DNA of 64,000 nucleotides, taken from a virus. The stretch's first letter is position 1. Every line of letters begins with the position of its first letter. The stretch is from IMG/VR virus record IMGVR_UViG_3300031918_000005, positions 32,001 through 96,000 of that record; one strand, 5' to 3'. Below, piece after piece: positions 1-64,000 of this stretch. The position numbers and the translations under genes were made by a program. The notes under the pieces are model-generated. The model did not search any database and had not been told where the DNA came from. It saw only the letters and a program-made list of their open reading frames with translations.

Positions 1-117
1 AAAATGAAGAAAGTATCAATATTGAACTTGTTGAAAATGGTGCAAGTAGAGAAATGGATTTTGATGTAGAGAAAGAATTTGATAAGCGATATGTAAACTA
101 TGTGATAAATTTTTGAT

Positions 118-465
118 ATGAATGAAGGTATAACTCGTTTAGTTTTCAAAGTTGGTAATCATGTTATCAAAATACCAAATTTTAAACACAGTCATTTACA
201 TTTTCTCAATGGTTGCTACGCCAATTGGTCGGAACGCAATTATTGTAAAATGTTTAAGGATATACCTGAATTTTTACATAAAGTCGCCCCATCTTTGTGG
301 TGTTCATGGTTTGGACTTGTACAAATTCAGGCATATTGTAAACCTCTTGATAGAGAAATAACTAGAGAGGAACTTGTATATTTTAAAGATGTTAGAAAGG
401 GAGAAAGGAAATCAACAAACTTTGGATATTATAATGGTAAAGTTGTTTGTTTTGATTATCCTTGA
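118..465 (+). CDS. small kinase-like hypothetical protein
   Basis: G-x-x-R-x-V...VIKIP N-terminus and N-F-G...V-x-x-D-Y C-terminus resemble minimal kinase-fold phage proteins. Confidence 0.35.
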   Translation: MNEGITRLVFKVGNHVIKIPNFKHSHLHFLNGCYANWSERNYCKMFKDIPEFLHKVAPSLWCSWFGLVQIQAYCKPLDREITREELVYFKDVRKGERKSTNFGYYNGKVVCFDYP

Positions 466-517
466 TATATTACACTACAACATACGATGTATTTTCCTTT
501 AATTCAAGGTATTAAAA
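466..517 (+). repeat. dispersed ~60-bp degenerate repeat, copy 1
   Basis: ACATACGATGTATTTTCCTTTAATTCA...GGTATTAAAAC; aligns with copies at 11521, 16282, 37171, 48716 and 57296. Confidence 0.65.
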
Positions 518-547
518 CGATTTCTAAATCATTAAAATCAAAAGAAT

Positions 548-787
548 ATGAATAAGAACAATCAAAAAGTCAAAACATTTGAATCAATAAATACTGAAAT
601 CAATTTATGTGACAGTTGTGAATCATCTTACCCAAAATGTGAAGGCATTATAAAATTTGGTAAAAGTACTGGTGGTGATAATATATGTGGATGTACAGAA
701 TATTCATCGTTACTTCCAAATGATGAAGTAGAAGTTATAGAATTGCTTTTAGATAATGAAGAATTTGAATCACAGTATCAAGTTTAA
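548..787 (+). CDS. small Cys-rich hypothetical protein
   Basis: ORF with CDSC...C...CGC motif and A-rich leader. Confidence 0.6.
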   Translation: MNKNNQKVKTFESINTEINLCDSCESSYPKCEGIIKFGKSTGGDNICGCTEYSSLLPNDEVEVIELLLDNEEFESQYQV

Positions 788-851
788 CAATAGCTTCAAT
801 TTAATATTGTGATTCAAATTCTTACAAATATTAACTTAAAACAAACAATTT

Positions 852-1535
852 ATGTCAAAAATTAGAAGAAAAGAAGTACTAGATTCACTACAATGGCTTG
901 GAGAAAAAAATTTTAATGAATTATTTGCTTTTACAGATGCAGATAATAATTATGGTATTGTTGGTATGCTTAACGGCAGAGGTGATGTTGCTCAAATCAG
1001 AACATCTGAAGGTATACTTGATGTTACTCCTTCAGATTGGATTATTAAAAATGAAGAAGGTAAATTTTCAACTTGTACCGACTTCGTTTTTAAATCAATT
1101 TATGAAAATGTTGGCTTATCAAAATTACTTATAGAACCTCAAGATAGAATGTCTATATTACAGGTAATATCAGCAAACACACAAATGTGTGGTAAACAAA
1201 TGCAAAAAGTTATGGATGATATCCAATCCGATAACAAAGAAACAGACTTACAATTTGCTCAATCACAACTCACAGATCATCAATCAATTTATTCACTTGT
1301 TCAGGCTGTGATTACACTTTCCAATACAACGAGTACGGAAACGATGAATAAAACACTTGATAATCATATAGACAGATTGGAAGAAGAAGTTGAGAAAACT
1401 CAAGATTTAGAATTTCTTAAAAAATTACAATACAACATTGAAGCTTGGAAGAAAACAAAAGCTTTGATTTCTGTGTTGAAATTGGAAATACCTGAAGATT
1501 TTATGGAAGTGTGGAAATCTATTCAGAAAGCTTAA
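852..1535 (+). CDS. hypothetical phage protein
   Basis: 227-aa ORF; IRTSEG...DWIIK...G.F segment is common in phage proteins; coiled-coil C-terminus. Confidence 0.7.
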   Translation: MSKIRRKEVLDSLQWLGEKNFNELFAFTDADNNYGIVGMLNGRGDVAQIRTSEGILDVTPSDWIIKNEEGKFSTCTDFVFKSIYENVGLSKLLIEPQDRMSILQVISANTQMCGKQMQKVMDDIQSDNKETDLQFAQSQLTDHQSIYSLVQAVITLSNTTSTETMNKTLDNHIDRLEEEVEKTQDLEFLKKLQYNIEAWKKTKALISVLKLEIPEDFMEVWKSIQKA

Positions 1536-2190
1536 CGGTATCAAACCCGATTAAAATAACACCTTTTATAACTCCATCCGCTAAATACTTCTTAAGTGAA
1601 GATTTGGCGGATTTTTCATTTTTATAATGATGTTTTATAGATGCAATTATTTCTGAAAGTTCGGCTTGATTATTTGGCGATTCTTTAAGGAAGGCTATTA
1701 TTTGTTCACATGTATACTTGAACTCTGTGTAACACCCACCGTTTGCTTCTCCACCTTGTGAGAATGTTTTTTGACCTTCAAAAAGCTTGAGTGTTTTCTT
1801 GGGTTTCTTCTCTATTACTTCATGGAAATATAATTCAACCTGAAAATCGGTATATTTATTATTAATGGTGAGTATACCTATATTCAAAGCACGACATATT
1901 GATATTATGAAGTCTTTTTTAATTCTCATTACACATTTTTTCGGAACTGCTATAAATGTATAATGAGAAAAATCTGTGTTTGTGTGAGCTTGATAAAATA
2001 CCTTGAGATTTAGATTGAGTTTAAGCTCACAAGATATTATAAGACCTTCAGTATTTCTTACAACGAGGTCGATTTTTCTTGAGCCTTGAGATTTCACTTC
2101 GTAAAACACCTCGCAGTTTGGGAATAATCGACCAAAATAATCAGTTATAGGTTTGGATAAATCAGTTTCCTTAAGTTTTGTTAGTCCCAT
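1519..2190 (-). CDS. PD-(D/E)XK-like nuclease family protein (DUF2161-like)
   Basis: EV...KIDLV...CELKLNLNLKVFYQA pattern. Confidence 0.55.
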   Translation of the reverse strand: MGLTKLKETDLSKPITDYFGRLFPNCEVFYEVKSQGSRKIDLVVRNTEGLIISCELKLNLNLKVFYQAHTNTDFSHYTFIAVPKKCVMRIKKDFIISICRALNIGILTINNKYTDFQVELYFHEVIEKKPKKTLKLFEGQKTFSQGGEANGGCYTEFKYTCEQIIAFLKESPNNQAELSEIIASIKHHYKNEKSAKSSLKKYLADGVIKGVILIGFDTVKLSE

Positions 2191-2411
2191 TTAAAGTGGT
2201 TTATTTTAAAATAATTATACCCACCTATCACACCGTTTAACACTGATATTATTATACCAACTATGATTATTGATATGTAACTAAGTGGATTATAAGGATT
2301 CATCCTCATAGCATTGTCATAGCCTCTACCAAGTCTTGGTCTTTTATTTTCATTTGAAACGGTTTGGGTTATTTTTAAAAATATGATGATGCTTTGGAAT
2401 ATCTTTTTCAT
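2181..2411 (-). CDS. small membrane protein
   Basis: one hydrophobic segment; part of a tightly packed minus-strand run. Confidence 0.55.
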   Translation of the reverse strand: MKKIFQSIIIFLKITQTVSNENKRPRLGRGYDNAMRMNPYNPLSYISIIIVGIIISVLNGVIGGYNYFKINHFKWD

Positions 2412-2728
2412 TATTCAAGTAATTGTTGTAATCTTGTTATTATCTTGTTATTATTATAATCTTCAACATATGTTTGTATCGATTCCCATACAATTTGGTC
2501 TTGTAATGTTTTACCATAAATATATATATCATCACCGACAGAATTTACGTATAAATTGATACGTAAATTATTCAATTCCAAAAAACGAAGTACCATTTCC
2601 GACACCTCATTTTCCAAAGATTTGGTTAATGGTGTTCTTTCGAGACATTTTATGTTGTTATAAAAATTCACGAAATTATTTCTAATTTCGTGAATCTCAT
2701 TTCCCATTTCTTCAATCAACATCATCAT
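2411..2728 (-). CDS. hypothetical protein
   Basis: ORF overlapping its neighbours in a minus-strand run. Confidence 0.55.
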   Translation of the reverse strand: MMMLIEEMGNEIHEIRNNFVNFYNNIKCLERTPLTKSLENEVSEMVLRFLELNNLRINLYVNSVGDDIYIYGKTLQDQIVWESIQTYVEDYNNNKIITRLQQLLE

Positions 2729-2924
2729 TTTTTGGTATAAAATTTATTTTAAAGCTTATGATTTGACCATCAATTTGTTTTTCCCATTCAACAGTATTAA
2801 CTCGTGATAATTCAACACCAAAGTGTTCAGGAATCAAATTTATTGGTAGAGGGCAATATTCATTGTTGAAAATGATATGTTTCATTGTTTTTACTGATTT
2901 AACAGTTGCGTGCTTTTTAGCCAT
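2712..2924 (-). CDS. hypothetical protein
   Basis: ORF in a minus-strand run. Confidence 0.55.
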   Translation of the reverse strand: MAKKHATVKSVKTMKHIIFNNEYCPLPINLIPEHFGVELSRVNTVEWEKQIDGQIISFKINFIPKNDDVD

Positions 2925-2927
2925 AAT

Positions 2928-3251
2928 TTATTTTTTATGTGTTAATATTCTTTTTCTACCAATAATTACAAGATAAGATTTTCCTGAAAGTTCCACCAAT
3001 TTCATTCCGAAATTTGGTAGATCGTATGTAATAACGCCATTTTCTTCCCAAAAATTACGAATAATATATCCACATTTTTTGTTGTGTGAATATATTATAA
3101 CAACACTGTCATTGATAATTTTTATTGCGCTGATATATTTAACATCAGCGCAAATTTCCATTTTATCATCAATAATTTTATCAACTACAAATGTTTGTGA
3201 ATTACAAACTAATGATATCGATAGCAACAAAAATAATGATAATTTCTTCAT
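2928..3251 (-). CDS. exported hypothetical protein
   Basis: signal peptide MKKLSLFLLLSISLVCNS-Q. Confidence 0.6.
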   Translation of the reverse strand: MKKLSLFLLLSISLVCNSQTFVVDKIIDDKMEICADVKYISAIKIINDSVVIIYSHNKKCGYIIRNFWEENGVITYDLPNFGMKLVELSGKSYLVIIGRKRILTHKK

Positions 3252-3254
3252 AAT

Positions 3255-3518
3255 TTATTGTTTAGCAAGGAATAAACTAATAATTTCTGAATTTTGTTTA
3301 TCTTTCAAATCATGTTTGCCAATGAAGTTTAAGAGATTGTTCATTTGTTCAGATTGTTCATGTTTGGTTTTGTAGCAATGTGTTTTGACTTCGTTTTCCA
3401 TACATCTATTAAACAACATTTGCATATTCATAGCAAATCCTTCGGACATACCATAATTGGTAGTAATTTCTTTAGCAACATCTTTAAACGAAATAGGTTC
3501 TGTAATTTTTTTAGCCAT
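3255..3518 (-). CDS. hypothetical protein
   Basis: ORF in a minus-strand run. Confidence 0.55.
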   Translation of the reverse strand: MAKKITEPISFKDVAKEITTNYGMSEGFAMNMQMLFNRCMENEVKTHCYKTKHEQSEQMNNLLNFIGKHDLKDKQNSEIISLFLAKQ

Positions 3519-3521
3519 TTT

Positions 3522-4511
3522 TTAGTTATTAAGGAGTTTGATAATTGAAAATATTAAAGCCTTCAGACATATACCACCGTCCACTGACATTTTTTGCCTG
3601 AATGAATAATCGGCAGTTAATATAATGATTTCGGGTATATATTTGAGATATTTATCTCTGTCTTTTTCCATGAGATACCCAACGAATTTTTCATCCATTG
3701 ATGTGATGATTTCATCGGCAATAACTGAATATTGTTGTGTAATAATTTTGTGGATTTCTTCAGGCGAGGTTGTTTTTCCCTCAAGTATCAAGTTAAACAC
3801 ATCAACAAATCTCATATCAAAAGATTGTAAAGATTGAGCTGACAAGGACTTAATTCCTGATTTACTAAGCGACTGCAAATAAATCAAAGTTTGTCTAAAG
3901 TCAGGAAAGAATTTGTTGTGAATTCGTTCCAAGTCTTCAGGAACGAATTCTATACCCACTTTGTTAACGATTGCTTTAAATCTAGATATATATCCAGCTT
4001 TACAAATCATTTCTTCTTCAGCATTTAAATGATTGAAGTTGATTTTTTCACAACGGCTTTTTATTGGTTCAGGAACTTTATGGAAGTGATTGGTTGTGAA
4101 AATGAAAGTCACCTTATCTTGGTAAATATCCATAAATCCTTTCAAACCTTCCCAAAATGTATCGGATACAACTTGCCCGACCTCATCAAGTATAATAACC
4201 TTTTTGTTGAAGATTATTTCATCTTCTGTAACAATTTGATTAACATTTACAAATTCATCAATAACCTCTCTAAGGTAGTCAATACGAGCGGATATTGCAG
4301 CATTGACATATAAATGTCGATAATTTTTAGCCAACATTTTAGCAAGGGATGATTTGCCACAACCTTGAGTTCCATAAAAAAGGTAATTACCTGATAATTC
4401 AACAAGCTCATCACCTTGAGTGATGAATGCATCTTTTATCCTCTGTGGTAGAACAAAATTTTGAATCTTATTAGGCTCAAATCTGTCGATAAATAGTTGA
4501 TTTTCTGACAT
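3522..4511 (-). CDS. clamp loader large subunit (T4 gp44 / RFC-like AAA+)
   Basis: Walker A GTQGCGKS, Walker B IILDE, SRC motif. Confidence 0.9.
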   Translation of the reverse strand: MSENQLFIDRFEPNKIQNFVLPQRIKDAFITQGDELVELSGNYLFYGTQGCGKSSLAKMLAKNYRHLYVNAAISARIDYLREVIDEFVNVNQIVTEDEIIFNKKVIILDEVGQVVSDTFWEGLKGFMDIYQDKVTFIFTTNHFHKVPEPIKSRCEKINFNHLNAEEEMICKAGYISRFKAIVNKVGIEFVPEDLERIHNKFFPDFRQTLIYLQSLSKSGIKSLSAQSLQSFDMRFVDVFNLILEGKTTSPEEIHKIITQQYSVIADEIITSMDEKFVGYLMEKDRDKYLKYIPEIIILTADYSFRQKMSVDGGICLKALIFSIIKLLNN

Positions 4512-4630
4512 ATATTATTTTTTAATGTAAAATTTTATCCAAATATTGGTTTTGCAGATAGAATTTGTATTTGACTTTTATCAATATTTCTAAGTTTTTT
4601 AATAATCGTGTTTTATTTTATATATAATGA

Positions 4631-5092
4631 TTATGAGAATAATCTCATTTTCGTTTTATATAAAATAAAAATATAAATCAAAGCAAACAAAACCAATATC
4701 AAATTGCTTCCTATTGGAGTATCTTGACCTTTCTTGAAAGCTTTTAAATTGAAATCATACTCCATTTCTGAATTTGTAACATAACCATTTGAATTATCAT
4801 CAGAATAACCCCAAACCAAATAATTATTTATATCACTATTGAATAATGTGTAGGTATTACCGTTGGACACAACTAAATCGCCAGCATAGAAATTATTGTA
4901 ATTATAAACCTCATCATTTATGTTTATAAATCCAAGTATTTTATCACCATTGATATTGTAAGTATCATAAGATAAACTGTTTATATTATAAGTGGAACCA
5001 AGCATTATATTGTTCGATTCTTGAGAATATGATTCTTGAGAATAATTATCATATTGTGGTTGGTATGTGCTTATTGATGCCATTGTGACCAT
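4631..5092 (-). CDS. low-complexity protein with C-terminal PIG-TM-basic tail
   Basis: ends DTPIGSNLILVLFALIYIFILYKTKMR. Confidence 0.55.
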   Translation of the reverse strand: MVTMASISTYQPQYDNYSQESYSQESNNIMLGSTYNINSLSYDTYNINGDKILGFININDEVYNYNNFYAGDLVVSNGNTYTLFNSDINNYLVWGYSDDNSNGYVTNSEMEYDFNLKAFKKGQDTPIGSNLILVLFALIYIFILYKTKMRLFS

Positions 5093-5113
5093 ATTTAAAA
5101 ATGTAATAATTTA

Positions 5114-5458
5114 TTAAAATAAACTTAGTTCACCGCTTTTGGAAATTATAAACTCTTTGAGATAATCGCCGTGACATGTTTTTGGTTTACAATAACACGC
5201 AAGATTGATTTCTTGACCTGATTTATACAATTTTATAAGTTTATCAACTCGTTCTCTCAATAATATATCAGTTTGATATCTTTTGTTGAAATATACTTTA
5301 TATTTTTCAATTGCCTCATGTCTTGTAGCACAAGCAAATTCCACACGCACACCATTTTTATGTGAATACGGATTACCAAATACTTTACCTCTACCAATAT
5401 AAACTAAATTCACCAAATCTTTTGGCATTGTATGTATATTAACAACATTTATAGACAT
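5114..5458 (-). CDS. DUF4326 family protein
   Basis: VYIGRG..FGNPY...LACYCKPKTCHGD. Confidence 0.8.
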   Translation of the reverse strand: MSINVVNIHTMPKDLVNLVYIGRGKVFGNPYSHKNGVRVEFACATRHEAIEKYKVYFNKRYQTDILLRERVDKLIKLYKSGQEINLACYCKPKTCHGDYLKEFIISKSGELSLF

Positions 5459-5460
5459 GC

Positions 5461-6348
5461 TTACTTACCTCTAACTTTTGGATACTCATACACTTTATTT
5501 TTTGATTCAAATATTTTTCTAAGGTTTTTTGTTTCACATTTTGTATGCCCTAAAACATAAGCATATTTGTGTTTACTCCCAACTTTTCTTTTTTCACATG
5601 ATAATTGATATTGCTTTGCCAATGTTCGCACCGTCAATTCAACCCCATCAGGCATTAAATGAAAATTCATTTTATCACCTTTTGACCATAAATCATTCCA
5701 TAATATACCATTAGATTTAGCAATTCTTTTATATACACTTCTACTTCTGAAGTATCTATCAGAAACCCATCTACCATTTTCAAGTTTGAATTGACAAGAT
5801 GTACCTGAATTTTTACCAACATAATAGAAATTACACGCCTGATATATAGTACCAAGTTCTTTTGCTTCTGTATCTGAATAAGCTGTGAATAATCTGAATC
5901 TAGTATTATTAACCATCCAATTTATAGAAAATGATATTAATTTACTAGCCAAATTTTTTGGTGACCATGATATACAAGCACCTCTGCTTATGAGCCTTTC
6001 CAATTTTTTAGTATCTTCACCAAGCATTTTACTAAAAGCATTAGGCATGTCCATTATAACAACACCAGCAAGTATACCATTATATCTAGCAGTGAAAAAA
6101 TGTGTTGGTCGGAAAGACATTCTACCAAGCCATTCATGCTTTTCAATAAACGCTTTTATTTCTTTTATTGAAATCTTTTTCTCCTCAAATTGAAATGTAA
6201 AATCCGATATTTTTAAATCCGATACTTGATATTTTGTTAATCCAGCTTCTTTTAAATCATTTTCATGATTATTAGTCCTTATAACATATTGCCAACAGTT
6301 ATCTTCATTATAAGATAACGAAGATAACCTTTCATTTATATCACTCAT
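5461..6348 (-). CDS. Mom-like adenine modification enzyme (GNAT fold)
   Basis: FIEKHEWLG, ISRGAC, NLASKLIS, TAYSD, GTIYQACNFYYVG motifs. Confidence 0.7.
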   Translation of the reverse strand: MSDINERLSSLSYNEDNCWQYVIRTNNHENDLKEAGLTKYQVSDLKISDFTFQFEEKKISIKEIKAFIEKHEWLGRMSFRPTHFFTARYNGILAGVVIMDMPNAFSKMLGEDTKKLERLISRGACISWSPKNLASKLISFSINWMVNNTRFRLFTAYSDTEAKELGTIYQACNFYYVGKNSGTSCQFKLENGRWVSDRYFRSRSVYKRIAKSNGILWNDLWSKGDKMNFHLMPDGVELTVRTLAKQYQLSCEKRKVGSKHKYAYVLGHTKCETKNLRKIFESKNKVYEYPKVRGK

Positions 6349-6919
6349 TATTTTTATGCTTATAATAACTTACTGGATTACAGTTTGTACAGATTTCAGA
6401 TCTTTTCTTTCTTTTATTGTATAAATTTGTTGTGAATTGTTCGTCACATTTAGGACAATAATATTTATGCCTACCATTACCACAGTATTCTATATACTTA
6501 TATCCTCTTTCAACATATCCATCATCTACAAGCATTTGTTTCCTCAATACCTCGATTTTGTTTTTATATTCTGATGAAGATGTGTAATTTTTGGTAAGGT
6601 ACTTTGAATATGTTGAGATTTGTTGAGATATCTGTACCATTTCATTTTTCATTGGATTATCAACCTTAAACTTTTTGAGTGAAATAGATTTGAAATCAGT
6701 TTTATATTGATCTGATTTGAAATAAATATATTGACATTCTTTTGAGCAATATATCTGATACTTTCCATTTTTCCATTTTAGTACATTACCACATATCGGA
6801 CATTTTGATATACTGTAATTGTTCGTTGATTTATGATATGCTATTTGTTTATGCGTAAGCGTTCCATAACATAAAAATAAATCATTAAGTTTTACATCAA
6901 TATCACTTACTTCCGCCAT
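6341..6919 (-). CDS. Zn-ribbon protein related to homing-endonuclease N-termini (no nuclease domain seen)
   Basis: CPICG, YCSKEC, CPKC, CTNCNP motifs shared with 18457..20043; start at MAEVS assumed. Confidence 0.6.
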   Translation of the reverse strand: MAEVSDIDVKLNDLFLCYGTLTHKQIAYHKSTNNYSISKCPICGNVLKWKNGKYQIYCSKECQYIYFKSDQYKTDFKSISLKKFKVDNPMKNEMVQISQQISTYSKYLTKNYTSSSEYKNKIEVLRKQMLVDDGYVERGYKYIEYCGNGRHKYYCPKCDEQFTTNLYNKRKKRSEICTNCNPVSYYKHKNNE

Positions 6920-7136
6920 AATTTTGCTTGATTTCTTCACAAATGTTATTAACAACTATATTAATTGTATCAAGGTCTATACAATTAGAATGCTCTTTTA
7001 CCAAAATCCCACCATGATATCTATAAAGTGATTTTGCTTCGGCATCTGCAACAAGTGTTATTCCATAACCAAAATCAAATATTATTTTTTCAATTTGATT
7101 ATTCTCTCCATTTTTAACAACTTCTGATTTCCACAT
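6903..7136 (-). CDS. hypothetical protein
   Basis: ORF preceded by TAAATAATTAAA at 7159-7170. Confidence 0.55.
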   Translation of the reverse strand: MWKSEVVKNGENNQIEKIIFDFGYGITLVADAEAKSLYRYHGGILVKEHSNCIDLDTINIVVNNICEEIKQNYGGSK

Positions 7137-7286
7137 AATAAATTTGGTTTAGTTATTATTTAATTATTTATATATTTGATAAATAATTATTTTCATTTTC
7201 AAATTTGATATCTATATGTGGAAACTTCATTTTTCAGGTATATTCAGGTGTTAATAATTTAATTATATATTAAATGGACATAATAA

Positions 7287-7298
7287 TAAATAATTAAA
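7287..7298 (+). promoter_or_regulatory. late promoter motif TAAATAATTAAA
   Basis: same motif precedes sheath, gp25, 34329, tape measure and 63929; resembles T4 late TATAAATA. Confidence 0.7.
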
Positions 7299-7316
7299 TT
7301 AACATTACTTTTAATT

Positions 7317-9803
7317 ATGATTGATATAACTCAAAATATAATGATTTTTGAAAGCTTCAAAACACCAATGAAGCGTATCAATGAAGATGTTGAAAATAAG
7401 AAGAACGAATATATTTTTGAAGGTATTTGCGCAGATTTTTCTGATATAAACCGTAATGGTAGAACCTATGACAAAGAAGAATATTTGTCTTTTGTTAATG
7501 GTTCTCTTGCAGACCAAATAGCTCAAATGTCACTTGCTGGAAGTCTTGATCATCCTGAAGATGATGAAGATGAAGATAAGGATATTTTCACTCCAAAAAT
7601 GAAGGAACTTTCTCACGTTATCTTGGCGTTATGGTATGAAGAGGCAACACAACAAGTAAAAATAAAAATAAAATTACTTGATACTCATTTAGGTAAAGAT
7701 GCTAAGGCCTGTGCTGATGCTGGTATGCCTATTTATATTTCTTCAAGAGCTTCAGGTATTATTGACAAAACTGGTCAAGTTCATTTAGACAATATTCATA
7801 CTTATGATATAGTATATAAACCTGGATTTAAACAAGCAAAACTTGTTAGAGTTCTTGAATCCGCTGAAAACAATTCATCTTATGTAAAAATTTTTGAAAA
7901 TACTAGTACTATGACAACTTATTATATAATGTATGATTACAAAAAAGGTAAATATAGTTTTGGAGAAACAAAAGGAAGTTTACCTGAATGGCAAGAATTT
8001 ACAGGAAAAAGTTTTAATGATCAAAATCAAGCATCACTTTATTGTAAAAATGCTGATACATCAACTCCTGATGATTTTACACCAAATCAAGAATTGATTG
8101 ATAAATTTAAATCTCAAAATATCATGGAAAACGTATCAAAGCAAGAATTTGAATCCGCCATTGGTAAAATCAATGAGTCATTGATTTTAATTTCAAAATC
8201 ATTAGGTAGAAAGCCAAATAAATTCGTAATTAACGAATCAAAATTTACTAAAAGACTTAAAAGACTTCGTATCAACGAAGATGAGCAACTTGACAAACAA
8301 GATGTTGTGTCTTTAATCGTTGATGTAACAGATGCTCCTATAGAAGATGTTGCTAAAGCTATTACCGATGAAACAGTTGAGAAAATCAATGCAGTTCTTT
8401 CTGATGAGGATGTGTTTGATAAAGTTGTTGATATAGTTAAAGAAGATATGGATGAACTTGTCGGTGAAGCTGTTGAAAAAACTGAAACTGAAAAAACTGA
8501 TGAAGAATGGAAACAAGAGGCAATTAAATCCCTTGCTAAAACAAGAGGTATTTCTGAAGAAGATGCTACCACGCAAATAACAGATGAATTGATTGAAGCC
8601 TATAAAGAAAGTCAATCAAAATCTGAAAATGAAAATGAAACAGCTGAATCAATCAACGAATCATTAATTAAAAAATTTAACAGAACATTTCGTAAAATTT
8701 ATGAATCTGAAGAAACTCTTGGGGGGATAGTAAATTGGATGCATGAAGCCGATTTGAGAAGATTTAATCAATCACTTAAAAAAGTATGTGATAACGGTGA
8801 AACACTTTATTTTGGTGTACTTGGTGTTGGTGAACTTGAATTAAAGAAAAACACTGAAAGTAATACAATAGATATATCGAAGGAATCAGGTAGTGAAGGT
8901 GGTGAACCTACTTACACATTGGTTGGTTCTATTCCTTGTGACGATGTTATTGCTGTTGGTGAAAGCTTTAAGTCAAAATATATTAAAGAATCTGAAGAAA
9001 TTGGAAACGCTGAAAATTTTGTTGCTACATCTGATGCTCCAGCAGCTGAAAAGGTTTCTATCATTAAAACTTTTAATGATCTTTACGGTGCTGATAATGA
9101 TATTGTTGAAGGTGATGATGAACAAACAGTTGAGGCTTTCTTACAAGAACAAAATCAACTTACAGTTGAAGCAGTTTCTCAAAGAATTGACTTAACAAGC
9201 AAACAATTGTTTGATAAATCAAACCTTATTTCAAAAAGAGTTAATTCTGTTGTTGAATACATGAATGTTGTAGCTACAACCTTTAATGTTGTTAATGACA
9301 AAGTTGAAGCACAAGGAAAACAAATTGAAGCGTTGATACAACAATTACAGTTAGCTCAAACTAGAATCAATTCTGTTACAGAATACTGTAATATAATGGT
9401 TGCTGCTATGAATCAATCAATTGGTACACAAACCGAACAAACAGATACTATCAATGAAGCTAAAAAAGTTATTGAAAAGAGAAAGTCAATCTTTGAAAAT
9501 CTTGATAATAATATAAATAGAATAATTACAAACTCTGCTAATGGAAACGAAAACAAAACAAATAAGAATGGTGTTTTGATAAATGAAGTTCCATCAAAAT
9601 ATAGTAAGATTTTTGAATCTCTCGATGGGAAAATTCAAAATGAAATCAAAGCTTATGTGGTATTCAAAAACCCAAAATCGAATTTAGAACTTGATGCAAT
9701 TTATGAATCTCTAAATTTGGAAAAAGGTTCTAATTCGGCATTAATCTTTGAAAGCACTAATTTTGAATATAGCGATGATTTCATCGCTAATATGTGTGGT
9801 TAA
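7317..9803 (+). CDS. prohead protease (gp21-like) fused to scaffold/core region
   Basis: NRNGRTY, GSLDHP, ISSRASG, YDIVYKPGF motifs; acidic and coiled-coil C-terminal region; directly upstream of MCP. Confidence 0.9.
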   Translation: MIDITQNIMIFESFKTPMKRINEDVENKKNEYIFEGICADFSDINRNGRTYDKEEYLSFVNGSLADQIAQMSLAGSLDHPEDDEDEDKDIFTPKMKELSHVILALWYEEATQQVKIKIKLLDTHLGKDAKACADAGMPIYISSRASGIIDKTGQVHLDNIHTYDIVYKPGFKQAKLVRVLESAENNSSYVKIFENTSTMTTYYIMYDYKKGKYSFGETKGSLPEWQEFTGKSFNDQNQASLYCKNADTSTPDDFTPNQELIDKFKSQNIMENVSKQEFESAIGKINESLILISKSLGRKPNKFVINESKFTKRLKRLRINEDEQLDKQDVVSLIVDVTDAPIEDVAKAITDETVEKINAVLSDEDVFDKVVDIVKEDMDELVGEAVEKTETEKTDEEWKQEAIKSLAKTRGISEEDATTQITDELIEAYKESQSKSENENETAESINESLIKKFNRTFRKIYESEETLGGIVNWMHEADLRRFNQSLKKVCDNGETLYFGVLGVGELELKKNTESNTIDISKESGSEGGEPTYTLVGSIPCDDVIAVGESFKSKYIKESEEIGNAENFVATSDAPAAEKVSIIKTFNDLYGADNDIVEGDDEQTVEAFLQEQNQLTVEAVSQRIDLTSKQLFDKSNLISKRVNSVVEYMNVVATTFNVVNDKVEAQGKQIEALIQQLQLAQTRINSVTEYCNIMVAAMNQSIGTQTEQTDTINEAKKVIEKRKSIFENLDNNINRIITNSANGNENKTNKNGVLINEVPSKYSKIFESLDGKIQNEIKAYVVFKNPKSNLELDAIYESLNLEKGSNSALIFESTNFEYSDDFIANMCG

Positions 9804-9843
9804 TCAATAAACAAAATTTTTAAACTGTTTAAAACCTACAATT

Positions 9844-11460
9844 ATGAATAATAATGTAAAACAAAAAATCTACGAGCGGTGGACACCAAAATTAGAAAAA
9901 CGCTTCGCTGACAAAGGTGTGAAAATCAATGAAAGCAAGTTAAAAACTATCGCTTTAATGGCGCATACTCGTTCAGTGTTTGAAGCTGCTACTACTGCTA
10001 ATACTCCTGGTAAGGGTATGTTCTCTTTTGGTAATAATCCAGCTGATGCAGGTGATGCTTCAAGAGGCAGTGCCGAAATGTTGCAAAAATTATTCGGTGT
10101 ATTTGTTGATGTATCTGCAGCTACTGCTGGTCTTGATTTGTTGACAACTTTGCCGATGACAAAATCATCTATTATGGTGGTGGTTGCTGAACCAGTTTAT
10201 GCTGGTGGTAAAAAAGATTCTATCACTGACCGCTTACCAGTTTTCCAAGTGAAAACTACTGGTACTGCTACTGCTCCTTATACTGCAGGTGCTACTATCG
10301 TTCTTGGTGACTTAACAGTCAAATTTGTTGGTAAACACTACTATAACGGTAATTATATCTTACAATTAGTATCTGTTGCCTCTGCCTCTGCCTCAAAAAC
10401 TGTTGCTGAAATCATTGATGACTTAGCTACTCCAGTTAACGGTTTAACTTATGATGCAACAACTGTTGATTATGTTAACGGTTTCACAAACTTTGTATCA
10501 GGTTTCACTGGTGCTGGTCATGACAATGATACACCACTTTCTACTTCTCGTAATAATGGTAAAACATTAGCAAGCCCATTATCTCGTGAAGTTGGTGAAA
10601 CTGCAAGTGTTAATAATTATTCTGCAAGAATGTGGAATGAAAACTTCTCTGCTGGTACTTACCATGCAACAGTTGATTTCACTATTGAACAAATCCAAGA
10701 TGCTAAAATGGATCATGATTTTGACATGCTTGAATTTGGTGATACCATTTTACAAGATGCTCTTGCTCAATCTTTGAACAACCATATCTTGAGTTATATT
10801 TTTGCTGCAGGATGGCAACATCATGTAAATGTGAATGCAGTAACAGGTAAATCTTTGAACTGTTACATTGCTCCTTCTTCTGAAACTTCAGGTGGATATT
10901 CCTTCGTTAACTTGAAAGAAGAAACTAAAACAATTGCAGGTACTGCAGGTGTTTTACCAGCTACTGGTGCTATTGCTGAAAACTTATCAACTTTACAACG
11001 CAGAATTGTTTCTCGTATGTATTACACAGCAAGTATCGTTAAAAATCGTGGTCGTAATGGCATCGCTAATACTTCTGTTATGAATGGTACAAATGCAACC
11101 GCAATTCGTGATGTAAAAGGTTATACCATTGCTCCAGTTGAAGGAGAAATTCTTGGTGGTGATAACAATCTTGGTTTGATCGGTAATGTTAATGGAATTA
11201 ACATTTATGAGGATGGTTTGATGGATTTGAGCGATGGTCGTATCTCTGTTTTCAAAAAATCATTAGAAGGTAAACCAGGACTTTTCTTCTGCCCTTATAT
11301 TTTAGCTGAAAAGGTTACAGCAGTTGTTGAAGGTTTGATGTCGCAAAAAAGCTTGTTGAAATCTCGTTACAGCATAGCTGTTGCAGGTTCACAACCTGAA
11401 TCGCAATATATGACTTTCGTTGTTGAAACGAATGTTGATGGTGGTTACGACTTAGTATAA
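9844..11460 (+). CDS. major capsid protein (gp23-like)
   Basis: FTIEQIQD, GLFFCPYI, LKSRYSI motifs typical of gp23; follows the protease. Confidence 0.9.
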   Translation: MNNNVKQKIYERWTPKLEKRFADKGVKINESKLKTIALMAHTRSVFEAATTANTPGKGMFSFGNNPADAGDASRGSAEMLQKLFGVFVDVSAATAGLDLLTTLPMTKSSIMVVVAEPVYAGGKKDSITDRLPVFQVKTTGTATAPYTAGATIVLGDLTVKFVGKHYYNGNYILQLVSVASASASKTVAEIIDDLATPVNGLTYDATTVDYVNGFTNFVSGFTGAGHDNDTPLSTSRNNGKTLASPLSREVGETASVNNYSARMWNENFSAGTYHATVDFTIEQIQDAKMDHDFDMLEFGDTILQDALAQSLNNHILSYIFAAGWQHHVNVNAVTGKSLNCYIAPSSETSGGYSFVNLKEETKTIAGTAGVLPATGAIAENLSTLQRRIVSRMYYTASIVKNRGRNGIANTSVMNGTNATAIRDVKGYTIAPVEGEILGGDNNLGLIGNVNGINIYEDGLMDLSDGRISVFKKSLEGKPGLFFCPYILAEKVTAVVEGLMSQKSLLKSRYSIAVAGSQPESQYMTFVVETNVDGGYDLV

Positions 11461-11477
11461 TCAACAATCCACATATA

Positions 11478-11513
11478 AAAAAAGTCCAACGAAATCAATC
11501 GTTGGACTTTTTT
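11478..11513. terminator. bidirectional intrinsic terminator
   Basis: AAAAAAGTCCAACGA...TCGTTGGACTTTTTT between convergent genes. Confidence 0.85.
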
Positions 11514-11520
11514 GTTATTT

Positions 11521-11580
11521 CTACACCGATAAAAATATTTTAATGTAAGGAACGTATATCGTCTACAGTTGGTGATATAT
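11521..11580 (-). repeat. dispersed repeat, copy 2 (overlaps 3' end of CDS)
   Basis: CCAACTGTAGACGATATACGTTCCTTACATT...TCGGTGTAG(AAAT). Confidence 0.6.
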
Positions 11581-11839
11581 CTTCATCTAATGTATTGAGA
11601 TAAGCTTCAAATTTTTCTATACCTTCACGCAATTTTTTAAATTTTTCTTTTGCTTCTTTTACACCGTTTTTATCCCTCAAAAGATTACCTCTCAAACGGA
11701 TACCAGTATTACAATCATGTATCCTGAATTTATATTCACCATTTGGATACATTTTTACATGATACATTGAACATGCTAAAATCGAATCTTTTATAAGAAA
11801 TTCCTTTTCATTATAGAATAATTCTGTACGTTCAGCCAT
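11540..11839 (-). CDS. hypothetical protein
   Basis: 99-aa ORF between MCP and sheath. Confidence 0.65.
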   Translation of the reverse strand: MAERTELFYNEKEFLIKDSILACSMYHVKMYPNGEYKFRIHDCNTGIRLRGNLLRDKNGVKEAKEKFKKLREGIEKFEAYLNTLDEDISPTVDDIRSLH

Positions 11840-11934
11840 ATTTGTTTATATTTTGTTGATTTTTATATATATTATTTTATATTATTTTCATTACTTATAT
11901 ATATGTCAATTCAACATATATCACACAATGTTAG

Positions 11935-11946
11935 TAAATAATTAAA
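11935..11946 (+). promoter_or_regulatory. late promoter motif
   Basis: TAAATAATTAAA about 30 bp upstream of the sheath ATG. Confidence 0.7.
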
Positions 11947-11976
11947 TTTTTATTATTAATTAAACATTATTATACC

Positions 11977-14900
11977 ATGGCTAAAACAACGATTACGTTA
12001 AGTGACCTACGTTACAAATATCAGGGTGCTGGTGTTTGGACTATAATTGATGATGATTCGGCAACTCCTCAACCAGTTAATAACAAGCAAATATGTTTGG
12101 TAGCTGGCTCATCAAAAATAGGTCACATAAATAGACCTTTTTATGTTGAAAAAGGCGATATTAAAACTTTTAGAAATATGTTTGGCACAGTCGATAAAAG
12201 TCTTGAAAGAAAAGGATCATTCTTCCATCGTTCGGCAGAAATTGCACTTAAGGAATCTGCTATTCTTGCAATGAACTTAATTCCTTTAACAAACAATATT
12301 GATGATGGAGGTGATCCAACAGCTGATGCCGATACGGCACAATATCAATCTTTCTCCTTGGATTCCAATGCAAACAATTCTACCAAAAAAACAAAATTGT
12401 TAGCTAGTTATTACCAAAAAGAAAGATTTTATATTCCTTCAAAAGATTATTTATTGGCTACAAGAGATATAGCCGATAAATCAAAACTTCTTTCGCTTGT
12501 GAATTTAGGAAACCAAAAAATATCTTTCATAATCAAAAAATATGAAGCAAAAAGATATGATATTCAAGTTCGTGACTGGTATAAAGATGATGAAATCCCA
12601 GCATATTTAAATCCATCGGATTTAATTTCTGATTATTTTATTGAAATTATTGGTATTATTGGTGATTTTTCTTCAAATAAGTATGAATCATTATCTGTTG
12701 ATACAACTTTCAGTACATATTTCACAAAAGATGGTCTTATTGCTAGTCAAATTGAAAACTTCCTTGCTAACCAAGAAGTATCAACAAAATTTAGAGTGAG
12801 TGGCATTGTTATACCCAATTTTGTTGATAAAGATGGAACTAATTTATCTATTGATTCTCAAATCAATTCAGCAGTTCTTAATTTTGGTGTTATTTGTGCG
12901 ATCGATGAAGAACAACTCGACTCGTTTGAATATGGTGATGAAACTGGATATCTAGACCTTGTTGGCCATAGATTAATCAATAGTGATAAGACTTCTATTG
13001 ATATGTTGAGCTATAAGGCATCTTTAACAAATGCTTATACATTTGATACAGTTACAGAAAATGTTGCTAATTTTTTTGACACAGAAAGTTCTTACTTATC
13101 AATTACTTATTTACCTAAAAAGGCCGTCATTACAGTTTTAGCTGGATATGCTGGATTTGAAACTTTAAAAGGAAACTTGGAAGTTGGCCAAGTTATTATG
13201 GGTACAACAACTGCTGCTGGTATCACTGCTGGTATCACAGATGCTTCACAAGAACTTGTAATTAAAAGTGTTGCAAAATTCACAAATCAAGTTATCATAG
13301 AAGTTGGTAATACAAACAAAGATTTAGAAACCTCTATAAGTTATGTTGATATTAATGATGGTGCACTTTATATTTTATCATCACCAATATTCAAATTATA
13401 TTCAGATAATACTTACGCAATCGCTGGAAAAGATTCGGAATTTATGGCTGCATTCAATAATGGTTTCGTCAAAAATGGTGATAGAGTTGTTATTGGTGGT
13501 GTTGAACATTTTATCAATGTAACTAACATTATTGGTTATAACAATTATAGTGGTGTTAACACATTCGGTGAATACAACAGAATTGATGTTTATACAACAG
13601 AAGCTATGACAACTAAAGCTACTGCATTAGTTTTAGCTAACTTATTTGCTGTCGGTGTTGCAAGCTTTGTAGCCACTCAAGAGGTATTATCTTCAAGAGT
13701 TGAAATACTTGAGCAAACAAACCCAAACACTGTTGTTATTTCAAATACATACGCAAGTTCACTTGCAGTTGGGAAATACTTGGTTGGTGGTTCTGATACT
13801 GAAAATCCAATATTATCAAGAATTACTTCAATACGTAATACTATTGTTGGTAGTGGCTTGGTTAATAATGCATTGATTGTTACTTGTGCAGATACAATTA
13901 CAATTACTAACATTCTTGGCAATGATACAGTTGAGGTGTTTAACAAATTTGGTTCTGTTGCTATAAATTTAAGCGTATTTTGCTTGGATGGATTTAGAAT
14001 ACAACAAGCTTCTTTGCCTGATAAAACCAATGCAAGAGTTCAAAAAATTTATAAAACCATTACCGAAACTTCAATTGGTAATGCTCTAGTAGATCCTGAA
14101 TTGGTCAATTTCCGTTACTTCATAGATACATTCAATAATGGTCTTGAAGCAGGTAGTAAATCTTATTTAACAGCATTCTTTAAGCGTAGACAAAAATGTT
14201 TAGGTTTATTGAATACACCATCCATAAGCGAATTTAAAAATTCAACAAATCCAAGATTTACTACATCACCAACTGCTGAAGATCCGCTTCCTGAACTTAA
14301 TGTTGACTTCATAGTTACAGGTGGTAATATTGATGAAAACCCTGATTGGTTATATTCATTACCTAATGAGATTGATGGGGCTAGTTTTGCTGGTTACTTT
14401 TTCCCAAATATCAATGTTCGTGATTCCGATGGTACAACAAATTCTGTTCCACCTGCAGCTTTTGCTTCCAACGCATTTATGCGTAAATTTGGAACTGTCG
14501 ATGAACACAAGCCAGCTGCAGGTATCATAAGAGGTGTTATTTCGGGTGATGGTGTTACTGGAACAGATTACACTATGCTTGTCGATGAATACAGAACACT
14601 TATCGAATTTGGTATTAACCCGATTATTAGCAAAAGTGGTCAACTTGTAATTTACGGAAATGAAACATCTTATAAAAAGTACATTTCTGCTCTTAATAAC
14701 TTAAATGTTAGAGATTCATTAATCACTTTTGAGATTGATACAACAAATCTTATCGAGCCTTATGTATTTGATTTTAACGATGATATTATGCGCTCTACTT
14801 TGTCAACAATACTTCGCAAGTACTATGATACAATGAAAGATACTTATAGAATTCTTGAAAGTTATGAATTGATTTTTGATAGGAGTAATAATCCAGATGC

Positions 14901-15027
14901 TTTCATTGATGCTGGAGCAGCAATTGTTGATACAGTTGTTGTGTTCACTGGTATTGCTAAAAAGTTTATAAATAGAATAACAATTAAAGGAAGAACAGTT
15001 ACTTCTTCTTCTTTTATATCAATTTAA
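11977..15027 (+). CDS. tail sheath protein (gp18-like)
   Basis: GAGVWTII N-terminus; VPPAAF, PAAGIIRG, GINPI, LNVRD, FDFND C-terminal sheath motifs. Confidence 0.9.
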   Translation: MAKTTITLSDLRYKYQGAGVWTIIDDDSATPQPVNNKQICLVAGSSKIGHINRPFYVEKGDIKTFRNMFGTVDKSLERKGSFFHRSAEIALKESAILAMNLIPLTNNIDDGGDPTADADTAQYQSFSLDSNANNSTKKTKLLASYYQKERFYIPSKDYLLATRDIADKSKLLSLVNLGNQKISFIIKKYEAKRYDIQVRDWYKDDEIPAYLNPSDLISDYFIEIIGIIGDFSSNKYESLSVDTTFSTYFTKDGLIASQIENFLANQEVSTKFRVSGIVIPNFVDKDGTNLSIDSQINSAVLNFGVICAIDEEQLDSFEYGDETGYLDLVGHRLINSDKTSIDMLSYKASLTNAYTFDTVTENVANFFDTESSYLSITYLPKKAVITVLAGYAGFETLKGNLEVGQVIMGTTTAAGITAGITDASQELVIKSVAKFTNQVIIEVGNTNKDLETSISYVDINDGALYILSSPIFKLYSDNTYAIAGKDSEFMAAFNNGFVKNGDRVVIGGVEHFINVTNIIGYNNYSGVNTFGEYNRIDVYTTEAMTTKATALVLANLFAVGVASFVATQEVLSSRVEILEQTNPNTVVISNTYASSLAVGKYLVGGSDTENPILSRITSIRNTIVGSGLVNNALIVTCADTITITNILGNDTVEVFNKFGSVAINLSVFCLDGFRIQQASLPDKTNARVQKIYKTITETSIGNALVDPELVNFRYFIDTFNNGLEAGSKSYLTAFFKRRQKCLGLLNTPSISEFKNSTNPRFTTSPTAEDPLPELNVDFIVTGGNIDENPDWLYSLPNEIDGASFAGYFFPNINVRDSDGTTNSVPPAAFASNAFMRKFGTVDEHKPAAGIIRGVISGDGVTGTDYTMLVDEYRTLIEFGINPIISKSGQLVIYGNETSYKKYISALNNLNVRDSLITFEIDTTNLIEPYVFDFNDDIMRSTLSTILRKYYDTMKDTYRILESYELIFDRSNNPDAFIDAGAAIVDTVVVFTGIAKKFINRITIKGRTVTSSSFISI

Positions 15028-15046
15028 TTTATTCTAATATAAAATT

Positions 15047-15082
15047 AAAAAAGCCCATGACTAAAAATCATGGGCTTTTTTA
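15047..15082 (+). terminator. intrinsic terminator
   Basis: AAAAAAGCCCATGA...TCATGGGCTTTTTT. Confidence 0.85.
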
Positions 15083-15120
15083 TTGATTATTCATATTGTG
15101 CTTTGATATAAATTAAAAAA

Positions 15121-15276
15121 ATGGCTGAAGCAACAAATCTCAACATTACATTTTGTACAAATATTGAATGTACTTTATCTTGCAAAAGAAAAGATAAACC
15201 AAAAAAACACACCAAAAATGTTGTTTATAAGCTGTTTATGCCAGCAAGTGAGTTTATGTGTAAATTTAGAATTTAA
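15121..15276 (+). CDS. 51-aa Cys-rich protein (absent from ORF track)
   Basis: MAEATNLNITFCTNIECTLSCKRK...FMCKFRI*, A-rich leader. Confidence 0.55.
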   Translation: MAEATNLNITFCTNIECTLSCKRKDKPKKHTKNVVYKLFMPASEFMCKFRI

Positions 15277-15286
15277 TATACTTAAT

Positions 15287-15901
15287 ATGAGGAATGATAG
15301 AATAATTTTCTTAAATGAAAATTTAGACCAATTTGATATAAGCACTTGTGAATATATAGGTATTGAAAAAGTTTCATCTATACCAAAGTATAATATAAAT
15401 AACGTAATAATTTTGAAATCTATAGATGATTTTGATACTGTTGAAGTTATGTTCCATTTCGTTGGTAAGACAAATGGAAAAAATTATTACTTCTTGATAA
15501 ATGACTTTGGATTTATGAAATATTCTGTGTATTTTTCTGAAAAATACAATTTACTCCCTATTATTGAAGAATATAATTCTGTGTCATTAAGTCTTCATGC
15601 GTACAATAATGCAATTAAAATTGATATTGATAGAGATGCATTGCATATCCAGCATAAACTTGGAATGTCAATACTTTCACTTGTTGATTTTAAAGATAAA
15701 TTATCAAAATACTATCCTGAAGTATACACATCATTTATCGATGAACTCGAAGATTTTTCCTACAAGATGATTATCAAAAAAGAAGATTTGAAAGATATTG
15801 ATGAAACCATGATGATCAAACTTCAAAAACAATTTAGTACAAAAACACTTGAAAATGGTTTTGTGGAATTTTATAAATTGAAATTCTCTTACGAAAAATA
15901 A
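15287..15901 (+). CDS. hypothetical protein
   Basis: probable start MRNDR, after the 51-aa ORF. Confidence 0.6.
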   Translation: MRNDRIIFLNENLDQFDISTCEYIGIEKVSSIPKYNINNVIILKSIDDFDTVEVMFHFVGKTNGKNYYFLINDFGFMKYSVYFSEKYNLLPIIEEYNSVSLSLHAYNNAIKIDIDRDALHIQHKLGMSILSLVDFKDKLSKYYPEVYTSFIDELEDFSYKMIIKKEDLKDIDETMMIKLQKQFSTKTLENGFVEFYKLKFSYEK

Positions 15902-15920
15902 TAATTTAATATTTAATATC

Positions 15921-16274
15921 ATGAAAGCTATTATCATTTCATTTACATTAAAAAATCAGGATTTTGGTAGAATAAAACCAGTAATTGAAAAAATTGCAAA
16001 AGAAAATCCTAATACAATCCTAATACATGGATTTTTACCGAGAAAAGAAGTTATTGAAAAGGGGTTTTCAACAGAAGTCGTTGATGTATTAGAATCAAAT
16101 TTTCCAGTTCAATTGAATATGTATGATAAAGGTGTACTAAGACTTGAAATGGGTTATATAGGTAAAAAACTTGGAGCTGAAGTACATATCATTGGTCAAA
16201 ACATTGATGGTGTATATGAAGAATGCCAACAATACTGTTGGAATAAGTTACCGATAATTCATCATACAATATAA
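15921..16274 (+). CDS. hypothetical protein
   Basis: 117-aa ORF. Confidence 0.65.
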   Translation: MKAIIISFTLKNQDFGRIKPVIEKIAKENPNTILIHGFLPRKEVIEKGFSTEVVDVLESNFPVQLNMYDKGVLRLEMGYIGKKLGAEVHIIGQNIDGVYEECQQYCWNKLPIIHHTI

Positions 16275-16281
16275 TACCAAG

Positions 16282-16345
16282 AACACTTCCCGACTTCACA
16301 TGATATATTTTCCTTTAATTCATACCATTTTGTCGGTGTTGAAAT
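16282..16345 (+). repeat. dispersed repeat, copy 3
   Basis: AACACTTCCCGACTTCACATGATATATTTTCCTTTAATTCA...GTCGGTGTTGAAAT. Confidence 0.7.
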
Positions 16346-16349
16346 AAAC

Positions 16350-16384
16350 AAGAGGCTCTTCGAAATCAATGAAGAGCCTCTTTT
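16350..16384. terminator. intrinsic terminator
   Basis: AAGAGGCTCTTC...GAAGAGCCTCTTTT. Confidence 0.8.
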
Positions 16385-16401
16385 GTATATGATTTATTTG
16401 T

Positions 16402-17022
16402 TTAATGAATCAACAATGAATTGATGTATTGATAATTGATAATTGACAAAAATCTACCAAGCGGTAATTCTTTAACAGTTTTTGAATCATCATTATTGAA
16501 GATGTAATATTTTGTATCTTTTGTGTTTAAATTTCTTACAATTTTGAAACATATGGTAGGTATCATAGTTTTTCCTATTTTTCCTATAAAATTATATCCA
16601 CCACATATTATCAATAAACTATCGGTTTGTGATAATTTTCTTATACTTGATTCATATTTACTCCAAATCCCTCTATTAAGATTTGGTCTTTGAGGTATTG
16701 TATTGTAAAATTTAAAAGTTGATTTTTCTTTATCACAATCGAATGCAAAATCTTCAGCATTACATAAATGACCTATATCATAACCCGAATGATTGTAATC
16801 GTCATAAGTTGAAGTTTGTAACACCTTATCAGATTCAAAATTCATACCTTTTCTACTACAAACACCACCACCTTTATAAAGCTTGTAAACCACAAACAAT
16901 GGTGTATGTGTTTTGTAGCTGTAATAGCTGGTATAAATTGGAGTTGTTATGATTGTGTCAACACTTTGAGAAAAACAAAGTGTTGACACAAATAAAAATA
17001 TCAATATTGACAATTTTTTCAT
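16402..17022 (-). CDS. secreted DNA/RNA non-specific endonuclease (NucA/EndA family)
   Basis: signal peptide; GYDIGHL, STFKFYNTIPQ..NLNRGIWSKYE, IPTICFK. Confidence 0.85.
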   Translation of the reverse strand: MKKLSILIFLFVSTLCFSQSVDTIITTPIYTSYYSYKTHTPLFVVYKLYKGGGVCSRKGMNFESDKVLQTSTYDDYNHSGYDIGHLCNAEDFAFDCDKEKSTFKFYNTIPQRPNLNRGIWSKYESSIRKLSQTDSLLIICGGYNFIGKIGKTMIPTICFKIVRNLNTKDTKYYIFNNDDSKTVKELPLGRFLSIINYQYINSLLIH

Positions 17023-17024
17023 AA

Positions 17025-17621
17025 TTAAAATTCTTTAATTAAGCAATAAGATACTCGTTTTTGAGCACCAATCAAATTTAAAATTTTATAATATGAACTT
17101 AATACATTACATACCTGACAACCCATACTCCATGTTCCTACAGTTGGTGCTACAAAACTTGATACAGTTTTTGCATCAGAATTATAACTAGCTGTATGAA
17201 AATTAAGTCCTATAACACCAGTGTGTATTTTACCTATTTCTTCAGCAATTTTATCACCATCATTATCACGATAATAATTAACATTACCAACTTGAACAAG
17301 TGCTCTCATCTTTCCTTTATGTAGTCCAGGAGTCCATAAATCATAATACCAATTATCATCAGCCATAACAGCAATACCATCGGTTTGATATTTTTTATAG
17401 TCAATAAGACCAGCAGAACCTGGATTTGTTGTTATTGAGGTAACCGATAAACAATTTTCACCTTCAAATAAATAGACTTTATCACAAAATGTATTTGGTA
17501 TAATAGTTGAAGCACGAACACCTAACAACCACTTTGTTGGTGGTATTCCATTGAATCCTGCAGTCAATTTGACTTTTTCTAATAATTCTTTGTCTGTGTA
17601 ATTTTTAACATTTGTTGCCAT
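17025..17621 (-). CDS. putative cell-wall peptidase/endolysin with YkuD-like H...SxGC motif
   Basis: IGLNFH...VGTWSMGCQV; downstream of gp5-like gene. Confidence 0.5.
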   Translation of the reverse strand: MATNVKNYTDKELLEKVKLTAGFNGIPPTKWLLGVRASTIIPNTFCDKVYLFEGENCLSVTSITTNPGSAGLIDYKKYQTDGIAVMADDNWYYDLWTPGLHKGKMRALVQVGNVNYYRDNDGDKIAEEIGKIHTGVIGLNFHTASYNSDAKTVSSFVAPTVGTWSMGCQVCNVLSSYYKILNLIGAQKRVSYCLIKEF

Positions 17622-17631
17622 AATTTTTAAA

Positions 17632-18444
17632 TTAAGGGGTTGTTGTTACTGTTTTTGAAAGTATTTGTTTTTCTAATTGATTTACAAGTGTTAACGCTGT
17701 AGCATCTATAGGTAATTTAGCATTTATAATAGTTGCTAAACCTTTTAAAAGTATCATCATTGGTTCACCATTCATATTTGCATAAATTGGATTAGCACCA
17801 ATTTTTGTATCATCACCATTAACATGAACAGTTTGAGCATTAACAGTGCAATTATTTTGACATGTTATATCTATACCACCCTTTGATAATATAGTTATTT
17901 GAGAACCTTGCATTTCTATTTCGGAATTGGAATCTTTATTTTTGAAATAAATCCTATCTGCATCATCCGAAATAGAAATCACTGCTCTTTTTAAGTCAAT
18001 GAGAAATCCTGATTTCTTGGTATAATGTATCTGTATATCATGTTCCTCATCTTCATCATACAACAATGAATGTACACCATTTGGATTATCTTTTATCAGC
18101 TTCTTAAGTCCACTTGTTAATGTTTCAGGAGCAAAATATCTTTGGTGGTAAAAATCATTCATGAAAATAACTCTAACCTTTACACCTATTTTTGGAGTAC
18201 TGTATGCTCCACCACCGTTTTTACTACCAAATGAAAGTGGTAAAAGTGGATATGCATAAGGTAAATTTTCAGTCTTTATTTCACCGATTTCTGATGATGT
18301 AAGACCATAAATTTTCAATTTTATTGCGCCATTACCTTCTGAAAGTTTATCTATATCAGCAATTTCAGCAATATATGAGTTATCGATAATATCTTTTATT
18401 TCGGTAAATCTATTCTTTAATATTTTATCTTTGTTACCCGACAT
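17632..18444 (-). CDS. baseplate hub/spike (gp5/gpV-like)
   Basis: G.IKLKIYG, LPYAYP, STPKIGVKVRVIF OB-fold motifs, then beta-helix-like repeats. Confidence 0.75.
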   Translation of the reverse strand: MSGNKDKILKNRFTEIKDIIDNSYIAEIADIDKLSEGNGAIKLKIYGLTSSEIGEIKTENLPYAYPLLPLSFGSKNGGGAYSTPKIGVKVRVIFMNDFYHQRYFAPETLTSGLKKLIKDNPNGVHSLLYDEDEEHDIQIHYTKKSGFLIDLKRAVISISDDADRIYFKNKDSNSEIEMQGSQITILSKGGIDITCQNNCTVNAQTVHVNGDDTKIGANPIYANMNGEPMMILLKGLATIINAKLPIDATALTLVNQLEKQILSKTVTTTP

Positions 18445-18456
18445 ATGAGTTTTATT

Positions 18457-20043
18457 TTATTTATTATATTCATAAACATCTATCCCACAATTATAAATTC
18501 TTGGCATCGTGTCATTTTCTCGTTTATATCCTTGATTTAATTTACGAATTGATTGCTTGGAAACACGAATATGGTTTTTTTCATTCAAAAATTGATAATT
18601 AGGTTTATTTCTTCTCACGAATTCAAATCCAAGTCTTTCATAAATTTTGCCTGTGAATAACGAGATATCACAATAAGTAATTATTTTACAAAATTCATTA
18701 TTATTTATATAATGTTTAAATAATTTTTCAGCACCACCAATAATTGTTGTATTAAGTTTTATAGCATAACGTTGTAAAATATTTCCTTTAAACGACATTA
18801 ATGAAACAAGTTCGCTATTATAATAAAGTCCATAACAAATTGATTGTGTCATTATTTTACCATTAATATGATTTTCCTCAAGAAATTTATTTGTATTATC
18901 CAAATTTACTTCTTTAATTTCACATTTTCTTGCAAATATTTTATGATTTAACTGTGGAGAAATGGTTGTTTGTAATATAGATTTAATCATGTTAATTTTG
19001 TAAACCCAATCATCTTCGAAAATATGAATTAAACGAATTCCTTTTTCATTACAAAGTTCTGATTTCATTTTATGATAATTATCTTTTACAATATAATCAC
19101 TATGCCAATAAAGACCATTGTACTCAATAGCCAAATTTAGTTCAGGAATATAAATATCAAGTTCATAAGGAAAAATCAATTCTTTTTTTCTAACATTTTC
19201 TTGTATAAATTTCTTGTATATAGAAGAAATAAAATTAGCAAGCTGCTTTTCTCCATTGGAAAAATATTTTTCCAATGGATTACATTTTGTACATATTTCA
19301 TGATTTGATGTATTTCTTTGATAGTAAACACTTGAATTTATATCAAATTCTCGATTACATTTTGGACATTTTAAAACAAAAAGTCTACTTTCGGGTAATT
19401 TTTTGATAACAGTATAATCATTATTACCATCTTCGTGTAATCTTATTTGAAAATCTTGTATATATTTTTTATGTTTGTTGTTCTTATATTCATCTGTTTG
19501 AGTATAATGATTAGTACCATATTTTTCTAAACATTTTTGTTTTAAGTTTTTTTTATATTCATCTGTTTTAAAATATGAATCAACCCCATATTTATCCAAA
19601 CACATGGATTTTATTCTTTCAGAAAATCCATTTATTTGTGAAATACTTTCAACACCATACTTATCCAAACATGTTTGCTTGTGTTTGGAAATTATATGTT
19701 TGGATTTCATTGCGTTTTCAACCCCATATTTATCCAAACATGTTTGTTTGGATTTTGAAATTACATCATTGGATTTTGAATATATATTTTGGCATATTTT
19801 TGAACAAGTGTTTGAATAATACTTGTTTCTATCAAAATTTGTTGGTTTACCACATATTATACATTTTGATAATTCAAAATTGTTGTTTTTTATATGCCAA
19901 ATTCTTTGTAATAATGATATTTTATTATAATTAGAATCAAGAAAAAAGGTTATTGAAACAATTTCTTGATATTCTTTGTGTTTATAATAAAATTGTTGTG
20001 GTAAGGATTTGTATTGATTGTACCAACTTACTAAATGATTCAT
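18457..20043 (-). CDS. Hef-like homing endonuclease: Zn ribbon + CLDKYGV repeats + PD-(D/E)XK nuclease + GNAT-like C-terminus
   Basis: four (K)xxCL(D/E)KYG repeats; ELDIYIPELNLAIEYNGLYWHS; IFARKC..., YCD...GKIYERLGF. Confidence 0.75.
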   Translation of the reverse strand: MNHLVSWYNQYKSLPQQFYYKHKEYQEIVSITFFLDSNYNKISLLQRIWHIKNNNFELSKCIICGKPTNFDRNKYYSNTCSKICQNIYSKSNDVISKSKQTCLDKYGVENAMKSKHIISKHKQTCLDKYGVESISQINGFSERIKSMCLDKYGVDSYFKTDEYKKNLKQKCLEKYGTNHYTQTDEYKNNKHKKYIQDFQIRLHEDGNNDYTVIKKLPESRLFVLKCPKCNREFDINSSVYYQRNTSNHEICTKCNPLEKYFSNGEKQLANFISSIYKKFIQENVRKKELIFPYELDIYIPELNLAIEYNGLYWHSDYIVKDNYHKMKSELCNEKGIRLIHIFEDDWVYKINMIKSILQTTISPQLNHKIFARKCEIKEVNLDNTNKFLEENHINGKIMTQSICYGLYYNSELVSLMSFKGNILQRYAIKLNTTIIGGAEKLFKHYINNNEFCKIITYCDISLFTGKIYERLGFEFVRRNKPNYQFLNEKNHIRVSKQSIRKLNQGYKRENDTMPRIYNCGIDVYEYNK

Positions 20044-20099
20044 ATTTTAGTTTTTTATTATTTAGTAATAAAATATAAATCATTTTCAATCCTAAACAT

Positions 20100-20759
20100 T
20101 TATCCTTTGTAATGTGTATTTTCTGAATCGGTGTTTCTGAATTGTGTATTCAATCCATCATGTCCTACAAATTCAGGGTCAAAACAATCGATTTCTGAAC
20201 TTCTATTGTAAACGAATGCGCAGGTAAATGATTTATATTGAACAGCAACATCATTCTTTTTCCAAATCATTTCAGAAATAGATTCAAACACTATATCTTC
20301 ATAAGTATTTTGGAAAATTATGTTTCCATAATCATCAATCAACCCCATATTTATTTCAGGTAGAAACCAATTTGGGTTGTTGTTATGTCTGTTGTTAAAA
20401 TGTACAAACAATTTTCTCAAAAGGAAATAACCAAAATAATTATTCATTATCTTGAATTCTATTGCTATCCTTTTATCGGTTTTTGCTCTTGCAGAAAGTC
20501 CAGTAGCATATGTTTTTCTTGTACCCTGTTCAAGTCTTGGAGAAGCCAAGCCATTATTTGACTGCTCATTAACACCAATTTTTAATCCATGAAGAGTGGA
20601 ATTGATAATTGTTGAATTAAGATAATCTATCAAACTTGCATACTGAAAATCAAATCTTTCATAATACTTACCAAAAGATGCCTCAATTTCAGGCACTGTT
20701 TTTAGAAATTGACTTGATAAAGCTGTATAAAAATTGTCATATATAGGATTTGAATTCAT
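20100..20759 (-). CDS. tail tube-like protein (gp19/gp54 fold)
   Basis: LIDDYGN...Y.D.....ISE...FTCAFVYN pattern; late-type motif upstream. Confidence 0.55.
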   Translation of the reverse strand: MNSNPIYDNFYTALSSQFLKTVPEIEASFGKYYERFDFQYASLIDYLNSTIINSTLHGLKIGVNEQSNNGLASPRLEQGTRKTYATGLSARAKTDKRIAIEFKIMNNYFGYFLLRKLFVHFNNRHNNNPNWFLPEINMGLIDDYGNIIFQNTYEDIVFESISEMIWKKNDVAVQYKSFTCAFVYNRSSEIDCFDPEFVGHDGLNTQFRNTDSENTHYKG

Positions 20760-20789
20760 ATTTTATTTTATTTATATGTGCTAATAAAA

Positions 20790-20827
20790 AAAAATGGCTC
20801 ACGAATAATATTTCCGTAAGCCATTTT
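20790..20827. terminator. intrinsic terminator
   Basis: AAAATGGCT...AGCCATTTT hairpin. Confidence 0.7.
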
Positions 20828-20850
20828 AATATGTATAGTGTTTTATGTGT

Positions 20851-21963
20851 TTATATCTTGATTTCTATGTTTTTGTATTCAAATGTTACTGTGTGCTTAT
20901 TTCCGTTTAAATCAACTTCAAGCTGATTATCTTCGAAGTCTTTTTTATCTTCGAACCAAGTATTCTTTGTTATAACAAAGAATACAATTTGTGAAATTTG
21001 GAAAAGTTTTCCTTTAATTCTTGATTCAATCTCATTATACCTTTCAGAAATTAATGCTTTTCTAGCCGATTTATAAGCTGTTTCATTTTCAATACCTTTC
21101 AAATCGTTTGCTAACAATTCCTCGAAAACAATTCCTGATTGATGTAGTATCGATTCTGATGGAGTTAAATTCTTTCCACCATCCAATTTTTTCTTAACAG
21201 AAGATAATGTTGGGAGATTTGATAATGAAGATATTTTTGTTTTAAGAGCTGATGCTTCATAAGAATCTTCATCACCAGTATCAAGCTCTTCAGTTTGTTG
21301 AACATATCCATGGCTTGATGTTATTCCTATTGATTTTAGCCAATTTTCGATTTCAACACCTTGAGTAAAAGCACCACCACCCGAATTCTCATCAAACAGT
21401 GACTTTGTATATTTTCTCATGGCTTGAAGATGGAAAAGTTCAACTTCCAGTAATGAAAGTCTACCTGCAGTAATCATCAATGGTTCTGATTCAGAAACCA
21501 CTGGAACTGATTTCAAATCAATATTGATTACATTGATTGATTCATAATCCATGTCTTTTGAAAACTTGATATCATTTTCAATCAAAAATTCTAATAATGA
21601 ATCAGATGCAATCACTGGTAAAAAATCAATATTAGGAACTCCATCCCTTATGATTACATAAGCTCTATAAATATAAGTTGAAACCGCCTTCATACCAAAA
21701 TCATTCAATGGTAATTTTGCTGTGCCATCATATCTTACACGAAGAGAAACATTAGCTCTTGACCTATTAAATGTTATATATTCAAAAGAATAACCATTTG
21801 GGTCATATTCAGGGGTGAAATCAACTTTATCAGATTTTTCGACCTCGACCTCTACCTGAATTTTATCGATTCTTTTATATTCAAAGTGTTTGCTTTGTGG
21901 AAGGAATCTAGATTTCTCATCATATGATAAGAAATTGAGTAAATCAATAAGTGACTTTTTCAT
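20851..21963 (-). CDS. hypothetical protein
   Basis: 370-aa ORF. Confidence 0.75.
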   Translation of the reverse strand: MKKSLIDLLNFLSYDEKSRFLPQSKHFEYKRIDKIQVEVEVEKSDKVDFTPEYDPNGYSFEYITFNRSRANVSLRVRYDGTAKLPLNDFGMKAVSTYIYRAYVIIRDGVPNIDFLPVIASDSLLEFLIENDIKFSKDMDYESINVINIDLKSVPVVSESEPLMITAGRLSLLEVELFHLQAMRKYTKSLFDENSGGGAFTQGVEIENWLKSIGITSSHGYVQQTEELDTGDEDSYEASALKTKISSLSNLPTLSSVKKKLDGGKNLTPSESILHQSGIVFEELLANDLKGIENETAYKSARKALISERYNEIESRIKGKLFQISQIVFFVITKNTWFEDKKDFEDNQLEVDLNGNKHTVTFEYKNIEIKI

Positions 21964-21986
21964 ACAATTTTATGTGTTTATAATAA

Positions 21987-22016
21987 AAATGGCGAAATGT
22001 TGTCATTTCGCCATTT
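21987..22016 (-). terminator. hairpin terminator
   Basis: AAATGGCGAAATG...CATTTCGCCATTT. Confidence 0.75.
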
Positions 22017-22042
22017 AAACATTTTGTTTAAGGAATTTTGAT

Positions 22043-22633
22043 TTATGCTTTTACTGGATTTCCATCCATGTCAAGAAGCAAGCCGAAAATTTTTTCTTTT
22101 CTTTTTCCGATTTTTTCAACATGAGTTGTGATGTAACCCTTTCTTTGCAATGTTGAAAAAGCACCAGCATATGATAAATTACCTTCACATACTCTGAAAG
22201 AGAAACCATATCCAATGCTATATTTTGCATCAGAACCATTTGAAGCTTCATTGATACATTTTTTCAAAACTATTTTTTCAAGTTCAGTCAAAGCTTCTTT
22301 TTGTTTTTTTAACCTTTCAAGTTTTTCACTTGCTGAAGATAACATAAGTATGTCTTTACCTTCAGCAATAAGGTCAGAAATTTTTTCCAAAGGCAATTTT
22401 GTTGTTTTGCTATAAATAACATCAATAACTTTTTCAATAGCGATTTTCAAGTTTTCACCTTGCTCGTCTGAATATTCAGGTAATAAATTACCATCAACAC
22501 AAACCATCAAAGGTTTTAACGAATTATTTTTAACTCCTGATTTTTTAACTAAAAATCCAGTTCCATCAAAAAATAAAGCGTAAATATTTTTAAGAGTTGA
22601 TTTCTCTACTGATTTAAATATTAAATTTTTCAT
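22043..22633 (-). CDS. hypothetical protein, possible C-terminal wHTH
   Basis: LTELEKIVL...AFSTLQRKGYI; shared leader AAAAATGGAAATTATG. Confidence 0.6.
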   Translation of the reverse strand: MKNLIFKSVEKSTLKNIYALFFDGTGFLVKKSGVKNNSLKPLMVCVDGNLLPEYSDEQGENLKIAIEKVIDVIYSKTTKLPLEKISDLIAEGKDILMLSSASEKLERLKKQKEALTELEKIVLKKCINEASNGSDAKYSIGYGFSFRVCEGNLSYAGAFSTLQRKGYITTHVEKIGKRKEKIFGLLLDMDGNPVKA

Positions 22634-22708
22634 AATTTCCATTTTTTAAATTTGACAATTGTTTTTATATTTTGAGGTATTTTAATTTTTAATTTATAAT
22701 TTAGTTTA

Positions 22709-22945
22709 TTAACAATTGTCACTAATTTTGACTAATGTAGTTTTATTTTTAATTGCTAAATTTATTCTTCTAATAATCAATTTTGTTGGAATTGAAAATT
22801 CAGGTATATTAAACCCATGTGTCACTACTTGTATTCTTGTGGAATTCTCATTGGTATCAATAATTTTTACTTCATGATGCTCGTTATTAACACCTTCTCC
22901 TACTACCATTATTACAGTTTCACCGATTATTAAATTTGTTTTCAT
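22709..22945 (-). CDS. hypothetical protein downstream of sigma54-like promoter
   Basis: start MKTNL, preceded by AATTTAAAAATAGAAATT. Confidence 0.6.
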   Translation of the reverse strand: MKTNLIIGETVIMVVGEGVNNEHHEVKIIDTNENSTRIQVVTHGFNIPEFSIPTKLIIRRINLAIKNKTTLVKISDNC

Positions 22946-22980
22946 AATTTCTATTTTTAAATTATTATTTCCCATTTATA

Positions 22981-22998
22981 TACAAAAATCGTGCCAAA
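22981..22998 (-). promoter_or_regulatory. sigma54-like -24/-12 promoter
   Basis: TTTGGCACGATTTTTGTA; TGTCA/TGACA and TTAACA clusters at 23012-23155. Confidence 0.65.
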
Positions 22999-23204
22999 AT
23001 TTATTAGTATTATGTCAATTCAAAAAGTTTTAACAATTTTTAACATAATACATATTGTTGTTAACATTTGTTAACCTCATACATGACAAATTGACATAAT
23101 AATAACAAATTTATGTCATGACAATACTGACATATCAAGCCTATAAAAATGACAAACATGCATGCGTGGTTGTGAAGAAATTCATGAATTAATTTATTAT
23201 TAAT

Positions 23205-23984
23205 ATGTCAAAGCATAAATATCTAATTGATTGGTATGAAAAATCAAAATTTGCTAATCATGAATTCTTATCTACCAAAGAAGAATTTAAAGAAATAATA
23301 TCTTTGACTTCTTTTCTTGATGGATATTATAAAAATATATCATTTAAACAAAGAATGTGGCATATTAAAAATGATAAATTTGAAATTCCAAAATGCAAAA
23401 TATGTGGAAAACCTTTAGCTTATCATAGTAAAAATGGTTTATATGGTTATTCAACTGTCTGTAATGATATAAATTGTATGTCACCAAATAGAAAAACTTT
23501 CAATATAGAAATTTTAGAAAAATATACAAAGCATGATTATAAATGTTTGTGTGTTTTGTGCAAATCTGAATTTATAATATCTGTTGAAAGTTATAGAACG
23601 AGAAAAAGAAGAAATAAAATAATATGTACAATATGCAATCCTATTGATATTAAAAATAAATTGATATTCCCAATGCTTCTTCGATTCTTAAAATCGAAAT
23701 TTGGTGAAGAAAATGTTGTTATGAATGATAACAAATCAATTATTGTTAACAATAAATTTATAGTTGTTCACTTCATAGACAATATCAATGCAAACCCTAA
23801 ATTATACCAAGAAATTGATATTATAAATGGTCTTACTGCTAAAGAAATTTGGAATAACAACCAAAAATATGCCGATTCCATCAATCCTGATGGTAAATAC
23901 AAAATCATTATTATTTGGGACTTACACTGGATTAATGAAGGAAAAATACTTAGAAAAAATTTGTTGAAGATTATTAACGAATAA
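23205..23984 (+). CDS. homing-endonuclease-related Zn-finger protein, degenerate nuclease
   Basis: QRMWHIKNDKFEIPKCKICGK paralogous to 18457..20043; C-terminal KIIIIWDLHW. Confidence 0.6.
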   Translation: MSKHKYLIDWYEKSKFANHEFLSTKEEFKEIISLTSFLDGYYKNISFKQRMWHIKNDKFEIPKCKICGKPLAYHSKNGLYGYSTVCNDINCMSPNRKTFNIEILEKYTKHDYKCLCVLCKSEFIISVESYRTRKRRNKIICTICNPIDIKNKLIFPMLLRFLKSKFGEENVVMNDNKSIIVNNKFIVVHFIDNINANPKLYQEIDIINGLTAKEIWNNNQKYADSINPDGKYKIIIIWDLHWINEGKILRKNLLKIINE

Positions 23985-24204
23985 ATTTCATTTTTCCGAA
24001 AACTGATTCTAAAGCTTTCCTACATTTCGTTATGAACCAAGAAGATTTATTTTTATATCTTGAGAAAAAATAAACATTACCAGCCTTATCTGAATATCCA
24101 AACACTATTGCATTTGCATTAAGTCTATCCAAAGCACCTTTAGCTATTTCTTCATCGGTAAGCTCTGACATTGGCAATTTTCTTATTTCTAAAATGGTTC
24201 TCAT
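23974..24204 (-). CDS. hypothetical protein
   Basis: ATGA overlap with primase stop. Confidence 0.6.
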   Translation of the reverse strand: MRTILEIRKLPMSELTDEEIAKGALDRLNANAIVFGYSDKAGNVYFFSRYKNKSSWFITKCRKALESVFGKMKFIR

Positions 24205-25403
24205 AAGAATATTGAATCCATTTCGTTGTTGGTGAAGTATTTCTGAAGCCCATCAAATCTTATTTGAGGGAATTTTTTAACAATATCATTTATATCTTTA
24301 CACTCGTGTATTCCATAGAAACCTTTTGTTTCCATTTCTTCAAAGTATTCTTTCCACTTAAATACCATATAACCTTTAGCAAGTAAATCATACGCCTTTT
24401 TTCTTCCAGCAATGTCATTATCTGTTATATATAGACATTGCTTATTCTCAACAGTGTTACCAACGCCTAATGATGCAATTGAATTCGGTAAAAAATAAGC
24501 ATCAATAGCACCTTCAAGGCAATATATTGGTTGTGAATAATCAACGAACATCAAACGCCAAGTCATTGATTGTTTATCGAATTTTTGGTTAAGTTCTTCA
24601 GATTGTGGAACTTTGAAAATCTTATCCCAAATGTCAGACCAATTATAACTATCAAATCTTCTTCTTGGGTTTGCCTTAGGTGAGCAATGTCTTATTTGGA
24701 ATCCAAGTATATTATGTCTGTCCGATGCTAAATTAAGAATATAAAGGTCATCATAATAATCGTTATATAGAAATTCCGCAGTTGACTGATTTTTAGTTGT
24801 TATGATTTTTCTATTAACCAAGTAATCAAATCCTCTAGCTGAACGACCTATTTCGGAAAGTCTTAATATCTTTATCAATTCTTCTCTTGGGAATGCGTAT
24901 TTATCGATTTCAGGTAATTGTATATAATTGTATATGTCTTGCAAATCACTTTTCGACATACCATTAATTTGTACATTTTGTAAAATATCACCTACATTAT
25001 CTTTGTATGTCTTAATGAGTTGTTCAAACTTTGTATTGATGTAATAAATCTCTTCTTCAGAGAATTCATCTTGCATATTGAAAAACTGTATAAAAGAACC
25101 CAAAGACATGAATCCATTACCACCCGAATGGTCGTTATAACATTTGAATGAAAAAGTGTTTAGGTATATATGACCTCTTTTTGTTGATGCAGAATTGTGT
25201 GAATCACCACATATAGGACAAGCAAAGTTGTATCCTTTACTGTTTGGAACTAATTTTGATTTGTGATATCCTTGGCCGAATTTTTTGTTAAGGATTTTTT
25301 GTAACACAATTCCCATCTTTTTATTGAAAGATTCCTTATCAAAGGAAAAATCCAAATCTACATCTTGTAAATTGAATATATTACCAAAATCTTCTTTACC
25401 CAT
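24201..25403 (-). CDS. DNA primase (gp61-like)
   Basis: CPICGDS Zn ribbon; LEGAIDAYFL, DND, KDIND TOPRIM motifs. Confidence 0.9.
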   Translation of the reverse strand: MGKEDFGNIFNLQDVDLDFSFDKESFNKKMGIVLQKILNKKFGQGYHKSKLVPNSKGYNFACPICGDSHNSASTKRGHIYLNTFSFKCYNDHSGGNGFMSLGSFIQFFNMQDEFSEEEIYYINTKFEQLIKTYKDNVGDILQNVQINGMSKSDLQDIYNYIQLPEIDKYAFPREELIKILRLSEIGRSARGFDYLVNRKIITTKNQSTAEFLYNDYYDDLYILNLASDRHNILGFQIRHCSPKANPRRRFDSYNWSDIWDKIFKVPQSEELNQKFDKQSMTWRLMFVDYSQPIYCLEGAIDAYFLPNSIASLGVGNTVENKQCLYITDNDIAGRKKAYDLLAKGYMVFKWKEYFEEMETKGFYGIHECKDINDIVKKFPQIRFDGLQKYFTNNEMDSIFL

Positions 25404-25422
25404 ATTATAAAAAGTTTCAAAC

Positions 25423-25620
25423 TCAATTCTTATTTGTTATTACAAGGGTTGGTTTTTCCAATTTTTCGACTTCTTCAGGATTGTCATGAAAATAATTAAC
25501 GACTTCTTCCCAATCTTTACGGTCAACAATTACATGTTCTGAATCAACACCAAGTTGTTGCTCTGTTGTTGAATGTCTGTGTAGGTAATTAAATCCTACT
25601 TGTTTTTTTAGTTTTCCCAT
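25423..25620 (-). CDS. hypothetical protein
   Basis: coupled ORF in the run. Confidence 0.55.
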   Translation of the reverse strand: MGKLKKQVGFNYLHRHSTTEQQLGVDSEHVIVDRKDWEEVVNYFHDNPEEVEKLEKPTLVITNKN

Positions 25621-26564
25621 TATAATTTTTGTTTTATATTAAATTCATCCTCAAAATAAATAAACTCACAATAACTATCATTTATAGAATCCTGAATAAA
25701 TGAATAAACATGCTCTGAACCAAATTTTATAAATCCTGATTTGATTGACTTATTATATAATATTGCTAATATTATACTAAAAAGATTTGTTATCTCATAG
25801 CTTATGACAAAATCAGGCATTTTGTCATAATTAACAATGTGTTCGAATGGTTTAACAACACTTTTTAATGGATCATCATAAAATCTGGAATCCAACAAAA
25901 CAATTCTTGAAGATAAACGAGTTGCGAGCCATAGTATTCTTTCATCGATATTATTGATATTATTGCTATATCTTTCAGGGTGTGTGCTAAATTCACCTGC
26001 AATAATATTCATTATTGTGTTGTAATAAAATTTATACATATCATCTATTACAAATTCTTCTTTTTTCTTCCTTTGAATTATGATTGAATGGATGGTGTTT
26101 TTACCTTCTGAACTTATTTTGAATCCAAAGATAGAATCACGCAATTCATTTTTTATACCAACGCTTTCTTGTAAACACATCTCAACATCTTTATATGTGT
26201 TTATTTGCATTGCTTTGATCGGCTTACGAGATGTATTATTAAACAATTTCTTTTGGTTATAATATTCATAGCCTAAATCATCGATAAATATATTGTCATC
26301 GAAAGAAGTTATAAAGCAATTTTTAACAACATCTTTGATCTTTAATGCCTCAAGATATAATTTATCAACATGTTTGTTCAACACACGGTTTACCAATGTT
26401 ATGTCTTGGTGTTTGTAAGTTATGTTGCCGTTTTTGATTCTAATTTTATAGCCCTTAATTAGCGGTTGAACATATAACGAACCATTAACAATATATTTCC
26501 ATTCTTGTAATGTCAAATCCGTGATGTTGATGTAATTATCAACTTTAATGTTACTTTTGTTCAT
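25620..26564 (-). CDS. hypothetical protein
   Basis: 314-aa ORF. Confidence 0.7.
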   Translation of the reverse strand: MNKSNIKVDNYINITDLTLQEWKYIVNGSLYVQPLIKGYKIRIKNGNITYKHQDITLVNRVLNKHVDKLYLEALKIKDVVKNCFITSFDDNIFIDDLGYEYYNQKKLFNNTSRKPIKAMQINTYKDVEMCLQESVGIKNELRDSIFGFKISSEGKNTIHSIIIQRKKKEEFVIDDMYKFYYNTIMNIIAGEFSTHPERYSNNINNIDERILWLATRLSSRIVLLDSRFYDDPLKSVVKPFEHIVNYDKMPDFVISYEITNLFSIILAILYNKSIKSGFIKFGSEHVYSFIQDSINDSYCEFIYFEDEFNIKQKL

Positions 26565-27144
26565 ATTGAATTTTTACTATGTTTTTGATTGGTATTATTT
26601 CATCTTTATAATATAAACCCTCTTGAAGGTCTGTAGTACTTGATTGGTCAAAAAGATTTCTTTGGACTTTTATCACATCGGACTTGGTTAAATAAAGCTC
26701 AACAACACAATAATTTTTACATTTAACCATTGGGTTTGTGATATAAAGAGAACCATATTCTTTCGAGCGTATCCCACTAGTGAATATCCTATTGATATAT
26801 TGTTTAGCTTTTAAAGGTAAAACAAGATAATATTGTTTTATACCTTTATCTTTTGGTAAGTGTAAATCATTCTCAATAATTTTATTCTTACCATCAAAAT
26901 AAAATATAAATTCTCTTCTGCTTTCATCAACCACCAATTGTGATTGGGTTGAGGCTTTCCTTTTGATTGTTGATATCGATAATTTACCACTTTTAAATTG
27001 TTCAAGTAATTCTTCAACTCTTTGATTTGTATTAAAAGAACATTGTATAGTTCTACCATTAATTTTATCAAGTAGAAGCTCAAATAAGTAAATTTGTTTT
27101 TCGGATGATGTGAAAACTCTTCCATCTTTTTTAAGAGTTGCCAT
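26551..27144 (-). CDS. hypothetical protein
   Basis: 197-aa ORF. Confidence 0.7.
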   Translation of the reverse strand: MATLKKDGRVFTSSEKQIYLFELLLDKINGRTIQCSFNTNQRVEELLEQFKSGKLSISTIKRKASTQSQLVVDESRREFIFYFDGKNKIIENDLHLPKDKGIKQYYLVLPLKAKQYINRIFTSGIRSKEYGSLYITNPMVKCKNYCVVELYLTKSDVIKVQRNLFDQSSTTDLQEGLYYKDEIIPIKNIVKIQYEQK

Positions 27145-27196
27145 ATTAAATTGTATTAATTGGTTTCTATTTTATTAGAATAAATTATCAGTATAA

Positions 27197-27622
27197 TCAA
27201 TTAATTTGTAAATTGAGGTTGTTGCCAGTCAATAAATCGCCATTTTTTGTAGCTAATTCATCGAAATACTTCTGCCAATCATTGGTTACACCGATTTTAA
27301 AATCATCAACAAAAGGTATTGGCGAGCAAACTATACCATCAATATAACTGAATTTTCCAAGAACTTCATTTTCTTCAAGTAAAACAAAGGTTTCTCCATT
27401 AAATTTCACAAATACTCCAGCAGTATCTCCATAAAATATTATATCAGAAATATCCAACACAAATGAAACACTTGGTGATTTTGAAATCAATATACCAACA
27501 TTACCAGCAAGTGTTCCACCAATTATATGCTGTTTTATTTCAGGTTGCCATACAAGAATATTTCTTTTTGTCAATTCTATGATTTCACCAATCTTTAAAA
27601 TCTGTTTTATTTTATTTTTCAT
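27197..27622 (-). CDS. GroES/gp31-like co-chaperonin
   Basis: DIIFYGDTAGVFVKFNGETFVLLEENEVLG resembles the GroES C-terminal half. Confidence 0.55.
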   Translation of the reverse strand: MKNKIKQILKIGEIIELTKRNILVWQPEIKQHIIGGTLAGNVGILISKSPSVSFVLDISDIIFYGDTAGVFVKFNGETFVLLEENEVLGKFSYIDGIVCSPIPFVDDFKIGVTNDWQKYFDELATKNGDLLTGNNLNLQIN

Positions 27623-28188
27623 TATCCAAATATGTATATATCAGTTAAAATTGTTAACATTTTTAAAATTCTGTGCCTTTTAAGATATGACACAGAAGAT
27701 TTGTTTATTACACACACATCAAGTTCATCTTCTCCGTATATCCTTATGAAAATGTTTGTACCCTTGATTGAAAATAAAGTGCCATCATCAGTGCCACAAA
27801 CAAACAAAAATTCTTGATATTTATCAATTTTTCTATAGTTTGTATTTTCTATGAGGTATTTGATTCTTTTGATGTATTCATCTTTATATTTTTCACATTG
27901 TTTGCTTTGATGGCTCGAAGCAGATGTTAAGAACTTTATATACTTCGGCTTGAGAATTTCCAAATTCTCAAGCTCTTCTTCTTTAATTATCAATTTAACA
28001 ACCAAACCATTTTCATCAGAGCAGTATAACCCGAAGCAAAATTCGTTCTCTATTTCTTTGATTTTGAAAGATATATGATAATTTTGATTATACATCAAAA
28101 CTGTGTTATTTTCTTGCTCAAAAAATGGAAGGAGTTGTTCGAAAAGTGATGTGTTTATATTTTGTAATGCCTTTATTATATTTTTCAT
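27622..28188 (-). CDS. hypothetical protein
   Basis: 188-aa ORF. Confidence 0.6.
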   Translation of the reverse strand: MKNIIKALQNINTSLFEQLLPFFEQENNTVLMYNQNYHISFKIKEIENEFCFGLYCSDENGLVVKLIIKEEELENLEILKPKYIKFLTSASSHQSKQCEKYKDEYIKRIKYLIENTNYRKIDKYQEFLFVCGTDDGTLFSIKGTNIFIRIYGEDELDVCVINKSSVSYLKRHRILKMLTILTDIYIFG

Positions 28189-28229
28189 ACCATAAATAAT
28201 TAAAGCTTTGTTAATTAAATTATTATCAA

Positions 28230-28577
28230 ATGATAACTGTTGCTGATTTAGATATTTTGAATGATTCAGAATCTGATTTATCAGACCCTCTACACATTTA
28301 TATTCAAGAGATATTAATGGTACTCAATACGAGCAAGGATGAAATTCTTGGATGCCCAACAATGTCTTTAAATTTAGAAGAACTCGTGTACGATATGAAT
28401 TTAGATGAAAAAGCTATAAAAACCATGGTTACTGACAGGATAAGTCAATACACAAGTTTGTATTATTCTTTTGATACTCAAATAAATATAGCTTTTTCAA
28501 AGGGTACTGACAGAGATATTTGTGTCATAGACCTATCAATAGATTCAGAAACCAATTTCTCACTTATGATTAAATAA
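28230..28577 (+). CDS. baseplate gp25-like protein
   Basis: QEILMVLNTSKDEILGCPTMSLNLEELVYD; late motif at 28193-28204. Confidence 0.65.
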   Translation: MITVADLDILNDSESDLSDPLHIYIQEILMVLNTSKDEILGCPTMSLNLEELVYDMNLDEKAIKTMVTDRISQYTSLYYSFDTQINIAFSKGTDRDICVIDLSIDSETNFSLMIK

Positions 28578-29277
28578 ATTCTTTGAAATTAACTTGGAAG
28601 TATTTATTAATCCAAAAAGAATCTATTATATCATCAATTGGTGTTAAAACCTCAAAAATTTCCTTACCATTTTTTATTTTTGGAGTTATAAGTTTATCAA
28701 CATTATCTTTAACAAACTTATAAAATTTTGTGTTTTTAGCGGAATCATCATCTGTGTTGATGAATGCTTTCAACATATCGTATTTGTCGAAATTACCTTT
28801 TCCAGCAAGCATTTTAATTTGTGGTCCAGTTACCAAAAATATGTTCTCAACACTGAAGTAATCGGAATTCAAAAGATACAGCTTAAGTGACATTGTATTT
28901 TCTACAAGCTGTATCAATGTATCAGAATTTGCCGAATAAGAATAATTTTCAAATATTAATATATTTTTGTTTGTTTTTAGTATATTTTTACATATAAATT
29001 CTTTAAGCTCTTTATTGTATATCAAACAATTTTGTATGTGTAATTTCTCCCATCCCGATAGACCACAAGCTTGAGATTTAACAGCAAGCATAGGTGAACG
29101 AAGATATTTTTCGATTTCCACAGCACCACCAATCGATTTCAAAGTTCCTTCTACACCATTTTTGTTTTTATATATATTAACAAAAGATAAGAACTTATAT
29201 ATTTTGGTATCACAATTGTATATTGTGATACCAGTACTGTTTAAACTATAGTCTATTGATACACAAACTGTTTCCAT
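28570..29277 (-). CDS. RuvC-like Holliday junction resolvase
   Basis: SIDYSLNSTG, IFENYSY, IKMLAGKGN, DDIIDSF. Confidence 0.75.
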   Translation of the reverse strand: METVCVSIDYSLNSTGITIYNCDTKIYKFLSFVNIYKNKNGVEGTLKSIGGAVEIEKYLRSPMLAVKSQACGLSGWEKLHIQNCLIYNKELKEFICKNILKTNKNILIFENYSYSANSDTLIQLVENTMSLKLYLLNSDYFSVENIFLVTGPQIKMLAGKGNFDKYDMLKAFINTDDDSAKNTKFYKFVKDNVDKLITPKIKNGKEIFEVLTPIDDIIDSFWINKYFQVNFKEFI

Positions 29278-29280
29278 ATA

Positions 29281-32200
29281 TTATTTTTGATAACTTTTTG
29301 TGAATGTTAAATCAAACGAGAATAAATCCTCAACACTTCTTTGTGCTATATCGATACCAATTTTCTTAGAATATGTGACATTACCAAGATTGCCTATACC
29401 ACCAATATTACCAGCTCCATCATCACCAGCTCCATAGTAATCTGTCATACGAGTTTGGAAAACAATAGGAATTTTAATCAAGGAATTATTCAATGTAAGA
29501 CCTTTGTTATACATTTGAGAACCAACATATAATGAACGATTTAATTGTGGAAATATCTTTAAATAAGCACCACATGTTTCAGCACCTATGAGGTACTTAT
29601 CAAATTCGGTAAACCCATGCTTGTGTGGTAATTGATCGAAATTTGTTACAACACCACTGCCAGTGTCAATTATAGCTTTTACTTTATAGTATTTTTGTTT
29701 ATAGTAATTTTGTTCTCCATATTGTTTTGATGCAAGACCTGTATGATAGAACATCGGATATATAAATTTGTCATTATATTTAAGGTATTTCGTCACAAAT
29801 CTACATGTACCGATAGTCATATCATATATTAAGTCATTACCTTCTTTAGCTGTTCTTATATTTCTATAATCATCAGCTTGGATTGAAATATCCGCATTAT
29901 TACCAAGTACAGGGTGATTTTTATGGATACAAAACGTTGTTGCATCACCACCACCGATTGGTAAAAATGAACCATCCCATTCACCATTCCATATAAAGTC
30001 TTCGCTCCCAACACCACCATCCAATTTTGGAAAATTATAATCATCACCAAGATTTATTACATCAGAAAGTGAATAATCAATATTTCTTTGATATAACAAT
30101 TGACCAAATGTTTGCATACTTGCATATTCAGACAATTCAAGATTTGGATTTGTATCTTTAAATGTTTTATAATCTGTATCTGAAGATTTATAACCACTGA
30201 AAGAAATCGGCGAACCAAAATATTTTCTGTATCTATCATATTCATCGCTGTTTCTTATATAGCCTGTGTATCCTTCAGTTGGAAGGAAGTTTGTGTAATA
30301 TCCTGGAACAAAACTCAACAATTTAGCATCATAATTTGTTTTATTGTTGATAACAAGATAATAAGTATCACTAATTATCTTTCCTTTCTTATCTGTCAAC
30401 TGTTCAACTTGGTCTTTATAATACGGAGCTTGTATTTGTAATGAAGATTCGTTTTCAATTGTGGTTACAATGTTTCCTTCAGAATCTTCAAGATATATAT
30501 CAAGAGTTCCTATTTGTGTTAAATAATTGTTTTTAATATCAGAAATATCATTTTTCATTTCTGCAACAACCTGTTGAACCGACATCCTTTTATTTTCGGG
30601 AGTAAAATACTCCATAGAAATATTTTTTGCAGAGTGATTAAAGTTTTGGTCTGCAGAAACTGTAGAATCTTTCAAGTGATCATACAAACCTATTGATGAC
30701 AATTCTTGATATAATGTTGATGTCAAATTATCTGTTGATACAGTTTGTGTTGTTGAAGTACCACTGCTTATAAGTTCTGTTGGGAAAGTAATTATAACAG
30801 ATTGTGACCAATCCGATGCTATGAGGTATTTTGGATATCCAACTTCAGATATTGAGCGTATGCGTATTTCTACTGTTTCATTTTCAGAAATTGGTATTTC
30901 TACTTCATTTACCGATATTTCATCTGCATTTGACTCAACTATATTTTGCCATTCAGATTTTCCAGTAGTTGAATCATATATTTTAAATCTTTGTGGTAAA
31001 TTGAGCAATTTATTCCAATCTGATGCAGTTGCGTTTACTTTATTACCATCTTTATCTGTATAAGTTGTTGATTGTGTATTTGTTGATGTTTTGTTAACGG
31101 TCAAATAACGATATTCACATTCAAATTTTATTATTCCTTGAGCACCAGTTTTTAATACAGAATCTGTATATACATCATCGGGTATATCAAAAAACCCACG
31201 TATTCTATATTTTGGTGTGAAAACACCACTATTATTTATAGTTGACATCAAATCAGCTACTACTGATGTGTAATTAGCTACTAAATTACTTCTCTTCGTA
31301 TATGCATCATTAATTTGTGATTCTATTTTACTTCGTGATACATCATATGTTTCAGAAAACAGTTGTGCCTTTAAATTAGTTATTGATGTATCTACAGAAG
31401 AAATTTGAGATTTGAGCTTTTCTTTTTCTGAATATTTTTCTGAAATATTACTTTCTAGTTGTTCTTTTTTATGTTTATTTATTATACTTACATTAAAATT
31501 ACCAACTAAAAGTGTTGGTGTATTTGGTGTTTTGGCATCATCAAGACTTATTGTATTGACTTGAGATAGATAATTAAATCCACTTTTTATATCTGTTATA
31601 TTACTTTCAAAATAGTCAGAGAAAGCAGTCTTATCCTTAACCAAAGTATTTGTTGAAACAAACTTTGATTCACCCCAATTTGTTGACACCAATGAATCAT
31701 TGGTGACGAGTTTTACAAACGGAGCAAAAATTTCATTAATATTAATAGGAACTTTGGCATATATATTCTCATCATATACACCAAGTATTGACAATGTTTC
31801 AACTCCAACTTTGATTGGGTCTAAACCTTCAACTCTTTGTACAGCAACTTCAAATGAATCATAGTTAATAAAAGTAACTTTGTAAACAGTTGCCTTGTTA
31901 CCACTAGTGTCATTAACAACAATTTTATCATCAACTTTCAAAGATTGTTGAGTGTTTGTATTGTTTTCTGTATAAGTTGTAACATTAAGTCTGTATAACA
32001 TAGTTCCTACAGTTAATGATGTATCAGATTCAACAGATTTTCTGTAAGATATCACATCAAATTTGCCTGAATACTTAAGCATTTTTGGTGTAACATTGAT
32101 ATTGTAATCAATTTCTTTATAGCTTATGAATTTTGTATCAAGTACATTGATAAGGTCTTGATATTTATAATTTGTGTTAAGTACGAAGTTATTAAAATAT

Positions 32201-32709
32201 GTTAATTTGGTTTCGTCACCTTCAGTAATAATCACCTTTCTAGCTATTGCCGATTTTATGTTTTTATCGAAATAATTCTTAAGGCTTACTGGTAAATATG
32301 CTTTTGGAGTTACAAAATTTTGATAAACATCATACTGTTCAACATCAAAATTAGCAACACTTGTTGATGCTGTTATAACAACGGTTTTTGGTTCTTGTGG
32401 TGTGTTTTGTGCAATTATAATCCTCTTAGTACCATCAGGCATAAGAATTGATGATTCAAGTAAACCTATTGTTGATAAATTGTCAAAATTTTTCTCTATC
32501 CTAGCGATAGCTGCAAGTAAATAAGCCATTGATGGTATATCATATGTGCTTGTAGTTTCATCTTCATTTGTATATGTTAAAGTGACATTTTCATTGGATG
32601 TGAAAAGCATTTCAGCATACAATTTTATAAGATTTAATCCATTTGCATCACGCCTAACAACTTCCTGAAGATATTTGTCTATACCCCCCTTAGTGATATT
32701 TTTACTCAT
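29281..32709 (-). CDS. large putative virion structural protein
   Basis: 1142 aa, beta-rich with central coiled coil; late-type motif at 32739-32750. Confidence 0.55.
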   Translation of the reverse strand: MSKNITKGGIDKYLQEVVRRDANGLNLIKLYAEMLFTSNENVTLTYTNEDETTSTYDIPSMAYLLAAIARIEKNFDNLSTIGLLESSILMPDGTKRIIIAQNTPQEPKTVVITASTSVANFDVEQYDVYQNFVTPKAYLPVSLKNYFDKNIKSAIARKVIITEGDETKLTYFNNFVLNTNYKYQDLINVLDTKFISYKEIDYNINVTPKMLKYSGKFDVISYRKSVESDTSLTVGTMLYRLNVTTYTENNTNTQQSLKVDDKIVVNDTSGNKATVYKVTFINYDSFEVAVQRVEGLDPIKVGVETLSILGVYDENIYAKVPININEIFAPFVKLVTNDSLVSTNWGESKFVSTNTLVKDKTAFSDYFESNITDIKSGFNYLSQVNTISLDDAKTPNTPTLLVGNFNVSIINKHKKEQLESNISEKYSEKEKLKSQISSVDTSITNLKAQLFSETYDVSRSKIESQINDAYTKRSNLVANYTSVVADLMSTINNSGVFTPKYRIRGFFDIPDDVYTDSVLKTGAQGIIKFECEYRYLTVNKTSTNTQSTTYTDKDGNKVNATASDWNKLLNLPQRFKIYDSTTGKSEWQNIVESNADEISVNEVEIPISENETVEIRIRSISEVGYPKYLIASDWSQSVIITFPTELISSGTSTTQTVSTDNLTSTLYQELSSIGLYDHLKDSTVSADQNFNHSAKNISMEYFTPENKRMSVQQVVAEMKNDISDIKNNYLTQIGTLDIYLEDSEGNIVTTIENESSLQIQAPYYKDQVEQLTDKKGKIISDTYYLVINNKTNYDAKLLSFVPGYYTNFLPTEGYTGYIRNSDEYDRYRKYFGSPISFSGYKSSDTDYKTFKDTNPNLELSEYASMQTFGQLLYQRNIDYSLSDVINLGDDYNFPKLDGGVGSEDFIWNGEWDGSFLPIGGGDATTFCIHKNHPVLGNNADISIQADDYRNIRTAKEGNDLIYDMTIGTCRFVTKYLKYNDKFIYPMFYHTGLASKQYGEQNYYKQKYYKVKAIIDTGSGVVTNFDQLPHKHGFTEFDKYLIGAETCGAYLKIFPQLNRSLYVGSQMYNKGLTLNNSLIKIPIVFQTRMTDYYGAGDDGAGNIGGIGNLGNVTYSKKIGIDIAQRSVEDLFSFDLTFTKSYQK

Positions 32710-32804
32710 ATCAATATATTATTTTAATTTCTTTATGTTTTGATTATTTAAATCTAATCCGATTATAATATTTTAAATAAATCAATTACTTAAATGAATT
32801 AAAA

Positions 32805-33830
32805 ATGAACATACTCGTTGATACATCAATTTTATTTAAAGGATTTTGTAATATGTATGGCTCTAATGTCATATTTCTAACTCAAAGAAATGAAAGAGAA
32901 GAGATAATTGATAAAGTATTCATAACTATCAATTCGATAATAAGACGATATACAGCAATTGATAGACTTATTTTTTGTGTTGATGATGTTTATACAAAAA
33001 GCTTCAGATATGAATTGCCATATGGTGAATTGTACAAATCAAAGAGATATATTTCAGAGCCAAGATATAATCCTGAATCTTACAAAACAATGATTTTGGA
33101 ATTTTGTGAAAAGCTTGATAAATTGAATGTAAGCCATATAGCTGTTGAAAGTACAGAAGCCGATGATTTGGTTTATTGCTTGAGTAATTTATTATTTGAA
33201 GCTGGTCAATCATCAATCATAATTTCTGCAGATAAAGATTTACAACAACTTGTGAAATATGACGGCAATACTTTTATAGCTATGTATAATTACCAAAAAT
33301 CAAGCACCGCCTTTCATTATGTTTCCAATAATTTCAAATCAAATAATGAAACATCTATTGAGGCGTTATTTGATAATTCTTTATCTTCAATCAATAAAAA
33401 AATCATACTTGAAAGACATGAAAAAATAATTGCTGAAGAATCACTTTTTATAAAAATATTATCAGGTGATTCTTCAGATTGTGTACCAAGTAGCTTCAGA
33501 TATGAAAAAGGTACACAGACAATTAATTACACAGACAAAAGAGCTAAACAATTGTTTGATGCTAAGTATGTTGAATCATTTAATCTTGGTGGTGATATTG
33601 AAACAATATTTTCCGATAAACAAATACTTGGTCAATTAGCCAAGGATATGCTTGAGAGTGTAAAACAAGAAGTTACGATGGAAAAAATATTGGAAATCGT
33701 CAAGAACCTAAGAATCAACAAGAAATATATCAGACTACATCACAGCGAATATCCTAATAACTTATATGATATAATGGAAAGTAGATGTATAGACGAATTA
33801 AACAAAACTAAATCAATAAACTTACCGTAA
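32805..33830 (+). CDS. RNase H / 5'-3' flap exonuclease (T4 rnh-like)
   Basis: ILVD, FR..L...YK..R, EADD, SADKDLQQL, KILSGDSSDCVP. Confidence 0.9.
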   Translation: MNILVDTSILFKGFCNMYGSNVIFLTQRNEREEIIDKVFITINSIIRRYTAIDRLIFCVDDVYTKSFRYELPYGELYKSKRYISEPRYNPESYKTMILEFCEKLDKLNVSHIAVESTEADDLVYCLSNLLFEAGQSSIIISADKDLQQLVKYDGNTFIAMYNYQKSSTAFHYVSNNFKSNNETSIEALFDNSLSSINKKIILERHEKIIAEESLFIKILSGDSSDCVPSSFRYEKGTQTINYTDKRAKQLFDAKYVESFNLGGDIETIFSDKQILGQLAKDMLESVKQEVTMEKILEIVKNLRINKKYIRLHHSEYPNNLYDIMESRCIDELNKTKSINLP

Positions 33831-34255
33831 TGGCATTACCTTTAAAAGATTTCTCCGATAAATTGTTCAGTAATGATTATTATGAATCAGTTACAAATGT
33901 TGATAAAAGGTCTAATTTTTTCATGATTTCACGACAAATGTCTTGTAAGTTTCCAATTGAAGCAAGCAGACTTTCAACAATCCATGTCAATAAAGAAAAT
34001 TGTATGGATTTTTGGCATGAGCTGATGATGAAATTATATAATGGTAGAAAACCGTCTTGGCTTTGGACTTTCCCAAACAAAAATAATATAACCGAGATAC
34101 TTGATAAAAAACTTGTTGATAAATTTTCAAAGATAGACAAGGGTATCATTGTCAAATATTGTAAAATATATGAAATAGATCAAGCAAAGCTAAATCTTCT
34201 CAAGAAATTTGATTTTGAAAGACTTATAAACGAACTTGAAATTTTATCACGATAA
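33830..34255 (+). CDS. possible clamp loader small subunit (gp62-like)
   Basis: size and FMISRQMS...P...W pattern reminiscent of gp62. Confidence 0.4.
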   Translation: MALPLKDFSDKLFSNDYYESVTNVDKRSNFFMISRQMSCKFPIEASRLSTIHVNKENCMDFWHELMMKLYNGRKPSWLWTFPNKNNITEILDKKLVDKFSKIDKGIIVKYCKIYEIDQAKLNLLKKFDFERLINELEILSR

Positions 34256-34269
34256 AATTTCAACAAATA

Positions 34270-34303
34270 CCTGACAACAATAATAAAGCTGTCAGGCATT
34301 TTT
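34270..34303 (+). terminator. intrinsic terminator
   Basis: CCTGACA...TGTCAGG followed by T tract. Confidence 0.65.
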
Positions 34304-34328
34304 GTGTTTTGTAAATAATTAAAAACTG

Positions 34329-36386
34329 ATGGCAAATCCTTATAGCTCCTTATCGATATTCAATAAAAGTGGTCGTAAGTTAGAACTTACTTATAATGAA
34401 GAATATAATATTCTTCAAGGCGTTATGTATTTGCCTGAAGTTTCCACAGATTTAATAGAAAACGAAACATTATTCATACTTGAAGAAGTTAATGGTGATT
34501 TTTTCAAACCACTTTCATATGGTAATATAGAAGCAAACCTTGTATTAAGTTCTGATTATCAGTTATTTACAGTTGATAATCCATACGAAGAATATCCAAA
34601 ATTAAATTTTATAAGTAAGGCCTCTTTTACAGCTACAGAAATACAAATAAAACAACCTTTAAGAGTTGACTTCGCTGTAACATCATCTGTTGAAAAAGTG
34701 TCAATAGATAAAATTATATTAACAAGTAGTCTTATTGGCAATACAATATGTGAAATCAGTGTATATACAGAAATTATAGGTGAAGATGAAAGACTAACTG
34801 CAAAACTCGCCGACTTTGGTGAATACATCACTGCAAATGAAGAATATATTTTTAGAGATAGTGATATAAAAGAAGAACTCACAGACCATATTTTGTTTAA
34901 TCAAAAGAAAAAAGAATTTATTCTTGAAATGCATAATATTAAACCATATTTTGCATCATATAAAGGCATAATCAATATTCTTAATTTATTTGATTACACT
35001 GATTTAACGCTGAAAGAATATTGGGTTGATGTAAAAACTGGTAAATTTATAGCTGAAGATATAAAATTATATGAAACTGGAATACTTAACAATACAGTAA
35101 GATATAACGAAAAATATAAAAAAACTACATTTTTCGGCCTTTATTATCCTATAAACCATGTTGTTGAAGATGAATTTGATGAAGATGGATTACCAATAGT
35201 TGCTGATAGTTTCATCTTTTCAAACGAAGAAATACTTATTAAATTATTCGGCCTTAAAAATTGGATTAAAAATCGTGAGATTGGCGGAATATCATCAATT
35301 ATAGACATTGTTGGAGAAATAACATATTTCAACAAATATGATATCAATTTTTGGTATGATGACTGGAATTTGATGACTGAATCAATTTCTCAAGATATAT
35401 TAAAATTTTCAATCAATGATTATAATGATGATACACAAATACAATTATTCATAAACAATCTTACAAACCCCGATATAGATTCACCTAGAGCAAAAATTGG
35501 AAATGTTATAAGTTTAAAAAATTTAACATTCAGTGCTAAAATTCAAGACATTGGCGTAACATTTGAGGAATTGACTGAAGCAGTATCAACATATTCCATA
35601 TTTTTCCATAACGCTGATAAATTTAAATATTATCAAATTGAATGGACTGCATTTTTAACAGCAACCAAAGAAATTGTTGATATAAAATATGGTAAAATCG
35701 AAGATTTAAACGAAACAACATTGACATTACCACACGAAGGTGAGTATTCAATACAAATGAAATTGTATAAGTACAATAATGAACCAGCATCCATTACCAA
35801 ACATACAATAATAAAAGTTTCTCCAAGAGGCATTATACCTATTGCATTTTTCAATAGAGTTGATGTTAACAATCCAATAGAGCAAACACCTGAATATATA
35901 GAACTTTTTGATAAATACATACCAATAGAACTTTCTAATTTCAGAAAGATAAAATTTGTTGAAGACGATTTCATGAATTATAACAACCAACAATTCAGGT
36001 TCTTTGGTAATATGCAAATCGATGATATAACAAGACAGACATTCCATGCATATGGTCTTGATTACAATCCTAATGAAAATATACTACCATTTGAGAAAGG
36101 TATCACAGAAATTTGCACAGAAAGAGCTTATATCAACATTTCCGAAGCAGTATTTTTCACTCTTGGAAAATCACCGCTTGCTGGTAAAGTTAATGCTAAT
36201 TGGAAGTTAATTGATTCAAAGGGTGAAACGGTTGTAGAACTTGATAATTGGTTGTACTTCTGTTATACATTTTTCACAGCTGGTAAATATTCTTTGGAAA
36301 TAACAGTTTTTGATAATGTAGGTAACTCAAAAACCCAAATTTTCAACAACTTTATTGTTGTTGAAAAATACAAACTTGATTATTGA
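34329..36386 (+). CDS. putative baseplate/structural protein with PKD-like modules
   Basis: late motif at 34312-34323; EGEYSIQMKLY and AGKYSLEITVFDNVGN segments. Confidence 0.55.
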   Translation: MANPYSSLSIFNKSGRKLELTYNEEYNILQGVMYLPEVSTDLIENETLFILEEVNGDFFKPLSYGNIEANLVLSSDYQLFTVDNPYEEYPKLNFISKASFTATEIQIKQPLRVDFAVTSSVEKVSIDKIILTSSLIGNTICEISVYTEIIGEDERLTAKLADFGEYITANEEYIFRDSDIKEELTDHILFNQKKKEFILEMHNIKPYFASYKGIINILNLFDYTDLTLKEYWVDVKTGKFIAEDIKLYETGILNNTVRYNEKYKKTTFFGLYYPINHVVEDEFDEDGLPIVADSFIFSNEEILIKLFGLKNWIKNREIGGISSIIDIVGEITYFNKYDINFWYDDWNLMTESISQDILKFSINDYNDDTQIQLFINNLTNPDIDSPRAKIGNVISLKNLTFSAKIQDIGVTFEELTEAVSTYSIFFHNADKFKYYQIEWTAFLTATKEIVDIKYGKIEDLNETTLTLPHEGEYSIQMKLYKYNNEPASITKHTIIKVSPRGIIPIAFFNRVDVNNPIEQTPEYIELFDKYIPIELSNFRKIKFVEDDFMNYNNQQFRFFGNMQIDDITRQTFHAYGLDYNPNENILPFEKGITEICTERAYINISEAVFFTLGKSPLAGKVNANWKLIDSKGETVVELDNWLYFCYTFFTAGKYSLEITVFDNVGNSKTQIFNNFIVVEKYKLDY

Positions 36387-36650
36387 TTAAGCTAATTGTT
36401 CCTTATATTTATTTTTTATCTCTTCAAGTGCATTATTGGCTTGGTCGATAATATCTTTAATAGCCTTACCAATTTGTTCTTTAGTATCACCTGAATCTTT
36501 CAAAACTTCATTTTTATCGGATAAAAATTCTTTTCCTATTTCAGTAAAATTTGATTTTACTTCATCAATCATACTTTTGAAATTTCCTTTTATATCAGAA
36601 ATAAATCCTTCATTAGCTGTTTGTGATTCAAATACCTTTAGCTTTTTCAT
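36387..36650 (-). CDS. putative internal head protein (MKKLKVFE leader)
   Basis: shared leader; helical body. Confidence 0.6.
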   Translation of the reverse strand: MKKLKVFESQTANEGFISDIKGNFKSMIDEVKSNFTEIGKEFLSDKNEVLKDSGDTKEQIGKAIKDIIDQANNALEEIKNKYKEQLA

Positions 36651-36972
36651 AATCAAAATATCTAAACCCTTGAAAACCTTTCATGGGTATTGGTTCAACT
36701 TTTGTAAATTCTCCACTCCTGACAACAAATTTACCTCTCCATTTTGTTCCAGTAACGGAACATTCAAAATCTTTTTCCTCAAATCCAACAATGTTCATGT
36801 AGCCAATAACATTATCTTTATAACAAATCCAGCATTTATTACCGATTTGTGATTTCAAAGGCATATTTATAACTTTAAAATTCATGACATTAGAACCATC
36901 TTTTACTAAATCAAGTTCTTTTTGGTATTCTTCCCATTTTGTTTGTTTAGGAAGTGTTACGACTATATCCAT
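36628..36972 (-). CDS. ASCH/PUA-like small protein
   Basis: C-terminal PIPMKGFQGFRYF resembles ASCH-like proteins. Confidence 0.45.
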   Translation of the reverse strand: MDIVVTLPKQTKWEEYQKELDLVKDGSNVMNFKVINMPLKSQIGNKCWICYKDNVIGYMNIVGFEEKDFECSVTGTKWRGKFVVRSGEFTKVEPIPMKGFQGFRYFDYEKAKGI

Positions 36973-37155
36973 TCAATTATGTTTATTTGCTTGATATGCT
37001 TTAAATCCATCTTCTGCATCTTTTTGGGTGTCATAATCTGCATCCCAAAATTTACCAGTTTTATTAGAAATTATACCCCATTTTCCATTAGGTTTTTTCT
37101 TTACCAAATCATTTTCATTAATTGATTGTGATTCAAATGCCTTTAGCTTTTTCAT
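36973..37155 (-). CDS. putative internal head protein (MKKLKAFE leader)
   Basis: shared leader plus SINE; late-type motif at 37163-37174. Confidence 0.6.
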   Translation of the reverse strand: MKKLKAFESQSINENDLVKKKPNGKWGIISNKTGKFWDADYDTQKDAEDGFKAYQANKHN

Positions 37156-37170
37156 GACGCTTTTAGTTTA

Positions 37171-37232
37171 TTTAATATCCAGCGAATGTCAGAATGCAAG
37201 GAATATATATCGTCTGCAGTATGGGGAATATC
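37171..37232 (-). repeat. dispersed repeat, copy 4
   Basis: CCCCATACTGCAGACGATATATATTCCTTGCATTCTGAC...GGATATTAAA. Confidence 0.7.
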
Positions 37233-37235
37233 TTT

Positions 37236-37955
37236 TTAATATACACCTTTATACGATTTTACTTCTTTAATAGTTCTTTCAGCTATTTTAAGTTCTTTTG
37301 GTATTTTTTTAACACCAGTCATATTTTCATAATATTTTAAGTAAACACTACGAATTCCCATTAAATTTGCTGTTTTTATAAATGGTATAGTGAACGTACA
37401 TATTTTCCACCAATCTTCATAACTTATTATTTGTGGTGGTGATGTAAAAGCATCGTATTTATAAGACCTTATACAATATTCAAATCCGCTATCTTCCAAC
37501 ATTTTTTGCATCATTTCCCAATTAATAGGCAATGTTCTTGTTGGTTGGCCACCTTTTTGTATTTGTTCTATTGATGGCTTTATTATGTCCGCATTGAATA
37601 CTCTTATAATTTGGTCAAGAATCATTATTCTAACTTTCGGAGGAACGAAAGTTAAATTAATTCCAAAAGGGTTAAATTCTCCAGATTTTGTAAATTTTTG
37701 GCCTATTATAAGATTTATTGGTCTGAAAGAAAAAGCTGGAACTCTTGCAAGTAATTTTTCTTCAGGAGTTATCGGATTATACCCAAAGGTATAAATTTTT
37801 CCTGGAATTAGAAATATGTCATTTTTCTTTTCAGGTAGTGAATCATTATTACCAGTCAAATAAGAATCGTAGAACCAACGTTGTGAACGGCTTACAATAG
37901 TTGAATATGGTGTTGATTTCATTTCATTTGTCAACTGTGTTGATATGAGTTCCAT
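37236..37955 (-). CDS. DNA end protector (gp2-like)
   Basis: PGKIYTFGY, FGINLTFVPPKVR, YCIRSY. Confidence 0.75.
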   Translation of the reverse strand: MELISTQLTNEMKSTPYSTIVSRSQRWFYDSYLTGNNDSLPEKKNDIFLIPGKIYTFGYNPITPEEKLLARVPAFSFRPINLIIGQKFTKSGEFNPFGINLTFVPPKVRIMILDQIIRVFNADIIKPSIEQIQKGGQPTRTLPINWEMMQKMLEDSGFEYCIRSYKYDAFTSPPQIISYEDWWKICTFTIPFIKTANLMGIRSVYLKYYENMTGVKKIPKELKIAERTIKEVKSYKGVY

Positions 37956-38500
37956 TATGCGACTGTAAATGTTTCATTTTGATTTCTGCTAGAATACCGA
38001 TATTTTGAGAATTTCAATAATTCTATTGAGAAATCCATATCTTTAAATTTCTCAAGATACTTTTTACCAGTATCTTTTTTAAGATATCCTATTGTTATAT
38101 GTGGATTATAATCAGTATATGTAAGTGTTACTGGTAATGTATCGAGTATTGTTTTTCTTAATTTTAATAATTCTTCAGATGGAACAACTGAAATTTTTAA
38201 AACATCATAATTTTCGTTGGTATCAAATATACCAAGTTTACCAAGTTTTAATCTGCCTATATCAGATGGTATAATATTAAAAAACTTCGATAAATGTGTC
38301 AATATGTCAATACCATATACAACAGTTACATGTTGTTCAGTTTCAAGACCATGTTCAGTATTTATATCCGATTTATCTATCTGATTTTGAATTTCTGTTA
38401 TGATTGATATAGGTTTAACATCAATCATAAGACACGCATAATCATAATCAGCTATATTGATTTTACATTTATAGTCTTGCATAATTTTGATAGGTTTCAT
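37955..38500 (-). CDS. 2H phosphoesterase, Acb1/gp57B-like
   Basis: HVTVVYG and YNPHITIGY motifs. Confidence 0.75.
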   Translation of the reverse strand: MKPIKIMQDYKCKINIADYDYACLMIDVKPISIITEIQNQIDKSDINTEHGLETEQHVTVVYGIDILTHLSKFFNIIPSDIGRLKLGKLGIFDTNENYDVLKISVVPSEELLKLRKTILDTLPVTLTYTDYNPHITIGYLKKDTGKKYLEKFKDMDFSIELLKFSKYRYSSRNQNETFTVA

Positions 38501-38529
38501 TACAAAGGTTTCATTATTTACCTATATTA

Positions 38530-38567
38530 AAATCCCACAAAGGCTTAAACAGCAATTGTGGGATTTT
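38530..38567 (-). terminator. intrinsic terminator
   Basis: AAAATCCCACAA...TTGTGGGATTTT. Confidence 0.75.
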
Positions 38568-38571
38568 GTTT

Positions 38572-38660
38572 GTTCTTTCGATGTGACATTTAGCGGTTAA
38601 TCATTTTTAATCGCAAGTCGGAAGCAACCTCTTGGCGTGGTGAGGGTATAAATCGAAGAA
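38572..38660. ncRNA. candidate structured RNA
   Basis: GC-enriched intergenic segment with closing stem GTTCTTTCGAT/ATCGAAGAAC and two internal stems. Confidence 0.4.
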
Positions 38661-38719
38661 CTTCGATCGTATTGTAACATTACAAAATTTTATTATCATA
38701 ATAATAAAATAGTTTCATA

Positions 38720-39259
38720 TTATTTTATTGGGTCGGGTGTATCAGAATACTCACTAAATGGTTTATGTTGTTTTATATCATCATAAAGCCAATATTTGAA
38801 ATCTTCTATAGAAATTGGAGTTATACATTTAAAACCTTTCCAATTTTTATCATAATTCTCAAGATATGCCTTTTTAGCATCTTCATGTGAATCATATCCA
38901 AGCATAACCTTAGATTCATCAAATTTTTTGGTTTTTGGATTTATTTGATCAATAACATAAACTTCTTCGCATTCCAAATTTTCACCAACAAACACATCAA
39001 TATGGTCGTCATCTTTACCTTTTGTGTTTCCGAAATATCCATAATGAGATTTCATTGTTGTTTCCCATTTATTACCATCTTCATCAATTCCTGAACGAGT
39101 TGAATCTTTTGGATTTTCAATAGAAATATTCATACCTTGAATTTTAATCTTAGCTTTTTTATAATTACCTGATTTTATTTGTTCTTCAGTAGGATTTGTT
39201 TCTGTTTGTTCGTTTATATCTTTATCAAGATGAGATTCGAATATTTTTAATGGCTTCAT
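38720..39259 (-). CDS. stand-alone inorganic-pyrophosphatase-like domain of polyvalent proteins, with MKPLKIFE leader
   Basis: PTEEQIKSGNYKK, ISIENPK..RSG, HYGY, DHIDVF, FDESKVMLGY. Confidence 0.75.
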   Translation of the reverse strand: MKPLKIFESHLDKDINEQTETNPTEEQIKSGNYKKAKIKIQGMNISIENPKDSTRSGIDEDGNKWETTMKSHYGYFGNTKGKDDDHIDVFVGENLECEEVYVIDQINPKTKKFDESKVMLGYDSHEDAKKAYLENYDKNWKGFKCITPISIEDFKYWLYDDIKQHKPFSEYSDTPDPIK

Positions 39260-39263
39260 AGAT

Positions 39264-39617
39264 TTAATTATTACCTTCAATTGCACCAGTTTCTATCAAT
39301 CTTTTAAACGCATACATTGTCATTGTATTACCCGAAACACCATTACAATTTTTTTCAAGACCAGAATCATGATCGCTTATTCTGATTTTAATTGTTGTTT
39401 TACCATTATTAACAAACATATCTGCATAGGTTTTACCCTCGTTAAGTACATTAACAGTTAGCGTTATATATTGTGATAAACCATTTGTTAATGATGTTTG
39501 TATTTTTATGTTGGAAAACCCCATGTCATTAAATATCTTGGTTATTTCATTTTCATGATCAAAATCAGGGTTATATTCTTGCTTTTCAAAGTTTTCAAAT
39601 ATCTTTAGCTTCTTCAT
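39264..39617 (-). CDS. putative internal head protein (MKKLKIFE leader)
   Basis: shared leader; S.Y...KIRISDH. Confidence 0.6.
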   Translation of the reverse strand: MKKLKIFENFEKQEYNPDFDHENEITKIFNDMGFSNIKIQTSLTNGLSQYITLTVNVLNEGKTYADMFVNNGKTTIKIRISDHDSGLEKNCNGVSGNTMTMYAFKRLIETGAIEGNN

Positions 39618-39638
39618 AAGATATTATATTTTAATACA

Positions 39639-39674
39639 TTTGTGATATCCAAATCCACATTTGGATATCACAAA
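39639..39674. terminator. hairpin, probable terminator
   Basis: TTTGTGATATCCAAAT...ATTTGGATATCACAAA. Confidence 0.7.
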
Positions 39675-39690
39675 TCGGTATATGTTTTTA

Positions 39691-40068
39691 TTATATAACA
39701 AATCCAAGAGTTCTTAACGATGCAATAACAGATGTAAGTTTTTCAGAATCTGTCGTACCTTCTATTGTTGGTTTGTTTGCAGGTGTTATATTACCATCTT
39801 TATCAATAGACGCTTTAATTGATGTACCATCAGGAGAAACCACAAGAACATTTCCAGTTGCTCCAGTAAGTATAATATTATCAGCGATGATTGATTTGTT
39901 TGGTAATGTACCAGTAAGACCAGATAGATTTATGGTTTTCGTTGTCGTATTTAATACATTCAATACTGGATTTAGAGCGTTTTCAATATCCTCAAATGCT
40001 TGATTGATAATCGCAGGTATATCAGATACCTGATTTGTTGATAATAATCTTGTTAATTCTAGTGCCAT
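39691..40068 (-). CDS. small virion/fibre-like protein
   Basis: Thr/Gly-rich; late-type motif at 40075-40086. Confidence 0.5.
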   Translation of the reverse strand: MALELTRLLSTNQVSDIPAIINQAFEDIENALNPVLNVLNTTTKTINLSGLTGTLPNKSIIADNIILTGATGNVLVVSPDGTSIKASIDKDGNITPANKPTIEGTTDSEKLTSVIASLRTLGFVI

Positions 40069-40135
40069 AATATTTTTGATTATTTATTATTAAAATATTT
40101 AGAAATTCATTTCAAGAATAAAAGGTTTATTAAAA

Positions 40136-40729
40136 TCATTCTGTTTCTTCAGTAGCTGTTTCTGATTTCAAATCTTCAGGTTTTTGTTCAATAGGGAAAT
40201 ATTTTTTCTTTTCACCATCTTCAACAATCAAAAGTAAATTTTTATCTGATAGGTTTTTGGTGTAAAGTTTAATTTCTTGTTCTGTGAATTGATATTCAAC
40301 AAGTTCTTCAGCAGTTATTTCAGAGCAATTATTTTTATAATGTATGTTATAAAGCTGAACAAATGTACTAAATCTATATTTTTGAATACTTTCAATATAA
40401 GATTGTCTTACACCATTTGCATAAGATTTAACTTTTTCAATTGATTCTTCAAATGATGTTCCACTCATGTATTCTTTGTAAGCATATTCTGCATGGCATA
40501 TAATTTTGCCTTGATTATTTTTAAACAATGGTAAGCCATTGGTGATAATTCTACACCATTCTTTCGGTGAAAAAGATTTTTCAACTTCTTTTTCCTCTTT
40601 AGTACCAGCATTGATTTTTTCTTTCCAAGAGATTTTACAATGTTTTTTAGATTTCGAAGTCCAATTTTTCTTTTCTAAATTTTCTTTTCGGATATCCTCT
40701 CTTATTTCTCTATCTTGTGTTGATTCCAT
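40136..40729 (-). CDS. hypothetical protein
   Basis: 197-aa ORF. Confidence 0.65.
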   Translation of the reverse strand: MESTQDREIREDIRKENLEKKNWTSKSKKHCKISWKEKINAGTKEEKEVEKSFSPKEWCRIITNGLPLFKNNQGKIICHAEYAYKEYMSGTSFEESIEKVKSYANGVRQSYIESIQKYRFSTFVQLYNIHYKNNCSEITAEELVEYQFTEQEIKLYTKNLSDKNLLLIVEDGEKKKYFPIEQKPEDLKSETATEETE

Positions 40730-40961
40730 GTTTTATTTTTTTAATTAAACAACAATTTTTATATTTTTTTCCTGAATTGCAAGGACATTTATCATTCCTT
40801 AATGGTTCTTTTGGTTTTATAATTGGTTTGGGTATTTTATTTTCAGCTTTCGGAGCACATATAGGACAATACCATTTTTTAAATTTCTTCAAATATTTTA
40901 TAGCTGGAGCACCACATATACAACATGATTCATCACATTTCGGGTTTTGATTTTTCTTCAT
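40710..40961 (-). CDS. SEC-C motif Zn-binding protein
   Basis: RNDKCPCNSGKKYKNCC plus CxxC pairs. Confidence 0.75.
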   Translation of the reverse strand: MKKNQNPKCDESCCICGAPAIKYLKKFKKWYCPICAPKAENKIPKPIIKPKEPLRNDKCPCNSGKKYKNCCLIKKIKHGINTR

Positions 40962-41698
40962 TAAGAATTTAACGAATGTTTTAAGAATTCTGTTTTGTCA
41001 CCAAGAAAGAATGTATAATTTATTCTTGCAATCCAGTAATCTATTTTATTGATATTTTCAAATATTTTTTTTGTGTCAATGAAATTATTATATGGTTGTT
41101 GTTTTAATGTAAATGTTCTTAATTTATTTTCATATGGATTGAATATTTCACATACTGGAGCAGTACTGATTTCTTTTATTAGGTCTAATTTTTCTGAAGC
41201 AAGTTTTTTCCACATCTTATGCATGTCACAATGATTTATATTTTTCATCTTTATGCAATCAAGAAGAAGATTTTTCTCATCTATATCGATAAAATATTCA
41301 ACCATAGCATTGTTTTGGTTTTGCTTGGTTTTGTAAAATGAATCATTCATCATTTTACGAACACTTTCTATAGATAATAAATTCAAATACTGAACAACAT
41401 GAACATTTTTAACAATTATCGGCATCATGTCATGTACTTCTTCGAAAATGGTTGTTCCATCTTCTGTTATAATAAGTGTTTTATATTTTAGGATTAAAGA
41501 CACTGTTATTTCATTTATTCTATATTTCATTCCTTCAATCTGAACGAAATCTGAAAAAATAAAATGTTCTGCTTGTGGGTACTTTATACCTAATCTTTTA
41601 ATTATTATATCTTTGTTTGGAAACTCATAGTTTGCTACATACACTTCATTTTCTGTAAGTAGCTTATTAAGTTGGAAGATATCTTGGCACATAAGCAT
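40961..41698 (-). CDS. hypothetical protein
   Basis: 245-aa ORF; TAAATAATTAAA at 41704-41715. Confidence 0.65.
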   Translation of the reverse strand: MLMCQDIFQLNKLLTENEVYVANYEFPNKDIIIKRLGIKYPQAEHFIFSDFVQIEGMKYRINEITVSLILKYKTLIITEDGTTIFEEVHDMMPIIVKNVHVVQYLNLLSIESVRKMMNDSFYKTKQNQNNAMVEYFIDIDEKNLLLDCIKMKNINHCDMHKMWKKLASEKLDLIKEISTAPVCEIFNPYENKLRTFTLKQQPYNNFIDTKKIFENINKIDYWIARINYTFFLGDKTEFLKHSLNS

Positions 41699-41745
41699 TG
41701 TGTTTTAATTATTTATATATGAAATAATAATTAATGTGTCAATTC

Positions 41746-41913
41746 AAAAACGGAGTTGCCGACAATCCTGAAACTGTCGGCAACCGATGGCTAGTTACAT
41801 ATATAGCCTACCACCTTAAAGAACTTCCGAATTACTTTTTACTTTTCATAAGGAAGTAGTGTATAATAACTCTCGGCTTAAAGCCGATATTCGGGGAAGA
41901 GCATAGAACCATC
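41746..41913 (-). ncRNA. candidate multi-hairpin small RNA ending in a terminator
   Basis: several stems in an ORF-free ~300-bp gap; terminal GTTGCCGACA/TGTCGGCAAC hairpin followed by T tract. Confidence 0.45.
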
Positions 41914-42002
41914 TTAACAAATTCAATGATTATCATTACACTAAGCAGATTATTTTTATAAAAATAATCTCTACATTTTATTATTGGTTTGTTATTATGG
42001 TG

Positions 42003-42476
42003 TCAACTCAAATTATAAAGCTTCATTATTCTGTCTTCATACCATTTTCCAGCAGTAGGATTATGTAGTCTTATGGCTTTGTGAATATCCTTAGTTGGAT
42101 TTCTATGGCTTTGAAGTATATTAAACATTTCTATACATTTTTTTCTATCATATCTATCAGACAATTTATATCTTTCAGGGTTTTTGTACAATCGGTTTAT
42201 TCTGTTTACTTCTTTTATGTATATTGGTGTTATTTGCATACACCCAACACAACCACCATAATTGATAGCACTGTCGTTATTGGCTGATTCAACCATTATT
42301 ATTGATTCTATCAATTTCTTCCAATTTTTCTCGGAAGAAGTTGATTTTTCTGATGATTTAAAAATAAGCTTGGGTTTGATGATAATTTTATAAGATTCAT
42401 GATATTTCAAAAACACAAAAGGAACTGCTGTAATTATTATGCAAAAAACAATAAGTTTAATTTTTTCATTTTTCAT
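42003..42476 (-). CDS. SLT-family lytic transglycosylase with N-terminal membrane anchor
   Basis: IIMVES..N..A, GCMQIT, HNP. Confidence 0.8.
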   Translation of the reverse strand: MKNEKIKLIVFCIIITAVPFVFLKYHESYKIIIKPKLIFKSSEKSTSSEKNWKKLIESIIMVESANNDSAINYGGCVGCMQITPIYIKEVNRINRLYKNPERYKLSDRYDRKKCIEMFNILQSHRNPTKDIHKAIRLHNPTAGKWYEDRIMKLYNLS

Positions 42477-42498
42477 TTTAAAAATTTTAGTTAGACAT

Positions 42499-42536
42499 AT
42501 CTTGTGGGCTGTGTTGACTTACACAGCCCACAAGAT
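42499..42536. terminator. hairpin, probable terminator
   Basis: ATCTTGTGGGCTGTG...CACAGCCCACAAGAT. Confidence 0.75.
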
Positions 42537-42556
42537 TTAATAATCTCTTTTTTGAC

Positions 42557-43732
42557 TTATTTTAGACCAGTCGATAATTTTCCTTTTATTGCTTCTTGAG
42601 GATTATAGCCTTCAAGAGCGAATGAATCTACTTCTATATTATTTATAAATTCCGATATAGTCATATTTTCATTTCTGAATTGTTCAATATCGTTGTGGAA
42701 CTTATCTTTGAATAGAAGTTTAGGTAATTTTGTTGGTGTACGTTTCAATTGCTCATCGGTTTGTTCATCGTGGTTTTCGTAAATGTGAACATCGCCAAAA
42801 GTATGAACAAGTTCACCCGAAATCATATTACACATTTGAGCTACGATTTCAATCAGCAACGAATAACTGGTTAAATTGTACGGAACGCCCAAGAATGAAT
42901 CTGCAGAACGTTGATAAAGTTGGCAATCAAGATAATATTGAGGAGTTCTTTTACTCAAAGCTTCTTCAGTGATTGCCAAATTTTCCATTTCAATATCTCT
43001 GTTTTTCATCACCCATTGGACTTTTTCACCCATAGTTAATGGTCTGCAGTTAAACTGGAACATGGCATGACACCAATAAAGTGCTAAATTTGTGTCATGT
43101 GCAGGGTCAATTGCTGTAACAATATGTCTTCTAGATTCAGGATTTTTAATTAGACCTTCTATAAGATTTTTTATTTGGTCAATATTATTAAAATATATAG
43201 CATTACCATTGTTACCAATAAAATTTTCCCAATCACGCCATACTTTACCATATTGGTGACCACAATCACCAAGTATATAATTTTTGTATTTCGGCAAATC
43301 TTCTTTTGGTGTTTTTTTCATCATATCACAAAATTCCTCAAATTGGAGCATTGAATATCCATCAGCTTCAAAAATGGGGTGAGCGTTCCTTACTCCCATT
43401 TTTGATGATATAGGAAGTAAAATGGAGTTCACTTCTTCGTTGTTTACACAAGCTATTTTACAATAATAATTGTATGCATCTTCATTCCATATATTCAAAC
43501 CGTTTTCGATAAGATATTTGATATTTGTATCACCTCTCAAGAACCACAAAAGTTCAATAACAATGTTTTTGAAAGAAACTTTCTTTGTTGTTAAAATTGG
43601 GAATCCATCGGCTAAATTGTGTCGGAATTGATAACCAAACAAACTGGTAGACGATGGCATATTAGCTCTTGCAGCTGGTTTGTAACATCCATAATTTTTA
43701 ATTCTCGTAAGTAAATCCAAATATTGTTTCAT
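42557..43732 (-). CDS. thyA: thymidylate synthase
   Basis: FPILTTKK, ELLWFLRG, SRRH, WCH, YQRSAD, GVPYN, GDVHIYENH. Confidence 0.95.
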   Translation of the reverse strand: MKQYLDLLTRIKNYGCYKPAARANMPSSTSLFGYQFRHNLADGFPILTTKKVSFKNIVIELLWFLRGDTNIKYLIENGLNIWNEDAYNYYCKIACVNNEEVNSILLPISSKMGVRNAHPIFEADGYSMLQFEEFCDMMKKTPKEDLPKYKNYILGDCGHQYGKVWRDWENFIGNNGNAIYFNNIDQIKNLIEGLIKNPESRRHIVTAIDPAHDTNLALYWCHAMFQFNCRPLTMGEKVQWVMKNRDIEMENLAITEEALSKRTPQYYLDCQLYQRSADSFLGVPYNLTSYSLLIEIVAQMCNMISGELVHTFGDVHIYENHDEQTDEQLKRTPTKLPKLLFKDKFHNDIEQFRNENMTISEFINNIEVDSFALEGYNPQEAIKGKLSTGLK

Positions 43733-43748
43733 GTTGATGTGGAATTTA

Positions 43749-44657
43749 TTATAAAATTTTTTCGTTGATTAATATTATTTTTACTTTTTCAATAAGTTCT
43801 TCTATAGTACCATCATTATCAATAATATAATCAAACTTATCATAATCATCTAAATCAGTTTCAGATACATGTTCATTTGGTTTAATTAACCAATTTTTAT
43901 CAACATAAGATTTTAAAGGATATTCTCCTGTATCTTTATATACAACTTTATATAACTCTGATAAAGTAAATATACCATCACAATAACTATATAAATTTTT
44001 ATTACGATTAACTCTAATATTGATTCCACCTTTAGCTTTAACAGATTCTACTTCATTAAGAAATCTAACATCGGTAATAATCCAATTTGGAAAATTGTTA
44101 ACATAATATGTATCTTGACCTATTGGTCTTTGTATAGGATTATTTTTATATTTTGAAAAAAGCGATATAATCCATAAATTAGGATGTATTATGTTTCTAC
44201 CAGCTTCAGTACCAAGAAGTTGAAGTAATTTACGAGGTGTAAGAATTTCAGATTCTATATTAAGAACATTTATGATTTCATGTTTTTTGATATATTTTTC
44301 AACTTCTTGTTTAGTCGAAAAAATTCCTTCATTTAGTTGACAATTGCCTTCAAATAAATTGTGGTCATTATCAGGTATTAATTTCCAAATTGTCCAATCT
44401 TCACCAAGTTCAGTATTTTTAAAATCTTCATCTTCAAGTTGATCTCTTGTACAATTTATTAAAATACATATCATATATTTAAGAGCATCAGCAAATTTAT
44501 GTATTTCCCAACTAGAATGATTAATACGGTTTATATCATTTTTTATGAGTTGTACAAATTCTTCTTCTGAATGTATTTTAATAGTAAGTAAATATTGTAT
44601 AATAGTACCAACTAAATCTTTACCGCTTTGTTTTTTACCGCTTACACCTATTATCAT
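43749..44657 (-). CDS. deoxynucleoside monophosphate kinase (gp1-like)
   Basis: IIGVSGKKQSGKD, FADALK, TPRKLLQLLGTE, ITDVRFLNE, HVSE. Confidence 0.9.
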   Translation of the reverse strand: MIIGVSGKKQSGKDLVGTIIQYLLTIKIHSEEEFVQLIKNDINRINHSSWEIHKFADALKYMICILINCTRDQLEDEDFKNTELGEDWTIWKLIPDNDHNLFEGNCQLNEGIFSTKQEVEKYIKKHEIINVLNIESEILTPRKLLQLLGTEAGRNIIHPNLWIISLFSKYKNNPIQRPIGQDTYYVNNFPNWIITDVRFLNEVESVKAKGGINIRVNRNKNLYSYCDGIFTLSELYKVVYKDTGEYPLKSYVDKNWLIKPNEHVSETDLDDYDKFDYIIDNDGTIEELIEKVKIILINEKIL

Positions 44658-44662
44658 AATTT

Positions 44663-45157
44663 TTATTTTGTTATTATATATTCAGGGTTATTATATGCAT
44701 CACCAATTTTTGTAAGGCGTGAATCTATTGAGAAATCGCTTATACTTGCTTCTTCAAACAGCCAATCAAATTTTTTATCTTTAGTGATATCATCATTTTT
44801 AACAATGTGATAATATTTTGCAGGTATTAGATAAAATGCCGATAATTGTTTAATCCACATAACAACACCAAATGCTTCTACACCTTCACCAAAATTTTGT
44901 GTATAATCAATATATCTGATCACATCACCTTCAAAAACATCAGGTATTAGATTTGATATCAATATATCTGATATCATACCAGTATGTTGACCCAATGTTT
45001 CAGGAATAACTTCAATAACCTGAAAACCACCGATAGTTGTTTTTAATTGTGAATATATATAACATTTACCAAAACAATCTTCAACTAAATATCCATAAAT
45101 CCACTTTGATTTATATCTTCCATCTTTCGGTGCACCTCTGTAATATCTTCTATTCAT
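44663..45157 (-). CDS. YopX family protein
   Basis: WIYGYL, PETLGQHTG, VFEGDVI, IGDAYNNPE. Confidence 0.8.
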   Translation of the reverse strand: MNRRYYRGAPKDGRYKSKWIYGYLVEDCFGKCYIYSQLKTTIGGFQVIEVIPETLGQHTGMISDILISNLIPDVFEGDVIRYIDYTQNFGEGVEAFGVVMWIKQLSAFYLIPAKYYHIVKNDDITKDKKFDWLFEEASISDFSIDSRLTKIGDAYNNPEYIITK

Positions 45158-45158
45158 A

Positions 45159-45380
45159 TTAGTTCAAATTGATAAATCCTCTCGGAAAATATTGAATTTT
45201 ATTACCTATTTCGTTTGCTGTATAAGTTGTGGCGAATTTATCACCAAACCATTCAAAGGCTAATTCTCTCATCTTTGAATAAGATTCAGCTTTTATTACA
45301 CCAATACAGTTATTATCAAGAATGTTTCCATTGTGTTTATGCACATGGTCTTGTCCGAAAGTTATATAAAATTTTTCCAT
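45159..45380 (-). CDS. hypothetical protein
   Basis: coupled ORF. Confidence 0.65.
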   Translation of the reverse strand: MEKFYITFGQDHVHKHNGNILDNNCIGVIKAESYSKMRELAFEWFGDKFATTYTANEIGNKIQYFPRGFINLN

Positions 45381-47299
45381 TATATTTTAAGTTTTTGTTG
45401 AATCATCCTTACTGCTTTTTTATCATCTTGAGTGATTGGTCGTTTCCAAATGTTTTTAAACTTCCACCAATCTATAGATTCAGAAATTAATTCATCGATT
45501 TCTTTTTCAGTCATTTTTGGATATTTTTTCATTACCATACCCTTTAGCATCAATTTGAAATCAGATTCTTTTGTTTGTTCCTCAAGCAGATGTTTCTTAA
45601 GATTTCTTAAGACTGGAAGGATACCAAGATAATTTTTCCGCTCAAATCTTGAATTTAGATAATAATCAATATCTTCAATACACATCCTATCATAATTTAG
45701 ATATGTACTTTTTTGATAATCAATAGCCCAAGTAATTCTAACTTTTCTTTCATGAGAACCACTCCATGACCAAACTGATTCATCTGGCATGTACCGTATA
45801 ACTGGAACTGTTATATCTTCTTGCTTACCATCTTTATACATTGATGTTTTTATTTCATCAACAATATACAATCCATCTTGTGGGGGTGATGGGCAAGAAT
45901 ACCTACTTTTATAATACGGAACAAACCCCTCACTAATATGTCCATATCTTCTATAATTATAATTTTCGCTATCGTTAAAACTATTTCTACCATATGATGG
46001 CACTAAAACAATTCTACTACCACGGCCAACATTTTGATTAACTTCTTCTACCCATTTGCTATAACTTCTTTTACCATCCATAAGTGATGGTTCAGCATCG
46101 TATATTAAATTAAGACCACCGTTTTCTATATCAGTAACCTTAATACCAGCCATTATTGGAGCAAAAACTTCAGTTCTATCAAGAAGTCCTTGAATGAATA
46201 AGAACATCTTCATATATTTGTCGTTAAATGCTTCCATTTTTGCATCAATAACCTTTTCATTATGTTTTTCAAACGTGGAAAGATTTTCTGCATCCATCAA
46301 TTTTGCAAGTTCATCCTTTTTCGGATACATTGTTTCACCAACACCAATATTTGGGGAACAAATGCGATAAATATTGTCACCGTTTCTAATCATGAAATAA
46401 GTTTCATGATTCCATTGGTTCGCAATTGAATTTTCTGTAGGATTATCGGAATAATGTTTATCAATTCTTCTTGGTTTTAGAGCAACAATACCTCTTTTTT
46501 CAGGTAGTAATCTTTTATAATTATCGTTACTTATCAACCAGTTATCAAATTTATCAAGTTGTTTGAAATCAATACCACCATCATCACAATTACCAAGTTC
46601 TTCATCGGCATAAATTACAAGTTGTCTAAGTGATAATGGTTCATCTTTATCGGCTGGTTCGCCACTGGTGAGTTGGAAAAGTTCTTCTTCAATACCTAAA
46701 TAAAGTTCAATCAGTCCAATAACCTTCATGATTTTCTTCATTTCTTTTTGAAATATAGAAATTTGCTCTTCCATTTTACGCCTTACCAAATCAAGCTTTG
46801 ATTTTTGCTCGTTAATCATAAGTTGTGTCATGTTTCTCAATATCTCAAGATTTCGTGTTTTTAAATCGATATCGGAATGCATAACTTCGAGCATAGCTTT
46901 ATTAGTCTTGTACATAAGACCAAATTCATTTTCATTTTCATGAACTTCTATTTCAAAAGGTTTACCTTCATATAAATATTCTCTTGCTTTTCTCTTATAT
47001 TCCTCAAAGTCAGGAACATATTTGTGAGAATATGTTTTGATAAAAGCATTTATTTCTTCATGATCCCAATCATGCGATGACTGCTCCAATGTGTAAAAAT
47101 CAACACATCGTGTATGTACACAAATGTAATCACCTTTTTCATGCTGAACTTCTTCTATTTTGGATATTACAATCAATCTATCATTAGCACCTTCAATGAA
47201 TAAATCACCAACTTTAATATTTTCTTTAGTTGCTATAAGCTTTTTATATTCTTCGCTTTTAACAACTTCTTGTTCATTATTTTTTTGAATTGAACTCAT
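45380..47299 (-). CDS. large hypothetical coiled-coil protein under sigma54-like promoter
   Basis: 639-aa ORF; shared leader. Confidence 0.75.
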   Translation of the reverse strand: MSSIQKNNEQEVVKSEEYKKLIATKENIKVGDLFIEGANDRLIVISKIEEVQHEKGDYICVHTRCVDFYTLEQSSHDWDHEEINAFIKTYSHKYVPDFEEYKRKAREYLYEGKPFEIEVHENENEFGLMYKTNKAMLEVMHSDIDLKTRNLEILRNMTQLMINEQKSKLDLVRRKMEEQISIFQKEMKKIMKVIGLIELYLGIEEELFQLTSGEPADKDEPLSLRQLVIYADEELGNCDDGGIDFKQLDKFDNWLISNDNYKRLLPEKRGIVALKPRRIDKHYSDNPTENSIANQWNHETYFMIRNGDNIYRICSPNIGVGETMYPKKDELAKLMDAENLSTFEKHNEKVIDAKMEAFNDKYMKMFLFIQGLLDRTEVFAPIMAGIKVTDIENGGLNLIYDAEPSLMDGKRSYSKWVEEVNQNVGRGSRIVLVPSYGRNSFNDSENYNYRRYGHISEGFVPYYKSRYSCPSPPQDGLYIVDEIKTSMYKDGKQEDITVPVIRYMPDESVWSWSGSHERKVRITWAIDYQKSTYLNYDRMCIEDIDYYLNSRFERKNYLGILPVLRNLKKHLLEEQTKESDFKLMLKGMVMKKYPKMTEKEIDELISESIDWWKFKNIWKRPITQDDKKAVRMIQQKLKI

Positions 47300-47330
47300 A
47301 ATTTCTATTTTTAAATTATAATGAAGTTTT

Positions 47331-47348
47331 CACAAAAATCATGCCAAA
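47331..47348 (-). promoter_or_regulatory. sigma54-like promoter
   Basis: TTTGGCATGATTTTTGTG; TGTCATGTCA upstream. Confidence 0.6.
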
Positions 47349-47378
47349 CCTCATTATTATATATGTCATGTCAAAATG

Positions 47379-47666
47379 TTATGGAATAAATTCCCATTTA
47401 ACAACATCATCAAATTCAAAATGTTTTCTACCACCCTTTTTGAAAGAAGATGTTCTCCCATATTCAATCCAAGCAGTACCACACATTTGTGTATCCAAAT
47501 ACGCTCTATGTGTAGAACCATCTTGTAAAGTTACTTTACAAGGACATATTTCAGGTGGTAATTTCGGAAAGTCTTCTCTTTTGTTTGTTAATAACCAAAT
47601 GTTAATAACTTTATTGTGGAAACTCAAGTTATCATTTCTTAAGAAATTGTATATTCTTTCTAGCAT
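47379..47666 (-). CDS. hypothetical protein
   Basis: ORF in a minus-strand run. Confidence 0.55.
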   Translation of the reverse strand: MLERIYNFLRNDNLSFHNKVINIWLLTNKREDFPKLPPEICPCKVTLQDGSTHRAYLDTQMCGTAWIEYGRTSSFKKGGRKHFEFDDVVKWEFIP

Positions 47667-47670
47667 GATG

Positions 47671-48012
47671 TTATCTTTCTAACACACCCATTAATTTAAG
47701 TATATTATTACCAAATTCCTTAATAACTATACCAATAAGATCACAAGGTTTGTATTGATTATCATTTTCTTCAACAAATATCAACCATTCATAACCGTGT
47801 TGTTCTGAATAATCTTTGTTGATTTCTTTGATTGTTTGTATGCCAAATGGTGTCAAAATTTTATCACCAACTTTATACAAATATCGTTTACTTTGGTCTT
47901 CTATTTCTTCAAAAGTCAAATCTTCTATAGGTGTGTTTGGATTTTTACATATAATAACTCTTTGTTTATCTTCACTTACTGAAATGAAAAAATCTTTGCC
48001 GAATGTGTTCAT
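47671..48012 (-). CDS. hypothetical protein
   Basis: coupled ORF. Confidence 0.6.
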   Translation of the reverse strand: MNTFGKDFFISVSEDKQRVIICKNPNTPIEDLTFEEIEDQSKRYLYKVGDKILTPFGIQTIKEINKDYSEQHGYEWLIFVEENDNQYKPCDLIGIVIKEFGNNILKLMGVLER

Positions 48013-48389
48013 GGTTTTCTCTTGTTAAGTTGCTTAACTATAAATTCAGTAAATATATCTTGTACTTTCATTGCAGTTTCTTCATTCAAATTATAACCAC
48101 CAACACCAGTAAGTCTTCCCCAACCTCTTATAAGTAAAAACTTCTTATCGTTACAATAAACACATCCATTTTCATGTCTAAAAGTTAAATCTTGACTTTT
48201 AATTATTTTTTCACCATTAATTACTTCTAAGGCATTTTTTTGATTTTTATCCTTTTCTATAAGGAACTGAAAAACAAAATTTTCTTTAGAATCATATATT
48301 CTACCTGAAAACCAACCTTCTTCTGAAACATATCCATCTTTGAGTGGTAATTCATAAATATCTTTCCAGTCATTAATAACTTTTGTCAT
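48009..48389 (-). CDS. hypothetical protein
   Basis: probable start MTKVIN. Confidence 0.6.
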   Translation of the reverse strand: MTKVINDWKDIYELPLKDGYVSEEGWFSGRIYDSKENFVFQFLIEKDKNQKNALEVINGEKIIKSQDLTFRHENGCVYCNDKKFLLIRGWGRLTGVGGYNLNEETAMKVQDIFTEFIVKQLNKRKP

Positions 48390-48397
48390 AATTGGTG

Positions 48398-48682
48398 TTA
48401 TTTTATTGGTGTGTTTTCTGTTGGTTCTATAAAATCTTCTCCCATAATAGACCAATCACATATTGCTCTAACATATTCTTTCGAAAACTTGTGATAACGA
48501 TTGTGTGCATCACACGATCTTTGACAATCTTCTCTTGATTCAAATGGTGAATATAGAGGACTTTCAATATATCCACCATCAATAACATTAACACCATACC
48601 ATAAACCACCGATATTAACTGGATATTTAACACAATAGCTTTTATTTCTTTCCACTAAAGGATAATTATTTGGATTTTTCAT
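48398..48682 (-). CDS. hypothetical protein
   Basis: probable start MKNPNN after AAAAATAGAATT leader. Confidence 0.6.
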   Translation of the reverse strand: MKNPNNYPLVERNKSYCVKYPVNIGGLWYGVNVIDGGYIESPLYSPFESREDCQRSCDAHNRYHKFSKEYVRAICDWSIMGEDFIEPTENTPIK

Positions 48683-48715
48683 AATTCTATTTTTTGATTT
48701 TGATTTTTTTGTTGT

Positions 48716-48778
48716 TTTAATACCCACGACTATATCAGAATACAAGGAAAATATATCATCTGTAGTCGGGGAAGTATT
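48716..48778 (-). repeat. dispersed repeat, copy 5
   Basis: AATACTTCCCCGACTACAGATGATATATTTTCCTTGTATTCTGATATAGTCGTGGGTATTAAA. Confidence 0.75.
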
Positions 48779-48784
48779 TCTTAA

Positions 48785-49819
48785 TTATTTCGTACCATCT
48801 TCCATTGCCTCCATAAGCTTTTGAAGCTTTGAAAGATTATCACCTTCAAGACCGAAAGATTTCATATCGGGTCTACCTTGTTTTTCCATTCTTTTTCTTT
48901 CGGAATACTGCTCATTAGTTTCTTTAGGTTGACCAAAATTTTCAGTAAAATTATTGATTGCCGATTGTTTACCAACCTCAAATTTAAGAAGTCTTTCTCC
49001 ATCTTCCAAAAGATAATATTTTAAGGCATAAAAACCCGCAATTGATAACGTTTTATCAGAATTGAAAGATGAGAAACCAATTCTTTGTATTCTGTATTCT
49101 TCAGGCATTTCAAAGAAAGCCTTATTTCTTTCATCAACATCTTCTTGTGTAAGTTCTTGAAGATGTTCTTTAATTGTGAATGAAATGGGTGTAACTTCAA
49201 CAAGCTTTTTGGATAAAGGCATTATACCAGCTATAGGTTTACCAGTTATACAGCATATCATACCATCATCAAGTACTTTAAGCAAATGATTGAGTGTCAA
49301 CGGATTCCAATTTATTGCAATATGATAAAGAAATTTAAGACCTTTTTCAGTTTTTTCCATATTTTTGATAACATGGAAAGCGTAATTTACTTCTTCAGGT
49401 AATGGGTCACCAAATACAGATTGCTCTCTAGAATAAATCACCTTTATTTCTTCTTTTGGTAATTCTTGAGCTTTCTTTTTAACCACAAATTTTGGTTTCT
49501 CAAAATTTTTGATTTTATCTTTAACAAAAAAATTTGTTACGGCTTTATCAGAACCAATAGCTTTATCAACACCGACAACAACAAATCTTGGTTTTTTGGA
49601 TTTGTTAATGCTTGTAAGGCCTATTCTATCAACCACTTTAACAGATTTATTGTCAGGGTGTGATTTTATTTCTTCTTCTGTCATTGGAACGACTTCATAG
49701 CCAATATTACCATCAGGTTGTTTGGATATAAAATCTAAACATTCTTGTTGTGTTCCATCGAAACAATCTTGACCTTCTTCTTGTGTCATGGTCATGTCAA
49801 GTACTTTATAAGTTTTCAT
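48785..49819 (-). CDS. hypothetical protein
   Basis: 344-aa ORF. Confidence 0.7.
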   Translation of the reverse strand: MKTYKVLDMTMTQEEGQDCFDGTQQECLDFISKQPDGNIGYEVVPMTEEEIKSHPDNKSVKVVDRIGLTSINKSKKPRFVVVGVDKAIGSDKAVTNFFVKDKIKNFEKPKFVVKKKAQELPKEEIKVIYSREQSVFGDPLPEEVNYAFHVIKNMEKTEKGLKFLYHIAINWNPLTLNHLLKVLDDGMICCITGKPIAGIMPLSKKLVEVTPISFTIKEHLQELTQEDVDERNKAFFEMPEEYRIQRIGFSSFNSDKTLSIAGFYALKYYLLEDGERLLKFEVGKQSAINNFTENFGQPKETNEQYSERKRMEKQGRPDMKSFGLEGDNLSKLQKLMEAMEDGTK

Positions 49820-49874
49820 TGTAGTTAAATTTTATAAGTTAAATTATTTTATATTTTAATAATATATTTAGTTG

Positions 49875-50282
49875 CTATCTTACAGCAACCAATTTTACAT
49901 TATATTCGGATTCATCAAAAACATTAAACCAAATATTGAATAAATCTGTAAAATTAGTTCCACCATTAAAGGCTTCATATGAATAGTTAACACAAATCCA
50001 AACAGAAATATATTCACCTTCTGTACCTTCTGAAAGTTCTGATTTTGGTTTTTTATTAACACCCGAACCGAAAGCACTAACTGTAAGTTTTTTAAACATT
50101 ACTGGAGTTGTTTGGAATTCAGCCGTTTCAAACTTAATGTAATGACTGTAATTGTTATGACTTAAGGTTTCTTCTATTTTGATAATAGGAGCTGTTATAC
50201 CTCTTTTCAACAAATTTAGTTGAATTTCTTCTTTGATAGCGTTTAAGTTATCAGACGATAAAAACAATTCTTGATTTTTCAT
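49875..50282 (-). CDS. hypothetical protein under sigma54-like promoter
   Basis: shared leader. Confidence 0.65.
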   Translation of the reverse strand: MKNQELFLSSDNLNAIKEEIQLNLLKRGITAPIIKIEETLSHNNYSHYIKFETAEFQTTPVMFKKLTVSAFGSGVNKKPKSELSEGTEGEYISVWICVNYSYEAFNGGTNFTDLFNIWFNVFDESEYNVKLVAVR

Positions 50283-50317
50283 AATTTCTATTTTTTAAAT
50301 TATTGTTACTAAAATTT

Positions 50318-50335
50318 TACAAAAATCGTGCCAAA
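50318..50335 (-). promoter_or_regulatory. sigma54-like promoter
   Basis: TTTGGCACGATTTTTGTA; palindrome CATGACAATTTTGTCATG about 50-70 bp upstream. Confidence 0.65.
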
Positions 50336-50439
50336 ATTTGTTACCAATATGTCAGTTCAAAAATTTTAACACTTTTTAACACAACATGACAATTTTGTCA
50401 TGTTGTGTATTGATATAATATCATGTCATTTTGTCAGTA

Positions 50440-51948
50440 TTACATTGACTTAGAGAAATCAATGATTTGATTACCGAACCCATTGATATGACCTTTTTCT
50501 TCAATTTTACCGTTTTCATCATAAATGATGTAAGAATAACATCCATCACCATTATATATTCTTTTTTCTTCAATTTTATTAGATTCGCTGTAATCACACC
50601 ATTCACCAAATTTTTCACCATTGATGAATTCGCCTTTTTGTTTTATTTTTTTGTTTTCGTAATATTCGGTATATTTACCATAAAGTTTACCCTCACACCA
50701 GCTTTGTTTTTTCTTTATATTACCATTCTCGAAGTACAAGATGTTTTCACCATGTCTTTGTCTATTTTGAATTTCGCAGCTTTCTTTAAGGCATCCGTAA
50801 GTATTCTGATAATAAAATCTAATAATACCATCTTCTTTTTCTTTATTGATTATTTGTTCTGTTTCAACTTCGTGAGAAATTACAGAAACAACAAATCTAT
50901 TTGCTCTAGATACTATTGATTTAACAGCACCTGATGTATTATAACCGTATTTCTTGTAAAGTTGATTATGGGTGAAATTATTGAAGAAGAAATCCAAAAG
51001 GATTTCAGGAGTTTTTGATAATTCATAAAGTTCTTTTGCTCTGCTTAATTTTTGTCTTGGTATAGCTTCAAGATTTTCAAATTCGTAAGATTCGATTTTT
51101 GTTGATTCGAAGTTTTTGATACTGCCAACATCATTGATATTTCTAAGATAAGTATCAAAAATTTCATCAACTTCCAATTTTGATTCAGAAATCATATCAG
51201 TAAGGTCACCATCACTCATACTTTTATTACTGGAATGAGTTATGATACTGGAAATGTTAATAATTTTACCCTTATTGATTTTATTATATTCCATCATTGC
51301 TGTATGTCTTACACACATCAAAACATATCCAGCATTAGGTTCTTGTGCTTTAAACCATCTTTCGGCACTTTCGACTGCTTTACCTTCGGCATCGTATAAC
51401 ACATCTTGAGAAGTAAGTTTTTCTAATTCAATTTTATAAATTTCTGAATCAGATTTACCTTTGTAAGCTTCTTGCTCAAAATAAAGATTTGATAATTTTT
51501 CATCGAAATCACTGATTTTTAATCTCAATGTTTCAATTTCTTTCTTCAACAAATCTCTTTCATCTTTGTTGAAAGACTTATCTTTTTTCTCAATCTTCTT
51601 TTTGAGTTCGGTTTTCATATCGTACAATTCAGCATTACCATATTTTTTACGGTTTCTGAAGTAATCGAACTGATTACAAACCACTCTATCTGCTGTATCT
51701 CTATCTTTAACCACAGAATACGCTATCGAATAACATTGATCATAATATTCCGACCAAAATTTAGCCCAAACATAATTATGTTTAGTACCAGTCAAAAACA
51801 ATCTACCAAAAGCTTGTGTATCAATCCAATTTTGTAATGTAAATTTTTTACGATAAGTTTCATGTAGTGTTTTGTAATTTTCTGTTTCGAAGTCAATAGC
51901 TACTTTTACTCTGATGTCTAAGATGTAATTTCCAGTTTTGTGTGTCAT
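50440..51948 (-). CDS. sigma70/ECF-like factor fused to MORN-2 (YwqK-like) repeats
   Basis: region-2-like YSIAYSVVKDRDTADRVV; region-4-like HTH GAVKSIVSRA; C-terminal G...YYENxKIK repeats. Confidence 0.55.
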   Translation of the reverse strand: MTHKTGNYILDIRVKVAIDFETENYKTLHETYRKKFTLQNWIDTQAFGRLFLTGTKHNYVWAKFWSEYYDQCYSIAYSVVKDRDTADRVVCNQFDYFRNRKKYGNAELYDMKTELKKKIEKKDKSFNKDERDLLKKEIETLRLKISDFDEKLSNLYFEQEAYKGKSDSEIYKIELEKLTSQDVLYDAEGKAVESAERWFKAQEPNAGYVLMCVRHTAMMEYNKINKGKIINISSIITHSSNKSMSDGDLTDMISESKLEVDEIFDTYLRNINDVGSIKNFESTKIESYEFENLEAIPRQKLSRAKELYELSKTPEILLDFFFNNFTHNQLYKKYGYNTSGAVKSIVSRANRFVVSVISHEVETEQIINKEKEDGIIRFYYQNTYGCLKESCEIQNRQRHGENILYFENGNIKKKQSWCEGKLYGKYTEYYENKKIKQKGEFINGEKFGEWCDYSESNKIEEKRIYNGDGCYSYIIYDENGKIEEKGHINGFGNQIIDFSKSM

Positions 51949-51985
51949 AATTCTATTTTTTAAATTATTATTGTTATTAATTTCC

Positions 51986-52003
51986 TACAAAAATCGTGCC
52001 AAA
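51986..52003 (-). promoter_or_regulatory. sigma54-like promoter
   Basis: TTTGGCACGATTTTTGTA; TGTCATGACA sites at about 52097 and 52141. Confidence 0.65.
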
Positions 52004-52206
52004 ATTTGTTATTATTATGTCAATTCAAAAGTTTCTTAACACATTTTAACACATTTTAACATGGAAATAACATTTCTTAACAAATCTTAACATATTTGTC
52101 ATGACAAACTGACACAATATTAACAATTATAACAAAATTGTGTCATGACAAATATAACAAACAATACTTATAAATAAACAAGAATATTAATAAACCAAAT
52201 AATATC

Positions 52207-52554
52207 ATGAAAAAATTAAAAAACTTTATTGAAAACAACTCCAAAATTTTGTTAACTGTTTTTTGTTTTGTCATACTTTATCAGACATGTTCTGAAAAAA
52301 GAGCAATTAACAAGCTCAAAACAGAAGTAACATCATTGTCGGATAAAACCGATAAACAATTAACCCAAGATGAATATTTACTGATTCAAAAGATAGAAAC
52401 CTACAAATTTCTGTCGGAAAATCTTTATGTTAATAATGCCATTGTTAGGACTGTTATCAGACCCGATGACAAAATTAACGAGTATACTCAAGAAATCAAC
52501 AAACTTGAAAAGCAACTCAATGTTATTCGTGAAAATAAAAAATCCAACAAGTAA
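52207..52554 (+). CDS. membrane-anchored coiled-coil protein (spanin-like?)
   Basis: N-terminal hydrophobic segment, then coiled coil. Confidence 0.45.
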   Translation: MKKLKNFIENNSKILLTVFCFVILYQTCSEKRAINKLKTEVTSLSDKTDKQLTQDEYLLIQKIETYKFLSENLYVNNAIVRTVIRPDDKINEYTQEINKLEKQLNVIRENKKSNK

Positions 52555-52573
52555 TTACTTGTTGGATTTTTTA
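52536..52573. repeat. perfect 38-bp palindrome at convergent stop codons
   Basis: TAAAAAATCCAACAAGTAA|TTACTTGTTGGATTTTTTA. Confidence 0.9.
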
Positions 52574-53058
52574 AAATACTCTTCGGTTACATATTCGTAA
52601 ACCATATTCTTATTCTTACAATATTCTAATGATGCCATTCTTTTTGCTTCCACAACAGCTGAATTTGCCAATTGATATAAGTACGCCTTTTTTGTTTTAT
52701 ATTTCTCTCTGTCAGGCTTTTCAGTATCTTTTTGAGATTTAACCTCTATAATGTATTTCAGCAATCTATTGGAGTTACCAAGCATTTCAATATAGAAATC
52801 GGGGTAATAACTACACATTTTCTTTTTTACTGGATTGTAATAAGGTATAATGAGTTCATCACTTTCATAGGTCCACCTTATACATCTTGGTGATAAGTCA
52901 AGTAGCTGTATAAATTTAAGTTCCAGTCCGCTTCTGAACATAACTCCCATTTTAGCATTGTAAGTACCTATCAATTTATGTGGGTTTTCCAGCTTATGAT
53001 ATCCTTGATGAAATCTGCTATCTTTACGAATAGGATTCAACGATTCTAATTTTCCCAT
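52555..53058 (-). CDS. head completion nuclease (gp4-like, TnsA-like)
   Basis: FRSGLELKF, IPYYNP, YYPDF, IIEVK, YVTE. Confidence 0.85.
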   Translation of the reverse strand: MGKLESLNPIRKDSRFHQGYHKLENPHKLIGTYNAKMGVMFRSGLELKFIQLLDLSPRCIRWTYESDELIIPYYNPVKKKMCSYYPDFYIEMLGNSNRLLKYIIEVKSQKDTEKPDREKYKTKKAYLYQLANSAVVEAKRMASLEYCKNKNMVYEYVTEEYFKKSNK

Positions 53059-53061
53059 ATA

Positions 53062-56000
53062 TTAATTACCAGTCATTGATGTTTTAAGTCTTCCATCGGA
53101 ACTCGTTAACTCATTTATTTTCCCATTCAATCGTTGAATTTCTTTTATCAACATCCCTATTTGTTGTGATTGTTGTGTACTCGATTCAGCAAACACAGCA
53201 AGCAATTGATCTATGCTCGCTGCTGGTTTTGGTTTTCCTGTTGGAGTTGTTGTTGGTGAATATGGAGTATAAGATGGTGAATAAGATGGTGAAGGAGTAC
53301 TTTTTGTTGTAGCTGTAGTATATTTATCATAAAAATCAGCAGATGAATCAACAAGTTTCGATATACCACCAAAATCTACAGATTCTTTTTTTATAGCTTG
53401 TAAGAACTTGATATAAATATCTGTAAATTTCTTGAAAGGGTCTATAAATTTTGAGAATACATCAATCTTAGCCAAAGTCATTGTACTTAGCCCTAATGCT
53501 GTTCTAATCAACATTTGCCTAACACCCTCACCAATTTGTTTTCCTCTTTCTTTTATATCAACCTCTGTATTAAATTTAGCTACAACATCACCTAAATCCT
53601 TTAACGGACTTATGAGATTATTAACCACCTGAATACCTTTTTCAGAATCCGATTTAAACAACCCCCAAAATCCTTTATCATTATCTTTTGCTCTACCTAT
53701 TTGAGCAAAAACTGATGGCAAAGCAGTAATTATATCGGTTATATTTTGATTAATTTTTTTAATATCTGTTGGAGAAAGTTTAGCTGTTTTCCAAACCAAA
53801 ACAGCTTTCGCTAATTCATTCAAAGGAGTACCAATACCCTTAACATAGTCAATACCTCTTTCTGTATCAGTTGTTGACCAAAGACCAAAAAGCCCTGGCT
53901 TTGCTGTTACTGAATCATTACCAATTTTTGCTATAGTTTCAGGTATTATAGCAAGAACGGCATTTATATTGCCAGTGATCATTTTTATATTAGCTGGTGT
54001 TAATTTCATATCTTTCCAAAGCTTAACACCTTCAGCAAGTCTTTTTACAGAGCTACCAATACCTTCAACATAATCAATACCTCTTTCTGTATCAGTTGTT
54101 GACCACAATCCCCACATACTTGGTTTATCTGTATCATCATTACCAATTCTTGCAATAGTTGCTGGAAGTACTGATAATATAGTGTTTATGTTATTTGAAA
54201 TTAATTTAGCATCTTCAGCAGTTAATTTCATGTTTTTCCAAAGCTTAACACCTTCAGCAAGCTTTTTCATTGAATTACCAATACCTTCAACATAATCAAT
54301 ACCTCTTTCTGTATCGGTTTTAGTCCATAAACCACCTGATATAAATCCAAGTATTCCAGTTGCTGGTTTCGCTGTATCATCATTACCAATCTTTGCAATA
54401 GTTGCTGGAATTACTGATAAAATAGCACTAATATTATCTGAAATAAGTACAGCTTCTTCAGCAGTTAATTTCATGTTTTTCCAAGCCATAACACCTTTTG
54501 CAAGTTGAGCCAAATTGCTACCCAAACCCATTGTAAATGCTATACCTTTTAATATTTGCCATTGAGAAACTTCTACACCATGTTTTTTAGAAATATATTC
54601 AGGTGATGTACCAAGAGCGATAGCGGTTGTTACACCAAGTATTGTATCAGATAATATTTGAGCATCTTCAGGTTTCCAATCAGATGTTTTGCTTTTCCAA
54701 TTTGATAAAGCAGAAGCAAATTTTCCAATTGTTGATGCCATAAGTCCACCAGTTGTAGCTATCTTAATCATCGAACTTAAGCTTAATTCAGAAAACGCTT
54801 CATCCAATCCTTTAACTAGTATTTTTAAATTATCTGCAAATGCTTGTGTTTTATTTGCATCTATATCAAGTTTTGCAATAGGTGATAATCCTTTCGATAA
54901 AGCCCATAATGCCCCACCAACAAGACCTATAGCTAATGCTCCACTAGCAATAAACGGCAATAAAAATCCAGCACCAGCAAAAACAAGTCCTAGAGCTGTA
55001 ATTATTGTTGGTATTTTCCAAACTGCATCACCATGTTTTCCTAGAGTTATTGCTAATTCAATTAATGGTTTTTTCATTATCCACAATGCAATTCCAATCA
55101 AGGCAATAGCTAATACACCTTGAAGTATAGTTGTCATCATCATACCAGCAAGAATAAAAGGTGCTGTAACAGTTAAAAGCATTAATGGTATTTGCCAAAT
55201 TGCTTTATCTTGTTTTGCAAGCATTTTAGAAACTGTTGAAAGTGACCACCCAAATAAAAGAAGCGACAGTGACATCAATGCAACTGATATTGCGCCTTTT
55301 TTAATATTTTGAGAAACAACATTTATACCCATTAAAGTATAAAATAATGCTGTTCCAGCAAGTAATAATAAAACCATACCAACTTTACCATATTCAATAG
55401 GTATTTTTGACATCAAATAGAATGTACCAGTCATCATAAGGAGCGAGAGTGACATCAAAGCAATGTTTTTAATACCATTTTTTAAATCAGCTTTGTTACT
55501 TAACCCCATATATTTATAAAACTTAGAAACAATATATGTTATGCCAACAACAGTTAATATGCCAACAACCATATCGGTTATAGAAAATTTTGTAAGTATA
55601 TATGCTGATGCTCCTATTGCTAATGTCATTGCTGCAAGTCCTGCACCTATAAACATGAGAGATTTAGAACCATCTTTCATTTTAGCACTGTTTTTTGACA
55701 AATAGTCAAGTTCAGGCTTTAATAACTTTAGTGCAAATTTGAAAAATAAAACACCTGCCGTTGCTGGAATAGCGAGTATACCCGATACAGCAAGACCACC
55801 AACAAATCCAATAATAGATTCTGTTATTTTTACAAGTGAACCACTAAATTCTTGTATACCTTTTAAGTCAACACTTGATATTATGTCATTTATGGAATTT
55901 ATTGTTATTTTAACACGTTCAATAGATTTGAGAGCATTTTTAGATATATCTTTTCTAACTCTAAAATGATTCAATGCATTAACAAAGTGTTTTAATGTCT

Positions 56001-56436
56001 TGAAAAATCTATCAACATTATTTTTTGATTCATCAAGTAATTTTTTATTAAAAGACGATAAAAATCCTATGTTGACAGCTTTAATAGATTCTGTCAATAT
56101 GCTTGTATCTTTGCCAAGTGTTGAGCCTGCTTTACCTATTGATTCTGTATATATTGATATTATGCTTGAAAGTTTTGCTATATCTGTTTCTGTGAAAGCT
56201 CCTATAGCAGTGCCAGTACCACCAGTAGATTCAGTGCTAAATATACCTTGTAATATACTTTTTACATCAACATCACCTGAAGGTGTTTTAGACATAGCTT
56301 CTTTGATATATCTAGAAGATTCCTTTATATCGGTAGATGCCGAAAGTATATCAAATGAATATTCAGCTATATCATTAAGGTAAGAGTTTTGTTGTTTTAA
56401 ATAATCATATAAAACTTCTAATTCAACATTATCCAT
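53062..56436 (-). CDS. tape-measure-like protein
   Basis: Ala/Gly/hydrophobic helical region, ~75-aa W-containing repeats; late motif at 56446-56457. Confidence 0.7.
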   Translation of the reverse strand: MDNVELEVLYDYLKQQNSYLNDIAEYSFDILSASTDIKESSRYIKEAMSKTPSGDVDVKSILQGIFSTESTGGTGTAIGAFTETDIAKLSSIISIYTESIGKAGSTLGKDTSILTESIKAVNIGFLSSFNKKLLDESKNNVDRFFKTLKHFVNALNHFRVRKDISKNALKSIERVKITINSINDIISSVDLKGIQEFSGSLVKITESIIGFVGGLAVSGILAIPATAGVLFFKFALKLLKPELDYLSKNSAKMKDGSKSLMFIGAGLAAMTLAIGASAYILTKFSITDMVVGILTVVGITYIVSKFYKYMGLSNKADLKNGIKNIALMSLSLLMMTGTFYLMSKIPIEYGKVGMVLLLLAGTALFYTLMGINVVSQNIKKGAISVALMSLSLLLFGWSLSTVSKMLAKQDKAIWQIPLMLLTVTAPFILAGMMMTTILQGVLAIALIGIALWIMKKPLIELAITLGKHGDAVWKIPTIITALGLVFAGAGFLLPFIASGALAIGLVGGALWALSKGLSPIAKLDIDANKTQAFADNLKILVKGLDEAFSELSLSSMIKIATTGGLMASTIGKFASALSNWKSKTSDWKPEDAQILSDTILGVTTAIALGTSPEYISKKHGVEVSQWQILKGIAFTMGLGSNLAQLAKGVMAWKNMKLTAEEAVLISDNISAILSVIPATIAKIGNDDTAKPATGILGFISGGLWTKTDTERGIDYVEGIGNSMKKLAEGVKLWKNMKLTAEDAKLISNNINTILSVLPATIARIGNDDTDKPSMWGLWSTTDTERGIDYVEGIGSSVKRLAEGVKLWKDMKLTPANIKMITGNINAVLAIIPETIAKIGNDSVTAKPGLFGLWSTTDTERGIDYVKGIGTPLNELAKAVLVWKTAKLSPTDIKKINQNITDIITALPSVFAQIGRAKDNDKGFWGLFKSDSEKGIQVVNNLISPLKDLGDVVAKFNTEVDIKERGKQIGEGVRQMLIRTALGLSTMTLAKIDVFSKFIDPFKKFTDIYIKFLQAIKKESVDFGGISKLVDSSADFYDKYTTATTKSTPSPSYSPSYTPYSPTTTPTGKPKPAASIDQLLAVFAESSTQQSQQIGMLIKEIQRLNGKINELTSSDGRLKTSMTGN

Positions 56437-56464
56437 ATCAGGTATTTTAATTATTTAAAACAAC

Positions 56465-56495
56465 AAAGCCGAATATAGTATTATATTCGGCTTTT
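56465..56495. terminator. intrinsic terminator
   Basis: AAAGCCGAATATA...TATATTCGGCTTTT. Confidence 0.8.
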
Positions 56496-56519
56496 AATCA
56501 CATATTTTAAAGATTTTTA

Positions 56520-56768
56520 TTAAAGATTCCGAGTTAAGTCAGTTTCATATGCTGATAAATTATTATCTTCAAAAGAATATATATAAACTGGAAATTCAAG
56601 TTTATTACCAAAAACATCTTTTGTTTCGATATGAAAATTACTAACAATTAAAGGAGTTTTATTATCAAGCCCACTTAATTTTGGCATATAATACACTTTT
56701 TCACCAACCTTATATTTAGGATCTGTGTTATTATTTTCAAACCCCTCGAATACTTTTAATTTTTTCAT
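56520..56768 (-). CDS. putative internal head protein (MKKLKVFE leader), SH3-like
   Basis: shared leader; PKYKVGEKVY. Confidence 0.6.
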   Translation of the reverse strand: MKKLKVFEGFENNNTDPKYKVGEKVYYMPKLSGLDNKTPLIVSNFHIETKDVFGNKLEFPVYIYSFEDNNLSAYETDLTRNL

Positions 56769-56778
56769 AAATACAAAA

Positions 56779-56822
56779 TTTAATCTTTAATTATTTAATC
56801 TTTAATTATTTAATCTTTAATT
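56779..56822. repeat. 15-bp tandem repeat x3
   Basis: TTTAATCTTTAATTA x3 (last copy 14 bp); forms two late-promoter boxes on the minus strand. Confidence 0.9.
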
Positions 56823-57279
56823 CCATATATCTCTTAAGTTTGAGTAGAAATAATAAGGCGGTATTCTTTTTGTAGTAAAATATATTTTCAAACAATTCTT
56901 TCATTGTTATATTATCACCATTAACTGTTATAATAGTTCCACCATCTAAACATTTTCCTGACTGTCGGCTTGATAGAAATATATTAAAGCGGTAATTTTC
57001 AAATTGTTTAAGTACTCTAGATTGGTATGGTCTAAGGATTATCTTCTCAATACCATTATCTGTCATACAAAATGCATAATTATTAGCAAAATAAAGACAC
57101 GATTTTTGTATTTTTGCTAATTCAATAATTTCCTCGTCTGTATATTGATAATGAAGAAAAGCTTTTCTTTTTCTCGTATCTTTTAAGAAAAAAGGGTTAT
57201 CTCTTGGTAAAAAACCAGTTTTGTTATAATCATCTATAATATTTTTTACCTTTTCTGAATCATATATATTACCTTCCAT
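56806..57279 (-). CDS. terminase large subunit N-terminal fragment + split N-intein
   Basis: LYFANNY, LRPYQ, Walker A SRQSGK followed directly by intein block A CLDGGTIITV; stop 48 aa later. Confidence 0.85.
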   Translation of the reverse strand: MEGNIYDSEKVKNIIDDYNKTGFLPRDNPFFLKDTRKRKAFLHYQYTDEEIIELAKIQKSCLYFANNYAFCMTDNGIEKIILRPYQSRVLKQFENYRFNIFLSSRQSGKCLDGGTIITVNGDNITMKELFENIFYYKKNTALLFLLKLKRYMELKIK

Positions 57280-57295
57280 ATAATTTATTTTTAAT

Positions 57296-57352
57296 GGTAT
57301 TCCTTGATTAGCGAGAGGTACTTTCCTTGTATTCTGATAATTTTTATGATAT
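57296..57352 (+). repeat. dispersed repeat, copy 6 (degenerate, antisense to neighbouring genes)
   Basis: TTTCCTTGTATTCTGATA identical to copy 5. Confidence 0.5.
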
Positions 57353-57386
57353 AAACACCCCAAAGAACATAGAAATTAAAAGAAAA

Positions 57387-58604
57387 TCACCAAAGAGAGT
57401 TGAATGTTATTAATGATGAAGGTATCTCTTTTAGACCTATGGCAACAAGTATTCTATTGATATACGACAGATAATTTGACATAAATTGTATATCATATGA
57501 TACTGGATATTTTTGTAAAAACTGTGGTGGTATAACTCCAATAGGGAATGCAAAAACATCAATTATGGGGCTTGTTGTATAATACCATTGTATTTTATCA
57601 CCAGATTTTATTATAGAATATTTTTGTTTTATTTCATCAGGTGCAAGCGATATTTCGTTATTGTATTGAGCAATCGCTCTGATGTGAATAGGAGAACCAG
57701 CAACGTATTTTATATTATTATCAGAGCATTCAAGTATATATTTACCAAGATTATTAACTCTTTGAGTACTTAATATATTAATTATATCTATATGTGTGAA
57801 TTCTTCTTTTATGTTCCTGATTTTATCAACAATAATATTATAATCTATAATATCTGTCTTAATTATACAGTCAATTATAATTTCCTTAAGTTTTTCACGA
57901 ATAAATTTAGGTACAGATGTTTGATTCATTTCAAGACCAATAGCCTTTACATTTTCATATCTTCCAAATGTTGTTCCATTTTCCCAAATAAGTTCCTTAA
58001 CATATCTTTTTTTAGATGATATCAAGAATTTACCTATAATTTGTTCAAATGTTAATTTAAGGCACGGCATACCCGATATTCTTTTTTGGAATCCACCATG
58101 TAAACTTATGAAATGAGACAACATATGCTCAAGTGCTGGATATAAGTCGATTTTGTTTAATTTCAGGACAAAATCTTCAATAGTACCTTTATAATCAGTA
58201 TGGCTAATTATCTTACCATAATTTACAAACACCGAATCAGTATCACCATAAATTACAATATCTTCAGTTATTGGAGTAACATATGTTATACCAAGTTGTT
58301 CATGAATATGTGGTATATTAGGAAATCTTTCCTTGAAATATTTATTAAACCAAAATTTGGTGTACTTTATAACGTATGCCGATTGAGTAGATATAGAAGA
58401 AGCTACATATTTGTCATAAAGTATAAATGAAGAAAACCCAAATACGCCATATATAGAATTGAGGATTTTCTTTAAAGATAAATCCTCGCTCTTTTTTGAA
58501 AATTGTAAATTTTGAAGTCTAGTTATTTCATCATTGATTTCTTGTTCAGTTACTTCTTGACCTTTTTCAAACTTACAGTATTTTAAATCCAAATCATATA
58601 TCAT
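57387..58604 (-). CDS. family B DNA polymerase, C-terminal subunit (split gp43)
   Basis: KKILNSIYG, YGDTDS, KKRY present; no exonuclease or DxxSLYPS motif. Confidence 0.85.
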   Translation of the reverse strand: MIYDLDLKYCKFEKGQEVTEQEINDEITRLQNLQFSKKSEDLSLKKILNSIYGVFGFSSFILYDKYVASSISTQSAYVIKYTKFWFNKYFKERFPNIPHIHEQLGITYVTPITEDIVIYGDTDSVFVNYGKIISHTDYKGTIEDFVLKLNKIDLYPALEHMLSHFISLHGGFQKRISGMPCLKLTFEQIIGKFLISSKKRYVKELIWENGTTFGRYENVKAIGLEMNQTSVPKFIREKLKEIIIDCIIKTDIIDYNIIVDKIRNIKEEFTHIDIINILSTQRVNNLGKYILECSDNNIKYVAGSPIHIRAIAQYNNEISLAPDEIKQKYSIIKSGDKIQWYYTTSPIIDVFAFPIGVIPPQFLQKYPVSYDIQFMSNYLSYINRILVAIGLKEIPSSLITFNSLW

Positions 58605-58605
58605 A

Positions 58606-59184
58606 TCAATTAAACCAATTAAGTTCAGTTTTTCCTTTATACCCTTTTTCCATTACAATCCACATATACGCAATAGCCGATGAATTTTTGTCAATTATTC
58701 CTCCTTTACATCCATGTATTCTACTTGTTGAAACCAATATAGTTTTAGGTGGATTATTATCAAAAAATTTTCTTCTTTCTTTTCCTTCTAAAAATGCTAA
58801 TCTTAAGAAAAATGCAACTTTATAGCCTTCTTCCAATATATCATAAGCATGTCTTAGAAATTTCAATGCCTCTTTGTATGGAGGGTTTGTTATTATATTA
58901 CCACTAAATTTTTGTGTACAATCTAAAAAATTTACTCCCGATTTACAAAACCCTCTATCATACAAATCATAACTTACGACATTGTATCCTTTTTCAATCA
59001 ATATTTTTGATATATGTCCTTCCCCAGCACATGGTTCAAGTACAGGAATTTGTATATCAAAAAATTCATTTTGTAAAAGTCCATTTGTAGCAATTGGATT
59101 TGTAGCATAGAAATCATCTTTCTCTCTTTCCGTAAGTGAATGATTGCTACATCCATTCATAACAAAAACATTGACTTTATCCAT
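58606..59184 (-). CDS. DNA N6-adenine methyltransferase
   Basis: DFYAT, LEPCAGEGHI, ITNPPY. Confidence 0.8.
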   Translation of the reverse strand: MDKVNVFVMNGCSNHSLTEREKDDFYATNPIATNGLLQNEFFDIQIPVLEPCAGEGHISKILIEKGYNVVSYDLYDRGFCKSGVNFLDCTQKFSGNIITNPPYKEALKFLRHAYDILEEGYKVAFFLRLAFLEGKERRKFFDNNPPKTILVSTSRIHGCKGGIIDKNSSAIAYMWIVMEKGYKGKTELNWFN

Positions 59185-60563
59185 TAATTATTCTGATTGA
59201 ATATGCCATTAAATTCCTTTATTCCTTTGTTATATTCTTTCAAGTCGTTTTGATTTATATTAGCCATGAAATCCATTACATCATTATCAACCATGACTTC
59301 AGAAATCGATAAAGGTCGTTTCAATTTGATACCTGCAAGAGTTGTACATCTTGATAATGCAACGTATGTCTGACCAGTATCAAAAATACCTCTTTCACCA
59401 GTATCAATTGTATATTGCTCGATTGTGCAGGATTGTGATTTATGAATAGACATAGCATAACCGATTGATATCGGATATTGAGAGAATTTACCAACACCAA
59501 TAGATTTTACTTCTCTTGATATAGGGTTGTATTCATATTTTTCTGAATTGAATTCAACTTTATCAAGTGATATCAAATCATCATTATCAAGACGAATTAT
59601 AAGTTGGGAATTTTTGAAATCAATTAATGTACCCATAGTACCATTGATATATTTTCCATTATCTTTGTCGTTTGCTCTAACCATAACCCTTGTACCAATC
59701 TTAACTTTAATAATTTCATCAACAGCACATTGCTTAAGGTTAAAATTTCCTTCTGCTTTACCAATTAATGTAATCCAATCGGATTTTATATCATCAAGTT
59801 TTTGATTGTTATAAAATTCAACATCTTTATTGTATGTACATAAAATAATGGCATTATCATTGATTTCATTATTAATCATGATTTCATTAAATTCAAAAAG
59901 TTGTGAACGAGTTATAGTTCCATATTTTATTGAATTCAAAAAGTTGATGAATTTCTCATCTTTTTGTCGGAATATTTTAGTGAAATTTATGGTTGTTATA
60001 GGCACAAACTCAAATGGTTTGGCTGAATAAAAATATTTTGTATCAAATGTATGTTTTATATAGTCAATTTCGGATTTATCAGATAAAACTGGTGGTAATT
60101 GGTAAAGGTCACCAACAAGAATAAGTCTTTTACCACCAAAAAATTCGTCAATACCAAGTGCTTTTCTGTAAAATTCATCAATAGCTGACATCATGAGTGA
60201 TGACACCATAGAAATTTCATCAATAACTATTGTGTCAGGAATAGAATATTTTTCAATATTCATATGTGGTTTATGTATGTTACAAGGGAATAATGGTTTA
60301 GGTGGAAATCCAAAATAGGAGTGAATTGTTTCACATTCTATACCATCAACACGAAGATTATTTGCAGCTACACCAGTTGGTGATAAAACAATATAATCTT
60401 TTATATTCGATAATAACCATTTAAGGAATGTTGATTTACCAGTACCAGCAGAACCAGTTATAAAAAACACTCCTCTATCTGTCATAATTTGGTTGTAAGC
60501 AGATTTAAATTCATCTGTAATTTCCAACCAGTCTGGTTTTACTGTATTTTCAAATTCAATCAT
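59184..60563 (-). CDS. PIF1/RecD-like SF1B helicase
   Basis: GSAGTGKS, IDEISMV, GDLYQLPPV, SIHKSQ, YVALSR. Confidence 0.9.
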   Translation of the reverse strand: MIEFENTVKPDWLEITDEFKSAYNQIMTDRGVFFITGSAGTGKSTFLKWLLSNIKDYIVLSPTGVAANNLRVDGIECETIHSYFGFPPKPLFPCNIHKPHMNIEKYSIPDTIVIDEISMVSSLMMSAIDEFYRKALGIDEFFGGKRLILVGDLYQLPPVLSDKSEIDYIKHTFDTKYFYSAKPFEFVPITTINFTKIFRQKDEKFINFLNSIKYGTITRSQLFEFNEIMINNEINDNAIILCTYNKDVEFYNNQKLDDIKSDWITLIGKAEGNFNLKQCAVDEIIKVKIGTRVMVRANDKDNGKYINGTMGTLIDFKNSQLIIRLDNDDLISLDKVEFNSEKYEYNPISREVKSIGVGKFSQYPISIGYAMSIHKSQSCTIEQYTIDTGERGIFDTGQTYVALSRCTTLAGIKLKRPLSISEVMVDNDVMDFMANINQNDLKEYNKGIKEFNGIFNQNN

Positions 60564-60627
60564 TTTCTCTCTTTTAATTTCTCTCTTTTATATTAAAATC
60601 GAAAAAAGATAATCACGATTCATGTAT

Positions 60628-61401
60628 TCATGCTTCATAACTTCCTTCAGCATTAAGAAGTCTACTCAATGGAACCCTATTACCATCTCTAAGTTCTTTA
60701 GGATTTGATTGATTAAGTGAATTGATTATTGAATTTGTTATGAGTGAAGTTAAAAAAGAAAATGCATTGGATGATTTATTCATAGTGTATCTAATACAAT
60801 TATCGCTTAATATTTCTGTTTGCTGGTATTTATCTTCTAAAATTACATTTTGAAGTCTATTTTTATCACCAATAAAATAAAAATCAACACAAGAAAATAT
60901 CGATATATCATGCTTGTTATAGATATCAATTATAGATAATTTCTTTTGTACTGTATAATTTGTACATTTTACAACGCCTTTGGGTTGGTATTTTTCTTTT
61001 ATAAGATTAACAACATTTTTCAAGGTCATATTTTCGTTTTTCCCAATAGCCACTGTATCACTATCAAAATTTTCTTTTTCATCAAAATTTATTTCAATGT
61101 CGGAATAATTTTCAATATGAATAATAATCTTATCACCAGCAACCAAATTTTGTTGAAGTTTTATTGCTAAACAATTGTAAATATTGAATGTTTTCCAATA
61201 TTTACAAAAATCATATGTTGCTGTTGAAATAGCATCTTCACGAATATCATCCGTTGCAAGATAAAACCTTTTACCGACATGCAAGCAATGTTTTCTAAAC
61301 ATTACTAAAAATTCTTTACTTAAATCATCTTGAAGTACACATTTTCTTAATTCTTCGTCATACTTATCTTCGTCAAGATAATGGTTAGATTTTTTAGCCA
61401 T
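60628..61401 (-). CDS. late sigma factor (gp55-like) with insertion
   Basis: NHYLD, REDAIS...KYWKTFN, KSSNAFSFLT. Confidence 0.65.
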   Translation of the reverse strand: MAKKSNHYLDEDKYDEELRKCVLQDDLSKEFLVMFRKHCLHVGKRFYLATDDIREDAISTATYDFCKYWKTFNIYNCLAIKLQQNLVAGDKIIIHIENYSDIEINFDEKENFDSDTVAIGKNENMTLKNVVNLIKEKYQPKGVVKCTNYTVQKKLSIIDIYNKHDISIFSCVDFYFIGDKNRLQNVILEDKYQQTEILSDNCIRYTMNKSSNAFSFLTSLITNSIINSLNQSNPKELRDGNRVPLSRLLNAEGSYEA

Positions 61402-61404
61402 AAT

Positions 61405-63105
61405 TTATTCCTCTTTTTTATCGGTTATTTCTTCGATTTTTATAACTTTTTGAATATTATATTCTTCTTCTGTCAAGATACCAAATTTATCAACATATAG
61501 ATATTTTTGAGAGTACATCGCTTCACCTTTATCATTCTTAATAGCTTCATATGATTTTATAATTTCAAGTTTTTTCTTGACAGTCATATTTTGTTTTGCA
61601 TCTTCTATTAAGAAGTTGGCATTATGTTTTATACCATAAGAAGTTTTGAATGATTTATCAACTTTCAATTCTTTAAATTTCAGCAAACAATTTATATAAA
61701 CTGGTGCTGATAAAACTTGATTGAAAGATGTCATCATTCTATTAATGAAATTAAAATATGATAAATCTTCATATGATAAATTATCATCGGCATAGAAAAT
61801 AACTCTACCACCACCCGAAGAGTCATCTTTATTGAATCTTTTTCGTGGCAATCTTGATATATTATTAAGTTGTTTATCAAAATAATCAACAACTTTCATA
61901 TTAGTAAGGTCTGGTCCATCCTGTTTAAGTGTATCAATTTGTGATTGAGAATTATTAACAGAAGGTATAACTATATTTCTTGAGTAAGATATTGATGCTT
62001 GGCCATTTACTGTTACTTCTCCACTATCAAAGTCAATAAGTAATGTTTCTTTATAGTGATTAACAAATTTTCTCAAAGCCTCAAGTGCTTTATCTGTTGT
62101 TTTATTACCAACTGGTACAACCATTTTGATTCTCGATTGGCAATTCATAATAAACCATCCAACAGTTGCATCTTCCATCTTCCTTTTTAAATTAAAATCA
62201 CGAAGAAGTCGTTCAACATATGATAAATTGCCAGTTGAATCAATGTCAAGGTATGGAATATACAAAACTTGATTTTCTGAAAGTATAACTTTAGCACCAA
62301 TCATTTTTTCATATTCCCAAGCTTTAAGTTTCTTTTCTCCATAACGAATATCAACATATCTCAACTTATTGGGGTCTATTTCATTAAATCCAAGAATTTT
62401 AATCGGATATAAATCTTCTTTTTCTTCACCATTAATATTGAATTTGCTATTAGCAAAGGTTTCTAATATATATTCAAATCTAGTGATACCATTATTAATT
62501 TTTGTTATTTTGTTTGTATGTATTACTTTGTTGTATTTTATCTTTGATTTTTCTTCAGTAAACGATTCATTTACTTTAATAAGAGTTTGCTTAAGCTTTG
62601 TAATTTGGTCATTCAATTCTTCTTTTGTTTTGAACTCATAAATTATTTCATATGCCAAACAACCATCAACAAGCCATTGTCTATATTTTTTCCAAGCAAC
62701 ATTATCATTATCAAAATCCAATAATGAATAAATATCACTGAATGATTCTTTAATATATTCTCTTATATTCTCTTGGTATTTTTCGTTGACGAATTTAACA
62801 TCACAATAACGATTGTATTCATCTGTTATTACTGAATCATCACAAATACAATCAAGAATATATTCAATTTCAGGATAATTAGCAAATTTTCGTAAATAAT
62901 TCCTTTTTTCAGGATAAGAAGATTTGGAATAAGAATTGGTATCAACATCTTGTGTAGCACCATTAGCAAATGAACTGTATGCTCTATACAATTCATCTTC
63001 ATATGTTACAGAATTTGTTTCCTTTATAATTGTGTAATCAATACCTATATTTGTTAATCTCTCTGTGAGTTTTGTTATTGGTCTGAAGATTATTGGTGTG
63101 GGCAT
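61405..63105 (-). CDS. portal protein (gp20-like)
   Basis: LRKFANYPEIE, WLVDG, LSYVERL...MED, SRLPRKRF. Confidence 0.85.
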   Translation of the reverse strand: MPTPIIFRPITKLTERLTNIGIDYTIIKETNSVTYEDELYRAYSSFANGATQDVDTNSYSKSSYPEKRNYLRKFANYPEIEYILDCICDDSVITDEYNRYCDVKFVNEKYQENIREYIKESFSDIYSLLDFDNDNVAWKKYRQWLVDGCLAYEIIYEFKTKEELNDQITKLKQTLIKVNESFTEEKSKIKYNKVIHTNKITKINNGITRFEYILETFANSKFNINGEEKEDLYPIKILGFNEIDPNKLRYVDIRYGEKKLKAWEYEKMIGAKVILSENQVLYIPYLDIDSTGNLSYVERLLRDFNLKRKMEDATVGWFIMNCQSRIKMVVPVGNKTTDKALEALRKFVNHYKETLLIDFDSGEVTVNGQASISYSRNIVIPSVNNSQSQIDTLKQDGPDLTNMKVVDYFDKQLNNISRLPRKRFNKDDSSGGGRVIFYADDNLSYEDLSYFNFINRMMTSFNQVLSAPVYINCLLKFKELKVDKSFKTSYGIKHNANFLIEDAKQNMTVKKKLEIIKSYEAIKNDKGEAMYSQKYLYVDKFGILTEEEYNIQKVIKIEEITDKKEE

Positions 63106-63158
63106 AACATTTTATATTATTTAAATGGGGTTGATAAAGTAATATATGATCTTATATT

Positions 63159-63195
63159 AAAAAGGCCTGAAATTATTCAAATTTCAGGCCTTTTT
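63159..63195. terminator. intrinsic terminator
   Basis: AAAAAGGCCTGAAAT...ATTTCAGGCCTTTTT. Confidence 0.85.
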
Positions 63196-63215
63196 ATGAT
63201 TATTGTTAATAGTAT

Positions 63216-63929
63216 TTATTTTTTGCTTCTTTTTGCTTTTTTGCTTTCAAAAATAGCTTTACGATAACGTTTTTTGATTGATTCATTAATTTTTTCTTTG
63301 ATTCCATCTTTACAAGCTTCATCAATATTTTCTTGTGAGTCAACGATTGTATCAACAGCAGTTTCGATTACATCTTCAACAACATCCGCAGGAACTTCGG
63401 CTTCAACCAAAGTATCAACGAGTTCTCCAACTGAAATTTCTCCACCTTCTAATTCACTTGCAGCAGCGATTATTTGGTCTTTAACTTCATCGGTTATGGA
63501 TTCAGTATCGGTAAGAATTTGCTCAATATCACCAGCTTCAATTGCTTTATCGTCAACTATCTCATCGGCTTGTTCTTCTGTGATTTCTGTGATAGGAGTA
63601 TCTGATGCTGGAACTTCTTTTTCAACAACTTCATTTGATAAAAGAACTTCAGGGTCATATTGTTGACCATCTTCAGAAACAAAATAACCATAATCAGAAA
63701 CAAAAGTTCCTTGATTATTTTCAAAAGTTCCTTGTTCATCTTTGTATGTAAGAACAGAGCCAGCTGGTAAAACAACTCCACCATCAATTTCCAAATCTTC
63801 TTTTGTTGTATAAGTATCACCTTCAACAAGTTCTACTCCATATTTTTCAGACACAAAATTTTCAAAACACGGAACTCGACCAGTACCTATTTTTGATTTA
63901 AAACTTTCATTGATTTTATAAGTTTTCAT
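63216..63929 (-). CDS. acidic prohead core/internal protein (MKTYKINE leader)
   Basis: very acidic; INES/IFES motifs; late motif at 63965-63976; upstream of portal. Confidence 0.6.
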   Translation of the reverse strand: MKTYKINESFKSKIGTGRVPCFENFVSEKYGVELVEGDTYTTKEDLEIDGGVVLPAGSVLTYKDEQGTFENNQGTFVSDYGYFVSEDGQQYDPEVLLSNEVVEKEVPASDTPITEITEEQADEIVDDKAIEAGDIEQILTDTESITDEVKDQIIAAASELEGGEISVGELVDTLVEAEVPADVVEDVIETAVDTIVDSQENIDEACKDGIKEKINESIKKRYRKAIFESKKAKRSKK

Positions 63930-64000
63930 AAGTAATAATTTTTTAAATGATTTTTTAAATGATTTTTAATTATTTAGTGGAATTAGTATTTTTAATTGGA

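Follow-up and report, generated by a model that had tools for sequence, protein, structure and literature searches.

The window, a stretch of 64,000 nucleotides from the 167-kb genome of an uncultured T4-like phage whose host is probably among Flavobacteria or Flavobacterium-like bacteria, encodes a prohead protease fused to a scaffold, a major capsid protein (MCP) of the gp23 family and six proteins that share a short N-terminal leader (Table 1). The six N-termini, which had been quoted in a preliminary description of this DNA, are all present, each on the minus strand. When the full genome was scanned, as that description had proposed, the pattern MK[KPT][LFY]K[IVAL][FN]E was found at the start of 12 genes scattered over six loci, with six members inside the window and six further members beyond it. 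For four of these genes (genome 96703, 138437 and 31276 and the InPase gene), the leader Met lies 4 to 14 codons inside the longest open reading frame, and their leader-Met starts were therefore assigned by analogy with the other members.

Table 1. Features of the window, with the tagged genes found elsewhere in the genome in the last row
Feature	Position	Strand	Remark
828-aa prohead protease fused to scaffold	7317..9803	+	phrog_207 head maturation protease, 2.2e-27
Major capsid protein, gp23 family	9844..11460	+	PF07068, 44.5 bits
87-aa leader protein, MKKLKVFES	36387..36650	-	N-terminus (36650) checked in sequence; body an acidic helical orphan
114-aa gene without leader, inside cluster	36628..36972	-	weak DUF1489 match only
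60-aa leader protein, MKKLKAFES	36973..37155	-	N-terminus (37155) checked in sequence; second site-like SINEN at residue 12
gp2-like DNA end protector, untagged	37236..37955	-	phrog_429, 4.3e-14, residues 19-189
2H phosphoesterase (Acb1-like or 2'-5' RNA ligase-like), untagged	37955..38500	-	PF13563, PF23474
179-aa stand-alone InPase, MKPLKIFES	38720..39259	-	N-terminus (39259) checked in sequence; PF18823, 1.4e-54, residues 25-158
117-aa leader protein, MKKLKIFEN	39264..39617	-	N-terminus (39617) checked in sequence; folded body
Perfect 17-bp hairpin, 4-nt loop	39638..39675	-	between upstream gene and 117-aa leader gene
82-aa leader protein, MKKLKVFEG	56520..56768	-	N-terminus (56768) checked in sequence; also in genome scan
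Two exact late-type boxes (TAAATAATTAA)	56787..56812	-	19 and 34 nt before 82-aa leader gene
237-aa very acidic protein, MKTYKINES	63216..63929	-	N-terminus (63929) checked in sequence; upstream of portal gene; two further C-terminal-side sites
Six leader genes outside the window	genome 30807, 31037, 31276, 96703, 138437, 142659		whole-genome scan

The main form of the leader is MKKLK[IV]FE, beside which the variants MKPLK, MKKFK and MKTYKINE occur. It ends in [IVL]-[FN]-E followed by Ser, Asn or Gly, with Ala at P3 in one case; the residues that follow are polar or acidic in all 12 members, and the mature bodies are acidic in 10 of the 12 (pI 4.1 to 5.4). The bodies bear no relation to one another, as had been claimed: in a database of the 12 sequences, the lowest pairwise E value was 0.004. 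The leader forms the sole cluster of N-terminal peptides in the genome with more than two members (n = 11, versus a maximum of 3 in 300 column-preserving shuffles), and chance does not explain it. A potential 13th member at 52207-52554, beginning MKKLKNFIEN, was rejected on account of the hydrophobic membrane segment after its start; MKKLK by itself, which opens this membrane protein too, is not specific.

Among the genes at 36387..39617, the neighbors named in the preliminary description were recovered, namely, a gp2-like protein, a marginal Acb1-like enzyme and the InPase (PF18823, 1.4e-54). The gp2-like protein has no Pfam match and is 77% identical to its ortholog in the related genome G001. 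The 2H phosphoesterase carries two HxT motifs, HVT and HIT, which place it in the 2H superfamily, and scores 28.0 bits against the Acb1 family PF23474 (cut-off, 27) versus 36.1 bits against PF13563 (2_5_RNA_ligase2). We considered its N-terminus, MKPIKIMQD, as a decayed leader and rejected this reading: the G001 ortholog begins MQPLQMIQDYKC, and the segment thus belongs to the conserved body. The hairpin at 39638..39675 is not followed by a T tract. A megablast search of the cluster against cultured phages returned zero matches.

For the 87-aa protein, no real homologues were found among 1.8 billion representatives, only weak, coiled-coil-like matches (E ≥ 3e-5); its G001 ortholog has another propeptide, still ending in VNES. 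The search with the 82-aa protein returned one orthologue only, P0018, which is 63% identical and has kept the leader at 8 of 8 positions while the following residues have diverged. The AF2 model of the 117-aa protein has a pLDDT of 82.7, with values below 50 for residues 1 to 9, and the leader is thus disordered in the model. No match to this model was found at E ≤ 0.001 with Foldseek against the PDB, and the best Z score in a wide VIA-align search was 3.7, giving no fold assignment. Homologues of the 117-aa body (P0005-P0010) start with MKTT/FEKQ, have no leader and adjoin Prim-Pol and helicase genes. The model of the conserved 178-aa basic cargo protein (pLDDT, 52.6) was too poor for a fold search.

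The tagged protein with a recognizable enzyme domain is the InPase, which scores 184 bits against PF18823 (cut-off, 26.8) and covers model positions 1 to 134 of 135. It contains a DDDHID stretch that resembles the type I pyrophosphatase metal-binding signature. A second site-like sequence, DINEQ, lies at residue 15. The G001 orthologue starts MKKLQIFKP; position 8 lacks Glu there, and a canonical site is absent nearby. Among PHROGs, the domain is also present in families annotated as virion structural protein, minor head protein and DarB-like antirestriction, and the InPase domain of polyvalent proteins, which belongs to the same Pfam family, PF18823, has been predicted from its context to be carried in the virion for injection (Iyer et al. 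2017, PMC5512222). In polyvalent proteins, the domain is a module of a multidomain protein or is joined to a portal or MuF domain, whereas here it stands alone behind a leader that resembles the capsid-targeting sequence (CTS) of T4. The preliminary description had proposed a prepackaged counter-defense kit. This goes further than the sequence warrants: its support comes from the InPase domain and from the gp2-like and Acb1-like neighbors, both of which are untagged, and the tagged bodies are mostly orphan acidic proteins. Among the tagged proteins, only for the InPase is a counter-defense role plausible.

The end of the leader recurs in the head genes. The 828-aa protease-scaffold contains 14 copies of [IVL][FNY]E[SNGTAD], versus 0.2 per 100 aa proteome-wide, and in the MCP, KINES stands at residue 28 and SVFEA at residue 45; the abundance of the motif in both proteins, noted earlier, is thereby borne out. 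Both MCP sites are conserved in five clade genomes. The motif is strongly enriched in the protease-scaffold, with 15 sites by the shorter pattern [IVL][FNY]E, and likewise in a 1118-aa protein, with 21 sites; Ser is at P1' in 14 of 40 sites in these proteins, versus about 12 of 190 elsewhere. In BLASTP, the 828-aa protein matches T4 gp21 with 24% identity over 180 aa (E = 7e-5); the HP motif (LDHP) aligns with LNHP and the SSR motif (ISSR) with VSSR. Its Pfam S77 score of 20 to 23 bits is below the cut-off of 27, and its N-terminal domain gave no match against PDB sequences at E ≤ 1. This protease-scaffold fusion is presumed to be the enzyme that would remove the leader. In T4 itself, we read the sites IFES, LFES, IFEN and INEN in gp22, gp23 and gp68 (NC_000866), and two genes at the ipII/ipIII position of the T4 record begin MKTYQEFIAE. 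Across lineages, a covariation of leader positions P2 and P3 with the scaffold motif is no more than suggestive and was given no weight.

The TAAATA box reported upstream of several leader genes proved to be real and has a sharper form, TAAATAA[TA][TA]AA, all 26 copies of which lie within 60 nt upstream of a gene on the same strand. By a crude operon model, units headed by this box hold 12 of 12 tagged genes and 105 of the 188 remaining genes (P = 0.0013), and no tagged gene (0 of 12) falls in a sigma54-type unit. The same box heads the protease-scaffold/MCP operon (7287-7297) and the sheath operon; an exact copy precedes the 237-aa gene (63966-63976), and one with a single mismatch precedes the 60-aa leader gene (36973..37155). 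The designation "late" is derived from this one promoter box. Genes headed by it are mostly without annotation in PHROG or Pfam, and one encodes a homing endonuclease.

Comparison with relatives revealed both retention of the leader and turnover of the genes that carry it. Orthologues at 63 to 76% identity retain the leader at 8 of 8 positions. Seven sequences of the 178-aa family all have Glu just ahead of the body, behind propeptides that vary in length and sequence. The complete relative G003 (67% MCP identity) has no MKxxKxFE leader; orthologues there carry different basic propeptides, with INE or VNE at the end. At one locus with conserved flanks, three tagged genes in G000 are replaced in G001 by a single, unrelated one, and a second locus repeats this pattern. 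No MKxxKxFE start was found in the cultured phage MaF61, and the relaxed DNA pattern gave 0 matches in 1.68 Mb from five related large phages (Lak-A2, PTm1, PAU, pT24, and LR756500); a search among these six for a cultured phage that has both the leader and a published virion proteome thus yielded none. By these comparisons, the tag is modular: its bodies are unrelated, close relatives swap tagged genes within conserved flanks, and an untagged version of at least one body exists elsewhere.

We consider it probable that the 8-residue MKKLK[IV]FE N-terminus is a T4-type capsid-targeting propeptide that is removed by the prohead protease. The tagged proteins would be made late and would join the prohead scaffold core through the leader. 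The scaffold-fused protease would then cut after Glu8 (P3, Ile, Val, Leu, or Ala; P2, Phe or Asn; P1, Glu; P1', Ser, Asn, or Gly), probably with a second cut a few residues further on in several members. The small propeptide would exit the head, and the mature bodies would stay inside and be ejected together with the DNA. The modular head-loading leader of the preliminary description thus fits every sequence-level test that we ran. These tests show the common peptide, its selection as amino acids, the motif it has in common with scaffold and MCP, its promoter context and the pattern of conservation, whereas targeting, packaging, cleavage at Glu8, retention and injection are inferred.

In T4, a CTS is found on the internal proteins IPI, IPII, and IPIII and on Alt (Mullaney & Black 1996; PMC9026906, PMC5694885, PMC3012670). 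Both are short N-terminal peptides common to unrelated proteins, with an MK start, a Glu end and a hydrophobic P3; in both, the terminal motif matches the gp21-type consensus and recurs in the scaffold and the MCP propeptide, a gp21-type protease is encoded, and the tagged genes are nonconserved and sit in variable loci. One member here even starts MKTY, as does MKTYQEFIAE in T4. Sequence similarity to the T4 CTS is limited to the MK start and the terminal Glu (with MKTY in one member), so that the likeness would be one of function and format, without demonstrable homology. In contrast to T4, the leader has 8 residues instead of 10 to 19 and a sequence of its own (MKKLKxFE), protease and scaffold are a single fused protein, 12 tagged genes occupy six loci, and most bodies are acidic whereas T4 internal proteins are basic. 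T4 infects an enterobacterium, whereas the host here is probably a Flavobacterium-like bacterium and the system is known from its sequence alone. The ejection and inner-body proteins of the giant phages phiKZ, 201phi2-1 and SPN3US also have propeptides (PMC5694885, PMC7411985, PMC10052503): many head-internal proteins of these phages are processed after Glu by a gp21-related protease, as proposed here, sites are redundant, and some paralogues have identical N-termini. Those propeptides are mostly 80 to 130 residues long with S/A/G-x-E sites, whereas the leader here has 8 residues and Ile or Val at P3.

If the targeting reading is true, the virion cargo of an uncultured phage could be listed from its sequence, with 12 proteins of which about 10 are candidates for ejection. 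A stand-alone InPase with a cleavable leader would join T4 capsid targeting with the predicted injection of polyvalent InPase-type domains. The swaps of tagged genes at fixed loci, together with one untagged body, are the pattern expected of fast-evolving host-takeover or counter-defense proteins, and they yield a small set of orphan proteins worth testing. The understanding of head assembly would be unchanged, the principle being decades old in T-even phages. The leader had also been put forward as a potentially portable delivery tag; this principle is not new, since the T4 CTS has been so used since 1996 (PMC9026906, PMC5694885).

The acidic bodies, unlike the basic internal proteins of T4, mean that some tagged proteins may be expelled core components. 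Extended to all members, this explanation holds that the tagged proteins are prohead core or scaffold accessories like T4 gp67 and gp68, which would be cut and leave the head before or during DNA packaging, with nothing delivered to the host. T4 gp67 and gp68 resemble the 10 acidic mature bodies in charge, each of the two T4 proteins has a protease site in its first six residues, and several small members here have a second site. The resemblance is closest for the 237-aa protein and a second acidic tagged protein of 233 aa (genome 96703); both genes lie upstream of portal, and sites occur in the interior or at the C-terminal end of these two proteins. With gp67 and gp68 they share strong acidity, a gene position next to portal, a protease site close to the start and additional internal sites; unlike gp67 and gp68, they are larger, and sequence similarity is not detectable. 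In the G003 ortholog of the 237-aa protein, RVNEN|FKSK is retained at the corresponding place, preceded by a longer propeptide rich in repeats. By this analogy, these two members are more likely gp67/gp68-like core proteins, which would be degraded instead of injected. Essential core proteins would be expected to be conserved, but between genomes whose MCPs are 86% identical, unrelated tagged genes take the place of the small ones; moreover, one member is an enzyme, the InPase, whose family is linked to injected polyvalent proteins, and one body lies untagged in another element's replication module. We therefore regard the core-accessory explanation as unlikely for the set as a whole.

Less likely still, the leader may be only a pro-sequence that the protease removes, for instance, one that keeps the proteins inactive or soluble until maturation, with incorporation through the bodies and no targeting information in the leader. 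Such a role would suit the wider clade, in which only the [IVL]-x-E site is conserved and the rest of the propeptide varies. Within each genome, however, KKLK (residues 2 to 5) is as conserved as the site, across unrelated bodies and in orthologues, which suggests more than a bare cleavage site, as the latter would not need it. The N-terminal part is also where the targeting information of the T4 CTS is located (PMC9026906).

We regard as very improbable that the leader acts as nucleic acid, as an initiation enhancer, the target of a translational regulator or a cassette that shuffles genes by recombination, with the peptide incidental. A-rich codons right after the ATG are indeed typical of efficient initiation regions, and the tagged genes are shuffled between genomes. 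However, differences among the eight MKKLK leaders cluster at synonymous third positions (73 synonymous versus 17 nonsynonymous codon differences; 66 of 101 nucleotide differences at third positions), and the codon families used for Ser and Leu differ at the first position, both AGY and TCN encoding Ser9. Nor is the upstream DNA conserved, with 77% identity among the leaders and only 38% in the 30 nt before them, and MCP, sheath and portal, which are highly expressed late genes, have no leader. The mostly synonymous differences point to selection on the peptide itself, and to judge from these codons, the leader is under selection at the amino-acid level. That the leader is a secretion or membrane signal is hardly credible: MKKLK is common at the start of Bacteroidota signal peptides, and one such protein lies in the window (52207-52554), but a hydrophobic stretch follows the leader in 0 of the 12 members.

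We tentatively suggest, as a possibility somewhat short of even, that beyond this genome MKx[LI]KxFE serves as a capsid address code in wide use among large uncultured phages, several of which have a gp23-type MCP. If so, whole injected proteomes would be readable straight from sequence, and phages would create new prepackaged effectors simply by adding the 8-residue module to genes whose expression, in other elements, is from the genome, an idea prompted by the 117-aa body. Starts of the form MKx[LI]KxFE were found again in other phages; a control with the reversed pattern gave 0. A gp23-type MCP is present in three of the phages with such starts (G006, G010, and G011), and the 465-kb G011 has at least 22 of them. 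Fragments other than G011 carry 5 to 10 tagged genes; in one of them, G012, 10 such starts but no MCP were found.

The phage record comprises 167,485 bp with 28.6% G+C and is complete by estimate. Its major capsid protein (MCP) belongs to the gp23 family (PF07068, 44.5 bits), and the portal and tail sheath genes were identified by matches to phrog_213 and phrog_34521, respectively. An 828-aa protein has a head maturation protease as its N-terminal part (phrog_207, 2.2e-27); this part has 24% identity to T4 gp21, and the His-Pro and Ser-Ser-Arg motifs align. Pfam S77 scored 20 to 23 bits, under the family cut-off. The remainder of the protein is scaffold-like, and we refer to the whole as the protease-scaffold. 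The closest cultured phage is Flavobacterium phage MaF61 (MCP identity, 37%), with Sphingomonas phage PAU, Prevotella Lak phages, and Tenacibaculum phages more distant. Three closer uncultured relatives were compared: G001 (MCP identity, 86%; 90-kb fragment), G003 (67%; 150 kb), and G004 (51%; 150 kb).

A whole-genome scan found 12 genes that start with the octapeptide leader MK[KPT][LFY]K[IVAL][FN]E, six in the window and six outside it, and all six N-termini quoted in the preliminary description were recovered where it had placed them. In four genes (those at genome positions 96703, 138437, and 31276, and that of the InPase) the longest open reading frame opens 4 to 14 codons 5′ of the leader Met, and their starts were therefore inferred by analogy with the other members. 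The genome holds no other cluster of similar N-termini; the leader cluster numbers 11, and 300 shuffles with per-position composition preserved never gave more than 3. The tagged proteins, 60 to 237 residues long, are unrelated downstream of the leader. As an observation, the leader set is solid. A 115-aa protein starting MKKLKNFIEN was rejected as a member, since a hydrophobic segment follows and indicates a membrane or secreted protein. That MKKLK by itself can open such a protein counts against the capsid-targeting reading given below.

Features discussed in the text (window coordinates unless marked genome)
Feature	Coordinates	Strand	Remark
Leader genes in the window	36650, 37155, 39259, 39617, 56768, 63929	-	starts; whole-genome scan
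Leader genes outside the window	genome 30807, 31037, 31276, 96703, 138437, 142659		whole-genome scan
Protease-scaffold	7317-9803	+	828 aa
Protein rich in [IV][NF]E	genome 156346-159702	+	1118 aa; outside the window
Box copies	7287-7297	+	TAAATAA[TA][TA]AA
	56787-56812	-
	63966-63976	-
Inverted repeat	39638-39675	-	17 bp, 4-nt loop
Rejected leader candidate	52207-52554	+	115 aa
Thymidylate synthase	42557-43732	-	391 aa
dNMP kinase	43749-44657	-	302 aa
Polymerase-like ORF	57387-58604	-	405 aa
Methyltransferase-like ORF	58606-59184	-	192 aa

Codon differences among the eight MKKLK leaders were 73 synonymous versus 17 nonsynonymous, third positions held 66 of the 101 nucleotide differences, and the Ser9 codons included both AGY and TCN. 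Identity among the MKKLK genes was 77% across the leader versus 38% across the 30 nucleotides upstream. These patterns place the conservation of the leader at the peptide level and are evidence against a recently copied cassette and against an element that acts in the RNA.

The last three residues of all leaders fit [IVLA]-[FN]-E, and the next residue is S, N, G, or T. Sites of the form [IVL][FNY]E number 15 in the protease-scaffold and 21 in the 1118-aa protein, while the proteome average for a stricter form of the motif is about 0.2 per 100 residues. Ser occupies P1′ at 14 of 40 head-protein sites, compared with about 12 of 190 elsewhere. Two MCP sites, KINES (residue 28) and SVFEA (residue 45), are conserved in 5/5 clade genomes in the forms [IV]-[NS]-E and [IV]-[FY]-E-[AS], as are two sites at the protease N-terminus. 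One leader has Ala at P3, which counts against the capsid-targeting and cleavage reading given below. In the 1118-aa protein, whose sole match is phrog_15551 (function unknown), [IV][NF]E recurs about every 50 residues; its possible roles are those of a second scaffold or of a large protein of the head interior that is processed to small fragments.

The T4 record contains IFES, LFES, IFEN, and INEN in gp22, gp23, and gp68; gp67 and gp68 have a site inside their first six residues, and two genes in the place of ipII/ipIII encode MKTYQEFIAE at their start. For T4 IPIII, residues 1 to 10 are enough for head incorporation; residues 4 and 7 matter in targeting, and residues 8 and 10 (P3 and P1) in processing (PMC9026906). 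The best-supported reading is that the leader is a T4-type capsid-targeting and cleavage leader, and we consider this probable. To this extent the data bear out the preliminary description, which had proposed a tag that loads a set of proteins into the head for injection, a set that would form a prepackaged counter-defence kit; the proposed injection and the putative counter-defence role are plausible. Most useful among the new findings are a stand-alone InPase that bears the tag, direct evidence that the leader is modular and that loci turn over, and the recurrence of the MKx[LI]KxFE format in other large phages.

In the conserved family of the 178-aa tagged protein (genome 142659), an invariant Glu with I/V-F/N before it stands directly ahead of the conserved body in seven sequences, and the propeptide in front varies in length and sequence: MKKLKIFE is fused straight to the body in G004, an unrelated basic peptide ending AINE takes its place in G003, and in closer relatives the leader is followed by a variable spacer of 12 residues and then by a second site. 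In G003, the orthologue of the 237-aa protein reads RVNEN|FKSK versus KINES|FKSK here, and its propeptide is longer and rich in repeats. Modularity is seen in the 117-aa protein: six of its homologues start MKTT/FEKQ, at the very point where the body follows MKKLKIFEN here, and one of these leaderless homologues (Logan contig SRR30518536_528, 5751-6089) belongs to a different, unrelated element, in which DUF3799, DEAD-helicase, and Prim-Pol genes immediately precede it. AF2 models the body of the 117-aa protein confidently (pLDDT 82.7), and residues 1 to 9 are disordered. Orthologues with 63 to 76% identity retain 8/8 leader residues, while the residues right after them diverge. A point against the capsid-targeting reading is the G001 InPase orthologue, which starts MKKLQIFKP and lacks a canonical site.

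The loci themselves turn over. One interval, flanked by a conserved 697-aa gene and the conserved gene that follows, holds three tagged genes here and one unrelated 165-aa tagged gene in G001. Beside a conserved 685/913-aa gene, propeptide-bearing genes number four in G001 and two in this phage, with only one in common. G003 has different basic leaders ending [IV]NES, such as MKKSNTTRINES; its genes at, for example, 28330, 28862, 132898, and 142018 encode basic propeptides ending [IV]NE[SA] (MKKSNTTRINES, MKQNSPINEA). Some of the bodies behind these propeptides seem paralogous and have a D..NG..DW motif in common.

We searched IMG/VR with a degenerate DNA pattern for MKK[LF]KxFE and obtained at least 118 matches; among the matches listed, 55 of 118 were true ORF starts. 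Among the leader-start records in these matches, G006, G010, and G011 have a gp23-type MCP. It is accompanied by S77 protease-scaffold fusions in G006 and G010; G011 gave no S77 match. MKxxKxFE starts number at least 22 in G011 (465 kb; mostly MK[YH]LK[LIKRT]FE), 10 in the fragment G012, which yielded no MCP, and 5 in G006, including MKRIKLFEQFIAE; the reversed-pattern control gave 0. Tagged genes of G011 lie, for example, at 39448-43623, 412566-413898, and 434672-435506, and several stand in tandem arrays. Such starts are absent from G003 and MaF61 and from 1.68 Mb of LR756500, Lak-A2, PTm1, PAU, and pT24, which doubles as a chance control. The leader is not universal.

The sequence TAAATAA[TA][TA]AA, which resembles the T4 late promoter TATAAATA, occurs 26 times in the genome, and each copy is followed within 60 nucleotides by a gene on the same strand. 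The protease-scaffold/MCP unit and the sheath gene are both headed by this box, which also lies immediately 5′ of two leader genes, with two copies before 56768 and one before 63929. Under a crude operon model, units headed by the box or its 7-mer core contain 12/12 leader genes versus 105/188 others (Fisher p = 0.0013), and none of the 41 genes of TGGCACGATTTTTGT (sigma54-like) units is a leader gene. We regard the TAAATAATTAA units as putative late units; most box-headed genes lack annotation. A perfect inverted repeat between a 125-aa gene and the 117-aa leader gene, with no T tract after it, may serve as an operator or terminator or in RNA stability.

The only tagged protein with a clear function is the 179-aa InPase (PF18823, 1.4e-54). 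Its domain is otherwise embedded in PHROG families of virion structural, minor head, and DarB-like antirestriction proteins, and it recurs in hundreds of phage proteins with tail, portal, or DarB-like annotations. From its context, Iyer et al. predicted the InPase domain to be packaged and injected (PMC5512222). One tagged protein from outside the window carries DUF5661, and the others are orphans in homology and profile searches. The mature bodies are acidic in 10 of 12 cases (pI 4.1 to 5.4); such bodies may be expelled rather than retained, which we count against a capsid-targeting leader. A basic member, the 178-aa protein (pI 9.6), is the sole tagged protein conserved out to MaF61. The acidic 237-aa and 233-aa proteins, encoded upstream of the portal gene and bearing internal or C-terminal sites, are like T4 gp67/gp68 in position and character, and we read them as probable core proteins, not effectors. 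The gp2-like and Acb1-like genes inside the cluster are leaderless; the Acb1-like match is marginal (28.0 bits versus a cut-off of 27), and the 2′-5′ RNA ligase family scores higher.

The thymidylate synthase and the dNMP kinase far exceed their aligned profile regions (278 and 177 positions, respectively), which suggests large insertions. The polymerase-like ORF matches phage DNA polymerase profiles in their C-terminal half only (positions 485-840 of 856), and the adjoining ORF matches only the middle part of a DNA methyltransferase profile; both may be split or interrupted genes.
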